A stretch of DNA of 60,323 bases, filler included, from Dirinaria sp. TL-2023a (Eukaryota), in NCBI GenBank assembly GCA_051941275.1. It is 7 parts of 7 records of this genome, joined end to end, with 100 filler letters (N's around TTAATTAATTAA, not from the genome) between each part and the next. Parts side by side here need not be neighbours in the genome. Positions count along the whole stretch, not along the records: positions 34,585 to 43,102 come from JAVEBF010001174.1; 6 more parts are not named here. One strand, written 5' to 3'. The position numbers were made by a program, and so were the translations under genes. This document shows, in pieces, positions 1 through 60,323 of the stretch. The notes below the pieces were generated by a model. It worked only from the letters and a program-made list of their open reading frames with translations. It ran no database searches and was not told where the DNA came from. Every line of letters begins with the position of its first letter. Position 1 is the first letter of the stretch.

Positions 1-702
1 CCCTCCACCCCCTACGCGGGCGGGCAATACTGGGGAACTCTCCAGTTCCCACCCGACTACCCCTTCGCTCCACCCGCCATCCGCATGCACACCCCCTCTG
101 GCCGCTTCCAGCCCTCCACCCGCCTCTGCCTCTCCATTTCCGACTTCCACCCGAAATCCTTCAACCCGGCGTGGGAAGTCAGCACCATTCTCATCGGGCT
201 GATGTCGTTCATGACCTCCGAGGAGATGACCACGGGCAGCCTGCACGCCAGCGAGGCAGAGCGCAGATGGATGGCCGCCAGGACGCGATGGTGGAACAGC
301 ACAGGAGGCGGGAGCAGGACCGATCCCAAGAAAGGCGTCAATGCGAGTGTGAAAGGCATTGGGGCTGTCAAGGCCGGGGACGGCGGTGTGAAGTTCAGAG
401 CCGAGTGGCCGGAACTGGATGAGCAGAACTGGGACTGGATGAAGAAGAATAGGGTCGATCCGTCGTCGGGGAGTCTACTGCCGGATGAGGTAGGGGAAGC
501 GACGAAGGAATGCTCGCCGGAGGTTGCGGCATTGCGGAAGGGTCCGAGGGGAAGTGGACCTCTGGATGCAGTCCGTGGCGGCGGCCAGGCGGCTCGAGAT
601 GCGGGTCAGGGGTGGATCGGAAGGCATAAACTTGCCATAGCCATCACGCTGCTCATGGGGTTTGTGTTGCTTAAACGGACCTTGGGAGTTGAGGCGTCAT
701 GA
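1..702 (+). CDS. UBC6: Ubiquitin-conjugating enzyme E2, Ubc6/UBE2J2 type, tail-anchored; 5'-partial
   Basis: Frame open from base 1: TPYAGGQYWGTLQFPPDYPFAPPAIRMHTPSGRFQPSTRLCLSISDFHPKSFNPAW (catalytic Cys in RLCLS); C-terminal hydrophobic anchor LAIAITLLMGFVLL. Confidence 0.95.
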   Translation, partial: PSTPYAGGQYWGTLQFPPDYPFAPPAIRMHTPSGRFQPSTRLCLSISDFHPKSFNPAWEVSTILIGLMSFMTSEEMTTGSLHASEAERRWMAARTRWWNSTGGGSRTDPKKGVNASVKGIGAVKAGDGGVKFRAEWPELDEQNWDWMKKNRVDPSSGSLLPDEVGEATKECSPEVAALRKGPRGSGPLDAVRGGGQAARDAGQGWIGRHKLAIAITLLMGFVLLKRTLGVEAS

Positions 703-1114
703 ACCGGAACGGCTTCTGCGATCTTCTAGCCACAACGGTTTCTTGCATGTCATATGCTTAGCTGGGCGTTTAGGATGCGTCGACGTGGGAAAGCTAATAT
801 TCGCATGGCTTAGCGATGGAGAGTGCGTGAGAGCGTACAGTCGGTCAATCGGTCAGTCTGAATCAGGTACGTTTCTGTTTCAGAGTACCCAGGCTTGCTG
901 CATTGATCAAATGTTGTACTGTATAGCGTCCGCTTGCGTATATCGAGACGGTTAATGACTGGCTTTGCCTTTCTAATGAGACTACATGCCCGGATACATC
1001 CACATCAATGTACTATCGTAATGAGACGGCTTGACGCCTTCATTCCTCAGCACATACAGCTATACAGAGATGCATTTATACAATAACATTGGTTGATGGG
1101 TATGGGAGATGTCC

Positions 1115-2806
1115 CTATCCCAATCCTATTTTAACATCATCGCCTATTCCCCAGTCGCCATCTCGTTCCTGGCGCGCCGATAGGGGGTGATGGTCGGCTT
1201 CATCATCACTACCATAGCGAGTCGATACCGTATAGCCACTGCTATGGCCGCTCGATCTGCTCGTACTTCCCCTCCTCCAGAAGCCTCTTTTCCGCGCCTG
1301 ACTGCTGGAGGAATCATCCATGTCTTTAATCACTTGTGAGGTGTCGGAAGAGGCATCCATCGATAGCGGCTCTGATCCAGGGACCAGAGTCGCTTGCGAC
1401 GAGTCGATCTCTGATGACAACACCACTTCGACCAGCTCAGCGTCCCGGTACCATTTGCGCCTTCTTGTATACCTACCCCAACCATCTTGGCGGCGGCCGT
1501 CGTTCCACTTGTTGTCGTAATAGATCCAGCCTTCAGTGGTGCTGCCTTCTTTGCTCTTCCCAGCAGTTTCGACTCTCCATTCGCTATCAGGGACCCACCG
1601 CCATTCGGCGGTTTTGTTGTCGACTTCTGGCAGTGCGAAATTGTCTTTAGGATCAGAAGGATTGAGATGTTCATCTGTCCAAGCGGAGCGCTCATATGCT
1701 AACAGTGACGAAGTCCACCCAAGACCGAGCCATCGCCTCTGATTTTCGTAGACTGTGAAAGTGAAGCGGACTCCAGCTGATTGTGCTCCGCCTTTCACGG
1801 CAAAGGAGTTAGCAGCAGCTTGCTGAGTCTGACCTCTAGGAGGTAGCGGCGGTGGAGTCTCTTTTTCTTGCGATTGGTCCACTGACAGGTTAAGGCCTGT
1901 AATGATTGACGTCAAGCGGCGGAGTGTTTGAGATCGCCAAAGGATGGTTCGAGAAACCCGGGCTGGGCGTGAATGCCAGCTCAGGATCAACGTACCAAAG
2001 GTAAGAACGACTCGCTGAGTGGTGATGATTCGAATCGGGGATGAAGCGAGTACAATCCAGAAAGGTGTGACAAGAAGTATGCGCATGAACAAGCTAGTAA
2101 GTGCAGGCCTTGTAGTAGCCGAGGTCGCAGTACGCTGCGTGGATAGGAAATCTGTCAGGCGTAGAAATGGTTCTAGCAATATGTTACATCTCGAAGTCAT
2201 GACTCTCAAGGTCTCCACGATCTCATCCAGGCTCTTTTGGTGCCTCATGCTACCTTCCGACAGCTCTTTCTTATGTCCCTTTTGCTTTTCCCCTGTCCAC
2301 CCTGTCGACGAAAGCGGAGAGTACCTTCGTAAGTACATGGCAAATATGAGAATGATTACTAGCATGATAGGTCCAGCCCAACGTACGATGTAGTCACCGT
2401 AGAGCACCGTCGCCCAAAAGCAGGCGACGAGCAGAAAGCTCTCCCAGGGATCCCCACTGGACCATGACAGCAGTCCAAAAAGCTTATTCAAAGGCAATAT
2501 AAAGGGGTGAGAGAAGGCTAACGCTCGTGTGACAGTGGGTGGTGTAGCGATCAGTAACGGCGACTTCTGGTGCACGAGGATAGTAGACCGTGAGCGAGAG
2601 GCTGAAGGAGAATAGGACGAGCTAGGAGAGAAAGATGCTACTGTAGGCGGGTTCTGGTCTTGGTTCGCCTTCGCTGAAGACACATTATCGCCGACCCTCG
2701 CTGGTGAAGGTCCCATGTCCGCAATCCAAGGCGTGTCTGTGTTAATGTCAGCTTCCTCGAGGGCTCTTTTTACTGTGGGAAGAGTCGTTGTACCGAAAGC
2801 AGCCAT
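1115..2806 (-). CDS. Peroxisomal/ER membrane peroxin of the Pex23/Pex30-32 family (reticulon-like region plus dysferlin domain), 563 aa
   Basis: Hydrophobic hairpins followed by DysF-type motifs FTVYENQRRWLGLGW, WTDEHLNP, WRWV, GWIYYDNKW, RYTRRRKWYRDAE. Confidence 0.9.
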   Translation of the reverse strand: MAAFGTTTLPTVKRALEEADINTDTPWIADMGPSPARVGDNVSSAKANQDQNPPTVASFSPSSSYSPSASRSRSTILVHQKSPLLIATPPTVTRALAFSHPFILPLNKLFGLLSWSSGDPWESFLLVACFWATVLYGDYIVRWAGPIMLVIILIFAMYLRRYSPLSSTGWTGEKQKGHKKELSEGSMRHQKSLDEIVETLRVMTSRCNILLEPFLRLTDFLSTQRTATSATTRPALTSLFMRILLVTPFWIVLASSPIRIITTQRVVLTFGTLILSWHSRPARVSRTILWRSQTLRRLTSIITGLNLSVDQSQEKETPPPLPPRGQTQQAAANSFAVKGGAQSAGVRFTFTVYENQRRWLGLGWTSSLLAYERSAWTDEHLNPSDPKDNFALPEVDNKTAEWRWVPDSEWRVETAGKSKEGSTTEGWIYYDNKWNDGRRQDGWGRYTRRRKWYRDAELVEVVLSSEIDSSQATLVPGSEPLSMDASSDTSQVIKDMDDSSSSQARKRGFWRRGSTSRSSGHSSGYTVSTRYGSDDEADHHPLSARQERDGDWGIGDDVKIGLG

Positions 2807-3099
2807 ATAATGGCAAGCGCTGCGTTACCTTCCAGAGACCGCCATGATCATCAATGTCACCAGCCCCAGTGGCCTAGAGACTCAACTCTGACTTGCATTC
2901 TGAAGCTTGCATCGGTTGCATGTGAAGCCTTCGTCATAAAGCGGCTACTTCAAGCGGCTCGGCTCGGCTAACTTAAATGAGCCGCCTCAAAAAATACTTA
3001 CTGTAAAGGCGGCGAGTTCCATCTCAAGACTTGCGCACTCATCCAGTCTAGCGATTTCTGCTTCTTCCAGATCCCTCGAGGTTCTCCGAGAAGTGATCG

Positions 3100-3574
3100 A
3101 TGGTAAGCATAGCCACAAAATCTTTCATTAAACAGGTCCTCTGACAGCGGCGGCCAGGCCCACCGCATAATCACGCAGGTGGTCATCACTGGTTCTCGTG
3201 TACTGGGTCGCGCTTTCCTAGAGGCTTACAAGCAAGCGTCGGCACGATCGCAGTATGCACGTTCAGCTGTCGAACAAGGGAGTACCGCGGCGAATAACTT
3301 CGCATCTCATGGCCTTACCCTCGACGAAGCATGCAAAATCCTCAACGTTAAACCACCACAAGGAGGCAAAGCGAGTATGGAGGATGTCATGGAGAGGTTC
3401 AAGAAGCTTTTCGACCAGAACGAACCGCAGAAGGGGGGAAGCTTCTACCTGCAGAGCAAGATACTGCGCGCAAGAGAAAGGATAGAGCTAGAGGTCAAGC
3501 AGGTGGCCGAAAAGGCGGAACAGGAGGCTCAAGCTCGCGAAGGGTGGAAACCAAAGATTTACAAAGACAGGTGA
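3100..3574 (+). CDS. PAM16: Mitochondrial import motor subunit Pam16/Tim16; exon 1 is ATG only (3100-3102), intron 3103-3157
   Basis: ATG|GTAAGC...CTGAC...CAG|GCC splices to MAHRIITQVVITGSRVLGRAF; J-like domain LTLDEACKILNV...GGSFYLQSKILRARERI. Confidence 0.95.
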
Positions 3575-4690
3575 CACTGGGAAAAGGGGGGGCTTTGGAA
3601 CAATGCAGATCTGGAGCACTGAAGAATGGTCGCGCGAAGTCCGGGTTTTCAAAAGCAACCGCCGCAGTCCCCTTCGGAACGGAACTATCCGCCGCGATAT
3701 CTATCAAAGAGTTTTTATGCATAGCCAGGCGTTTGGGAAACTCTCTACTGCATTTACATAGGGTAAGGGCGTCTGTCATCTGCCCTCTAGGGTCTCAAAT
3801 CACCCACGCGGCGCAGGTGTCTTGAAAATCATCTAACCTACTCGCGCAATACTATCCTGTCGAGATTGATCTCTAATCCTAAATCTACCTAAGTGGAATT
3901 CCATTTACAAGTGAGAATTAAGCCAGTGCCACTTTCGAGACTGATCCTCTCCACGATGCCAAGGCGTTTCTGTGAGGACATCGAGCGGTCATAAATGGTC
4001 ACTCACGGTATATCTGCCCAAACCTGGGTGGCGAAGATATTGATTAGCCATTAATGCGGTTTTCTGAAGGTCTATATGATGTTGGACGAACAATTCCATC
4101 AACTCGCTGAGGTCCATTTGCGATCCTCCTAAAGCACGCGCCTAAGCTCGTTGCTTCTACAGTGACTTGGATTCCCTTCCTTGATCTTCTCAAGACGACT
4201 TCAGGAAGTGATTCATCTCAGATTCTGAGCCCGAACATGAAACGATATTACTCAGCTGTACCACTTAGGCTTTGCGACTTGTGATAGAACCAAAGCGTAT
4301 TCGCCAACAGTCTCGTAGAATTTGAGAAAGGAGCACCTATGCCATCACTATCCAAATTCCATTATGATCCAGCTGATTTTAAATAACTTTTGGGGCCATT
4401 ACCCGTTTAGTCTATGTTCATGTTCTCTAAATAAACGTTAATGCATATAAATACAGAGCACACTACATCGTAGGCATTTTTCGATCTCAAAGTATATACC
4501 TTGTGAACGCTGACGTGATTGGCACAGTGTCTTATTTAGTTTTTATAATTTCAATTTGACAACTCTGTGCACCTAGAAGAAACGCGAAGGATTATGAAGA
4601 AATTCTATAACTTCTTCAGAACTAGCTAGACAAATAGGTAGTTTCTTCAGTCTTTTAGGCTGATTCGATGCCAAGATTTTATATCAGCCT

Positions 4691-5914
4691 ATGCTGTTTA
4701 TCGATAAGGAGCATCTCCACAAGATCCCCCCAGACTGCGAGACTGCGTCAGTAAATTTTACAGATGGGCGCATGATGGCTCCTTCGAAGTATGAGAAAGA
4801 CCTTGACCTCCTCCGCATGCGCGTACTGTCAGCAAATTCCCTCATCAGCAGCTTTCAAGCATCCATTGAATTGCCGTCCTCATCTTTGCCCTCCCCCTCG
4901 AATGCTACGAATCCATTCCGCTTACTCCATGACTCCTCGACCCTACTGAAAGCTCAAACAACCAAACTATCTCTTCTCATCATTAATAAGCCATTTACAC
5001 CTTCCGCTATCTCTACTATCGTCTCGTCCATCAGCACGGGATGTCTGCCAGCAGTAATTTCGGCGTTCGAGCTCTGCCGCCCGGAGCGGTATACAAAATT
5101 TCTACGCGAGCATCTAAAGCAGACCATCACCCGATTGTTACATGAAATGGCCGCAATACTAGAGACCATACCAACCGCTGAGGAGAAAGACGCTGGAAAA
5201 GAAGGCCGGACAACACTGGCTAATACCGGCGTGATATGGGAGATTTGCGACTTTCTGGTCTCATTGGCCAACGATGGTCTTGCGAACGTTGCGGCTCAGA
5301 AGGCAGAAGCATATCATTCATTGCTCAAAGACGCTATCACAGAGCTAGAAGCCTGGAATCCTGATGAAGAGGAAGATGATGGACTCGTCACGTCGGATAG
5401 TTCATCTTCCTCCGAGCATGGAGCGAGTCGCGAGGATGAAGGCGACCCAAGCCCACCGCTCGAAACAGCGGTAAATGGCATGACGCTCACACCGCCGCCT
5501 ACACCATCACCCATACGGATTTTGCTTACTGAAAGTCTTGCCACACTACGGTTGATAAGGCTACTGTACCCGGCGCTCAAGAAGAGAAGGATTCTCAATT
5601 TCCCCACTATCAGTTCTCATACACTGTTAGAAACTCATCCTGATGCTACTCAGATCAAGAGATTTGATGCACTTATAAAACAATTAGGGCTATTTTCAGA
5701 GAACGCAGATGAGCTTGCCAGCGCACTTTACTCTCACGACGAAGATGACGTCGAGAATCAGCTGAGCGTTATGAGAGAAAACGGAAGAAAATGCATTGAT
5801 GGCATGAGACTGGACTGGAAGGGCGGCGAAGATGAGTTCACAGCATGGAGCGGCAAATGGATGCAGAGATTAGATCAAGGTGGAACTCCTGAGGGGAACT
5901 CCACCTCAATATAG
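4691..5914 (+). CDS. GCIP / cyclin-D1-binding-protein-like helical protein; true start may be the downstream MMAPS
   Basis: 407-aa ORF with LLKAQTTKLSLLIINKPFTPSAI, TGVIWEICD, LLKDAITELEAW plus acidic tract, and ADELASALY; family assigned from recall. Confidence 0.7.
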   Translation: MLFIDKEHLHKIPPDCETASVNFTDGRMMAPSKYEKDLDLLRMRVLSANSLISSFQASIELPSSSLPSPSNATNPFRLLHDSSTLLKAQTTKLSLLIINKPFTPSAISTIVSSISTGCLPAVISAFELCRPERYTKFLREHLKQTITRLLHEMAAILETIPTAEEKDAGKEGRTTLANTGVIWEICDFLVSLANDGLANVAAQKAEAYHSLLKDAITELEAWNPDEEEDDGLVTSDSSSSSEHGASREDEGDPSPPLETAVNGMTLTPPPTPSPIRILLTESLATLRLIRLLYPALKKRRILNFPTISSHTLLETHPDATQIKRFDALIKQLGLFSENADELASALYSHDEDDVENQLSVMRENGRKCIDGMRLDWKGGEDEFTAWSGKWMQRLDQGGTPEGNSTSI

Positions 5915-7618
5915 TATTGAAGCAAAGACATCGACTTTCACGAGGACTGTTAGCACTTCCCAGAGAATTCCTTCGCTTTGATGGGCAATTGACCGACAGA
6001 TGGTGGGAGTAACGCCCGCTTTCGGAGCCCTACAAGTTTTCTTGATCAGATCATGGACCATTCCTGCTCAGCCTTTGGGCGGGTTTAGAGGCAATCCAGA
6101 ACTTCAGCTTACTCATCTTTGCTAGGCCTGATCAAAGCGTCACCCAAGACATCCAGAATATTGTCGCTCGTGACCACTACACCCATAAAACCTTCCCGAA
6201 TTGTGCCAGGAGACTCTAACGCATCGTTGAGGACAAACCCATTATAGTGGCAAGCCCATCTCAGATTAGAGAATTTTGCATCTGTTAGACGCTGTTCGTG
6301 AAGTCCGAGAAGGTTTGGCTATCGTAGATGTAGCTTATCGGGCGTAATTGCTGGTGGTTACTCAACAGGCCCTCGACTCGCATAATGGTCAAAAGTCTAA
6401 GGAGTATAAGTTACTATGATGTTGACTGCTAATCGTGATCGGGGGCCGGTCACTAGTTACTCTGAGTGTTTCTATACCTTGCATCGGATCCATAGAGCGG
6501 CCACACGATGCAATACTAATAGGCTCTCACTGCCGCCACACCACTCTACTTTACTGGCACACCACCCTCCCCGCTAAGTACTCACTTTCACGTGCTAATG
6601 TATCCGATCCAATCTCTTTGATGTCTCGGAATGAAGCATAGTCATTTCTCTGCTTTGTCAGCATGCGAATTTCAAGCAACGACGATTTCGCGAGATGACG
6701 ATGGAATGATTCACGACGAACGTGTCATCGTCAAATACCCAAACCGTTAAAGCAGATTGAAGGTGTTAGAAAAAAATTTTTTTGAGAGAGACATTGATAG
6801 ATCGAAAACAATAAGTGGGGAGAGCGGCGTGGGCAGTAGGGTGATGTGGCGGCAGTAAGTGGGATCCTACCAATACATTATTCGAAGTAGGGCTACGCTA
6901 ACCGCTTTGAGGTTTTCTCTTCCTTGCGTCAATCACACAGACAGACAAATGTATTATCAATGTATTAGCAGCGACTCGGAAAGTAGCAACGCCCACACTC
7001 AATCTTTTCGTCACTCATAGACTCTGAATATGCAATAGTATCATTCCCTACCTTTTCACGACATACACTCGTACCAGTGAGCGTCGAAGCTGAGATCTAT
7101 GCGGATCCACTACTGTATGGAGCACAGCAACTTTCTCTCATCTGCTATCTTCCCTGCAGTCATGATGGTCGGAGGTTACACTAACGCATTTGAGGTTTTT
7201 CTTCTCTTTTCTTTCGATACAGAGTCCTTGAAATGCATTTTAAATGTATTACCTTAGCAACAGTGAACTATGGTTCCTGAGTCCTTCTACGAGAATATCA
7301 TTCCCTTCCATACTTCAAGCACAATTATCCAAGAGTACGAGTACAAAAGCAAGCAACGAGATTCATTGTTGTCAATCAAATCGAGTCCAGCAATTTCTCT
7401 TGGTAATAGCCTGGAGGATAAAAGGCTACCTTAGACTAACCTCTTTTGCATTTGGTTTTTTTGTGATAGGATGGGAGGATTTGTCGTACAGAGATTTGGG
7501 AGAGCTGGGTTTGGATTCGTTTTGGTTTTGTAGTGAAAAGGATTGTTCATGGATGAGGAGAATGCTGGTGTGTGATATACCTTGGTGATCATTTGGGAGG
7601 GGGAGGAGGAGGGATTTA

Positions 7619-7620
<2 letters not shown>

Positions 7621-7660
<40 letters not shown>
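7621..7660. repeat. Poly-T tract (40 nt)
   Basis: Direct reading. Confidence 0.95.
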
Positions 7661-7662
<2 letters not shown>

Positions 7663-8203
7663 TGTGCAGAAGGAAAAGTGGAGATTGAGGAGAGCCCGGG
7701 TTCCACGGGTAATAGGCTGCGTGTACCCCGTGATTTCTACGAGAGGAGGACAACGTAATAGGAAGTACCACTGATGAAAAGAACTTTTATGAAATAGAGC
7801 TCGCCGAAACCAAAATCGAAGATCCACACAGGACGTTCTTGGAAACTAGTCCTCCACCAATGGATCTCAACCTTGACCAGCTCAGGGAGGTAGTGGTGGC
7901 CTTAAAAGGGAGACTTACCCATCAGTCCTTGAGTCTGGTGATGTAACACCGCCTGAATATATTGTTTCTTCAATTACGAGCGGTTTCAACACGACACAGG
8001 ATCTGGAAACTATGTATTGATATTTGTCGGGAGTTTCTAGGACCATGTCGAGATACCTTAAGCCTTAATCCTGTATCGAAGAGCATGTTGCTCTCCAAGC
8101 TTGTTCCAGCACAGTATTCCTCCACTAAAGCTTGACTCGAAATCAGAATAAGGTAAGCGATGAGAGCCTGAGAGCTACCAGAGTGAAATAAACTATTCAC
8201 ATC

Positions 8204-8539
8204 TCACCGCCTCCGAACCTGCACCGCCAAACCCACAACCCTATTCACCAATCGCCGAAACCACCCATTTCCATTTCCATTGCCATTTCGCCGATTCCCC
8301 ACCACAAGGCCTCCGTTGTTATTTGCTTGCTGCTGCTGCTGCTGCTGTAGCGGTATGGGGTTCTGAACCCTATTCATCGCTCCCTGCTGCTGGAACACAC
8401 GCACCAAGCGGCTGATCATCCAGTATGAGAGGCAGAGTATCACCAAGCAGGCGATGGTGGCCGAGATTATCCTCCATATCCGGGCGTTGCGCGCAGGGTT
8501 GTCGTCGTCGTTGTCTGAGTCGGGAGCGGTGGGGCCCAT
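8204..8539 (-). CDS. Small single-pass membrane protein, 111 aa, unknown function
   Basis: AAAATG start; one TM segment IISATIACLVILCLSYWMI; Q/N/G low-complexity tail; near contig end. Confidence 0.45.
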   Translation of the reverse strand: MGPTAPDSDNDDDNPARNARIWRIISATIACLVILCLSYWMISRLVRVFQQQGAMNRVQNPIPLQQQQQQQANNNGGLVVGNRRNGNGNGNGWFRRLVNRVVGLAVQVRRR

Positions 8540-8561
8540 TTTTGCTGCTGAGGGATATATT

Positions 8562-8661
8562 NNNNNNNNNNNNNNNNNNNNNNNNNNNNNNNNNNNNNNN
8601 NNNNNTTAATTAATTAANNNNNNNNNNNNNNNNNNNNNNNNNNNNNNNNNNNNNNNNNNNN
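8562..8661. other. Artificial contig spacer N44-TTAATTAATTAA-N44 (stops in six frames)
   Basis: Identical 100-nt spacers also at 17222-17321, 25857-25956, 34485-34584, 43103-43202 and 51719-51818; contigs are sorted by length. Confidence 0.99.
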
Positions 8662-9795
8662 GATATGCCTCGTGCACCGCCGCCACCACCGCCGCCACCA
8701 AAAGAGCAAACGCCTAACGATGAGCAGCAAGATTATGATCCATACAATTACACTTCAACGAGGCAGGGCTCGTATACGAGCCCAAATCTACAAAGCAGTA
8801 ACCCAATGACGCCAAAAACAGAGGATCCGGAGGACTTGTATTCGGCTTCTCCACCTCGGCACACCAAGCAGCCTCTTCCTCACCAGAGCAATTCCCCATT
8901 CTCGTCGCCGCCTTCACAGCCTATTCCTGGAAGAGCACCTCCCCGGCAGTCATTGGACGTCCAAAGGACAAGCACAAGCATCCGGAGATCAATGGATGCA
9001 CCACGAGCATCTGCCGAACATGAGTCAATTGCTGGTGATGTCGACCTCGGGCAGGCGAGCCAGTGGTGGCGACAACCGGGTACACCTCCTCCAGTTTTCC
9101 AAAATCGCCGTGACGTCGTATACGAAGTGGAGGAATCGAGCACGACCAGGCGAGGAGGCCGACAGTCTGTTACAAAACTTGTCTACGTATTGTATATGGA
9201 TTATTCGCAGACCGTCATTACCGCACTCTTTGATGCACAAAACCCGGCTGAGGTGGCTCTAGAACAGCATCATGAGGCCCCCCCAGCACGTATGAGGCAA
9301 GACCAACTAGAAGATGCACACTCTCATTTCGGCGCACATATTGCGGAAGAAGCTAACTCGAAAAAAGACACTATTGTCGGTGATGGGAGTCCCCATGGTT
9401 TAGTGCTTGGCCTGCTCTCGTCACTGCCAGACGTGCTATTGCCTGTTGGTACGCGCGCGTATGGTGCCCTCGTCTACGCCAATCTAGCGAATGCTACTGT
9501 TCAGCAATTCGACGAGATCCGTCCAGGGGACATTGTGACGTTCAGAAACGCCAAGTTCCAGGGTCACCGTGGACCGATGCACTCTAAATACAGCGTCGAA
9601 ATCGGCAAGCCAGACCACGTGGCTGTTGTTGTAGATTGGGACGGCACGAAAAAGAAAGTACGAGCTTGGGAGCAGGGGCGGGAGAACAAGAAGGTCAAAA
9701 TGGAGAGCTTCAAACTCAGTGACATGCGCAGTGGAGAAGCAAAGGTATGGCGCGTAATGTCGAGGAAGTGGGTAGGATGGGAAGGGCAGAATTAA
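8662..9795 (+). CDS. BBC1: Bbc1/Mti1 (myosin-tail-interacting) family protein, C-terminal part; 5'-partial
   Basis: Proline-rich region then conserved C-terminal domain YVLYMDYSQT, YGALVYANLAN, EIRPGDIVTFRNAKF, DHVAVVVDWDGTKKKVRAWEQG. Confidence 0.8.
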   Translation, partial: DMPRAPPPPPPPPKEQTPNDEQQDYDPYNYTSTRQGSYTSPNLQSSNPMTPKTEDPEDLYSASPPRHTKQPLPHQSNSPFSSPPSQPIPGRAPPRQSLDVQRTSTSIRRSMDAPRASAEHESIAGDVDLGQASQWWRQPGTPPPVFQNRRDVVYEVEESSTTRRGGRQSVTKLVYVLYMDYSQTVITALFDAQNPAEVALEQHHEAPPARMRQDQLEDAHSHFGAHIAEEANSKKDTIVGDGSPHGLVLGLLSSLPDVLLPVGTRAYGALVYANLANATVQQFDEIRPGDIVTFRNAKFQGHRGPMHSKYSVEIGKPDHVAVVVDWDGTKKKVRAWEQGRENKKVKMESFKLSDMRSGEAKVWRVMSRKWVGWEGQN

Positions 9796-9951
9796 AGCCT
9801 AGGAATCGCAGCTGTTGAATATAAAAGCTACGGGCGCCCCTGCCCACCGCTTTGAACCTGAAGGGTGGCATATGCCTGGTAGCGGTGGGCAATGCGATCA
9901 CTTTTGATCATGACCCTCTACAGCCTTGGTATGATGCATCATTCTGCCATG

Positions 9952-10662
9952 TTATCTGAAAGCAAACACTGTACGCTCTAATGGTTCTCTCGGCGTTTCC
10001 CAAGCCAGCCAATCCGACCTCGTCGTCCTACCAAATTCGTTAGCTCCGTGCCTCTGAAAGCCCCAGCGTATTCAAAAAGGTGCAACTCACGGTAAGAGCC
10101 CCATGCCATTGACCTTCCATACCCCTAAGGCCAAAGCGACAAGGTTCATAGCAACATAAGCAGCCTTGATAAGCCATAGTGTCTGCCTCGTACCCTCGGT
10201 CTCGAACCTTGTAAAGGCTTGATTTGTCTGCATCAGGCTCTGCACCGGGTTCTTGAACAGCATAAACACCATCATGATGCTAAATATCTGAAGACTGTTT
10301 CCAGACATGTACATCATGATGGCATTCATAGGGAGTGCTTTCGCCGGAGCGAGCGCAATTTCCCACGCCTTTTTAATTTTCAGCGTGTCTGTCTCCTTAG
10401 CCGAAGGGGTGAGGTTCGAGTTCGAAGTTTGCTTTGCAGAGCGCTAGATTTTTGTAATGAGTTATCCGTGGAGATTGTTGGAATGATTGCTTATGCTCAC
10501 CGAAGAAGATCGCTTTGCGGTTGTGTAGCCTGGTGGGTCTGGTAGTGTCGAGGCTTTGGAGCTGGCTCGAGGCACATGGTGTAGCTGCTGAACCCAGTAC
10601 GGTGCCGCTTTTGATTGGGAAGCTGGTACAACTGTCGGACTCATGCTGGATGTGGTTGCCAT
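9952..10662 (-). CDS. EMC4: ER membrane protein complex subunit 4, 3 exons (introns 10500-10444 and ~10090-10028)
   Basis: Spliced product contains LKIKKAWEIALAPAKALPMNAIMMYMSGNSLQIFSIMMV...WKVNGMGLLPTTRSDWLAWE. Confidence 0.95.
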
Positions 10663-11133
10663 GTCGACTTATTTCTTCAGTAATGGTATGCATGCAATAC
10701 TTTAAGTAGAGATCGAATGGAAGATCCCACGGTTCTCTTGCCTGCTCTACCCTACTACAACCCTAGGATGGTGAGATTTAGGACCGGCATCATCCAGTAA
10801 GGTAAGGTATGATACCGGCATCAACCGGCCCTTAAAGAGCGGGCCGAAAGACGGAGTAAACATTTTTAAGCGAACAGCATTAAAGAGTGAACACTGAATA
10901 CCCCTAAAGTAAGAGCGCGCTAAGACGGATGACACTCATGTCGATCCATCAACAAGTATTGTTGTACTGATTCTTACCATCTCCATGAGCCGAATGTCCT
11001 TCTCTCATGCAATTACCATATGTCTTGTTCGGCCTTCGTAGATTGAAGCAGTGGTGAAAAGCAGTTGAAACAAGCAAGACAACTAGATTAGCAGTGTTCA
11101 GCTCCAGCAGTGCAACTTACTCAGGTCAGCAGG

Positions 11134-13780
11134 ATGGCTTCAGGGGGTCAAGATGCAAAATTGTTTGCAAGAGTGAGTCCTTGTTATCTCCTTCAAAAAG
11201 GGTTCATCAGTCGGCGCTCTAGCCACAAAGAGTCGCTGCGCTGAGAACCGCACAATCATGCTACAAAACACACTGCTTCATAGCATGGGCATCTTCCCAC
11301 ACTTGATCCTTGACTTGTCTTTTCACCACAAACCCATAATTGCCCTTTCAATCTCCACCAACTAGTAACATGGATCCTGTTACGGGCGAGCCTATTGCCG
11401 GGCGGCAGTCTCCTTTGCAACCTGCAGATTTAGATGTCCTTGATCGCTTTGGGCTTCCATTTGGTTCTGACTGTGGGCCTTATGGCATAAAGGGCAAGGT
11501 AGCTGAGCTTCGACAAGAGCTTACAATGGGCGGAAAGAAAGACAAGAACCATTCAGCGAAGAAGATTGCTTTGAAAAAGATCGTAGCCAACATGACGATG
11601 AGCAACAACGACATGGTGGCCTTGTTTCCCGACATCATCAACTGCATGCAAATCCCGAGTCTTGAGATCAAGAAGATGTAAGTCCCAACAGACTCATTTA
11701 CCCGCAGATCGGAGGACCTGACAATGCTCAGGTGCTTCCTCTTTTTGGTCAATTACTCGCGCTTGAAGCCAGATGTGGCTCTTAAAGGGCTCCCTATTCT
11801 CCTTTCCGTAAATAGAATCCATTCCCCTGATCTAGGGTATATTTGACCATTGGCGCGTGTCGCACAGGACCTCGAAGATCCCAATCCTTTGATTCGGTCT
11901 CACGCTCTTCGTACTCTCTCGTACATCCATGTTCGCGAGTTCGTCGAGGCTACTATCAAACCTACCCAGAAATTACTCAAGGATCAGGACCCCTATGTTC
12001 GCAAAACAGCGTGTATGGCTGTCGCGAAGCTCTACGATCATGACAAGAACCTGGTCGAGAAATCGGATCTCATAGACCGTTTAAACGCAATGCTACGCGA
12101 TGACAATCCAACCGTCGTCTCGATGGCACTTGCTGGCCTGATGGACATATGGGGGCGTAGCGAAACTATTAAGTTGACTATTGACTACGCAAGCGCATCG
12201 AAGATTATCCAGGTCATGCCAGAGTGCTCAGAGTAAGTGGTCTAATATATTACATGTGTCAAACGAAAGCTAATCACATCTGCAGATGGGGCCAGACCTA
12301 CATCCTCGAAGCGTTAATGCATTACGTACCACAGGACACTACAGAAGCTTCTCTCCTCGCTGAGCGCGTTTCTCCACGTCTCTCGCACTCCAACTCGGCT
12401 GTCGTACTTACCTGCATCCGCGTTATACTCTATATGATGGAGTACATTGCAGACGAAAAGATCATCACTACGCTTTGCCGCAAACTGTCGCCTCCGCTTG
12501 TCACAATCCTTGCAAAAGGCCCAGAAATTCAATACCTGGTGCTGCGCAATGCCCTCCTAGTACTCCAACGTCGCCCCGAGGTCTTGCGTAACGACATCCG
12601 AGTCTTCTTCTGCAAATATAACGATCCGATCTACGTCAAAGTCACCAAGCTCGAACTGATCTTCATGCTGGCTACGGAAAAGAATATCAAGGAGGTCCTG
12701 GCCGAGTTACGCGAGTAGGTTCTTGCACATCAAACATTCATCTAAGACCTTTGAACTGACATAGACACAAGATACGCTACCGAGATTGACGTTCACTTTG
12801 TGAGAAAGTCTGTGCGCGCAATCGGCAAGTTGGCTATCAAGATCGAACCTGCTGCCCAAGATTGTATCGACTCGTTGCTCGAGCTGGTTTCGACCAAAGT
12901 CTCGTACATCGTGCAAGAAGCGACCGTCGTCATCCGCAATATCTTCCGCAAATATCCAAACCGCTACGAGTCTATCATCTCGATCTTGTGCCAGAATCTA
13001 GATTCGCTCGACGAACCTGAAGCCAAATCAGCAATGATCTGGATCATCGGTCAATACGCAGATAGGATCGAGAACTCGGACGTCATCCTGGACGACTTCT
13101 TGTATACGTTTGCTGAAGAACCTGTCGAAGTACAGCTGGCTCTGCTAACAGCCACGGTCAAGTTCTTCATCCAGCGTCCGGTCAAGGGTCAAGAGTTGGT
13201 GCCAAAGGTGCTCAAGTGGGCCACTGAGGAGACCGACAATCCAGATCTTCGCGACCGTGGCTTCATGTACTGGCGCTTACTATCAACTGACCCAGAAGCC
13301 GCCAAGCTCATCGTCATGGGAGAGAAGCCACCGATCACCGCCGAGTCAGAAAAGCTGGACCCGGCAACTCTCGAGGAGATGTGCCTCAATGTCGGTACTC
13401 TGGCCACTGTTTACCTGAAGCCTGTCCACCATGTCTTCCGTACTGCGAGACAGCGCAAGCTCACCGACAGTCCAGCGCTACAAAAGCACAAGCTGCCCAC
13501 GCAAATGGCCAAAGATGCTCATGCCGGCGTGTCTTTTGGCGGTCCCACTAGGGCGGAGCTTCTCGCGGCCGTCAATGGTGCGGACGAGTATTTTGCTAGC
13601 CTTGGCTCTCAAGGCCAGCAGGTGGTGCAACAGATGGATGCCCTTCGCCTTGACGAAGGATTAGGGGGCCGTCCGACGGCTGGGATGCCGGCAGAGCATC
13701 AATATGTTGTCAATCAGAACAACCCTCAGCAGGTCTACCAGCCCCAGGTAGACGCAGGTAACGAAGACCTGCTGCTGTAA
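11134..13780 (+). CDS. APL1: AP-2 adaptor complex beta subunit, multi-exon; long intron 1 at 11173-11492
   Basis: [20 protein letters not shown]..., [55 protein letters not shown]; short C-terminus with no appendage domain, as is typical of Dikarya beta2. Confidence 0.92.
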
Positions 13781-14554
13781 GGCATCATATTCGGGCGTCC
13801 ATCTGTTAGCTTGCCGGCGTTCAGGGCGAGGTCGGTGTTGTTGCTGAAGAGCCAAGATACCCAGAATTGCGTTTACAGAGAACAGCAGACTGCTTCAGGT
13901 GGTCCACATGCAGATGATGCTGCTGTCATGTACAATAGGTAGCTAGTTGAAAACAGTGGAATTCGATACACCACGCCTCTTCATCGTGAAAAGCCATATC
14001 TATCTGTGATCACAGCGTACGCAGGTACAGTCTTGTTCGAGGCTCAATAGTCTAATCCACTATGATCCCCCGTGCACTCCATGTGTCCCCCAACAATTCG
14101 GGTCAAGCGCAACTCAGGGGGAATGTGCACGCTCTAACCCCTTACCACCGTATTCCTGTAACAAGGACTTGTCGCTGCAGCAGATCTTACAGCGCCTTCG
14201 ATCGCGATCGCGAGTCAACAACAGTAAGGTATGTCAGAGTTCATGACGGGAAAGAATGATATTTCCATAACCCTAACCCTGACAAGAACTCGGCATCGAG
14301 GAGTGACCCAATGTCGAATAGGCTTAGTTTATCCGATGGACTCTCGAGCTGCAAGAAGCCCCCTTCGGCCGGCTTTATCGCTCGGAATTTAATATTCGTG
14401 CATTAGCGTTTGATATCGCTGCCTTTCATTGTTTCCCAAGCATTGCAGGTGATTTCTACCTGACGTACCTGCCAGGTTCTATAAGAAAAATGGCTCTGTC
14501 TCATCTTCTTCTGCTCTCCTACCCAAGTGGTGCATTACCACACATCTCACTCGA

Positions 14555-16386
14555 ATGTCTTCACATTCCTCATCACGAGAAGAAAACCCAGCTCCGACAA
14601 CAAGTCAGAGAGACAGCATCCAGACGAACAGCAATAACGATGTGACGGCCGAAAATCTCGGTGGCGAGCAGTCTGGCACAGAGAACGTAGACCAAGGACT
14701 TCGAAAATCCGAGCTATCATTGAATCGTCCCAGTTCTCGTGAACATGCTGAAGTATCGCTGCCTCAAGACGGAAATACCATAGGTGAAACCCGTCAAGAG
14801 GTTGGGACGCTGGAAAGAGTTCCTTCTGCGCCTCCCCACTCCGTCTTCTCTAAGCGTCTCAAGCGATATATCGTTTTCCTAACAGGATGGAGCGGTTTCT
14901 TCTCCCCTCTTTCCGCGAGCATCTACTTTCCCGTGCTTAATACACTGGCCCGGGAGCTAAACGTCAGCATTGGCGTAATCAATCTAACATTGACCTCTTA
15001 TATGATCTTCCAGGGCCTGGCGCCGACCTTCTTTGGGGATCTCGGCGACATGTTCGGCCGTCGTCCGGCTTATATTCTCAGCTTTACGATCTACCTTGGA
15101 GCGAACATCGGTCTAGCTTTGCAAACTAATTACGCTGCGCTCTTCATACTGCGATGCGTGCAAAGTACAGGTAGTTCTGGAACCATAGCCCTTGCCAATG
15201 GTGTGGTTGCAGACATAGCTGCTAGTGGAGAGAGAGGCAAGTACATCGGTTACGTTATATTGGGTCCAATGGCAGGTCCCGCAATAGCACCCATTATCGG
15301 AGGTGTACTGGCCCAGTTCCTAGGATGGAGAGCCATCTTCTGGTTTCTGACAATCATGGCGGGTGTCTTTATGATCCCGTTCTGTGTAAGCTTCCCTGAG
15401 ACGGGCCGCAATGTGGTGGGTAACGGATCGATACCACCTCCGAAGTGGAATATGTCACTAGTGAACTACATGGCGAGCCGGAAGGACGCAAGCAGCAATG
15501 ATCTGAGTCGAAGCATCTCCCAAGACGAAAAGAGAGCAGCGCGAGCAGAGCTTGCCAGGAAGCGCAAGTTCCGGTTGCCAAATCCTATGAAAACGCTGCG
15601 AATCATTGCAGAGAAGGATGTTGGCATACTACTCGTCTACAACGCCATAATCTACACAGCTTTCTACGACGTCATAGCTACTGTACCGTCCTTATTCGCA
15701 GAGATCTACGGATACAATGACTTACAGATTGGTTTGTTGGCCATCCCCCAATGCTGAAGAAGACCCAACAGTTGACTTATAAAGGGCTTTGTTATATCCC
15801 CTATGGCGTGGGTTGTGCCGTATCTTCCGTAGCCGGCGGCTATTTAATGGACTTCAATTACAGGCGTGTCGCTAAGCGTGCTGGCTTCAAGACCGATATC
15901 AAGCGTGGCGACGATCTGAGGAACTTCCCACTGGAGCAAGCTAGGATCCAGATCGTTTGGCCATGCGTCTGCCTTGGCATGGCAGCAATGCTATGCTACG
16001 GTTGGGTATTAGAGAGGAAAGCTCACCTTGCGGCGCCGCTGGTATTGCAATTCATCATGGGCTTTGCTATCTCCGGGGTCTTCAATGTCATAAGTATAAT
16101 GCTCGTGGATCTCTACCCCATGAGTCCATCAACGGCTACTGCTGCCAATAACCTTGTCCGATGCTTCGCCGGAGCCGCAGGTACGGCTGTCGTCAATCCA
16201 ATGATAGATGGAATGGGGCGAGGTTGGTGCTTTACCTTCCTGACTGCGGTTGTCGTTGCTAGTAGCCCGTTACTCTGGGTTGAGACGAAATGGGGTCCTA
16301 GGTGGAGGGAGGAGCGAAGGGTGAGGGTAGAAAAACGGAATATGGACTCCAACGCTGGACAAAAAAAAGAGGAATCGAAGGGCTAA
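14555..16386 (+). CDS. MFS transporter, DHA1 (Qdr-like) drug:H+ antiporter family; intron ~15732-15784
   Basis: FFSPLSASIYFP, LTLTSYMIFQGLAP, GDLGDMFGRRPAY (motif A), GPAIAPIIGG, LGWRAIFWFL, ATAANNLVRC; about 12 TM segments. Confidence 0.93.
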
Positions 16387-16745
16387 GTTCGGACGAGGAT
16401 AGAATGAGGATGATACATGCATTCAAGGGGCATATATGCTGCTCGCTCTAGAAGTGCCTTGTTGGCGTACTTTACCAGAGTATTACGATTTTCAGCAGCA
16501 TTCTGCTCAGAAACTGCTCCATATCGGTACTTGATCATTTCCATAAGAGGTACATCTCAAAGCTACTTTACTGCCTCATTACATTAAACATAAGGTAAGG
16601 TAGGTACCCTCGTACTTCTACCTTAAGGTGAGGCAAAGCTCTCTAACCCTAGAATAAACCTTGAAATTCTAAGTTGAACGAAACTCTTCGACTTGTCTCG
16701 TTCTTATAGACGCTACCTTTGCACCTCCCCTATGCCGTGGTCTCA

Positions 16746-17221
16746 ATGGCAGACCTAACTCCTCTCTTCACCGAGCTTCTCTCCAAGCACAATGCCCGTT
16801 CCCACCAGTCCACATGGGAGCCACGGGACGAATTCCTCAAAGAAGCCTACCGAATCGTCCGTCTTTCCTTCCCAATCTCAAATACTATACCCTCAAAACT
16901 AAAGTCCCACAAATTCTAGAACGCACACATAACCTCTCTAACATCCTATCTCCGCTCCCTACGACCAGCGTACCTCTCCACTGCACCCCCACCAGCCCGT
17001 AGTTCAACATTCCATCCCCCGAATGCCAACCACCCAAAAACGGAGCGCACACACCTGACAAACCCACAACGCAACGCCATCGACGCCTCCTCCAAAACCC
17101 TGCTCCAAGACCTCGACACATCCATCAAGCAACTCGACCGCGCGGAAACCCTCCGGCAGCAAGTCGCTTCGGAAGTGGCTCGAAAATCGTCTCGGCGGCG
17201 GGGCGCAGCACTGCTACGATG
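16746..17221 (+). CDS. UFE1: ER t-SNARE Ufe1/syntaxin-18, N-terminal part; intron 16857-16919; 3'-partial
   Basis: MADLTPLF...DEFLKEAYRI|NAHITSLTSYLRSLRPAYLSTAPP matches the syntaxin-18 N-terminal pattern. Confidence 0.82.
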
Positions 17222-17321
17222 NNNNNNNNNNNNNNNNNNNNNNNNNNNNNNNNNNNNNNNNNNNNTTAATTAATTAANNNNNNNNNNNNNNNNNNNNNNN
17301 NNNNNNNNNNNNNNNNNNNNN

Positions 17322-18601
<1,280 letters not shown>

Positions 18602-21600
18602 CGTGCAGTATTCTCTAAAAGCCTTAGTGGGATCTTTTCGGATTGTGGAATAGATATCGGATTACCAGTGCATCTAGAGAGCGGTGGCTGGTGCACAAGA
18701 AACGAACGACAGTAGTACGATGGTGATGATTGATCAGAGATAGGTAACTACACAGGTTTGGCCAGCCTTAAGGTAAGATACAGTAATATCGACCTCCTAA
18801 AGTCTAGCTCTAACTGAGACGCGGGCGCGAATGTTGAAACCTTAGCGCCTATTATTCCCCATCGCACTTAGCGCCCATGGCCGCAGGTGGACCGAGGGAG
18901 AAAAGGGGAATAATCAAGGTATCGGCCAATCACAGAATTACTTTCTTCCTCGTGTTTGTGGAAGATACGTGGATTTTCTCTTCTCGATACCAAATCATGA
19001 TTCTTCTATATATGAGATGCAATCACTATCGTCTGGAGTAAATCATGACATGCGCGCTTTCCAAGATTTCGATGTCTTGCTCGGTTCGCGAACTGCCCAC
19101 ACTGCCATTTGGTCAATTCTTGTTTTACTGATCACCTACACGGTCTCAAGTCGCTACTATTGAGTGGTGGGGGTGAATGCGCTTTTCGCTTTCTCGCTGA
19201 CACAACCTCTCATCATTGCAGAGACCATCGTTGCAGAGACCATGACTAAGCAGGCGCTCAACGGACATTTGGGATCAGAAGCAGTTGGTGGGTCACTTCA
19301 GTTCGGTTTGATTTGCCTAATCGACCAGGAAATGGAGGGTTCGTGGCAATATATCGGTCATCAATCCCATCACTTCAAGGTCTGCGGTGTTACGTGAGAT
19401 TGCACTATTTCGTTAGCAATGCCAGCTGTTGGCTCGTCATAGATATGATTTTAAACACCAAAGATCGTCTTCGGTAACGTCAAGAACTTGGTAAAGTTTC
19501 GCTCAGAACACAAAGTAAAACAGAGTCAAACTAGTCAGAAACTGGGGCCGGAAGTATTAATGCAGATACAATGAGTGAAGAATTCAGCATTTGGAGACCT
19601 GACTCCATAAGCGACAGCCCTTTCTCAATTTCTAGATGGACATCTAAGGGTTTTATTATTCCCTCGTAGCTTTTACAACCTAGCGTATGTCGGTTCGACG
19701 TGAGATTTGCCCCAATGCAAGCTAGTAGTGCACAGATGGGGATCTCCAAAGAAGACAGAATGCGATCTTCGCCATTGATGCACTACTAGAAATGCTGGCC
19801 ATGGATTTGGCGAAAGCCTACCGTCGTTCGCTCTCAAGCCAAGGGGGTTCAATCCTTGTCGGGGTCGTTTCTACCCCCGCTCCCACTGTGATATCGCAAA
19901 GTGAGGAGCAGATAGCGGAATGGCAAGGGCATTCATGGGTTTTTAGTACTTTATTGCAGCACCTTTGATTCTTTTCGGCTGTAGGAGATGGAGCTAGTGG
20001 GTTACCCTAGGCACCCTTTCGATGCAATCAAGGGTTCTTAAAGCGGACTTCGATCGCGAGCTTCACCAACCAGGGTCAGAGATTTCACTCTTTTCCTGTA
20101 TTTTTAGGCGAGCGCTGGTGGATGGCTTCCTTCTGGGCATTGGTTTCTTCGGGCAAGCCCGACAACCCTCGTGGGCCACATGGCTGAGCTGGGATGTGTG
20201 TTCTCCAAACAAAGGAAGGATGAGCAACAGAAAGCAGGCGATCAGCGAAAGCACAGACATCATCAACCATTATTCGTGCTCTAATTCGAATGGAGGATGC
20301 AGAAAGCAAGATGTACTTAGTAGAGAGAAAGGCAATAGATCTGCGTCTGGCGGTTCGCTCTAAGAACTCGGAGCTTGAGCCGAAACTTGGCCAAGCCATG
20401 CAGGCCAGAGTTGCGCAAGCGCGGCGTGAGTGGCTTGCCGATCTTACGCCAGTGATGGCAGTGCAAGCCGTGGCGACAGGTTCGGCGGCGCAAGGCTGAG
20501 AAAAGTCGCGAGTCACAGGTCAAGACTGCCTCACTAAAAAAAAACCGAAGTTTGACCCTTGCGCCGAATCTTGACGAGGGTGCAGAAACGGCATTCGCTG
20601 ACGAGGTGGCACACCGGTGGCTTTGGTCTTGTCGCCTGCGCCTATCAATCCCGTTCTTCGACAAGAGACTTAGACGTGCGGAAATAAGCCTATTGGCGGC
20701 AGCACCTTGCAGCCAGGTATCGACTATCGACGGGCAGATGACAAGATGGCCAAGCACAGCGGAGTCTGCTGTATAGATGGTGTCGCACTGCAGCTGGTTG
20801 TACTGCACAGATCAGCAGTTACATCCGCAAGACATGTCAGAAGTCACTCTCCGCAGAGCAAAGGCGTAGTGGATACACCGGTTTGTGTCCGTCTCTGCGC
20901 GCGTTCAAGATGGCCCTTTGGATCAGATTGCGGCAACCGGGAAATGGGTCAAAGCATCGTGGTCCGCTGCATCAGCAGAGTCCAAGTGTCGGCGACGGTT
21001 CTAATGCTGCAGATCCCCTGCGGAAGCTCCAACGGCTGCTGCCTGTGTTTCTCCATGTCTGATCCGGGCAAAGGGCTACTCGAGGGGTCGCTCGGCTTTC
21101 GCAGGCGACGCGACCTACTACTATCCAAAGCTTCATTGGCCTCCGCATCTTGCGTTAATACTACGCAGTCATCGAGTATGTGGATGTACTGTAGAGTCGG
21201 TGTCGAATTATCAAATTTCTGTGTGCGGTGACCCGTACGAGCGTACAGCATCAGCCGTCTTGCACGAAGTTATCTTGTTGTACATCTGCGCGTTGGGTGA
21301 TGTCGTGCCCAAGTTGCGTTGGATGTACTTCTGGGGCCGCCGCTACGGATTTATCGTGCATCGAAAGATTAATATCAGCCTCGAAGACGGGAGGGGCTGG
21401 GTAATAATCCGTGAAAGGCAAAAAGGAAGAAAAAACTCCACAAGCGATTCGCCATTTCCACGGGATCTCGCCTCTGAGGGATCGTCGCCAGGCTAACCCG
21501 CTGGAGAAAGTCGTCAAATGTTTCCCAGTTCCGTTGGGATATATAGATAGTAATGGGTAGCGGAGGACCTGCCTAATTGATGGACGAGCCAGTACTGCTT

Positions 21601-22797
21601 TGAGATAGCGTCATGAAGATCCCCTTCACATCTACAGCCCAGGAGGGAACGATCGCTGAACCAGACGTGCCTATTTCAGCCTCTTCGGGGTTGTGATTGG
21701 TTGCTCATCGTCCGGCTGCTGAGCTTCTTCAGAGTTCGATAGTGAAGACGACCAGCAAATAATAGTAGATACTTCCTGCGACACTTTAGCTTGCCTGAAC
21801 CAGTTGGGTACATGTAGATTCGAGAGTCAATTGTATCCGAGGATCGTTGTATCCATAGCAAGGCTAAACGGGCCTGCATCGTTGACTTGGGGGTTTTTTT
21901 TTTTTGGCTTACCTGCGAGTCTGCGACGCACCGATGCTGCAAGCCAATGCAGCTACCTGGGATGACCGGCTTGACGCGCTACAAAGCACGCCTGTAGTTT
22001 TGTACAGGTACCGAGTACACACAGTAGTAGTGCCTTTGGAAGCAATGGGGTTTGGACTTTGGAGAAGGATGGAGGGGTGCAATTGGACCAATAGTCATGC
22101 TATTCTGCCATGTTTCGCCTTCATGCACACATCATGTATCTCAACGGTTAGAGTTTTCTCTTTTACCTTACCTCACCCTCTGTTACAGTCACTGTACTTT
22201 CCCTTTTTCCCTTGGAGAGCTCAGAAAAGGGTTTTCAGCCAAACAGCCACCTCCTTCACCACCCCCCCTCATTTCTTCGCCTTGAATTCCTCGCCAATCA
22301 CTCCTCTCGCCGTTTCGAATTTCCTTCCATCGGCGGAGGCAAGATTTACTTTACAAGATCGGCTTTGCAGGCATCGCCGCGTTCCCTATTAGTATTGCGT
22401 TTCACGCGCTTTGCCAATCCGGAAACTTCCAACGACTTCAACGCTCATCTTTCCCTTCTTGGGCCATTTGATCCGCTCTCCTTCAACCGTCCGTTGGTCG
22501 CCCACCGCCAATTGTTGACCTTTTTGCCCTTTGCCTCCAGTCTTCACTGTAAGTAGTACGCTTATTTCGACGCCGGCAAGAACACCATTGCCATTCACCT
22601 CCACTATATTATCTCTGGCGATCTCATAAGGCAGATGGGGATCTTCCGCGCGTCCAAGCTACCAAGCCGTGCAAGCATAACCATACCTTACATATACATG
22701 GCTCTACTTTCCCCCTCTTGTATATAGGTCTTTCCTGCCCTTTTCCGCCCATCTACACTGTCGTGCTCGACGTCTTCAAGGTGCAATACTCGCATCT

Positions 22798-24312
22798 ATG
22801 TTGCTTACACTAAAACCTACTGCGCAGAACGGCTTCGGTATCGGTGGCCCTCATGCGTACCCATCTCCGTTACCTACATCCAAGGCCTCCTACTTCTCCC
22901 CCAAGGGAGCTTCTGCCTCTCTTCCTCCTCTACCGGACAAGACCCCGCGAAGTATGAGCACGCCTCACCGAGGTTTGCCGCCCCCGGCGGCCATGACCTT
23001 GCCTAACCCCGAGCGTGGCTCCTCAACAAGCACTTTGTCGATGGGACAGCTGCCCGCCGCACCCTCGTCCTGGCAAGGCGCAGACGAATCCATGCGCAAC
23101 TGGCTGAGGGCAAAATCCGAGGAAGACCGGCGAAAGCAAGAGGAGGAGAAGACTCGACAGGAATCATTACGACTCGAGCAGCGCAAGATAGAGCAGAACA
23201 TGCTACGAGAGTCGCTATCTGGAGGTGTTCCCCCCTACATGGTGCCAATGGTCTTTGCTGGCATAGGCGGCGCCAATATGGCCAATGCGAGTCTTGAATG
23301 GACACAGCACTACATGGCGCAATTGAGCTTTCAACAACAGGCGCAGCTACAGCAACAGCAACAGCAACAGCAGCAGCAGCAGCAGCAGCAAGTCCAATCG
23401 CAGCCGCGAGCTGAGCCCGAGCAATCGCACAACACTCGACTCATTGCGGGCCCCCAGCCAAACCCTTACGGACCTCAGCAGCTACAGCAAAACCAACAAC
23501 CTACTCCTTCGCAGCAACATGGTACTCCCCAGAATCAATCTACCACCGGATTTGTCCCGTCTTATCAAGCTCCGAGAAATTCACAGCCGGCCTTGCAAGC
23601 CGCTCCCCCTACATCAGCACCCAGGATCACGCCTGCGTCGTCCTCGTCGACGCTACCACGACTCAACACTGTAGACATGCAAATTCAACCTCCGCCTCCA
23701 GGTCCAGTACCAGGTCAGCAACACGCCATTCAACAAACTCAGAACAGTCCGCAGCAAGATCAGCAGTCTCAACTTCATTTCCACCATTGGGTTCCGCCAA
23801 ACACGCAGGCTGCTAAAGACCCACCTACTCCTTCTACAAAGAGCACTCACGAATCCCCATTTTCGCACAATGCATCATCTCATCTTCGATCGGAGTACCA
23901 GCATTCTCCCAAGAAACGCAAAACCACCGGATCGCATCCTTCCGGTGGGGGTTCAAGCGTCGCCGAAACGTCGCCACCCTTCTCGCAAACCTCCTCAACA
24001 TCCACATCGGGAAGGCGACGGGGCCATTCTCGGCAGCGAAGTGATACCTCATCACGCGCCGGTGGCGCTGGGAACGAGCCAGCTACGTATCGACCTCGGG
24101 GCAGGACGGAGAGTGGGCGCCAAAGCTTTTCGGAGGCCGAAAATGGAAATCAGAGGCACAATTCGGCGCAACCTGAAACACGCCACCAGCAGCCACGCCC
24201 GGCCAATTCGGCCATGAGACAGTCATCACGAGACGTTGCCCCCATTATTGGCAATAGTGAGCGCAGCCAAAACAGCAGTCCAAGACGAGAGCCTCTCGAA
24301 GGACCATCATAG
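22798..24312 (+). CDS. Q/P/S-rich, largely disordered fungal protein (probable nuclear regulator), 504 aa
   Basis: One compact helical block MRNWLRAKSEEDRRKQEEEKTRQESLRLEQRKIEQNMLRESLSGGVPPYMVPMVFAG; poly-Q; FHHWVPP; NLS-like PKKRK. Confidence 0.85.
   Translation: MLLTLKPTAQNGFGIGGPHAYPSPLPTSKASYFSPKGASASLPPLPDKTPRSMSTPHRGLPPPAAMTLPNPERGSSTSTLSMGQLPAAPSSWQGADESMRNWLRAKSEEDRRKQEEEKTRQESLRLEQRKIEQNMLRESLSGGVPPYMVPMVFAGIGGANMANASLEWTQHYMAQLSFQQQAQLQQQQQQQQQQQQQQVQSQPRAEPEQSHNTRLIAGPQPNPYGPQQLQQNQQPTPSQQHGTPQNQSTTGFVPSYQAPRNSQPALQAAPPTSAPRITPASSSSTLPRLNTVDMQIQPPPPGPVPGQQHAIQQTQNSPQQDQQSQLHFHHWVPPNTQAAKDPPTPSTKSTHESPFSHNASSHLRSEYQHSPKKRKTTGSHPSGGGSSVAETSPPFSQTSSTSTSGRRRGHSRQRSDTSSRAGGAGNEPATYRPRGRTESGRQSFSEAENGNQRHNSAQPETRHQQPRPANSAMRQSSRDVAPIIGNSERSQNSSPRREPLEGPS
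23333..23392 (+). repeat. CAA/CAG trinucleotide repeat encoding poly-Q
   Basis: Direct reading. Confidence 0.9.
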
Positions 24313-25437
24313 ACCAAACATGTTAGAAGCGCGCCTTTCAACTATCACGGTACCACGAGCTTTTGGATTAACGGATGTACAACAATTATTATAGTATCTG
24401 GCATCATCTTTGTTTCTCTGGTCTGCTTTGCTTATACCCATGTCGCATGGTGCCGATTGAATTTTGGGCGGCTTATCACTCTGTTGTCATACTACCACTT
24501 TTCGCTTTCGATCTTGACTTTGAATTTTGGCTCCATCGCCCTGTGGGCTTACACTTCGAACCTGGCATATTTCCGGTTGAGCCGGCTGCATTTAGATCAA
24601 TATCTTCTGTAACATAACATTATCTTCCAGCGGTCCTGTCATTTCTCTCTCCATGGTCCGGCATCGGGGAGCATTATTTCAGGGTCAATACGAGGGGTGC
24701 GTGGAAGGGTCAGAATCGGGCGGTGGCTCCGGCACTGGAAGTGGGAAAGTGGAAATTAATTGTTCATCTCGGTAGCGCACCACAAAATGCATGCGCGTCT
24801 GCGCCTGAACCTTCAACACCATCCGGGCTTGGATCACGTGCTATCTGATTTGCAATTGCATCTTCGAATCGTTTTCTGTGTTTCATGAGAACAACCTCTT
24901 ATTTTTTTTATTTTATTTTTTCTTTCTTTCCCTTTTTCCCTCCTCTTAGCTTGTGATCACAGATCGCTGCGATCACGCGCAGAAGTTGGTTGCAGACTAT
25001 TTCTCCAAAAAAGACCCTCCATTCTGGTAAAATCTGCAAGCTTCCGCGAACTTCGGTCCGATCCGTGGAACGAGAGGTATGTGCGCTCGGTCGATTCCGG
25101 ATCCACGAAATGATAGCTTCAACAGACCAGAGCTCTGGAAGACCAGTCAGTAATGACAAATCCTTTGGGAGTCGCTGACGTTGTGTCGGTATTCCTGCTG
25201 TGCAAAATACGTTTAATGGCATGTACCCGCCAACGACCCAACGACGGGCAGAGGCAGAGGGGTTCTATTACGTCCAATTCACTCAGTCAGCAGGAGACTT
25301 TCCAACAACTGGTTAAAACAACAATCCGATAGCGACGAGCATGGCAATCACGGAAATTTTCTCCTTAGACTGTGTCATCTCTGGTTCGCTGAACCCGCGC
25401 TGCGCACTTCCTCCTGCTTGTCCTTTCCCTCCTTCCT

Positions 25438-25605
25438 CCAGCAGCAGCAGCAGCAGCAGCAGCTCCAGCCGTCCCCTATTGAAAGTTCGCGAATGTCCAA
25501 AGGATCGCTTTTGTGCGGGGTTGCCGCCTACGGATCGATATCGACTCTAGTAATCGTCTCGATCAAGTATGACACTCCTCCACTGCTCCCAAAATATTCT
25601 TCATC

Positions 25606-25640
<35 letters not shown>
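25438..25640. repeat. (CAG)n microsatellite (~25438-25462) and poly-A tract (25607-25640)
   Basis: Direct reading. Confidence 0.9.
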
Positions 25641-25643
<3 letters not shown>

Positions 25644-26274
25644 CTTTCCATAAACACAGCACTCGATATGCTAGATTTACGTTCCTAAAGAGCAGCAGCA
25701 CTCAGTTGCAAAGCTATCTATCCGCTTCCACAAAACACGCACCATCATCCTCTGCATCTCGAACCAACCCACCCTTATTCCAAACCTCTCTATTTCTATC
25801 TATCGATTTATGCCCCGCTTCTTATCCAAGAGCGTCCTTTCGTATCTAGACAAGACNNNNNNNNNNNNNNNNNNNNNNNNNNNNNNNNNNNNNNNNNNNN
25901 TTAATTAATTAANNNNNNNNNNNNNNNNNNNNNNNNNNNNNNNNNNNNNNNNNNNNGTGTTACGTGAATTATTCACTCGAAAGATCTGAAGAAAGAATTT
26001 GCTTTTTATTTTTCTTATTTGAATTGAGGTTTTCAGCGGTAAATTCCAAATGATCAGTAATTGGGAGTCGAGGGTGCTTGTGTATGAGAAACGGAAAAGA
26101 CGAGGAAGCAGAAGAAGAAACATTAAATTGTGATCTCGGTTTTTTTTGTTTTTTTTTTTACTTTTTTTTTCCAAATATTCTGTGCCGTGCCGTGCCGTGC
26201 CGTGGATGGTACTTATACATTTCCCGCAATGACATAGAGAGATGAGAGAGCGCGATTTGTTGTGAGTCAAGCGA

Positions 26275-26847
26275 ATGGATCAAATGACATTGTTATCTCA
26301 GAGAACTTATTCAGCTTTGGAAAGGTTTCTAGCCTCGGACCTTCATTCGATCGATCCCTTTGTGAAATTCATAGAAGAGAAGAAAAAAGTATCACTCATG
26401 ACTATGCTGGATATTGGGTAGGAAAGTCTCAAAGAGTTGATAAGCAATTGTGAAAAAAGGAGATATCTTTGATTCGATACTCGAACGATCACGTATATCG
26501 AGCTGATAAAAGCGACTATTTCTAGTAGATCTCCCTCCCCGGTCGATAATCTTGGAGTTTCCTTCACAGAAACCCCAGAATAGGTACTTGTAGAGAAAAC
26601 AGAGATGACCCACATGCCTTTTCCCATGTAAGTGACTTCTTAGCACGTCCTGCGATCTGCAAGACTGAAGTACCGAAACTTAGAAATGAGAGAGATATTG
26701 TACGTTTGGGAAGTTGAGAAGAATAAGGCGCTTGAGACTGTGATTCGTGGATTTCGGCGCTCGTACTCTCCTGAGCAAGTCGATGAGCTTTCTGCTTTTG
26801 ACCAAGAGGGACCGGAGGTCAATGGGGGATGCAGGTCCCATGATTGA
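26275..26847 (+). pseudogene. Possible decayed ORF (~190 codons, 5 internal stops)
   Basis: One frame reads MDQMTLLSQRTYSALERFL...LEMREILYVWEVEKNKALETVIRGFRRSY with stops at 26419, 26470, 26581, 26629 and 26641, each one transition away from a sense codon; the antisense frame is almost fully open. Confidence 0.35.
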
Positions 26848-27493
26848 TGTTCATTTTGAGTTTGGAGCAGGGGAGTGGCAGGTACTTTCTGGTCTTATAG
26901 AGGGTGTCGAGGCAGCTTTGGCGGTCATAAGCAGCTGACATGTATCTTCTTTAAATCTCCAATGTGACATTATCCTATGGTCTAGTAACGGAACGGTCAT
27001 GGTGATGAGTACTTTGAATAAACGATAATGAGGAGATATAGCTAAAACCGTACGACACAATCTTCATACACTCTTATGCCGCATAGGAAAAGAAAGCCAC
27101 TTACAAGGGACGCATTAATTCTTGAATATTCGAAATAGAGACGACATATCTCACCAGCTGAACCTGTTTTCATGAACAATGTTTTCCAGTTGCGGACGAA
27201 AAGTCCAACCCAAAATCTCTTCACTCCCGTGAATTAAGGCTGTAAGCTGCTAGCGGACTGTGTGCCATGCCGTTGATTAAGGTGGATATAAGTATGTGCG
27301 AAGAAGGAAAAGCTTTGCTACATCAATATCCTAACTTCCTGTACGAGATTTTCCACCGCGTTCGAGGCGCCAAGCTTCGGTAGAGTGTCTCGGAGACAGC
27401 TGTGGTGGTAGAATGTGCCTCAAAAACCCCTTTCTAGCCAGAATAAGAGCAGTTGGTCCAATTTCCTCGGTTGGTTCTCCTCGACTCAGCTGG

Positions 27494-30400
27494 TCACACT
27501 TCCGCAACGGACGCTTTTGCTTGAGCGCTCTCTGCATCGCTCACTTGCTGTTTGGACTGCCTGAAATGGCTCCTGAAGATTCCAGAGATAAATCGTCCGT
27601 GCTTTTGTTCTAGGTTCTCTTTGCTGGCGGATCTACCTATGTCGAGGCTGTCGTCGCTTGAGAAGTCATGACTAAGATCAATCTCCGGTATCTTGACATT
27701 TGTCATCTTCGCCTTTTGTACAACTTTCTTCCGTGCTTTCGTGTACTGTTTCTTGATTTTCCTGAATTCTTCTTTGCTCGATTCTCTCTCAGCTTTCAGT
27801 TTCTTCCGCGCAGTTCCTAAAGTTTCGCCCTTTTGCAAGTACTTTCCCAGGTCGTCAATGCGTGGCATCGCCATGAATCTCTCAAGGTTGCCCTCATGAT
27901 AGTTTGTTTCCTTTCTTCTCAGATCTCGCCGCAGCTCATCAGCCGTGTCGTCTATTTTGATATTCTTCTTGGCTTGCTCTTCGGCAGAGGATATGGTATG
28001 GGATAAGATGGACTTATGGTCCTCTTCCGAGATCTCCTGTTCAAGACGCCGATTTGGGTAGCGCGGCAGTGTCAAGAAGAGAAGCTTGGTTAGATCAAAA
28101 AGGTTTTGACATGCGAATTTAAGGATAGTGACAAACAGAAAAGGAGGGAGCACCAAAATACCAACAATGATTTTTCTGGTGTCTCTTCGCCATTGCTGCT
28201 TTTCTTTGAGCTCTATCCCGCGCTGTTGCTTTCTGCGCATTTCATCCGTGACAGATTTTCTCCGCTCGAGAGGTCCAGTTTTCTCCCTTTCAACGGTGTT
28301 GCTAGTTTTAGGACCGCCAGTAGAACCAATTGTCTTTTTATGCTGTTTGTGGCTTTTCCTTCGTGCTGCTAGAACACCACGAGCAATCAGAACATTCTGG
28401 GCTGGCATTCTGAAGAGCCACCAGTACAAGGCTTTAAGGACTGCCCTCCATTGGCTATCACCATGTTCGAGAATAGAATCGTCTTGAGGCAAACGCAGGA
28501 TCTCGTTCTTGTAATACGCAATATTCCGCATCGGTGTGCCAGCGTTAAGCAAGAAGGCAATCGTCGCAAGAAGCGCCACGGCAGCAGCAATTATAAATGG
28601 TTGCACTATTGCTCGGTCGGGTGCTCCTGTCATCGCAAAAACGCTAGCAACAAAACTAAGTGGCAGGAAGATGACTGTGGCGTAAGTGAAGATGCGGACA
28701 TCGTCTGCAGAGCGATTCGACATCCTTGCTTCCTTTAAAGCAAGATCATCAAGGAGCCACTGGCGCAGTTGTATGGCATGTTCGATCAGACCTTCAGTAC
28801 GCTCCAACAGGGAACTGATATTGTGAACCTGACCTTTGCATTTTTTAGTCGAAAGCAGAATTTCCGCACCGTAAGCTGCCTGGTCGTCGCGAGTCCAACG
28901 AGGCTGCACCTCGCGAAATTTCGCACGGTCATCCCATTCTTTAGCAATGCTATAAACGCCTCGAAGGCTTTGCTTTACATCAAAGAGTATTTTGATGATA
29001 TCTCCATAGAGAACATACGTCTTCTTGTTCTGCTCAAAGGTCTTCTTGAAGGTATCGGATTTTTTCGAATTGTAGAAGCGGTTATCCTGCTTGATGTAAG
29101 CATTGCGTCAAAGATCTCGGTTCTTGACATACATCTTTTCGAATTAGTTCAGAGACATAGTTCAAGATCCGTTGTGTTTCGTCGGCAACATATTTCATAG
29201 CTTTTGCGAACCATCTCACCTCCAATACCTTGCGCTGACTATGAAATGTATTCTTATTACCCTCACCGGATGGGTTAGTCAGCGCGAATGAATACTCATC
29301 AGCGAAGAATGAACGTCTCTCGTTAGGTATGTTATAAAAAACGTGGCTGGTCCAGTATCGATCATTCAAATCGCCACAGAAGTGGACACTGATAATCGAT
29401 CTCTCAATCATCCACTCAGGCCGACCTGGACACGGTCTCAATCCTTCATCAAACAATGAAGGATCATTACTTCCAGAACCAATATAATCATCGTCTTCAT
29501 ACTCGTCACTGTCGGAATCCTCGGGATCAACTGGCTTATGAATGATGCTGTAGAAACTAACATGTAGCTCTGTGACCCAGGTATTGATCCGCTTTCGAGT
29601 CTAAGAACCGGTTGTTAGTGTTGTAGTCTCAATTGATCAGTGAGAAATCTTTACTTCATCTCGCAAGAACGTTTCTCGCTTCTGGTGTCTCATCATGAAG
29701 ACGGGAATATAAAAATTCTCTAGGCCGACACATCCAAACAAGACGCTCATGGCCATCCGAATAGTGCATTGGTCAACGGATCTGCAAAGTCAGCGTCTTT
29801 GATGATAGGTTCAATCTGATGCTTTCAGACATACATCAGTCGCTTTTTTATCTCCGATTTTGATCTAGTCGTGCAACGGAGTAGCTCCAGTAGTTCGCGA
29901 GGCCAGCACCATTTTTCTCGTACTGTTTTATCGTTTCCTTTGGCCTTGGACTTTACAACATCGTCAACGACAGCCCACTTCTTGCTAGACTCTCTTTGGA
30001 AAGAAGATTTATTAGTCATCCAAAATTCTGAGAGTTTTCCAATGAAGGCTTTTAAATCTTCTGGAACCTGATAATAGTCGTCATATTGCCATCTCTCTAC
30101 TATTTCTTGTAAAGCCCCTAGATCGCAAGATCGAACTTCGTTCGTGAAGATGTCAGGGTCATTGAAAAGCCAGTCTGGTTCGCAAGGGTTCTCAAAAACT
30201 TGCGCTTCGTCGACAGCTGCATAAAACCCACGTTTTCTTATGGATCGCACGCTCTTCTCATGTCTGTAATTCCCATGATTCTGCGTCCATTCGAGAAGCC
30301 CCGAGGCAAGTCCCTTAGCGTTGAGGAGTTTTAAAGTTGGACGGATCAACGTGCTACAATATTGCTGCCGCAGAAGATAGTAAGGAACATCGAAGCTGGA

Positions 30401-33299
30401 ATTTCTTGCACCTGTTGGTTTGAATAGCGGCGATTGGGTAAGCGGATCTATCTCTGCTGCGATTCTTCCATCGACTAGAACACTACTTGAAAGAACCTTT
30501 GAGCATTGTTCAGCCATCACCTTCGCATCGATCGAATTGTCAATCGAAAATCTAGAGTTCAAAGCCAATATGAGCGCCAACACATATCGGTTTGGTTTTT
30601 TCCAGAGTGCTGCGTGTTGAAAAGTTTGCATTTTCAAAGATGACCACCACTCATCAAATCGGTCTTGCGTTTCGCAAACGCTTGAATCATTCGTTGATCT
30701 CGAAGATGCAGGCTTCGCAAACATCCCACCATCATAGCCTTCACAGAGAATGATGCTCTCAGAATCCCAGTGGAACCGAGGTTTCTGCGTTCCGTTGCGG
30801 CTAAATGCGAGCAGACGCCTTTTGGAGCCTTGGGCTTTGTGATCGGGTACTTTTTCGCTATTCGTTTCCAATGACTCGAAAGTTGGAAACGTGTGATCAT
30901 AGCTGAACCTCTCAAGAATTATAGCTTGTAATTCTTCCACAGGGACCAAGTCTCGAGAACAGCTGGCTATCATCGACTTGATCTCGCCACACACAGTTGA
31001 CTCACTATCAGATTCAGCGAATGCCGTAGAAATCATGGTATGGACGGCATTGATCGCCTGCCAGATAAGAACAGAGTGACAGAGGGAATAGCAAGGAACT
31101 TCGATACGGTAAGTGGAAGTGTAGGTGTCTTCAACCTTCTCAAGATACTCTGTTCTGTCAGACTGCGCCCACAGTCCTGCGTTCACATTTCGTGACGATT
31201 TCAGATAAGCGATCCAACCTTCAAGCCGTTTTGCCAAAGTCTGGGAAATATAAACCCTTTCCAATTCCAGATAATTCGACGCCTCAAAGAGCTTGAGGAA
31301 GTGGATGGCGCCTTGTGAAAGGTCGGATTCATCCGTGATGCGAGATCCAAACGGCCGACACCGAGTCGTCCAGGTTTTGGAAGAGGTCATTTGTGCGACG
31401 TCGAAACACCATTCCAGATGGCCTCTGCAAGTCCTGAGAATACACGATTGGAGAGAAGCTTTCAAGTATGGGTCGGCAATATTACTCATAGCGAGTAGTC
31501 TGTACATATCAGTAAGAAACCGGAATTGATTCCTACGAACATTAGCCGCCACTTCTTCAGAAATACATGTCTCAGGCGGCTTTACAAGCTACTATTGCTG
31601 TCCTGATCTGCTTCGAAACAATGACCATCAGAGAAAAAATAAGTCGGTTTCTCATTCCTATTCCAAGGCACAGGGATTGCTGTAACGAATAACAAGTGTT
31701 GTAGGTGGCGTCGGAATAAAAAATTGGTTTTTCCATCACCGAGCGAAGTAGTCCAATGTCCGCAGCAACTTGATACTAAAAAGTCCTGCGTATCAATGAA
31801 ACGTGGCACTCGAAAATCAATTAGCGCATAAATTAGGATATTTTATTTGCAAACATCTTACCGTGATCTTGGCCAATCCGTTTCCTGATCTGGGCAAACG
31901 CCTCATTGAAGGCTAGCAACAGAGTGCGTCTCGGGACCTCGAGAGATCCCTCGTCAAGATACCCCCAGTATAAGAAATCCTCTTCAAATGACCCTGTATG
32001 CCATTCGACCCCCAAAAGACGTTCAGGTGACATGTTCTCTCCACCCCAGTTGGAGAAGGGCACAGTTGTATTACACTTCTGCTCATCATGCTGCTCAAAG
32101 TCTTTCTTCTCCATCTCCTCTAAATCGTGAGCTGATTCTATCGGCATACCCTGGCCGAAGAGGCTTCTCACTCGATCATTGTGGTCACTATTCTTAGCTT
32201 TATTATACTCTTTCATAAACTCCTCCTCCCTCTTGCGGTGATTTTTCTCGTTGTACCGCACCGAAGCTTCTGGCATCAGATGCATCGAGTAAACTTCATC
32301 TCGTTTCCACTCCTCGCATTCAAAGTAGTAGATGGCTGTCATTGTCCTAGTCTCGCCTTCTAGTAGCTCGAGCTCATGTTCTTGGGTTAAACTAGAAACG
32401 ATCCTCAAGTCGCAATTTATCTTCGCCGACGGATCTGGCACTATATAGGGCACCTCATCTGTGAGAGAGGCGGGTTCAAAGGAGAGATCAAGCGTGACTG
32501 GCTTTGCATCCTTGAAGAGTGATGCTAAAAAGCGAACATGACCCCCAGGTCCGCCAGCAAGAGCGATTGCTGTTGCACCAGTTGTAAATATTCCACCATC
32601 GACGTAGCAAGTAGGCCTCATATTCTGGGGCCTCTGGTAAGGCTCATCAACAATAAATGCAGCGTCAAAAGCAAATTTGACATGCACCCGATCCTTGCCT
32701 CGTAAAATGTAATGTTGAATAACGCGCCTATCTTTGATAGCAAGCTGAATTTCGAGATCCAATTTCTCGGATTGTGATGAGATTCTCGGCCACCGGTCGT
32801 GCACAAAGTCAATCTGGTGAGAACCATGGTCAAAAAGATTGTCACGGATGAGACTAAGACCAATTCCAGACCTGTTTCCCCGAACGATACCATTGAATGG
32901 GTGGTCTGCTTCTGACTTTGAGAGGAAATTCGCTCGAGCTCGGAACAATCCAGATGGACCCATATTCAGCATTTGCACAATGCTAATCAGCTCGCCGTTT
33001 TCATTCACATATGCAGATGTCCCATCGCCGTCCCCAAAGGCAATATCTGATGGAATCGAGTGGCGATCTTTGGGCGGCGTTTGAAGAGTGCACTTCTCAT
33101 CTAGAACTTTCTGCTTATCGGAACCTATCCAAGGAGAGTCCGGTGGATTCGAGAAAGTTTGAACAGGTGACAATATCGACGTTTCGCCTTCTCCAAGCTC
33201 GGGTAATCTTCCATAAAATGGGATAGCCTCGACGTATTCATATGGGTCTTCCACGTCGTAAGGCATAAATTTGGGCCTTTTCCAGAAAAAGCAGGCCAT
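27494..33299 (-). CDS. Large (~1848 aa) protein with a C-terminal CorA-like membrane module; exons 33299-31862, 31808-31586, 31532-29835, 29781-29655, 29600-29133, 29086-27494
   Basis: Five 46-54 nt GT-AG introns join the track ORFs into one open frame (5547 nt); SNRSADDVRIFTYATVIFLPLSFVASVFAM is a CorA-like TM1 preceded by a helical stalk. Confidence 0.85.
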
Positions 33300-34584
33300 C
33301 TTTGAATTTACTCGCAGGGAAAACAAGATCGTCTATATCTGAAGTGCGGGTATATGTTCATTTCCAAATCTAGCGACCACTTTGGTCCTTGTCCTGCGGT
33401 CTGGAAGGCTGGAGGCTAAGAAAGCCGAACTTTCGATCGGTGGCACCAAAGCAATGCCAGCCACCTGCTGGGCACTGAAAGACATGGCTGCAAAGTATTG
33501 AGAGGGAGGATCTAAAAGATCAGGGTTTCTTGAATGCGACAGGACTGGAAATATGCATGCTGAAAATGGTCTGGGGGCATGGTGGTCAGCCTCGGCACCT
33601 TATCGGTTATTTATCTGCATCCTGGTGACCCTCAGCTGTCCTATTCTTACTAGCCATAAACATCATTGCGCTTCCGCATGCTGTAAGGGCGGAGAACTCG
33701 CAACTTTGTAGATGCTGACTGTCCTTGCCCACAGATCTTCAAGCGTTGCTCTGTCCGGTCATCTAGCAGGTGAGTACGGAGTAGTAGGATTCGCTACGAT
33801 CACAAGTACTGTGCCACGAACATCGAAGTGAGCCCTTTTCAGCATTGTCTTGTTCGGACTGGCTAATAAAACTTCCAAAGCCTTGGAAGGTTCTGGACGA
33901 TTGCAGTTCCGAGGAACATGCACGATGCTGCATCAGTCCACCCGGCTTATCTGATGCCCCAATTCGGGTTAGGGAGGCTCGGGAGGGGGAATTCACGCCG
34001 AAAGGACTACAAAGCCTCCAAACTTTAAAACACCTAAACGGTTACACTACCGGATTGTATACCAAATTCTGCGAACGAACTTGCTCAAACCGAGATGACA
34101 GAACAACACGGCTGTCCACAGATATCAGGACGCTGCTACTAATGGCCGCAAGCCAACCAAAGGGCCTTTACTGATCATGCAAGGAGGCGCAGATCTAATT
34201 ATTCACACGCCAACTGTAGAGGCTGTTATTAATGATACTGTGCAAAAAATCTCCAAGCTCGCAAATAGAAATTCCACCTACTACCAAATGTAACGCACAC
34301 GCCTACTATGTACGCCGGTCTGGAAAGAGTAATATGTCGCATTTACTAGAAAGAGAAAAAAAGAAACGAAACTTGATCATCATTACTTTTTGCATTATGT
34401 ACCGCCATGTAAAAATTGTCTCATTCTACCAACCCACCTTTTTTAAAAATAAAAGGGCTCCTTTAAGAGCGCCTCACCTCTCTCNNNNNNNNNNNNNNNN
34501 NNNNNNNNNNNNNNNNNNNNNNNNNNNNTTAATTAATTAANNNNNNNNNNNNNNNNNNNNNNNNNNNNNNNNNNNNNNNNNNNN

Positions 34585-35116
34585 GTGAAAATTTCGATAA
34601 AACGCAAATGAGAAAACGACAATTGAGAGAGCGCGTAAAAAACGACGAGTGAAAAAAAATTCGAATCATGTTTTGTCAATGAAAATGCAAAATCAGAAAT
34701 AAATAATATCGTGATCGTGATAAAAACATTTCGACTAAAATCGACGACGCTGAAACTAAAAACGATCGTCGTCGCTCGATAATACGAAATGCAGATTCGA
34801 ACGAAAAGTTTTGAGACGATATTGAAAAAGTCGACAACTACGTGAGCTGTGCGAACGAAGAGAGAAAAGAAAAAAAAAAAAAAAGAACAAAAAAATAAAA
34901 ACTATTGACGAAAACAAAAAAAAAAGAACGTGTTCGAGATCGATATTAATTGTTATTTTTCGTTGTCGTCGTTTTTTCAGTAAAAAGACGAAGACTCTAC
35001 GTCGAGTTGTCATTTCAATCACTGCGAATTCATTACGCTCGAAAAATCTGCTGATCTGATCTCGAATAAAATGACGATCAAGCAGCAGCTCATTTCGAAA
35101 AAGACGCAGTCATTTC
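34585..35116. other. AT-rich hypermutated (RIP-like) tract lacking CC/GG dinucleotides
   Basis: Manual scan found no CC or GG in 532 nt, while CG, TCGA, CA and TG persist. Confidence 0.8.
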
Positions 35117-35666
35117 GGTCACTCAAAATCGCGCGACGATCACTCAGATCGCGCGACCTTAAGACGGCGCTCACTCGAGGCCCGATGCGGGGTGAGGCCG
35201 AGGCAGATTTCTGTCTTCTTGGCAATGGCGGGCATTTTGCCCGAAGCGGGATGGCGTCCTTTTCCCTCGTTTGGGGGAACAACACAAGCAACAGTAAGAT
35301 ATCTTGGAGCAGAGTGTGTCCTCTCCTTGAAATATGAACGAGTGTCGCAGTTCGATTGTTTGACAAGACACCGGGTGCGATATTATTTGAAGCACGTACT
35401 GGAGGTTGTCCTTTGCTTGCTGTTACCCACCACCCACCCCCCGCAGCACGGAGGTTGGTTTTGTGTGGCAGGAGTGCAGCATGCAACTGTATGTACAACA
35501 GCGCATAATCGTTCATCCACCGCCCCCAGTTTCGGGTGCACAATAATGTTGGATCTTACTTTATCTTTAGCATGATCAGACTGCTTTGGAACTACCTCGA
35601 GTAACAACAAAACAACAGTGCTTTGCGCCACGCCGGAGCCTTCTTTCTTCGCGTCGCGCTTGAGAT

Positions 35667-38600
35667 CTAATATTGGTAACCCCGAAATTCCACATTTCCT
35701 TCCTTCACCGCTTTGGCGAGTTTCCATGCCTCCTTGCTCTTCGTCGGCGCGGCAGAAGCAATGCTACTGTCCAGCCAGTCAATGACATCGACAAAATGAG
35801 TCTGCTTTCGCTTCAAGACGTTGCGGAACGCTTGCGCTGCGAGCCTGCATTGGTTTGACCACCAGTTAGCCGCGTTTCGACTTAACCAGTTCGATCGCTT
35901 CTCGAAACTGGAGACCACGAAACGTCCCCTCAATAATAACATCATCCCACTTACCACTGCACTTGCCCCTTGCTGATTGCGCAATTGTAGTCGCTCAGCG
36001 CATGGTCCTGGTGTTTAGCCTTGACCAACGTATATGCGAGGTTACCGAGATCCCTAATGGTATCTGGGAGGACTGTCAATCTCTCTTCGTTCAAGCCCAC
36101 TGCGAAGAGGCGCACTTACTCACGAGGAGTGTCGCATGGGGACTCGCAGCTGCACGCATACATTTCTGATAGCGATAAAACTTCATCGCCGTTTCGTAGA
36201 AGTTTTTGTATACCGTGGCAAGCACCGTTTGTCGTGAGTTGAATGTGGTGTCAAGGAACATCCGATGCGTTTGGATTTTGAAGGCGCTATGAGATGAATC
36301 AGACCAAGGAGACTCTTCGTGTTCGATTGCTCGTACTTCAGAGTTTTTCGATAAAATGTCTTGCCTGGCATTTTCGACTCCTCCACAGTGAGAGAGTCCG
36401 ATAGTACTGACAACTTTCAGACCCTGATATTTCCACATTCAAATACAGGAGAGTCTTACCACTCTCCTTTCTTCGATCTCGGTCCTTTGTTATTTCCAGC
36501 GTTGTGGTATTGATCAAGTTTCCACAATATGGAAAGTCTGTCTTGCAATGAGCTATCTTACCATCCACGGACGCTTCAAAGTTCGTAAGGCTTTTCGCCG
36601 GGTTAACTTTCACTCCGTAAGGCTCTATTCCACCATGCATTACTCGCAGAAATCGGCTCGCATGATTTTTGTTCGTGGTAACAAGCAGGAAGTCATCAAT
36701 CAGCCTCAGGAGAAGGCTCTCATCGTCTTGCAGGAAGCTCAGGTACTCATGCTCCAATTCTGCATAGAATAGATTGCACAGCAGGCTTGACAGGATGGAT
36801 CCCTGGGGTATGCCTGCCTTCTGCTTGTAGAACTTTTTTCCGATCTTAACCATATTAGCTTCCACATGCTCTTCGAGCAAAGCTAAAATTGCCTTTCTTT
36901 GTTGGCATGCTTGCAAAACAAAGTCTACAAAGACGGTGTTCCGCTTTCCGCTCGCTAGCTCATTCTCGACCGCACTATCAAAATTGATGAATTCCCCAGC
37001 GGACCGGGCTGCAGCAGCAAATTTTCTGGCCGGTTTTGACCAAGCCTCCAAAACCGAACCGTTGCGGTAGGATCCTACGTTCTTGATCTCAGCGTGGCGG
37101 CATATCCTGTAAAGGTCTTCATCCAATTTCTGCCTTACCATCTGGACGACGCGCTTTTGAGGAATAGTATCAAAGCAAGCTTGAACATCGCATTTGGCAA
37201 AGTAGAAACGCGTAGGCGACGAACTGGCGGTTTTGGTGTGATTTTGGAAGGCCTTTAATTTTGGGTACATATCACCAACAGAAAACAGAGCCGAGCCTAC
37301 GCTGGCTGGATGCTTCTTCCTCAGATATTCAAGGATGTTGAACACTGGAGTCATAATGGAGTTTATACTCCTTCCCAGGACAGGCTTGCCATTCTTGGAT
37401 TTATTAACACGTCGCCGCAAATTCATAATTGGCCTCATTCCCTTGGTTTTAGGCAGAAGTCGTACTTGACTGAATCCTAGGGTGCGCGCACCAAGGACCT
37501 TCAATGCTTTCATGGTATTGACTTCTTCGAACATTGAGCCTCTGATCTTGGCTAATGTGGGTTCCGCCAACGCCCGCCAGACATCATGGCGAAAATAGAA
37601 AAGCCGGTTTCGATGGACATTTGATTCGGTGACATGAAAATTTGACCGAATTAGAGGTATGAGAAGAGAGTCGAACAGGTAATAAAGAAACTCTAAGAAA
37701 ATCTCGGTTCGTTTCTGCATATCAGAGAGTGCCATTTTTTGTGCCCCCTCTGAACGGGGCGGGCTGAGCCATGTGATAGCTTTCATCTGTACCTCCGTGA
37801 GCTTCCTCAGAAAATTCGGCACTGCTGCTTACTTTTACTCCCTGGAACACAGTATGCAACGATAAAGATTCAAACTTTCGAAGGTGCACGAATCGATCAA
37901 CATAAAACATGATGTGAGTCTTATTGTCTTTCCCATCATCACCTTCGCCCCAGAAGTGATCAGGGATGAGATTGGTCAAGACAGCTCGACAAAAGGCTGA
38001 AACATTGGACGCCGGAGTTGCGATATCCATGAATGAACACTCTGTCGTAGGACTTTCCACCTGGCCGCTCTCCGCCTGTCCATGAGTACTTTGCGAGGGA
38101 TCAGAAGCGTGACTATTAAGCTGAGATTGGCGATCCGCAGCCATTTTCCTGGAGCCAGTGGCGCGACTTGGAGATGGAGCATACTGTAGACACAACGGTG
38201 AGTACAAGATTGGTTTACTACGGAAGACTATCAGAATATACCGTTGCATCGCAGTAATGCTTGAGCAATTCTACATATGAACAACGAGAATGATTCCTCT
38301 GCAGCTTCTTGACCAGCTCTACAGGGGATCCTCGAAGTCTTCTTGGCAGTTTGCATTTGTCTGTGGGTGCGTCGCCTGAAAATGCACCGGACCGCAATTC
38401 CAGCGCTGGCCGATAGCACTTCTGAGCGATTTCCTGTTCCCGCAGCGTGTAGTCTTGGAATGGCTGCTTGGTCTCTCTAGAATCGACAGTCGACGTAAAC
38501 ACGTTGTGGAGGCCGAATTGCCGGGGAAAAACGTATTGCATGACACGCATGGTATGGTTGAATTGGTTCGAATCAGGGTATCTGTTTAGAACATCTCTCA

Positions 38601-39823
38601 GGCGTTCAGCAAGCGATACTGGTACATGTTTCAAGACGCTTACGAATGTGACGAAGGCCAAAAGTCACCTGGCCTTTCGCATTGACGGTAGCACGCGCAT
38701 GGAACATTCTGTTGCGTACGAAATGGATGGAGCAAGGGCTGTTACAGGCCTTTTTAGGGCTCTGCGTACTATGCTCCTTGGACGCTGTAGTCAAAGACTT
38801 TGTCGCAGCCTTACGATCCAGATTGCTTAGATCTGCCAGGGGTCGAAGTTCCGTCAAGGGGGTTCCTGGCGCAGATTCAGCCAAGACATGAGCGAGCACA
38901 AGTCTGACATTGTACTCTTACCGCTCAACTGATAGAGGTTGCTTTTGCCGTTGGCGACCGCCATAAAGATGCCACACTTCAGAACAAGCTCGAGCATGAT
39001 TTTGTCGCCTGCCTTACCCAGCAACCCTAGTGTATCTATCCATACCGAGCTCTTCAGAGTATTGACATGGCTATTTGGGTAATGCGAGACTACACCGGGG
39101 ATATTACCAATGCCGCATTGCTCATTCAGAGCGTTTTTCTGCGCACCGACCCGCTGATAACCATGACACAACATGTGCGGGGGTCTATGTATGTGGCGAT
39201 ATCTCCTATGGAAAAGGAGCCAGATCGCAAAATCAATGATCTGCGCTTACCTTAGTTAACGACCTTGTTCTATCTTGCTTCCAATGCGAAAGAGAGGGCG
39301 GTAGCTGCGCTTCCAGAGCCACCCTGTTTCGACCGGATACTGAAAGAAGACTTATATTGTGGTCTAAATAAGTTGAACGTACCTCGGATTGTGGTGTGGT
39401 ACCTTCGACTAAGCTGCTGCCAGGTGTCAGAGATGACTGCTGAGAGAAAGCTGCGAAGTCCTGTTGAAGCGATCCATCGTCCTCATAGATGGTATCGCTG
39501 TGAAAGCACACCAATGTTTTGTCCAAAAGCTCAGCAAGACGCTGTCCACTGCCGAGAATTGGCTCTGAGCCATTCTGAGCTGTTCTTGTACCGGCATCCA
39601 CGACCTTTCGAATCCTCGCTTTTGAAGCTGGGCCTGACAGCCGTGACAAAAGATAGGCGCGTAATGTAAGGACATTGGGGTAATATAGACGCAACGTTGG
39701 ATGCTGGATTAATCCGGTGTTGCTGGGGAAGCACGTCCCTGAAGCATCTCTCTTCGCTTTTTTAGCATCTCTGGCAGGTTCAGTCGTGGTCTTCTTCTGA
39801 CTGCGCTTCCTCTTGCGTGCCAT
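35667..39823 (-). CDS. TERT: Telomerase reverse transcriptase, ~1178 aa; exons 39823-39383, 39240-38922, 38865-38644, 38594-38242, 38183-37833, 37786-36460, 36406-36337, 36286-36120, 36063-35955, 35844-35667
   Basis: TEN (NLYQLSG), VFPRQFGLHNVF, T motif FHVTESNVHRNRLFYFRHDVW, motifs 1/2 RLLPKTKGMRPIMNL, A KCDVQACFDTI, B' GIPQGSILSSLLC, C LLRLIDDFL, E FPYCG; spliced length 3537 nt stays in frame. Confidence 0.98.
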
Positions 39824-40026
39824 TGCCTAAAGTCTGATATCTAACACAAGCCACTTGGGCGTTGATTTTGAACTGCAGACTATGAAGCTGTCAACAGAAA
39901 TGAGAGCCCAACGGATCTGAACTTCGGACTTAATGATCCCACCGCTGGGTCTACTTTGTGGTCATCCACAATCCTACTAAAAATGTCTCGCAATTTCAAG
40001 CTACCAACTATGAGACTCGGTCATTC

Positions 40027-40100
40027 ATTATTGACGCCGAAATCATTCTGCGGAATATTTATTATTGACGCGTTTCTTGTAGCGGCGCGTCTCGGCGCGG
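40027..40100. promoter_or_regulatory. MCB-like (ACGCGT/CGCG) cluster upstream of TERT
   Basis: ACGCGT at 40068-40073, GCGCGT at 40085-40090, GGCGCG near 40094; ~250 bp upstream of the TERT ATG; direct repeat ATTATTGACGC at 40027 and 40061. Confidence 0.5.
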
Positions 40101-41173
40101 GTTTTTAGCATTTGCTGAACTCTTGTCGCTTCTTGGCAGTTTTCTTTCCTCTTCATTTTTCCGACGCCATTGTGAAATATAGAATCAGCTTTCGCAATCA
40201 TAATAGCTACTAGAAATTTTGCATTTCTAGAGTGCAGCTTACTTCATCATTTTTCGCAAGTAAGCGAAATGTGTCGCTAGATCTATTGCTACCCCAAATT
40301 TAGGCCCTTCAATGGATATCAATAATGAAGTCTCAGGCTCACTTTCTAACCCCCAGCCTCGGCTTGGGCTGCAGGGAAATCACAGCAAGGAACTAAACCT
40401 CAAGCCGCGATTTCTGAAGGAATAATACGTAATAGTCAGCCATTCTGGTCTCGGGATTTTCTTTTTGCTGTACTAATTAATATATCTCACTCAGTAGTCA
40501 CTCGGCAATTTTCTTGAGTAAAGTAAGGTATGCTGCAGACCATTTCATCACTTGCCGGCGCCACACCAGATCTTCTCCAGATTCAGGAAGATCTTTCCCC
40601 TTTAATCTCTGTTTCAGGTTCGTTTGTGTGATTCAGCTGCATAAGCGCGGACCACTTTCGCTGGGTAATGCTCAGAATGCTGCGGAGTTCCTGGCATGAT
40701 ATAAGAGCGCCAATGAACGCGGTATTTCTGGATCTAAAAATTAGCAGGCACCTGAGTCCCTCTCCTTCTAACACCGAACGCGTGCCTGGTCTGCCTTGCG
40801 GCATCTAGGCATGTATGCAATACGCACGAGGTCGAGGCTGGCCCCTAGGTTTGAAGGCTTGAAGCTCGGCATTATTGGCGGGCGTTGCAATTCGACACCT
40901 TCCTCCTTCGTTCGTGTTGCCCGCCATCTTGAAGACTTTAGGTAATAATTCCAACGACATCGCTGCTCCTGGCCCGCCCACAAGCTGGAGGGTTATCGTA
41001 GGCTTGATGGCCTCGTCTCTACACAGCGTGTGCAGATCCAGTTACTCTGATCTGCAGTTCATCTTATCTCCCGCACGGCGTAGTATGGCGTTTTTAAGTG
41101 TTCAAAAGTTGTCTTCTCTTCCGTGATACCATCCATTCCCTTGGCGATATTCCCATCGCCCACGGCATCTAAG

Positions 41174-42583
41174 ATGCAGTCCTTCTCTCCGTATGCAGTC
41201 CCCGAGAACCAGCGCCCTCAATGGAAGGTCGGAGAGGAGTTAGCAGCAAGTGCTTTCGTTGGCATAACGCTGTTCCTGGTGGTCGAAAACCTTTTCGAAA
41301 TTGTTCGGTTATTTAAGAAACGTCAGGGCTTGTATTTCTGGAGCATGATAGTTGGCACCTGCGGCTGCGCTGTGGATACGTTGGGAATCATTCTGAAATA
41401 TCTTACACCGCATTCAGCAATCTGGGCCTTGTACACCTTGTGTATGCTAGCAGGCTGGTCAATGTACGCGTTGTCGCAACTTTTGGTGCTGTATTCACGA
41501 CTGCATCTGGTGACCCACAATGCAAGGGCCCAGCGGTGTATACTTGTGGTCATACTTTCGACTGTCCTATGGATTATGCTCCCGACTTGGGTCGTGGTCT
41601 GGCCTGCTTATGATACCGACCCTATGGTTTCATCGCTGTGGTCGCCCAGGGACGCTATTGTGGAACGATATACGCAGATCGGCTCTACTCTTGTAGAATG
41701 CGTCGTTTCTGGGGTGTACATTCATTCATTAATTTTGCTTCTCCGTTTTAAGACCAGCGTTCGCCAGCGCCGAGTCCTGCTCGATCTTTTATACGTCAAT
41801 ATATTGGCCATTGCTTTCGACGTCCTCACCATCATCCTGGTCTATCTGAATCAGCTCGGCTCGAGTCATCCCATCCAAACCTTCAGCTACGCGCTTAAGC
41901 TACGCTTGGAGTTCGTTACCCTCAACCAGCTGATGGCCGTCGCCGCACGTGGGCTGAACAGAGAGACATTTGAAGAAAAGCGATACCACCACACGTCCCA
42001 ACAAGATTCCTTCTCCGCTGAGCTGCGCAGATTTGGCGAGGCCTACCCTACATCGTCATCAGACCCAAAAAGCGAGTCGGCAGGGCAAGTAGAGACCCGA
42101 CAGGTTCCGAATCGGGAGGACCCTTCCAAGCAATCCCTCCAGATATCAGTGCCTTCGCCCGTGCTTTCAAGAGGCCACCATCTATCGACGAGCGTTTCAT
42201 CGGATAAAGCACTGCCTCCCCCTCCTCCTCGTCCAGCGCCGCATACTTCACCTAAAGGGGACCTTTCGGAAAAATCATTGCAGCTACCGGAGAGCCCGAT
42301 TCTGAAAGCCGAGGACCCGCCTCCTCATCGTCGACGCATCAAGGCGGCTTTACGCTCTGTACGCCCGCGGTCATGGCGGGATCCAGATAGTACGGAGTCG
42401 AGGCCGCTATCCAGGCACGGAGGAGAGATTGGCGGCCGAGAGCGAGAGCGTCAACCCAGACGCCTGACCTACAACGATGAAGAGGAGGAGCAGGAGGAGG
42501 AGATCGGGCTGCACATGTGGGAGAACCGGGGCAAAGTCATTCTCGAGGTGCCGTGGTTCAAGAATCCCGCCCAAGGTGCCTAG
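41174..42583 (+). CDS. Fungal polytopic (about 7 TM) integral membrane protein with a long disordered C-tail
   Basis: GLYFWSMIVG, LVLYSRLHLV and YALKLRLEFVTLNQL motifs; seven hydrophobic segments; first ATG at 41174. Confidence 0.85.
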   Translation: MQSFSPYAVPENQRPQWKVGEELAASAFVGITLFLVVENLFEIVRLFKKRQGLYFWSMIVGTCGCAVDTLGIILKYLTPHSAIWALYTLCMLAGWSMYALSQLLVLYSRLHLVTHNARAQRCILVVILSTVLWIMLPTWVVVWPAYDTDPMVSSLWSPRDAIVERYTQIGSTLVECVVSGVYIHSLILLLRFKTSVRQRRVLLDLLYVNILAIAFDVLTIILVYLNQLGSSHPIQTFSYALKLRLEFVTLNQLMAVAARGLNRETFEEKRYHHTSQQDSFSAELRRFGEAYPTSSSDPKSESAGQVETRQVPNREDPSKQSLQISVPSPVLSRGHHLSTSVSSDKALPPPPPRPAPHTSPKGDLSEKSLQLPESPILKAEDPPPHRRRIKAALRSVRPRSWRDPDSTESRPLSRHGGEIGGRERERQPRRLTYNDEEEEQEEEIGLHMWENRGKVILEVPWFKNPAQGA

Positions 42584-44213
42584 AAAGAAAATTTCCCCCA
42601 AATCCGGTGGGGTGGCAGCGGATATGGTGTAATACGGCCCCCGGCGCGCGCCCTATATACACTACAAGGTGTGTGCACGGGGTGCGCGATCCGCGATCCG
42701 ATTCGGCTTCATTCATGTACATATCTTATAATTTCAGATAGAGCAGTTAATATTATTGGCATAGAAACTCTTCCGCCCCCCTCTTTCCCAGCCTACATGC
42801 CCCTTTTTGACATCCGGCAAAAAAAAAATCTAGGCACCGAACTATCACCCATGCCCTCAGACAGGCTCTCCTTTCCGAAAAAATTTCTCTGGTAGATTTA
42901 GCATTTTTTTATTTCCCTACTTTCTTTCTGTTGCACGTAGATTGCTTGTTGTTGGTTTTCTTACAGGATCCAACTTACCTATGTCTCCATTTTTCGTTCT
43001 CATTTCTCTTAGGGGAATTGGTTTATGATTCATATCTACTGTCTTTTCTTTTTTGCCTTTTTTTTCTACCTTTTTTTTGGAGGGGGAAAAGCAAGGAGGG
43101 GGNNNNNNNNNNNNNNNNNNNNNNNNNNNNNNNNNNNNNNNNNNNNTTAATTAATTAANNNNNNNNNNNNNNNNNNNNNNNNNNNNNNNNNNNNNNNNNN
43201 NNCCCCATCCCCATCCAACAGCTCCTCGAAAACCGCCACCCCCACCAATAACAAAACCAAAAAGACCCCCAATCCCTAAACCAAGGCCCCATAACACAGC
43301 GCGATTACCCATGCTCTCGTCTGCGCGAGAGAGTCTCCCTAGACAGGGCGCGCAGAGGTATCCGCGTACAAATGTACCGAGACCGAAAGGGCGGTCGGTG
43401 TATGCTGAGGTGATGTTTGCGCCGAGGCAGAGTAGGCATGGGGGGTGGTATTTATGAATAATGGATGGGTATGTTCTTGGGTATCAGTGCGTTGTAATAA
43501 TGAGATCGAGCTCAGGGGGCGCTGATGATAGGAACGACTTCTATCTAAGTTGGTGGAATGGGGATGACTCAAAGTTTTTTCTTTTCTTTTCTTTTTTTGG
43601 GGGCGCTACTGTCGCTTTTTTTACCCCTATTTCCTGTACTGATAGAAGACGCTTTGTTAGAAACTGATGTTTTTAATGACGCATCAAGGATGATGGATTT
43701 GCCAGGAGGATTTGGTTCCTTGAATACAGTACACATAACCATGCGAAGGCGTTGGGTTATAAGCGAAATTTCCCCAATGCCCCTACTCTTTATTTTTAAT
43801 TACTTATTTTTATTTCTTTATCTGGTAAGGTGTGCTCTTTAATGTCTCATATTTGTATTATATCCACTGATTCGCTCTCATGGGGTGCGAATTGTCAAGC
43901 AAAGAAGGCTGAATCAAATGGCGATGGACTGATTCACGGCGAAAGTGCCACTGTCAAATAGACAGATTGTTAAAGCCCAAAACCCTCGAAAAATATATGG
44001 CGGAGGCAATGCTAGATCCATCAAGCCGCAGAAATGTAGGGCGCTGTGGTCGCAGTTCCACCCTTATTCATTACCACCAAAGAAAAAGTCCTTAAAAAAC
44101 CCGGAGTACTCGCCGACTCCATACCAAATTCTAGCACCACAGACCACCGCATAAACCATCCATAAGCCACACCAAAGCAATCAAATCCCATAACACCACT
44201 GATACACACGGCA

Positions 44214-47200
44214 TCAACAAACGATCTCCGCCCAATCATCCACATCCCACTCCTCATCAGCTTCCAGCCCCTCCCTATCCTCAATGAGCTTTTGATGCGG
44301 CGCAAGAACCGGTGACTCCTGCCTCGCTTCTTCTTCACGGTAGGTATCGATCAGGGGTAAACTGTATTCGTGCTTAGGATCGATCGTTAGCAGGCAGTCA
44401 GGAATACCCGCTGGAGCGGGTGCTGGGACCGGATCAGGCGCTTGGTATTTGATTAACGCTTTTGAGGTGTCGATTTCAGATTCTGAGTTAGAGTTTAGAG
44501 GGGTTTGGGGGATCTCGGTTTCGGACTCGTTTGGGGATATTAGAATTTTTGGTCGTTCTTCAGGTGCTGTCTCTTTTTTATTCGACTTATTGGGCCCATT
44601 TGGAGACGGAGCCGGTTGGCGGCTTTGAGCGGGAACGTCTTGGTTGCGAGCTCGATGCATTTCTGCAACAGCCTGAAGGCTGGGTGAGAGCTTCTGCTTC
44701 TCCTCCTCAGTTGGATTTAATAGCTTCGCAATACGGTCTTTTAGGATCTGGTAGTGCTCGAATATCTCTGTACCAGGTAAGAATTCAAGGCGATAGTGCT
44801 CTCCAATTCTATTGATCCAAAGAGCTAGATCTATCCCAAGCGCTCTCAGGTCTTCGGTCGAAGTGCGCGCCTTCTCAAGTGCTTCGCGGGCTTCGATGCG
44901 TGCCGTCTCGCTCGCCCGCCACTGCTGCCACAGACGCTCATTTGTAGGAGGATCACGGCTGGCAAATTGTTTTATTAGACTTTCGACTTGCTCTTCCGCT
45001 GCGATCATTCTTGAGGTATTGCATTCGTGAGCTTCGTTAGCAAGGACTGAACTTTCCTCGTCTCTTGCTCGCGTTTGCTCCATGACCGATATTTTGTGCT
45101 CGAGTTGCTTGTGGCTCTCGTTGAGCTGGGCAAAGCAATTTTGCAGTTGCTGGTAGTCATTTTTCAGCTCGTGCAGAAGCATTTGTAAGCCTGCGTCTCC
45201 TTTCGCGTATAGTAGGGTAGTCATGCTGTTGAGTTGGGCATGGGAATCCTGCAGGACACTTTGGATCTCTTTGTCTTTGGCTGCGAGATCTTCTTCGTGG
45301 CAAGAAATGTCTAATTTCAAACGTTCCAGCTCGCGACTGGTGTTTGAGTTCAAGCAGCCTAGCTCAGCAATCTCGTCACTCTTTCTAGTGCTTTCTGCTT
45401 TTGCAGCCTCGTACCCGGCTCTTAACGAAAGAACTTCCCCGACTATTTCCGACTCTCGGTCCCTGAGTTTGCTGATTTGACTACCTTGGAGACGGTTGTG
45501 ATCGACCACAATCTTGTATCGATCATCAAATGCATCTACACATTCCTGGTCTTTGGTTGTCTCTTTGAACATGGCTAGTAGTTTGTCGTTGGATTGGAAA
45601 AGCAAATCTACCGTACGGGATTTGTTGATTATGATATCCTCCTGCGTGGCTAGTTTCTTCTCGAATGACATATTCTTCCATTCCGCGTTCTCTTGTGATA
45701 TACTGAGCTTGCGCTGAAGCTCAGCGTTGTCGGCAAAGGAGTCTCCATACTGCTGCTCGAGTTTTCGATAAGCTGCGTCTTTCGATTTGAGGTGCTTGTC
45801 TACTTCAGCGGTTTTCGCAGGTTCGTCCTGCATAGTACCCATCAAGATCGATACTTTGTTGTTCTCGACTTCATAATCCATTCTAACTCTTGCCAGCTGT
45901 CTGAGAACCGTGTCTTTGAGTGAAAGAGCTTGATCTAACTCCTTCTCTAATTCAACGCTACGTGACTTTTCATGTGCTAATTTACGTGCTGACTGTTCTA
46001 GTTGAGACTCTGGTAGGACCGCCGCTTCCGTGTTTTGCAGCGAAAGATTCTCTGCGTCTGGTCTCCGTGTCCATCCTCGGTCCGTCATCCACTGATGGAA
46101 GGAAGGCAGGGATGCGTTGCTGACACATCCAGTATCTAAATCAGTAGAGTGCTCTAGTGGATTTGACTTTTTTTGCTTCCGCTCCCTATCTTGGGCCTCT
46201 AATTCGCTTTGAGCTCTTCTCAACTGAGACTCGACTTCGCGCAGACGCTCGAGAGCGTTTTTCTTCTCATCTTGAGCAAGCTGCTTTTGGTCATTGACGC
46301 TCTGGAGCTCAGCTTGGTGGTTCTTCATAATTTCTCTCAATTGCGCCCCATGATTGTATTGGAGGGTTGCAATGGTCTGTTGCTGGTCTCTAATTCTCAC
46401 CTCTGAGAACAATGCTTCGTCTCCCAGCCGCTTTCTGTTTGTGGACTCTGAGTCGTGAGGAATTGCAGAAGCAAATGCACTGTTGTCGACGCAAGCTTGG
46501 TATGATTTCGATGGATTAATCTTGTCATTCTTCGGAGAATCCAACGTTGGTGCGCAGAGCGACTCCTTCTCTACCATCCCGACAGGCGCTGGCACAAAGG
46601 TTGTTGGCGTTGGATTTATGTTCTGGGATAGAGAGTCGCCTTGGTCATTATTTGAGGATGTCTCAGCCCCGGAGGGTGTGTAAGACTCATCTTCAGCTGG
46701 AGCAGCATCTTCTTGGCAACTTGCGTCTGTAGACGAAGTACTCTCAGAGTACTCAGCATCTGTGTGAAAGATACTTTTAGATTGCATTTCCTTTTCCAAA
46801 ATGCAAGATGAGGGGGCACGATTGGAAGCGGCTTTATGCTTGTCGACCGACACAGAAGAATTTGATTGATCGATTTCTTGGGGTATCTCAACATATGGCT
46901 GTAAAGCTGGACCTTCTTGATGTTTTGGCTTATCAAGGGTGACTAGTTTGCTGTGCTCCTTAGGCTTCATCTCTGCAGTCTCACCTTGCAGCTGATGAAT
47001 GTGATTATTGATACTGCTCTGAGTGCTGAAAGCTTCTGAAGCTAGCCCTGGTATGTCTGCAGACTCAGTGGGACTTGGAGTGATCTGGTGGCCGGTGACT
47101 CGCTGCGCTATATCCGGACTCTTGCTAGATTTCTTTCTCCCTACAAACTTCAGCCATAGCGACTTGACTCCCTTCTTGATATTCTTTGTGGGAGGCTAGA

Positions 47201-47331
47201 CATGCGTCAATTACCTCGCGGTCTGAAGTGGGTGGAGCGCGACTTACCGTGGCCTGGGAGGATTGGAAGGTGCTCGTGGATGCGTTGGTAGCTTTTGGCT
47301 TCGGCTTCAGCTTTTGGAGGCGTCGAGTCAT
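44214..47331 (-). CDS. Long coiled-coil protein (~1021 aa), unknown function; intron 47247-47196
   Basis: A 52-nt GTAAGT...TTGAC...TAG intron joins the 47331 ATG exon in frame to the 918-aa ORF; extensive E/Q/K/L heptad-like sequence. Confidence 0.8.
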
Positions 47332-48483
47332 AGCGATAGTCTCGCAGGGAATTCAAGCAATTATTGGCGACGAATTACGATGTATCAGTAGCTCAGAATA
47401 CTGTGTACAAGCCAGTGTCCGACATGTAAGCGAGAGCTGGTTTGGAAGAACCCGAAAAGTGGCAATTGAAAGAAGGTAATGGGGCATTTGCTTCGAGTTA
47501 CTCGAATGCGTGTCTGAATGTTTGTGTTTTAGACAGCAACATTTGACTCGCGGCTCGGTGTCAACAGAGTGTGTTGACATCGCGTGTTTTGACACTCGAC
47601 TCCTCTACTCCCACCTTTGACTCTTTGATGTTTTGTTATCGTAGCGCTGAAAACCTACCAGGCTGCCTGCGCTCCGTTATGAGATACAACATCGACCTTC
47701 TCATGTGTCGTCTGGGAGATTTGCAAACGTATTCAGCACATGTCTTTAGATATTGGCCGGATACCTCAGGCATGGCTGCAAAGATCACAAATTTTATATA
47801 GTAATATTAGTTCATGGTAAATCGGATCAGCCTTGTGAAGCGGCTCTGGGTCGTATTCGAGATCTCGATGGATTTCGAGATGGCTGGCATTATACGGAGC
47901 TGACCGTTGACAAAAGACATTCATAAATCAGCCGCCAGAAGAATTAGACGTATTAATGAATTCATTTCAAATACGGTTCGACACTTTGACCAGGCGCGAG
48001 GATCTATCACTAATGTGATGATTATGCACAAGCAGATCTTCTTGATACCTATGAGAGCAACTACGTGAGCATTACCCTAGTGTTCGATGTGAATTCTTCA
48101 ACCGCTTACATGTGTCATATCACAGCTCATGATGAACCTCGTTCTTGGTGCAGGCTTGTTTTCGATACTCAATGGCAACCACAACGATATTCTTGCCTTC
48201 TCCAGCCTGTTTGGCACGTCAGCGAAGATGCAAGGAGAACAAAGTTAGGAACATTGACTTCTCATAGGTTCAAAGCATTTACGAGTCTTGCGATACAAAT
48301 CAACATCTGAATACTAAATTGCTTTTGCTTAGTGAAAGAATCTTGCTAGCTACCTTCACAAGTGGGCAGAAGAAAGTAAGATCAAATCGTAAACTTTAAC
48401 GCCAGAGACTCTTTTTAGGACTCATTCCTCGTCTTTTGACAGGCCATTTTCTCCCATTTCTTGGCTAGGTTGAACGGGATATC

Positions 48484-48932
48484 TTAAGCAAACGCCATCG
48501 AGATCAACAAGATGGTCAGCGTTACCAGCTCATATTTCATCATGTTGCTCCATGGAGCACCTAGACTCCAAAAAAATATTGTAGCCACTATGCGTGAAGC
48601 CACGGAGAACCAGTAAACCATCCAGTTGTCTTGCAGGGCTCCCATAAGATCATATCCGTTGATGAGCACGAGCAGGAACGCTAGTAATCAAGCTTAGCCT
48701 CACTCTAGCTTTTATTGAGCATGGGAGCTTTCATGACTCCACATGTTTTCATAAGAAGAGATTTTCTGTTGTTCTTGGGGAGCGTACCAATCATTTTTGC
48801 AGCTGGTCCATTCTTGAGCTGATAGTCCTTCATGAGTCCGGAAGGATCATAGATATAGGGGCCTTGCATAATGATTGTGAGGATTGCCATAAGGCCAAGG
48901 GCCCAACCAGGAGGCGACAACTCTGGAATCAT
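48484..48932 (-). CDS. Small (113 aa) membrane protein with about 4 TM segments; intron 48787-48681
   Basis: Two hydrophobic ORFs are joined in frame by a GTACGC...GCTAAG...TAG intron. Confidence 0.75.
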
Positions 48933-49268
48933 TGCTGGTTCGAAGAGTGGATTTGAGTTGATAATGAGGGAGATTTTGAAGGGAGGGTGTAAATCTACGT
49001 CAGATAGCGCGAGGTGATTCGAAAGTAAGGGGAATGGGGTTAGGGGGTCTGGGTGTCCCCTGAGGACTAAATAAGGTATTGCTGTGCCACATGCTTACGT
49101 GATCAGTTTCCGATAAAGGGAGATGTGATTAAGGTACCTGTGCATAATACATATAGCACGCATAAGTTTCCATGGCTGCTACTCCATAGTGATTCTCTAA
49201 CCCTTCAAAAGGCTTGAGTCTATGAAAGCCTAGCTTAGAAATCTGAGATTTAGATGGACGTGCCATAG

Positions 49269-50319
49269 CTACTGGTCGACATTCGTTGACAACATATCAC
49301 CAACGAGCCTCCATATCCTCCTGCGATTACGCAGTCCTAAAGGTAAACCCTTGACAGCACTGCCAGCTTCAAAGATATCTGGTTGGGCTAATTTCCTGAC
49401 GAATAGCTCCCAATTCCATTCCCTGCCCCTGGGCTTGGATCTCTCTTTCGTGCGCATCATTTCATGGTCCAGGTCCCACAACCAAGGCAACAGTGGATGT
49501 TGAATCAAAGCCTCTAGCTATTGAGCTGGCGTGTTAAGGAAGCGGCACTGTAACGAAGGTCCGTGAGACCAGTTCAGCTGCTCCGTGATTGACGTGAAAT
49601 CAGAGGGCATCGCTTCACCTTTCCCTTCAGTTAACTAGGGGAATCCATTTCGTGCATTAATTCGAGATGAGACAAAAGCTCCTCGTTCACGCATGGGACT
49701 CTCACAGGATCAGCTTCGAACATCTATCGAGGAATGTTAGATCCCGGGAACTTCAGCTCTAAGGTACATACTTACCTGGGTCTCTTCGTCCGATCTCCAA
49801 ATCAATTCTTGAAATTGCCAAAGATCCCCGTATACATTAGCGTTCATCAGGTTTGTGACTGGCTGACTCTTATTGTTGTCCTCAATGGCTGCTTTCCACT
49901 GTGTTTTGAGGACTGTCCAAACATGCTGCATTGACCGGTTTGTTGCGGTATTCGTACCGTGGATTGAAGTTGCAATTTTTGTAATCTTCAAGCATTCAGC
50001 ATGGCATGGAATGTATATGGCTGGGTCCATGTCTGAAAAAGTGGGAACGTTGCAGGCAGTAATCTTATCTGTGCCTGTAACCCCATTTGTGCGGTCGACC
50101 ATGAAGATTGGGCCACACTTTAAAGTCGCCGGTAGCTCGACTATCTCTGGTCCCTCCTGTTCCTGATCCTTCGCATACAGCAAGATGGCATTACCCAGCC
50201 AGCTTTGCCCCACAGCCTATACTCGAGTACTTAGCAACATGGGGTAACTCGGACCGGGTATACGATACCTGATCTTGTGGTAGTATAGGACCTCCACAAA
50301 TGCAGCAGTACATGGTCAT
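49269..50319 (-). pseudogene. Disrupted member of the fungal family with N-terminal CxxCGGP and C-terminal LRNRRRIW motifs (often F-box-associated)
   Basis: MYCCICGGP, IPCHAECL, FEADP, LPWLWDL, WNWE, LPLGLRNRRRIW; premature TAA at 49631-49633 and TAG at 49518-49520. Confidence 0.7.
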
Positions 50320-51397
50320 TTCATTTATGAACGTCATCCTGTCGTCTACACTTTTGTATTCCGAGCCAACAAGGAGGAGACAGCTCCAAAAGAGACCTTG
50401 TGTTAGGTCATGCTAGGCATGCGGCATCAGTTGCCCCGTATCAGCTGCCTAGTCGAGTGGGACTTCCTTCCCAGTATATGTGTTACATAAAGCAGCCCTT
50501 CCATGGATAATTCACTCAGGAATGTGTCAATCGTGGGTTAAGCATATGTTGTTCATTGCAACAGATAATTGGCGATAACGAGTTTGGAGAGTCCCAGTGT
50601 TTCTACTTGTCATTCACATGATAGCGCAGAATGTATCAGTGAACATGCAGCAAAAAAAACAGGCGTGTGAGCAGACAAGGGGGGCAGGCATGAGAACGAT
50701 GATAAGAGTGAGAAGATTGGGAGGACTGAAGGATTTGTTAGCAATTGCCATAAGGTAACGGAGGAGTTGAGCAGCATACATGAATAGTACTCCTCCCTGT
50801 TCTCAGGGTTGGGCGGTGTTGCTTTAGGCTTGGCACACTTAAATCTTCCTAGCAACTGCGACTCCATAGATTCCAGTGTGGCAGTCTGACAGATGATACG
50901 GAGTATAATTCATCATAAAGAGTTTCCGCGATGAGATCCATACGGAGTATTGGTTGTTCGCCCCTGTCTTCAAGTGGCATAATGCATCCATGGGTCCTTG
51001 TGTTCGATGAACGAGGAACGACGCCCAGCCAATCCCCTGCCACCCATTTCCAGGAACAGCCATTACCAGCCACCATTGACCAACCATGGCAATAACTGAA
51101 GAACCGCTGCCACCTCAATTGATTGTTATTTGGTTCAACAGATGTCTCTTTGCTTGCTCTTTCCTATACTTTGCATCTCCCTCTCATTGTTGTTGGAAGC
51201 TGTCGCATTATTGAGGCACTGCCTGGCTGCACACTACAGATTGCCACGTGGCTGTACTTATCGATAACGGAGCCTGGCTAATCAATACCCCGCAAGAACG
51301 CGCCCCGCTACCAACCGCCTTGTCTGGGCCGCACTTGCTTCATTCCTTCAATTTCCTTTTCCGTGCGAGCTCCGTGTCTAGTGTCGAGTGTCTCGTC

Positions 51398-51718
51398 ATG
51401 CTCGATCTCTTCAAGAAAACTCCAAAGACACATTCTCACCATGAGTCTAATATTCAGTTGAGAACAACCACTTTCAACAGCTCCCCGCAGAGCTCTTTGG
51501 AGGATGATCTTACCTATGCGTCAATCTTAGAACCTCCTCAAGCGCATTGTGGTTTGTTTGATCAGAGCACCCCTGAACGGCCCACATTGGCGCATCAGCG
51601 GGAGTTTTCAAAGACCAAAGGACCAGCACTTGCCCTACCATCTGTCCCTTCCAGGGAGAGCAATCTGTGTTCCGCAGCTGCTAGCGACCCTCAAGCATCA
51701 CCCATCGAGGACTCCGCC
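51398..51718 (+). CDS. N-terminus of an unknown protein; 3'-partial
   Basis: GTCATG start after a CT-rich leader; frame stays open to the contig end. Confidence 0.5.
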
Positions 51719-52210
51719 NNNNNNNNNNNNNNNNNNNNNNNNNNNNNNNNNNNNNNNNNNNNTTAATTAATTAANNNNNNNNNNNNNNNNNNNNNNNNNN
51801 NNNNNNNNNNNNNNNNNNGAACTTGTTGGGGGAAAGTGGGTGGTGCATGCTTATGGGCATTCAGGTGCTGGATATCAAAATTCCGTTGGAGTCGCTGGGA
51901 GACTCGTCGGACTAGTGGCGACTATAATGTAGCTCGGAACAGAAGACCGAGCCTTCGGCTTTGATGGAACGGGTTGTAAACCAAAGACTGGTGTTATATT
52001 TCTGTTGAGTGGACAGTATAGTGAACAAAGTTGTTCGAGATTTAAGGGATGATGGTCACTTCGTATTTCATCGCTGGGGATTCAGTACAAGCCAAGACCA
52101 AGGAAGTTTTCCAACCTCGTCCATTGCAAGAGCTTTTGGGATTACGATATGCGGGCTCATCAAATTCTCAGCATAGAATGAGTTGGAAATGTTTTTTGGT
52201 GTCAGCCGAT

Positions 52211-53071
52211 TTAATTGAGTTCGACATCGCCAACAACAGCTCTGTGGTCTGAGTTGTAGACCCCGTCTTCGAATCTATTCTCAAGTACAGCGTAATTCTT
52301 GACAGTCCAGCCATTGCTTCCGGAAGACTTCGGGATGTTGTAGTTTAAAAACAGAAAGTCAATCCTGTGGTCAGGCTTGCCTTGAAAGCCGCTGAATGTG
52401 AGATTATGCCCATACCTTTGCGGTTCAGGGACCAAAGATCTGAGATCATACATCGGCGAATCGTCGCTGGTCATGAGCAAGTAAGCTTCAGTATTGGGTG
52501 GGCTGTTGAAATCGCCAGCCAGGAATACGCCATTCGACTCATTCTTGAGGCTGTCAACCTCATGAAGGATTATCTTGGCGGCTTCAAGTCGCGATCTAGG
52601 CCCCGCGTGATCCAGATGTGTGCTCATCGCGACGATGCGCTTCTTGCTTTCACGATGTTGGAAGCACCCCACCGTCAGGATGCGAATGCAGGCTGCGTCC
52701 CAGCCGCGTGAAGGGCGGTCAGGCGTTTCTGAAAGCCAGACGGTCTTCCAGTGTTTGAGCTCCCATATTGCAGGCTGATAAATGATGGGGGAGTATTCGC
52801 CAGCTTCTTTCCCATCATCTCGACCCACTCCAATGTACTGCCACTTCGTTCCCGATGCGTTCAGGCCAGAGACAATGTCTTGCAGTTGGCCGTGAAGAAC
52901 CTCTTGCAGGCATATGAAGGACTCGGCACAGTGGGCTGTATTAAAATTGAGTTCACTGATCATGCGGGTTCTGCGCACCTCCCAGTAGTCTTCGCCTTGA
53001 AAGGGATGGCTCGTTGCATATCGAATATTATGAGAAAGCAGACGGATGGGAAGCGGGTATTTGGACTTCAT
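52211..53071 (-). CDS. Endonuclease/exonuclease/phosphatase (EEP) family hydrolase
   Basis: SHNIRY, CLQEV, GVGRDDGKEAGEYSPI, THLDH, AGDFNS, IDFLF, SDHRAVV; likely ATG at 53071. Confidence 0.93.
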   Translation of the reverse strand: MKSKYPLPIRLLSHNIRYATSHPFQGEDYWEVRRTRMISELNFNTAHCAESFICLQEVLHGQLQDIVSGLNASGTKWQYIGVGRDDGKEAGEYSPIIYQPAIWELKHWKTVWLSETPDRPSRGWDAACIRILTVGCFQHRESKKRIVAMSTHLDHAGPRSRLEAAKIILHEVDSLKNESNGVFLAGDFNSPPNTEAYLLMTSDDSPMYDLRSLVPEPQRYGHNLTFSGFQGKPDHRIDFLFLNYNIPKSSGSNGWTVKNYAVLENRFEDGVYNSDHRAVVGDVELN

Positions 53072-53436
53072 GGTTTGACGGGATGTAGAGATCCAATTGC
53101 TTGAAGCTATGCCGACAGATCTTTGTGATGAGGCTTGTGGCGCGAGCAATAAGACAGACCGTTCACCTTGTAATAATGAATGCGCCGTGAAGCGAGAAGA
53201 GTACCTTCTTACATAGATGGAGGGGTCGGCGAGGTTAAGGTAGCTGAAGGCAAGGTAAGGTAGGGTGAGATTTCGTGCCAATCAGTCTCCCCCTGAGTTC
53301 GCTTGTTCGCTTCGAGCCCCACCAACACTAACCCCTCCATACTTCACGATCCGCCTTCCCTTCTTCCAGAAGGACATCTTGTGATCTCCAGGACAGGAGT
53401 CTTAAAAAAACCCAGTAATCGCAGAAATCGGGAATT

Positions 53437-54981
53437 ATGGCTGAGGACGGAGTCGTTGGTAAGCGTCCAATTCCTATGTCGTCCTTGTTGTACGACGCTG
53501 GCTATCTTTTCTCATGCCATAATTGCTCCGTCGATATAATCGCCAATCTCTAGATGATTCATGGGCGCTGTTTGGATTGGGCAGTAACTGACATCTATGT
53601 CGAAGATTACACGTTAAACAACCCTGATACCCTCACGAAATACAAGACCGCCGCACAAATCTCCCATCGTGTATTGGAAGCAGTGACAGGTATATGCCAC
53701 CATTCCGTATCGCCAGTCTGTGATATTTACAATGATCAGCATGGTGCACCGAGGGTGCAAATATACTCTCGATATGCAAGAAGGGCGACGAAATGCTGGA
53801 AGCGGAAGTTGGCAAGGTCTACAAGGGGAAGAAAATAACTAAAGGTAATTGAAAGAAGATGTAGGATGGTAGGCTTCCGCTGAAAACGAGTTCGGATCAG
53901 GGATTTCACATCCTACTACTGTATCGCCCAGTTCTTTCGTCACGCCCTACACACCTCTGTCCACAGACGCTGAAGATGCTGGGGCAGTATTGAAGCCTAA
54001 GGAAGCGGTCAAGATCCAATTAGGGGCGCAAATCGACGGCCTCGGCACCATTGTGTGTGACACAATACTAGTCGGTAATAAAGGTGGCGATGTGCGTGGC
54101 CGGGAAGCAGACTTGATGCTCGCTACATACTATGCAAACGAACTTCTCCTACGTCTCATGTTACCGCCGGGCCTGCTCGCCTCCGGGTCCGAGGAAGAAA
54201 AGAAGAAAGCCGCTTCAGCCAAACCAATAACCCAAAGCAAGATCACGCAGATGTTGGAGAAAGTTGTGAAGAGCTATGACTGCAATTTGATTGAGGGTAC
54301 GACCTCGTGGCTCTTTGAAAGGAATGAGATTGAAGGTAAGAAAAAAATTGTTCTGGCACCATCTGAAAATAGCAAAGGCGAGGGTGTCCCAGAAATAGGA
54401 GACGTCTGGGGCGTCGAGATGGGCGTTAGTCTAGGGACGGGCAAAATCAAGACTCTGGACAACCGACCTACTTTACACCGAAGAACCACCATCACGTATC
54501 AATTGAAGAGGCCTAGCTCCCGCCAAATTCTTTCTGAAATTGTCAAGAAGTTTGGTACTTTCCCATTCAGCTTACGGCAGCTTGACGACGAGAGGGCAGC
54601 CAAGGTCGGCGTCGTAGAATGCGTCCGTCAGAATGTAGTCCGGGCATATGAGGTTGTTGCAGACAAAGATTCAGCACCTGTAGGTAGGCTTTTGACGACA
54701 ATAGGTGAGTGGGGTATCATCGAAGGAGTATGGAGCCGAACAGCTAATACGAAATAGCTATTACAAAGAACGGCATCGTCCGCCTAGGTGCACCGCCAGC
54801 TTTGGATACTTCAAAGTACAAGACTGACAAGAAAATCACTGATGAGGAGATTTTAAAGATCCTCGAACAGCCTACGGCCAAGTCCACCGGCGCTAAGAGC
54901 AAGAATAAGAAGAAAAAGAAGAAGCCAGCTAAAAAAGCTTCAGAAGAGGATGAGGATGAGGATTCCAGTGATGATGACTGA
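53437..54981 (+). CDS. cdb4: Curved-DNA-binding protein Cdb4 / PA2G4 (Ebp1), peptidase M24 fold, multi-exon
   Basis: DYTLNNPDTLTKYKTAAQIS, GISHPTTVSP, VKIQLGAQIDG, YQLKRPSSR, FGTFPFSLRQL; Lys-rich then acidic C-terminus. Confidence 0.92.
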
Positions 54982-55782
54982 TTCATACACTTTCATCCTC
55001 CATGTAATAGCAAGTGGCGTTGCGCGCCGAAGGTATGCATTGGACGTGGATCTCAGCTCTACTGACTAGGCGGCACCGCTTAGCTGCTGCTGTCAAAAGG
55101 CTGACACAGTGAGCGGAGGGAATTGTATTTGAGTTGATGCCTCCCTTTACCGCTCTTTCAAGGATGGTCGAGGACCAGCAGCACGCATATCACTAAAAGC
55201 AAATAAAAATCTGTTGCCCGATCAAGGGAAGAGACCTTGTTCGACATGACTGGGCGAGTGAAGGTCATGACAGTGAGATAGTGAAGTTAGCAAGTCTAGC
55301 AATAAAAGACACTAGTGCCTATTGTCTTATTGTCTTTATGTTGCACTTAGTCAACAATAGTAATCGAATCCAACTGCGTTCAAATCCGAAACTTACTTCA
55401 AGCACTTGAGTTGACCACCAACCTCATCATTTTTAAAATCCAATACACTCGAACTACCCAGTACTGTATTCGCAACACAAGATTTACCCAGATCTTTGAC
55501 ACACAAGAACGTTGGAGAGAACGGTGGTCCTGTGATCATTCTCCGTCAGTTTTTCTTTTTGCGGACCCTGCCCCCTTCGAGCCCCTGTAAGCGAGGGCCG
55601 GTCCCTCCCAAACTTCTACAACTCTCAACATCACGCGCAGTTTATGCCTACACCACTCCTTTGAAACTGTAGCAGTATCTTTAGTGAGTTGTATATGCAG
55701 CTTTCTGCCTTGCGGACTATTTCCTTGGTACTAACAACTCATAGATCAAACGTAATCCGCCACCCAACGTGGGGTTTCCGCC

Positions 55783-58700
55783 ATGGTCTCAGCACGGAGG
55801 ATGCGATCCTCTCGACTAACGAGTCCCGTAAATGCCACTGCAACGGACTCTGAACCTCCAAGTCTGGAGGTAAAGGCGACTTCGATGCCACAGAGCGGGG
55901 TATGGCAAGAGCCTGCTTTGCGGCCGCCGGCGCCAAGTTTCGAAGATTATAAAGGCTACGAGAGAAATGCTATCCTCAAGAATATGATGCCACTGGGTCA
56001 TTTCCCTTCGCAGAAAGAGAAAGACAGGATTCTGAGATCCGATGTCCCAGCTGCTAGAAAGTCGACACTCCCCAAGATGGGAAAGAAAACGCCTCCCAAA
56101 GACGATGCAGACACAAGGGAGGCAACACCCGTGGTAAACCATGTCGGAAGCCGAGATTCAGCACCTAAAACTACTATTGTGAATGGGAAGAAAGGCAATG
56201 GAATTTACGGATCTACAGCGTTTGCTGAACCTCCACCAGTGTTGAAGGCGACAGGGCAGAAAATACCAGATGTACCCAACCCCTCTTCACCTGGGCGAGT
56301 CCGCCTGAAAAGCGTCGTTGACGCAGCTCTCCGACGAGCGACCGAGCAAGGTAACCCGTACCTGGGTAAAGCTATCGAAAGGCTATGGCAGGATAGTATC
56401 AAGGAGCCGAGGATCGCAGACTTGATGGAGGCCGTCCTATCACGCCGGCCAACCCCCCAACAGACCGAGGAATTCCAAGAACGTGTCAAAATTGCCAAAA
56501 AGGCGTGCAAGGAGGCAGACATGTCAGCCAGGCATCCATCCTCGGGTGTAAATTCAGCATCAAAATCAGCTATGCAGTCGCCTTCCAAGAGCGACCGCGG
56601 AAGCGTCGCACGGCGTCTGGGCACAGCAGAAGATAGTTCGGATGCGCCCGGGTCCAATCGAAATCTCAACCCTCCATCTCTGAAACGACACGCCAACCAC
56701 ATGGATGTGAACGGCACTCCCTCCAAATCAGAGCGGCCTTCTAAACGGCACAAGCGCTTGAAAAGCTTTTCCAGTTCAACCTCATCTCTTTCGTCCATCT
56801 CGTCTACAGAGAATGAGCCGCCTTCTCGGCACGATAAAGGGTCTTCCGCTACTGATCAACCACAGCTACTTTCGCCATTGGGCAAGCAACCGATCGGTCC
56901 AAGGCTACATTCATTCCCGTTGAACACGAATTACAGATCTAGTAATAGACAGCCAGCTAACCACGACACACAAAGCGCCGAAGACACCGTCGATGAGACC
57001 GATGCACAAAGACGTAAACTGCGGAAGACGCATGATGTTACCGTCAACGATAGCAACCTCCGAAAACCTTTGAACGGAGCTGTACAGCAACTGATCAGGT
57101 CAGAACGAGCCACTCCATCGATCACGATAAAGGCAGCGCAATCGCGCTTACGCAACGGTGGACTTACAGACGATGTCGACGTAGAATCGTCACTCTCGCC
57201 TTTGGATGGCGAACTCTTAGCACCGCCATTTCCCTCTGATCAGATGGTAACAAGAGGTGCTACCCCCAATCGCTTGGGACGGCCACCGAAGAATATGAGG
57301 AAGGGCGCCCGTGTTAAGATGTCGTAAGTCAGAGCTTTCTTTCTGTGGCTGCAAAATTAGGGTTTTGTATCCTCATTCACTTGCTTCACTTCGTTTAAAA
57401 CTATTGTCTTCCAGCGCTTTTTCTATTGTCGCAAGAGTTTCGAGTTTCGTGGGTGAATCAGCCGAACCCCTATTGTCCTTTATTATTATCCCACCTTAGC
57501 TTGAACAGCTTCCAGCCTACCTCGCACTAGTACTTTGTAAAGTTTTCTATGACAACTTTCCTCCTACACAACTTCCAACCTTTCAGCATCTTACGCATCA
57601 CTTTTCAATCATCAACTGGAGCTGGCCTCCATTCGATTTAGTTATCTTGCATTGTCATCACAGACTCTTTCATCCTGTTCAAGTCATGCCTAAGGCACGC
57701 AAAGCTCCGAAATTTGCTAAGGCATCTGCAAACAGTCCTCAAAAAGCGAAGGGTATCACTGCTGGACGAGCTCGTCCTGCCGGAGAGGTTGAGGCGCCAG
57801 CTACCAACTCGAACGAAGTAAGCTCAACCCCCTATTTCTCCTTTACTACAATTGAGCAAGATCTAAGTACTTGCTGCTTTGCACCTAACTCAGACTACTC
57901 ATGTCTTCTTTCGCCCCTTGCGACAGTGTGATTACTAACTCGATGATAGCGTGATAATGATGATTATTGCGCGGCTTGCGGTGGAACTGGCCAGCTTCTC
58001 TGCTGCGACAACTGTGTTCGATCCTTTCACTTCACCTGTCTCGAACCTCCCCAAGATGAGCAGCATGCTCCCGAAGGCTCGTGGTTCTGCCGCGCTTGTC
58101 GCGCCGAAGAGCAGGATAGGAAAGCTCGCGAGGACTCCATGGATTTGGATTCGGAGGGCGAGTCTAAGGCCTATTTACTAGACAGTGTAATGGGTCCACT
58201 GTTCGGTAAATTGCACGGCAAGATTGAGCGCTCGTACGCTCTACCCAAGGTTGTTGCGGAGGCTTTCGAAGGTGTGAGGACGGGCGAGACTGGTGAATAT
58301 GAAGAGATTCCACTTCCCCGAACTAGGTATCTCTCAATGCATCGCGATGATTGAGCGCAATGACTAATCTTTAGTAGAACTCGTAGCGCAGACGATGCAC
58401 TGGCAGACATTGCGAAGCTTAAGCGGAAAGTCACAGAAAGCGTGGCACTCTGCTTTAAATGCGGCTGCTCCAACAATGACCTGCGCGAGGGAGATCCTCA
58501 CAATAGCGCCGTCCCCCGAGAAATTGTCTCATGTGATTACTGCGTACTATCCTGGCATCTCGACTGCCTTGATCCTCCCCTCGCTATTAATCCGAAGACT
58601 GTCCGACCTACGCTGGATGGAAAGAAGAGAGGGCCCCGAAGCAGGCAAAATACATACACGTGGATGTGTCCCAACCATGCAGCTTCTGATGACCCGAATC

Positions 58701-59344
58701 TCGAGTTTCGCCAGGGCGTAAGTCGCACCATCAATGGCAAAATTGGAAAAGTCCGTCGTCCAAAGCACGCCACCATTAGGGATGCTGGGCTTCGGCGCGG
58801 CTTTCAGAACAACGGCCTTATCGAGATACTCAATGACCCCACGGAAGATGAGGAGGAAGACGATACAGGTGTCATCTACCGTATCCAAGAGCGAGGCATC
58901 AAGCTCGACTTCATTGATCGCGTCAGACAGTACGTCCATTTCTCTCCAGTCCTATCGGCTATCCATAACTGACCTATGTACAGGATGAGAGCAGCCTCAG
59001 CCAAATCCCTTACTTCCAGCGACGCACGCAAACTTCACATAGCATCTGTCCGCCGCGAACGCGAGCGTGCAGCCGCCAAAGCCGAACGGGAAGAATTCCG
59101 CCGGCGTTCGTTCGCCGAGAAACAAGTTGCTATGACACTCGCTTCGTTGCACTCTGGTTCCGGCTCCCTTTCGCCTATCAATGTCGGTATCTCGGCTGTC
59201 GATAACCTCATCGGGACCTTGATCAGCGAAGCACCACCAGATGTGCAAGGGATGTATGAGAGAGAAGAAGTTCTGAGCGAGGCTCAGAAAGATACACTAC
59301 GCAAAGCGAAGGAGGAAATCGAAAGACTGCTGGCCAGGAACTAG
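55783..59344 (+). CDS. Double PHD-finger protein, Rco1/Cph-like (Rpd3S HDAC-associated), multi-exon; long intron 57324-57735
   Basis: PHD1 DNDDYCAACGGTGQLLCCDNCVRSFHFTCLEPP; PHD2 CFKC...IVSCDYCVLSWHLDCLDPPL...WMCPNH; NNGLIEI and GIKLDFI motifs. Confidence 0.85.
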
Positions 59345-59814
59345 GAACACCAACCGACCCCTTTCTCTCCACCCATCATTCATGGCCTTTCCCGTTCCAA
59401 AGACGACAGCGGTCCACGTCTTAAGAATCGCCATCATTCGGCCACACGGAACGAAGAGCTCCGAGCCGGATCACAAACGAGAGAGAGAAAAAGCAAAAAC
59501 GAACAATTGGATCATAAGGACCGAATACCATCAGAAGAAGCATTTCAAGTTTCTCCCCCTAGGCGTTTGCATGGATGGATGAGAAGTTTTTTTTTTTTTT
59601 TGAAACCTTTTCCCTTTTCTTCTCCAAGCACAAAGCACAAAGGGAGAGAGCATAGCCCCATGGCGTTTTCGGCATTTGGAAGAAATATCCATTCCCCCCT
59701 CAGTCCCCAAAAATGGGACTGAAAGGATCACACACAGATTACTCCGTCAAGGGTGGACGGACGGATACAAGGATGGCATTGGCATTTCTCACTTGGGCGC
59801 TCTTGAGGAAGGAA

Positions 59815-60227
59815 GTAGGTAGGTAGGTAGGTACCTATAAGTACCTTAAGTACCGAGCTGCGAATAGCATACAAGAATGCAAATGCAATCAATGTATGTA
59901 ACTATGCCGAGCGAGCAGAAGAGAGACAGAGCGAGAGAGAGAGAGAAAGCCGCGCATAGGCGGTTTTTTTTCGTTCCCTTCCCATAGATAAGGGAGGCAA
60001 AGGGGTAACTTTAGTATTTTGTTGTTGTTGTTCTTGTTGTTGTTTGTTTGTAGCACGATAGAAGAACTTCCCTCTTTTTTTTCCTCTCCCTCTTGATAAA
60101 TTGAAACCGAGTATTGCATAGAAAATTCTTTGGACTACTGAGGTGGCAAAGTTGCGGACATATTTTTTTTTTTCCCCTCCTAAGCTGGGAGCGAACAGGT
60201 TTTTTGCAAATTACATACATACATACA
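59815..60227. repeat. Microsatellite-rich contig end: (GTAG)n, (AG)n, (TTG)n, (TACA)n
   Basis: Direct reading. Confidence 0.85.
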
Positions 60228-60323
60228 CGACGATACTATCACCCCCCTTCCCCCTCCCCTATGGCACATACACCGCGATCGACCGGTTTTCCATATAATG
60301 ATGATGATACTACTATGCTATGC

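Follow-up and report, generated by a model that had tools for sequence, protein, structure and literature searches.

The first 532 nt of a contig that carries the telomerase reverse transcriptase (TERT) gene of a lichen-forming fungus, positions 34585 to 35116, form an A-rich and CpG-rich tract that contains neither CC nor GG. Our main reading, to which we assign a probability of roughly 0.4, is that this tract is fungal DNA after saturating, context-specific C-to-T mutation on both strands; the reading is based on a compositional fit with free parameters and not on observed mutations. As the best single explanation we tentatively favor hypermutation directed at CpC or, more broadly, at CpY, since CpY fits the composition better than CpC alone.

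The DNA analyzed here (the window) is a stretch of 60,323 nt that is not one molecule. It consists of seven contigs sorted by length (8561, 8560, 8535, 8528, 8518, 8516, and 8505 nt), which are joined by six identical, non-biological linkers of the form N44-TTAATTAATTAA-N44 at 8562-8661, 17222-17321, 25857-25956, 34485-34584, 43103-43202, and 51719-51818. Because these linkers are artificial, any gene adjacency across them is artificial as well. The source assembly is highly fragmented and probably metagenome-derived. The tract constitutes the beginning of contig 5 (34585-43102), with 34585 as the first base of the contig. The remaining 13 contig ends lie within ordinary sequence, and the tip of contig 5 therefore need not mark a repeat. 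As a separate observation, contig 4 also opens with 72 nt (25957-26028) that lack CC and GG, have a GC content of about 29%, and contain ACG and TCG; since about three CC/GG would be expected there, this is not significant alone, and we record it as a second contig start of similar flavor. Long homopolymer A runs occur in intergenic DNA (24 nt at 25617-25640 and 15 nt at 34870-34884), and such runs may contribute to assembly breaks. On the other contigs, the genes are of ordinary fungal kinds (Pex24p, adaptin, MFS, CorA-like, and others). No transposon domains were found in the genes of these contigs, and no homologues of the RID/DIM-2 cytosine methyltransferases were found among the scanned ORFs of the seven contigs. 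For six long ORFs of 294-993 aa (22681-24312, 29825-31588, 31833-33332, 44214-47195, 53873-54757, and 55756-57327), Pfam gave no family at E ≤ 1e-5, and these ORFs probably encode lineage-specific or fast-evolving fungal proteins.

The gene adjacent to the tract on contig 5 is TERT, an intron-containing gene that lies on the minus strand at 35667..39826 and was delimited by Pfam, by tblastn of eight homologues, and by blastn to the loci L001-L003. Its minus-strand ORFs matched Telomerase_RBD (E = 7e-29) and RVT_1 (E = 1e-14) in Pfam, with TERT_C below the cut-off. Exons aligned to the eight homologues by tblastn extend from about 38707 down to 35670, and because the C-terminal residues of the homologues align to 35670, the TERT stop is placed at about 35667. 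The N-terminal limit is approximate, with ORFs and blastn homology reaching about 39243-39826. A 496-aa ORF of this gene retrieved 829 relatives, the best of which was 82% identical, and the named relatives at 57-60% identity (Lecanora helva, Heterodermia, Puttea, Caloplaca, and Rusavskia) are all lichen-forming Lecanoromycetes. Judged by this homology, the TERT gene belongs to a Lecanoromycete (lichen) fungus. On the opposite side of TERT, a gene of the DUF7703 membrane protein family (PF24802, E = 1e-22) is located at 41084..42583 on the plus strand and has ordinary composition. The spacer between the tract and TERT (35166..35666, minus strand), which is presumed to be the TERT 3' flank, likewise has ordinary composition, with 6-22 CC+GG per 100 nt, and its long ORFs matched no family and no homologue. 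The distance from the end of the tract to the TERT stop is about 550 bp.

The tract is composed of 227 A, 123 T, 99 G, and 83 C (GC content 34.2%, plus-strand purine content 61.3%, AT skew 0.27 with the plus strand A-rich). From these base counts, 12.9 CC and 18.4 GG would be expected, and none of either is present. In 20,000 mononucleotide shuffles of the tract, CC+GG had a mean of 31.0 (sd 4.7) and a minimum of 15, and the other 1,109 overlapping 532-nt windows of the seven contigs contained 58.7 ± 12.6, with a minimum of 29. The absence of CC and GG over these 532 nt, on which the sequence-only reading had been built, was confirmed against the 31 expected by composition and is real, far beyond chance. 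The same reading had described CpG as abundant and CpA/TpG as persisting, and both statements held on counting. CpG occurs 44 times versus 15.4 expected by composition (observed/expected 2.85), compared with 28.3 ± 7.2 per background window, a level of 44 being reached in 9 of 420 windows; in terms of density, this corresponds to 8.3 CpG per 100 nt in the tract versus 5.3 in the background. As many as 35 of the 44 CpG stand in a WCGW context (TCGA 13, ACGA 12, TCGT 7, and ACGT 3). TCG occurs in 21 copies and CGA in 27, and CpG and TCG are the most over-represented words. CA (22) and TG (27) together retain 49 copies. Among the remaining dinucleotides, TC (37 versus 19.2 expected) and GA (58 versus 42.2) are in excess, while CT (16 versus 19.2) and AG (27 versus 42.2) are not. 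TA, at 21, is far below the 52.5 expected by composition and equals the background level of 24.0 ± 6.5. The ratio (CpC+GpG)/(TpC+GpA) is accordingly 0.00 in the tract, compared with 0.79 in the background.

Canonical RIP is usually called at a TpA/ApT of 0.89 or more, a composite index above 0, and a (CpA+TpG)/(ApC+GpT) of 1.03 or less, and CpC is the least-favored context in RIP of the Neurospora type. In the tract, TpA/ApT lay at 0.48, under the 0.69 of the background, and a composite index of -0.41 was obtained; both values bear out the prediction that CpA-based indices would miss it. The sole canonical index that moved in the RIP direction was (CpA+TpG)/(ApC+GpT), at 0.89 versus 1.30 in the background.

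The number of distinct 4- to 10-mers in the tract gave z values of -0.4 to -2.2 relative to dinucleotide-preserving shuffles. Since its k-mer diversity is as in the shuffles, the tract is complex sequence under a dinucleotide constraint and not a product of slippage. An origin as a tandem or cryptically simple repeat was rejected on these grounds and because TRF reported only three arrays of about two copies and an A run. A period-3 signal was absent from the tract.

The inner border of the tract is sharp. A transition zone at 35117..35165 is very CpG-rich and holds two CC/GG only (35117 and 35157), and from 35166 on CC/GG become dense (35166, 35179, and onward), with 22 of them within 35185-35284. 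Composition is back to normal by about 35170-35200, and the edge at 35157-35166 is abrupt, with no gradient. A return to normal composition by about 35200, less than 500 bp from the TERT stop, had been proposed from the sequence alone and proved correct, the distance from 35200 to the stop being 467 nt. The accompanying idea that the signature may leak from a repeat beyond the contig end was not supported, because an abrupt, ungraded edge speaks against leakage from a neighboring repeat. Inside the transition zone there is also an imperfect 20-nt tandem duplication (35119-35157), in which TCACTCA..ATCGCGCGAC appears twice, with exact ATCGCGCGAC at 35128 and 35148.

For comparison with related fungi, 80 TERT loci with flanks of up to 10 kb were taken from metagenome contigs (868,495 nt in total), many of them from lichen fungi. 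CC/GG-free runs of at least 120 nt occurred only twice in these loci, and the longest was 128 nt. Over 8,384 windows of 400 nt, the observed/expected ratio of CC+GG was 0.89 ± 0.13 with a minimum of 0.48, versus 0.0 in the tract, and the maximum observed/expected ratio of CpG was 1.55, versus 2.95-3.24 in the tract. No second comparable tract was found in the about 930 kb made up of the window, including its other six contigs, and the related TERT loci. The closest loci of the comparison set show 71-74% TERT identity. Among them, L002 and L003 (mutual identity 99.5%) are the nearest that include sequence downstream of TERT, and this sequence is of ordinary composition. A conserved TERT-linked element was therefore rejected as a candidate, because the downstream region of L002 and L003 is ordinary and is occupied by another gene. 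That gene (12481-15044 in L002, and likewise in L003) has SBE2_M and RabGAP-TBC matches and no counterpart within the window; either the synteny downstream of TERT is broken or it continues beyond the contig end.

Searches for a parent copy of the tract were negative. A transition-only process preserves the string of purines and pyrimidines, and hence a mutated parent was sought in this two-letter space across the seven contigs and the 80 loci; the best matches (87.7-89.7 bits) were purine runs and no better than those of reversed decoys (83.8-85.7 bits). In nucleotide and translated searches against the 80 TERT loci (blastn with word size 7, and tblastx), the tract gave poly-A matches only, and no second copy, paralogue, or orthologue of it was found in the 60-kb window or the 80 related loci. 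Plasmids and vectors as well as phages gave no match to the tract in blastn, and one exact 26-mer from it had 0 matches in prokaryotic genome contigs and viral contigs, which is a weak test. Six ORFs from the tract and the adjoining border yielded only sub-threshold noise in Pfam (best match E = 0.027, scoring 14.6 bits where the cut-off is 27), with no transposon, reverse-transcriptase, or gag remnant, and three ORFs compared with large protein collections had 0 hits. Rfam returned two sub-threshold matches on the tract (20.1 bits against a gathering threshold of 95, and 18.8 against 70).

We simulated exhaustive conversion on both strands of 840 background windows and compared the resulting dinucleotide counts with those of the tract as z. 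Without mutation, the sum of z-squared was 100.7, and it fell to 61.9 when the 5' C of CC was converted (CC to TC and GG to GA). Under this 5'-C model, AC, AT, GA, GC, GT, TA, TG, and TT all had |z| < 1.2, and CA, TC, and AG had |z| < 1.8. Conversion of the 3' C, which is the polarity of APOBEC3G, gave a sum of 110.5, worse than no mutation at all (CG z = +5.0, CT z = -3.9, and TA z = -3.2), and a random choice of either C in CC gave 80.6. The flanks of CpG follow the same polarity: the proportions of TCG+CGA, ACG+CGT, and GCG+CGC were 55:34:11 in the tract and 52:28:20 in the 5'-C simulation, compared with 32:21:27, plus 21% CCG+CGG, in the background. The 5'-C polarity points to an activity of the RIP-like or methyltransferase-like kind that reads the 3' neighbor. 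The CpC-to-TpC mutator sparing CpG that had been inferred from the sequence alone fared well in part: the 5'-C polarity, the excess of TC and GA, the CpG and TpA levels, which are not lowered, and the CpG flanks all agree with it, but CpC conversion alone does not explain why AA occurs 126 times versus 48-65 (z about 6), why AG and CT are in deficit, or why CpG reaches 44 versus 28 ± 7.

A better fit was obtained when other contexts were allowed to mutate. The best grid fit, for which two rates were left free and the starting sequences were a selected subset, converted 100% of CpC, 50% of CpT, and 0% of CpA in purine-rich starts. Across 14 dinucleotides its z-squared values summed to 21.0; the highest |z| was 2.6 (CG), and the GC content was 0.337 versus 0.342 observed. 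Any added CpA conversion worsened the fit through TpA. Since TpA in the tract is at the background level, no CpA-to-TpA conversion took place. The fit does not account for everything. A/T runs of four or more number 26 in the tract, versus about 14 in the best simulation. At least 13 of the 26 have no G beside them, as the mutation model would require, so that the A-richness must in part be native. Given the excess of both CpG and A/T runs, the starting sequence would, under this model, need to have been unusual from the outset.

The total loss of CC and GG, together with an excess of the matching products, leads us to context-specific transition mutation on both strands, the only mechanism we can name that would produce this pattern directly. 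In such a process, the target would be a cytosine with a pyrimidine on its 3' side, changed to T on both strands. Every CpC would become TpC (GpG would become GpA as seen on the other strand), roughly half of the CpT would become TpT, and CpA and CpG would be left. The agent may be a RIP-like enzyme or a deaminating enzyme resembling a DNA methyltransferase, as dependence on the 3' neighbor and action on both strands would suggest. The visible 532 nt would then be the inner margin of a mutated block, possibly a repeat or a mobile element, that continues past the contig end, and the abrupt change at 35157-35166 would mark the limit of the element that was targeted. Against hypermutation counts the fact that the tract is a single instance, located at a contig tip and without an alignable partner. 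In addition, canonical RIP, where a fungus has it, should leave CpA-to-TpA changes in a repeat too, and their absence counts against this reading as well.

Several known systems share features with hypermutation of this kind. RIP in Pezizomycotina, which depends on RID or DIM-2 in Neurospora, resembles our reading of the tract in its C-to-T/G-to-A changes on both strands, its dependence on the 3' neighbor, its local GC drop beside intact genes, and its sharp borders. For the lichen fungus Cladonia rangiformis, the available text of a recent study describes strong RIP, RID and DIM-2 homologues, and very sharp boundaries that separate genes from mutated blocks (PMC12542154); we count this in favor of hypermutation. 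The same text gives a GC content of 10-20% for mutated transposons and names RIP as a possible reason for fragmented assemblies. The preferred contexts, however, are inverted. Canonical RIP prefers CpA and raises TpA, whereas in our reading CpC would have been converted fully and CpT about half, with CpA and CpG untouched; moreover, the tract has no known repeat partner, and its GC content of 34% differs from that of heavily mutated lichen transposons. In the accessible part of a survey from 2025 that covered 1,239 fungal genomes, a CpA preference is common to RIP-like defences (PMC12543289), which counts against CpC hypermutation. RIPCAL, in the portion of the article consulted, includes CpC to TpC/GpG to GpA among four formal RIP types, with the index (CpC+GpG)/(TpC+GpA) as its equation 5, and reports dominance of CpA (PMC2621366). 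This index flags the tract exactly (0.00) but stands as a formal possibility, with no fungus reported in that portion where it is dominant. A full-text literature search surfaced no CpC-dominant hypermutation in a fungus in the passages retrieved; PMC5602860 was rejected as a match because 'CPC' there is a culture-collection code. In Basidiomycota (Rhizoctonia solani AG8 and Pucciniomycotina), hypermutation is directed at CpG/TCG according to the text available (PMC4014442), and it is similar to our reading in its RIP-like C-to-T bias in a non-CpA context. That process destroys CpG and TCG, whereas the tract keeps both and its host would be an ascomycete; a basidiomycete-type CpG/TCG hypermutation was rejected because CpG is not depleted. 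Whether a lichen-forming ascomycete possesses a hypermutation system of genome-defence or deaminase type that is a near mirror image of Neurospora RIP, in which CpC is converted far above CpT while CpA and CpG are spared, is a step further, and we regard it as doubtful.

Among the alternatives, two known mutational processes can be weighed directly against the composition. One is canonical RIP, directed at CpA, that acted on a transposon remnant lying at the margin of an AT-rich block. It would account for the GC decrease to 34% beside a gene and for the one index that moved in the RIP direction, and RIP in lichen fungi can be strong and sharp-bordered, as the available account of Cladonia shows (PMC12542154). 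It is nevertheless very improbable: TpA/ApT and the composite index already contradict it, TpA stays at background while CpG is over-represented and 49 CpA+TpG remain, and no tract ORF contains a transposon domain. CpC is also the context that RIP of the Neurospora type favors least. The consulted portion of PMC2621366 describes a dominance of CpA. Even less probable, in our view, is strand-specific editing of retroelement cDNA by an APOBEC3G-like enzyme, in which the 3' C of 5'-CC is mutated and GG becomes AG. The dinucleotide targeted is the same in both cases, and the A-richness of the plus strand could be read in this way. CC/GG is the classic target of APOBEC3G and is removed near-completely in hypermutants. 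But APOBEC3G, a vertebrate enzyme acting on retroviral cDNA, changes the 3' C on one strand, whereas the 5' C is implicated in the tract, on both strands and in a fungus; more generally, an APOBEC-type enzyme reads the 5' neighbor on single strands, while the pattern here depends on the 3' neighbor. CC and GG are both absent, which means that both strands were affected, the simulated 3'-C model failed, its products AG and CT are depleted rather than enriched, and the tract ORFs contain no reverse-transcriptase or gag remnants.

The two remaining alternatives are serious rivals, although each is in our estimation less probable than hypermutation. The first 532 nt may not be contiguous with TERT, being instead misassembled reads or foreign or otherwise unknown DNA in a lichen metagenome. 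The position of the tract exactly at a contig end in a highly fragmented assembly, a shift in composition within about 10-50 nt, the lack of a homologue in any collection searched, and the ordinary region with a different gene downstream of TERT in the closest relatives all fit such an artefact or chimera. On the other hand, we are aware of no artefact of sequencing or assembly by which CC and GG are stripped while the sequence keeps CG, GC, and A/T homopolymers, bisulfite-like conversion would strip one strand only, and the intermediate composition of 35117-35165 is not that of a clean break. A foreign origin merely moves the question, as no organism is known without CC/GG, and the tract had no plasmid or vector, phage, prokaryotic, or viral match, the last two by the exact 26-mer only. 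With a comparable probability, the tract may be native sequence under a constraint other than mutation, such as an intergenic or promoter region rich in poly(dA:dT) and dense with WCGW motifs, or a satellite or insertion specific to the lineage from which CC/GG had always been absent. Such an origin is favored by the A/T runs without the G that the model requires, which make many A runs native, by the absolute enrichment of CpG, which loss of C cannot create, by the prevalence of WCGW among the CpG, and by the long A/T runs in other intergenic parts of the contigs. However, apart from mutation or synthesis, no mechanism is known that fully excludes a dinucleotide and its complement over 532 nt of complex sequence, the tandem-repeat and k-mer analyses gave no origin from a repeat unit, and nothing comparable occurs among the 8,384 windows from related fungi. 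Context-specific C-to-T mutation remains our preferred, if tentative, reading, for the mechanistic reason given above.

If the tract is an artefact, a contig tip that has lost all CC/GG would be a useful quality warning in assemblies of lichen metagenomes. If CpC/CpY-directed hypermutation is true, several consequences would follow. Genome-wide RIP detection uses indices based on CpA and TpA, and part of fungal hypermutation would then be invisible to current tools, with CpG-rich, TpA-poor, CC/GG-free blocks missed by every CpA-based RIP detector. It would represent a variant of RIP-like hypermutation with a new context preference and would imply a different enzyme specificity, either that of an altered RID/DIM-2-type enzyme or that of another deaminase. 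Such a fungus would also be a natural source of a CpG-sparing, double-strand C-to-T activity with 3'-neighbor specificity.
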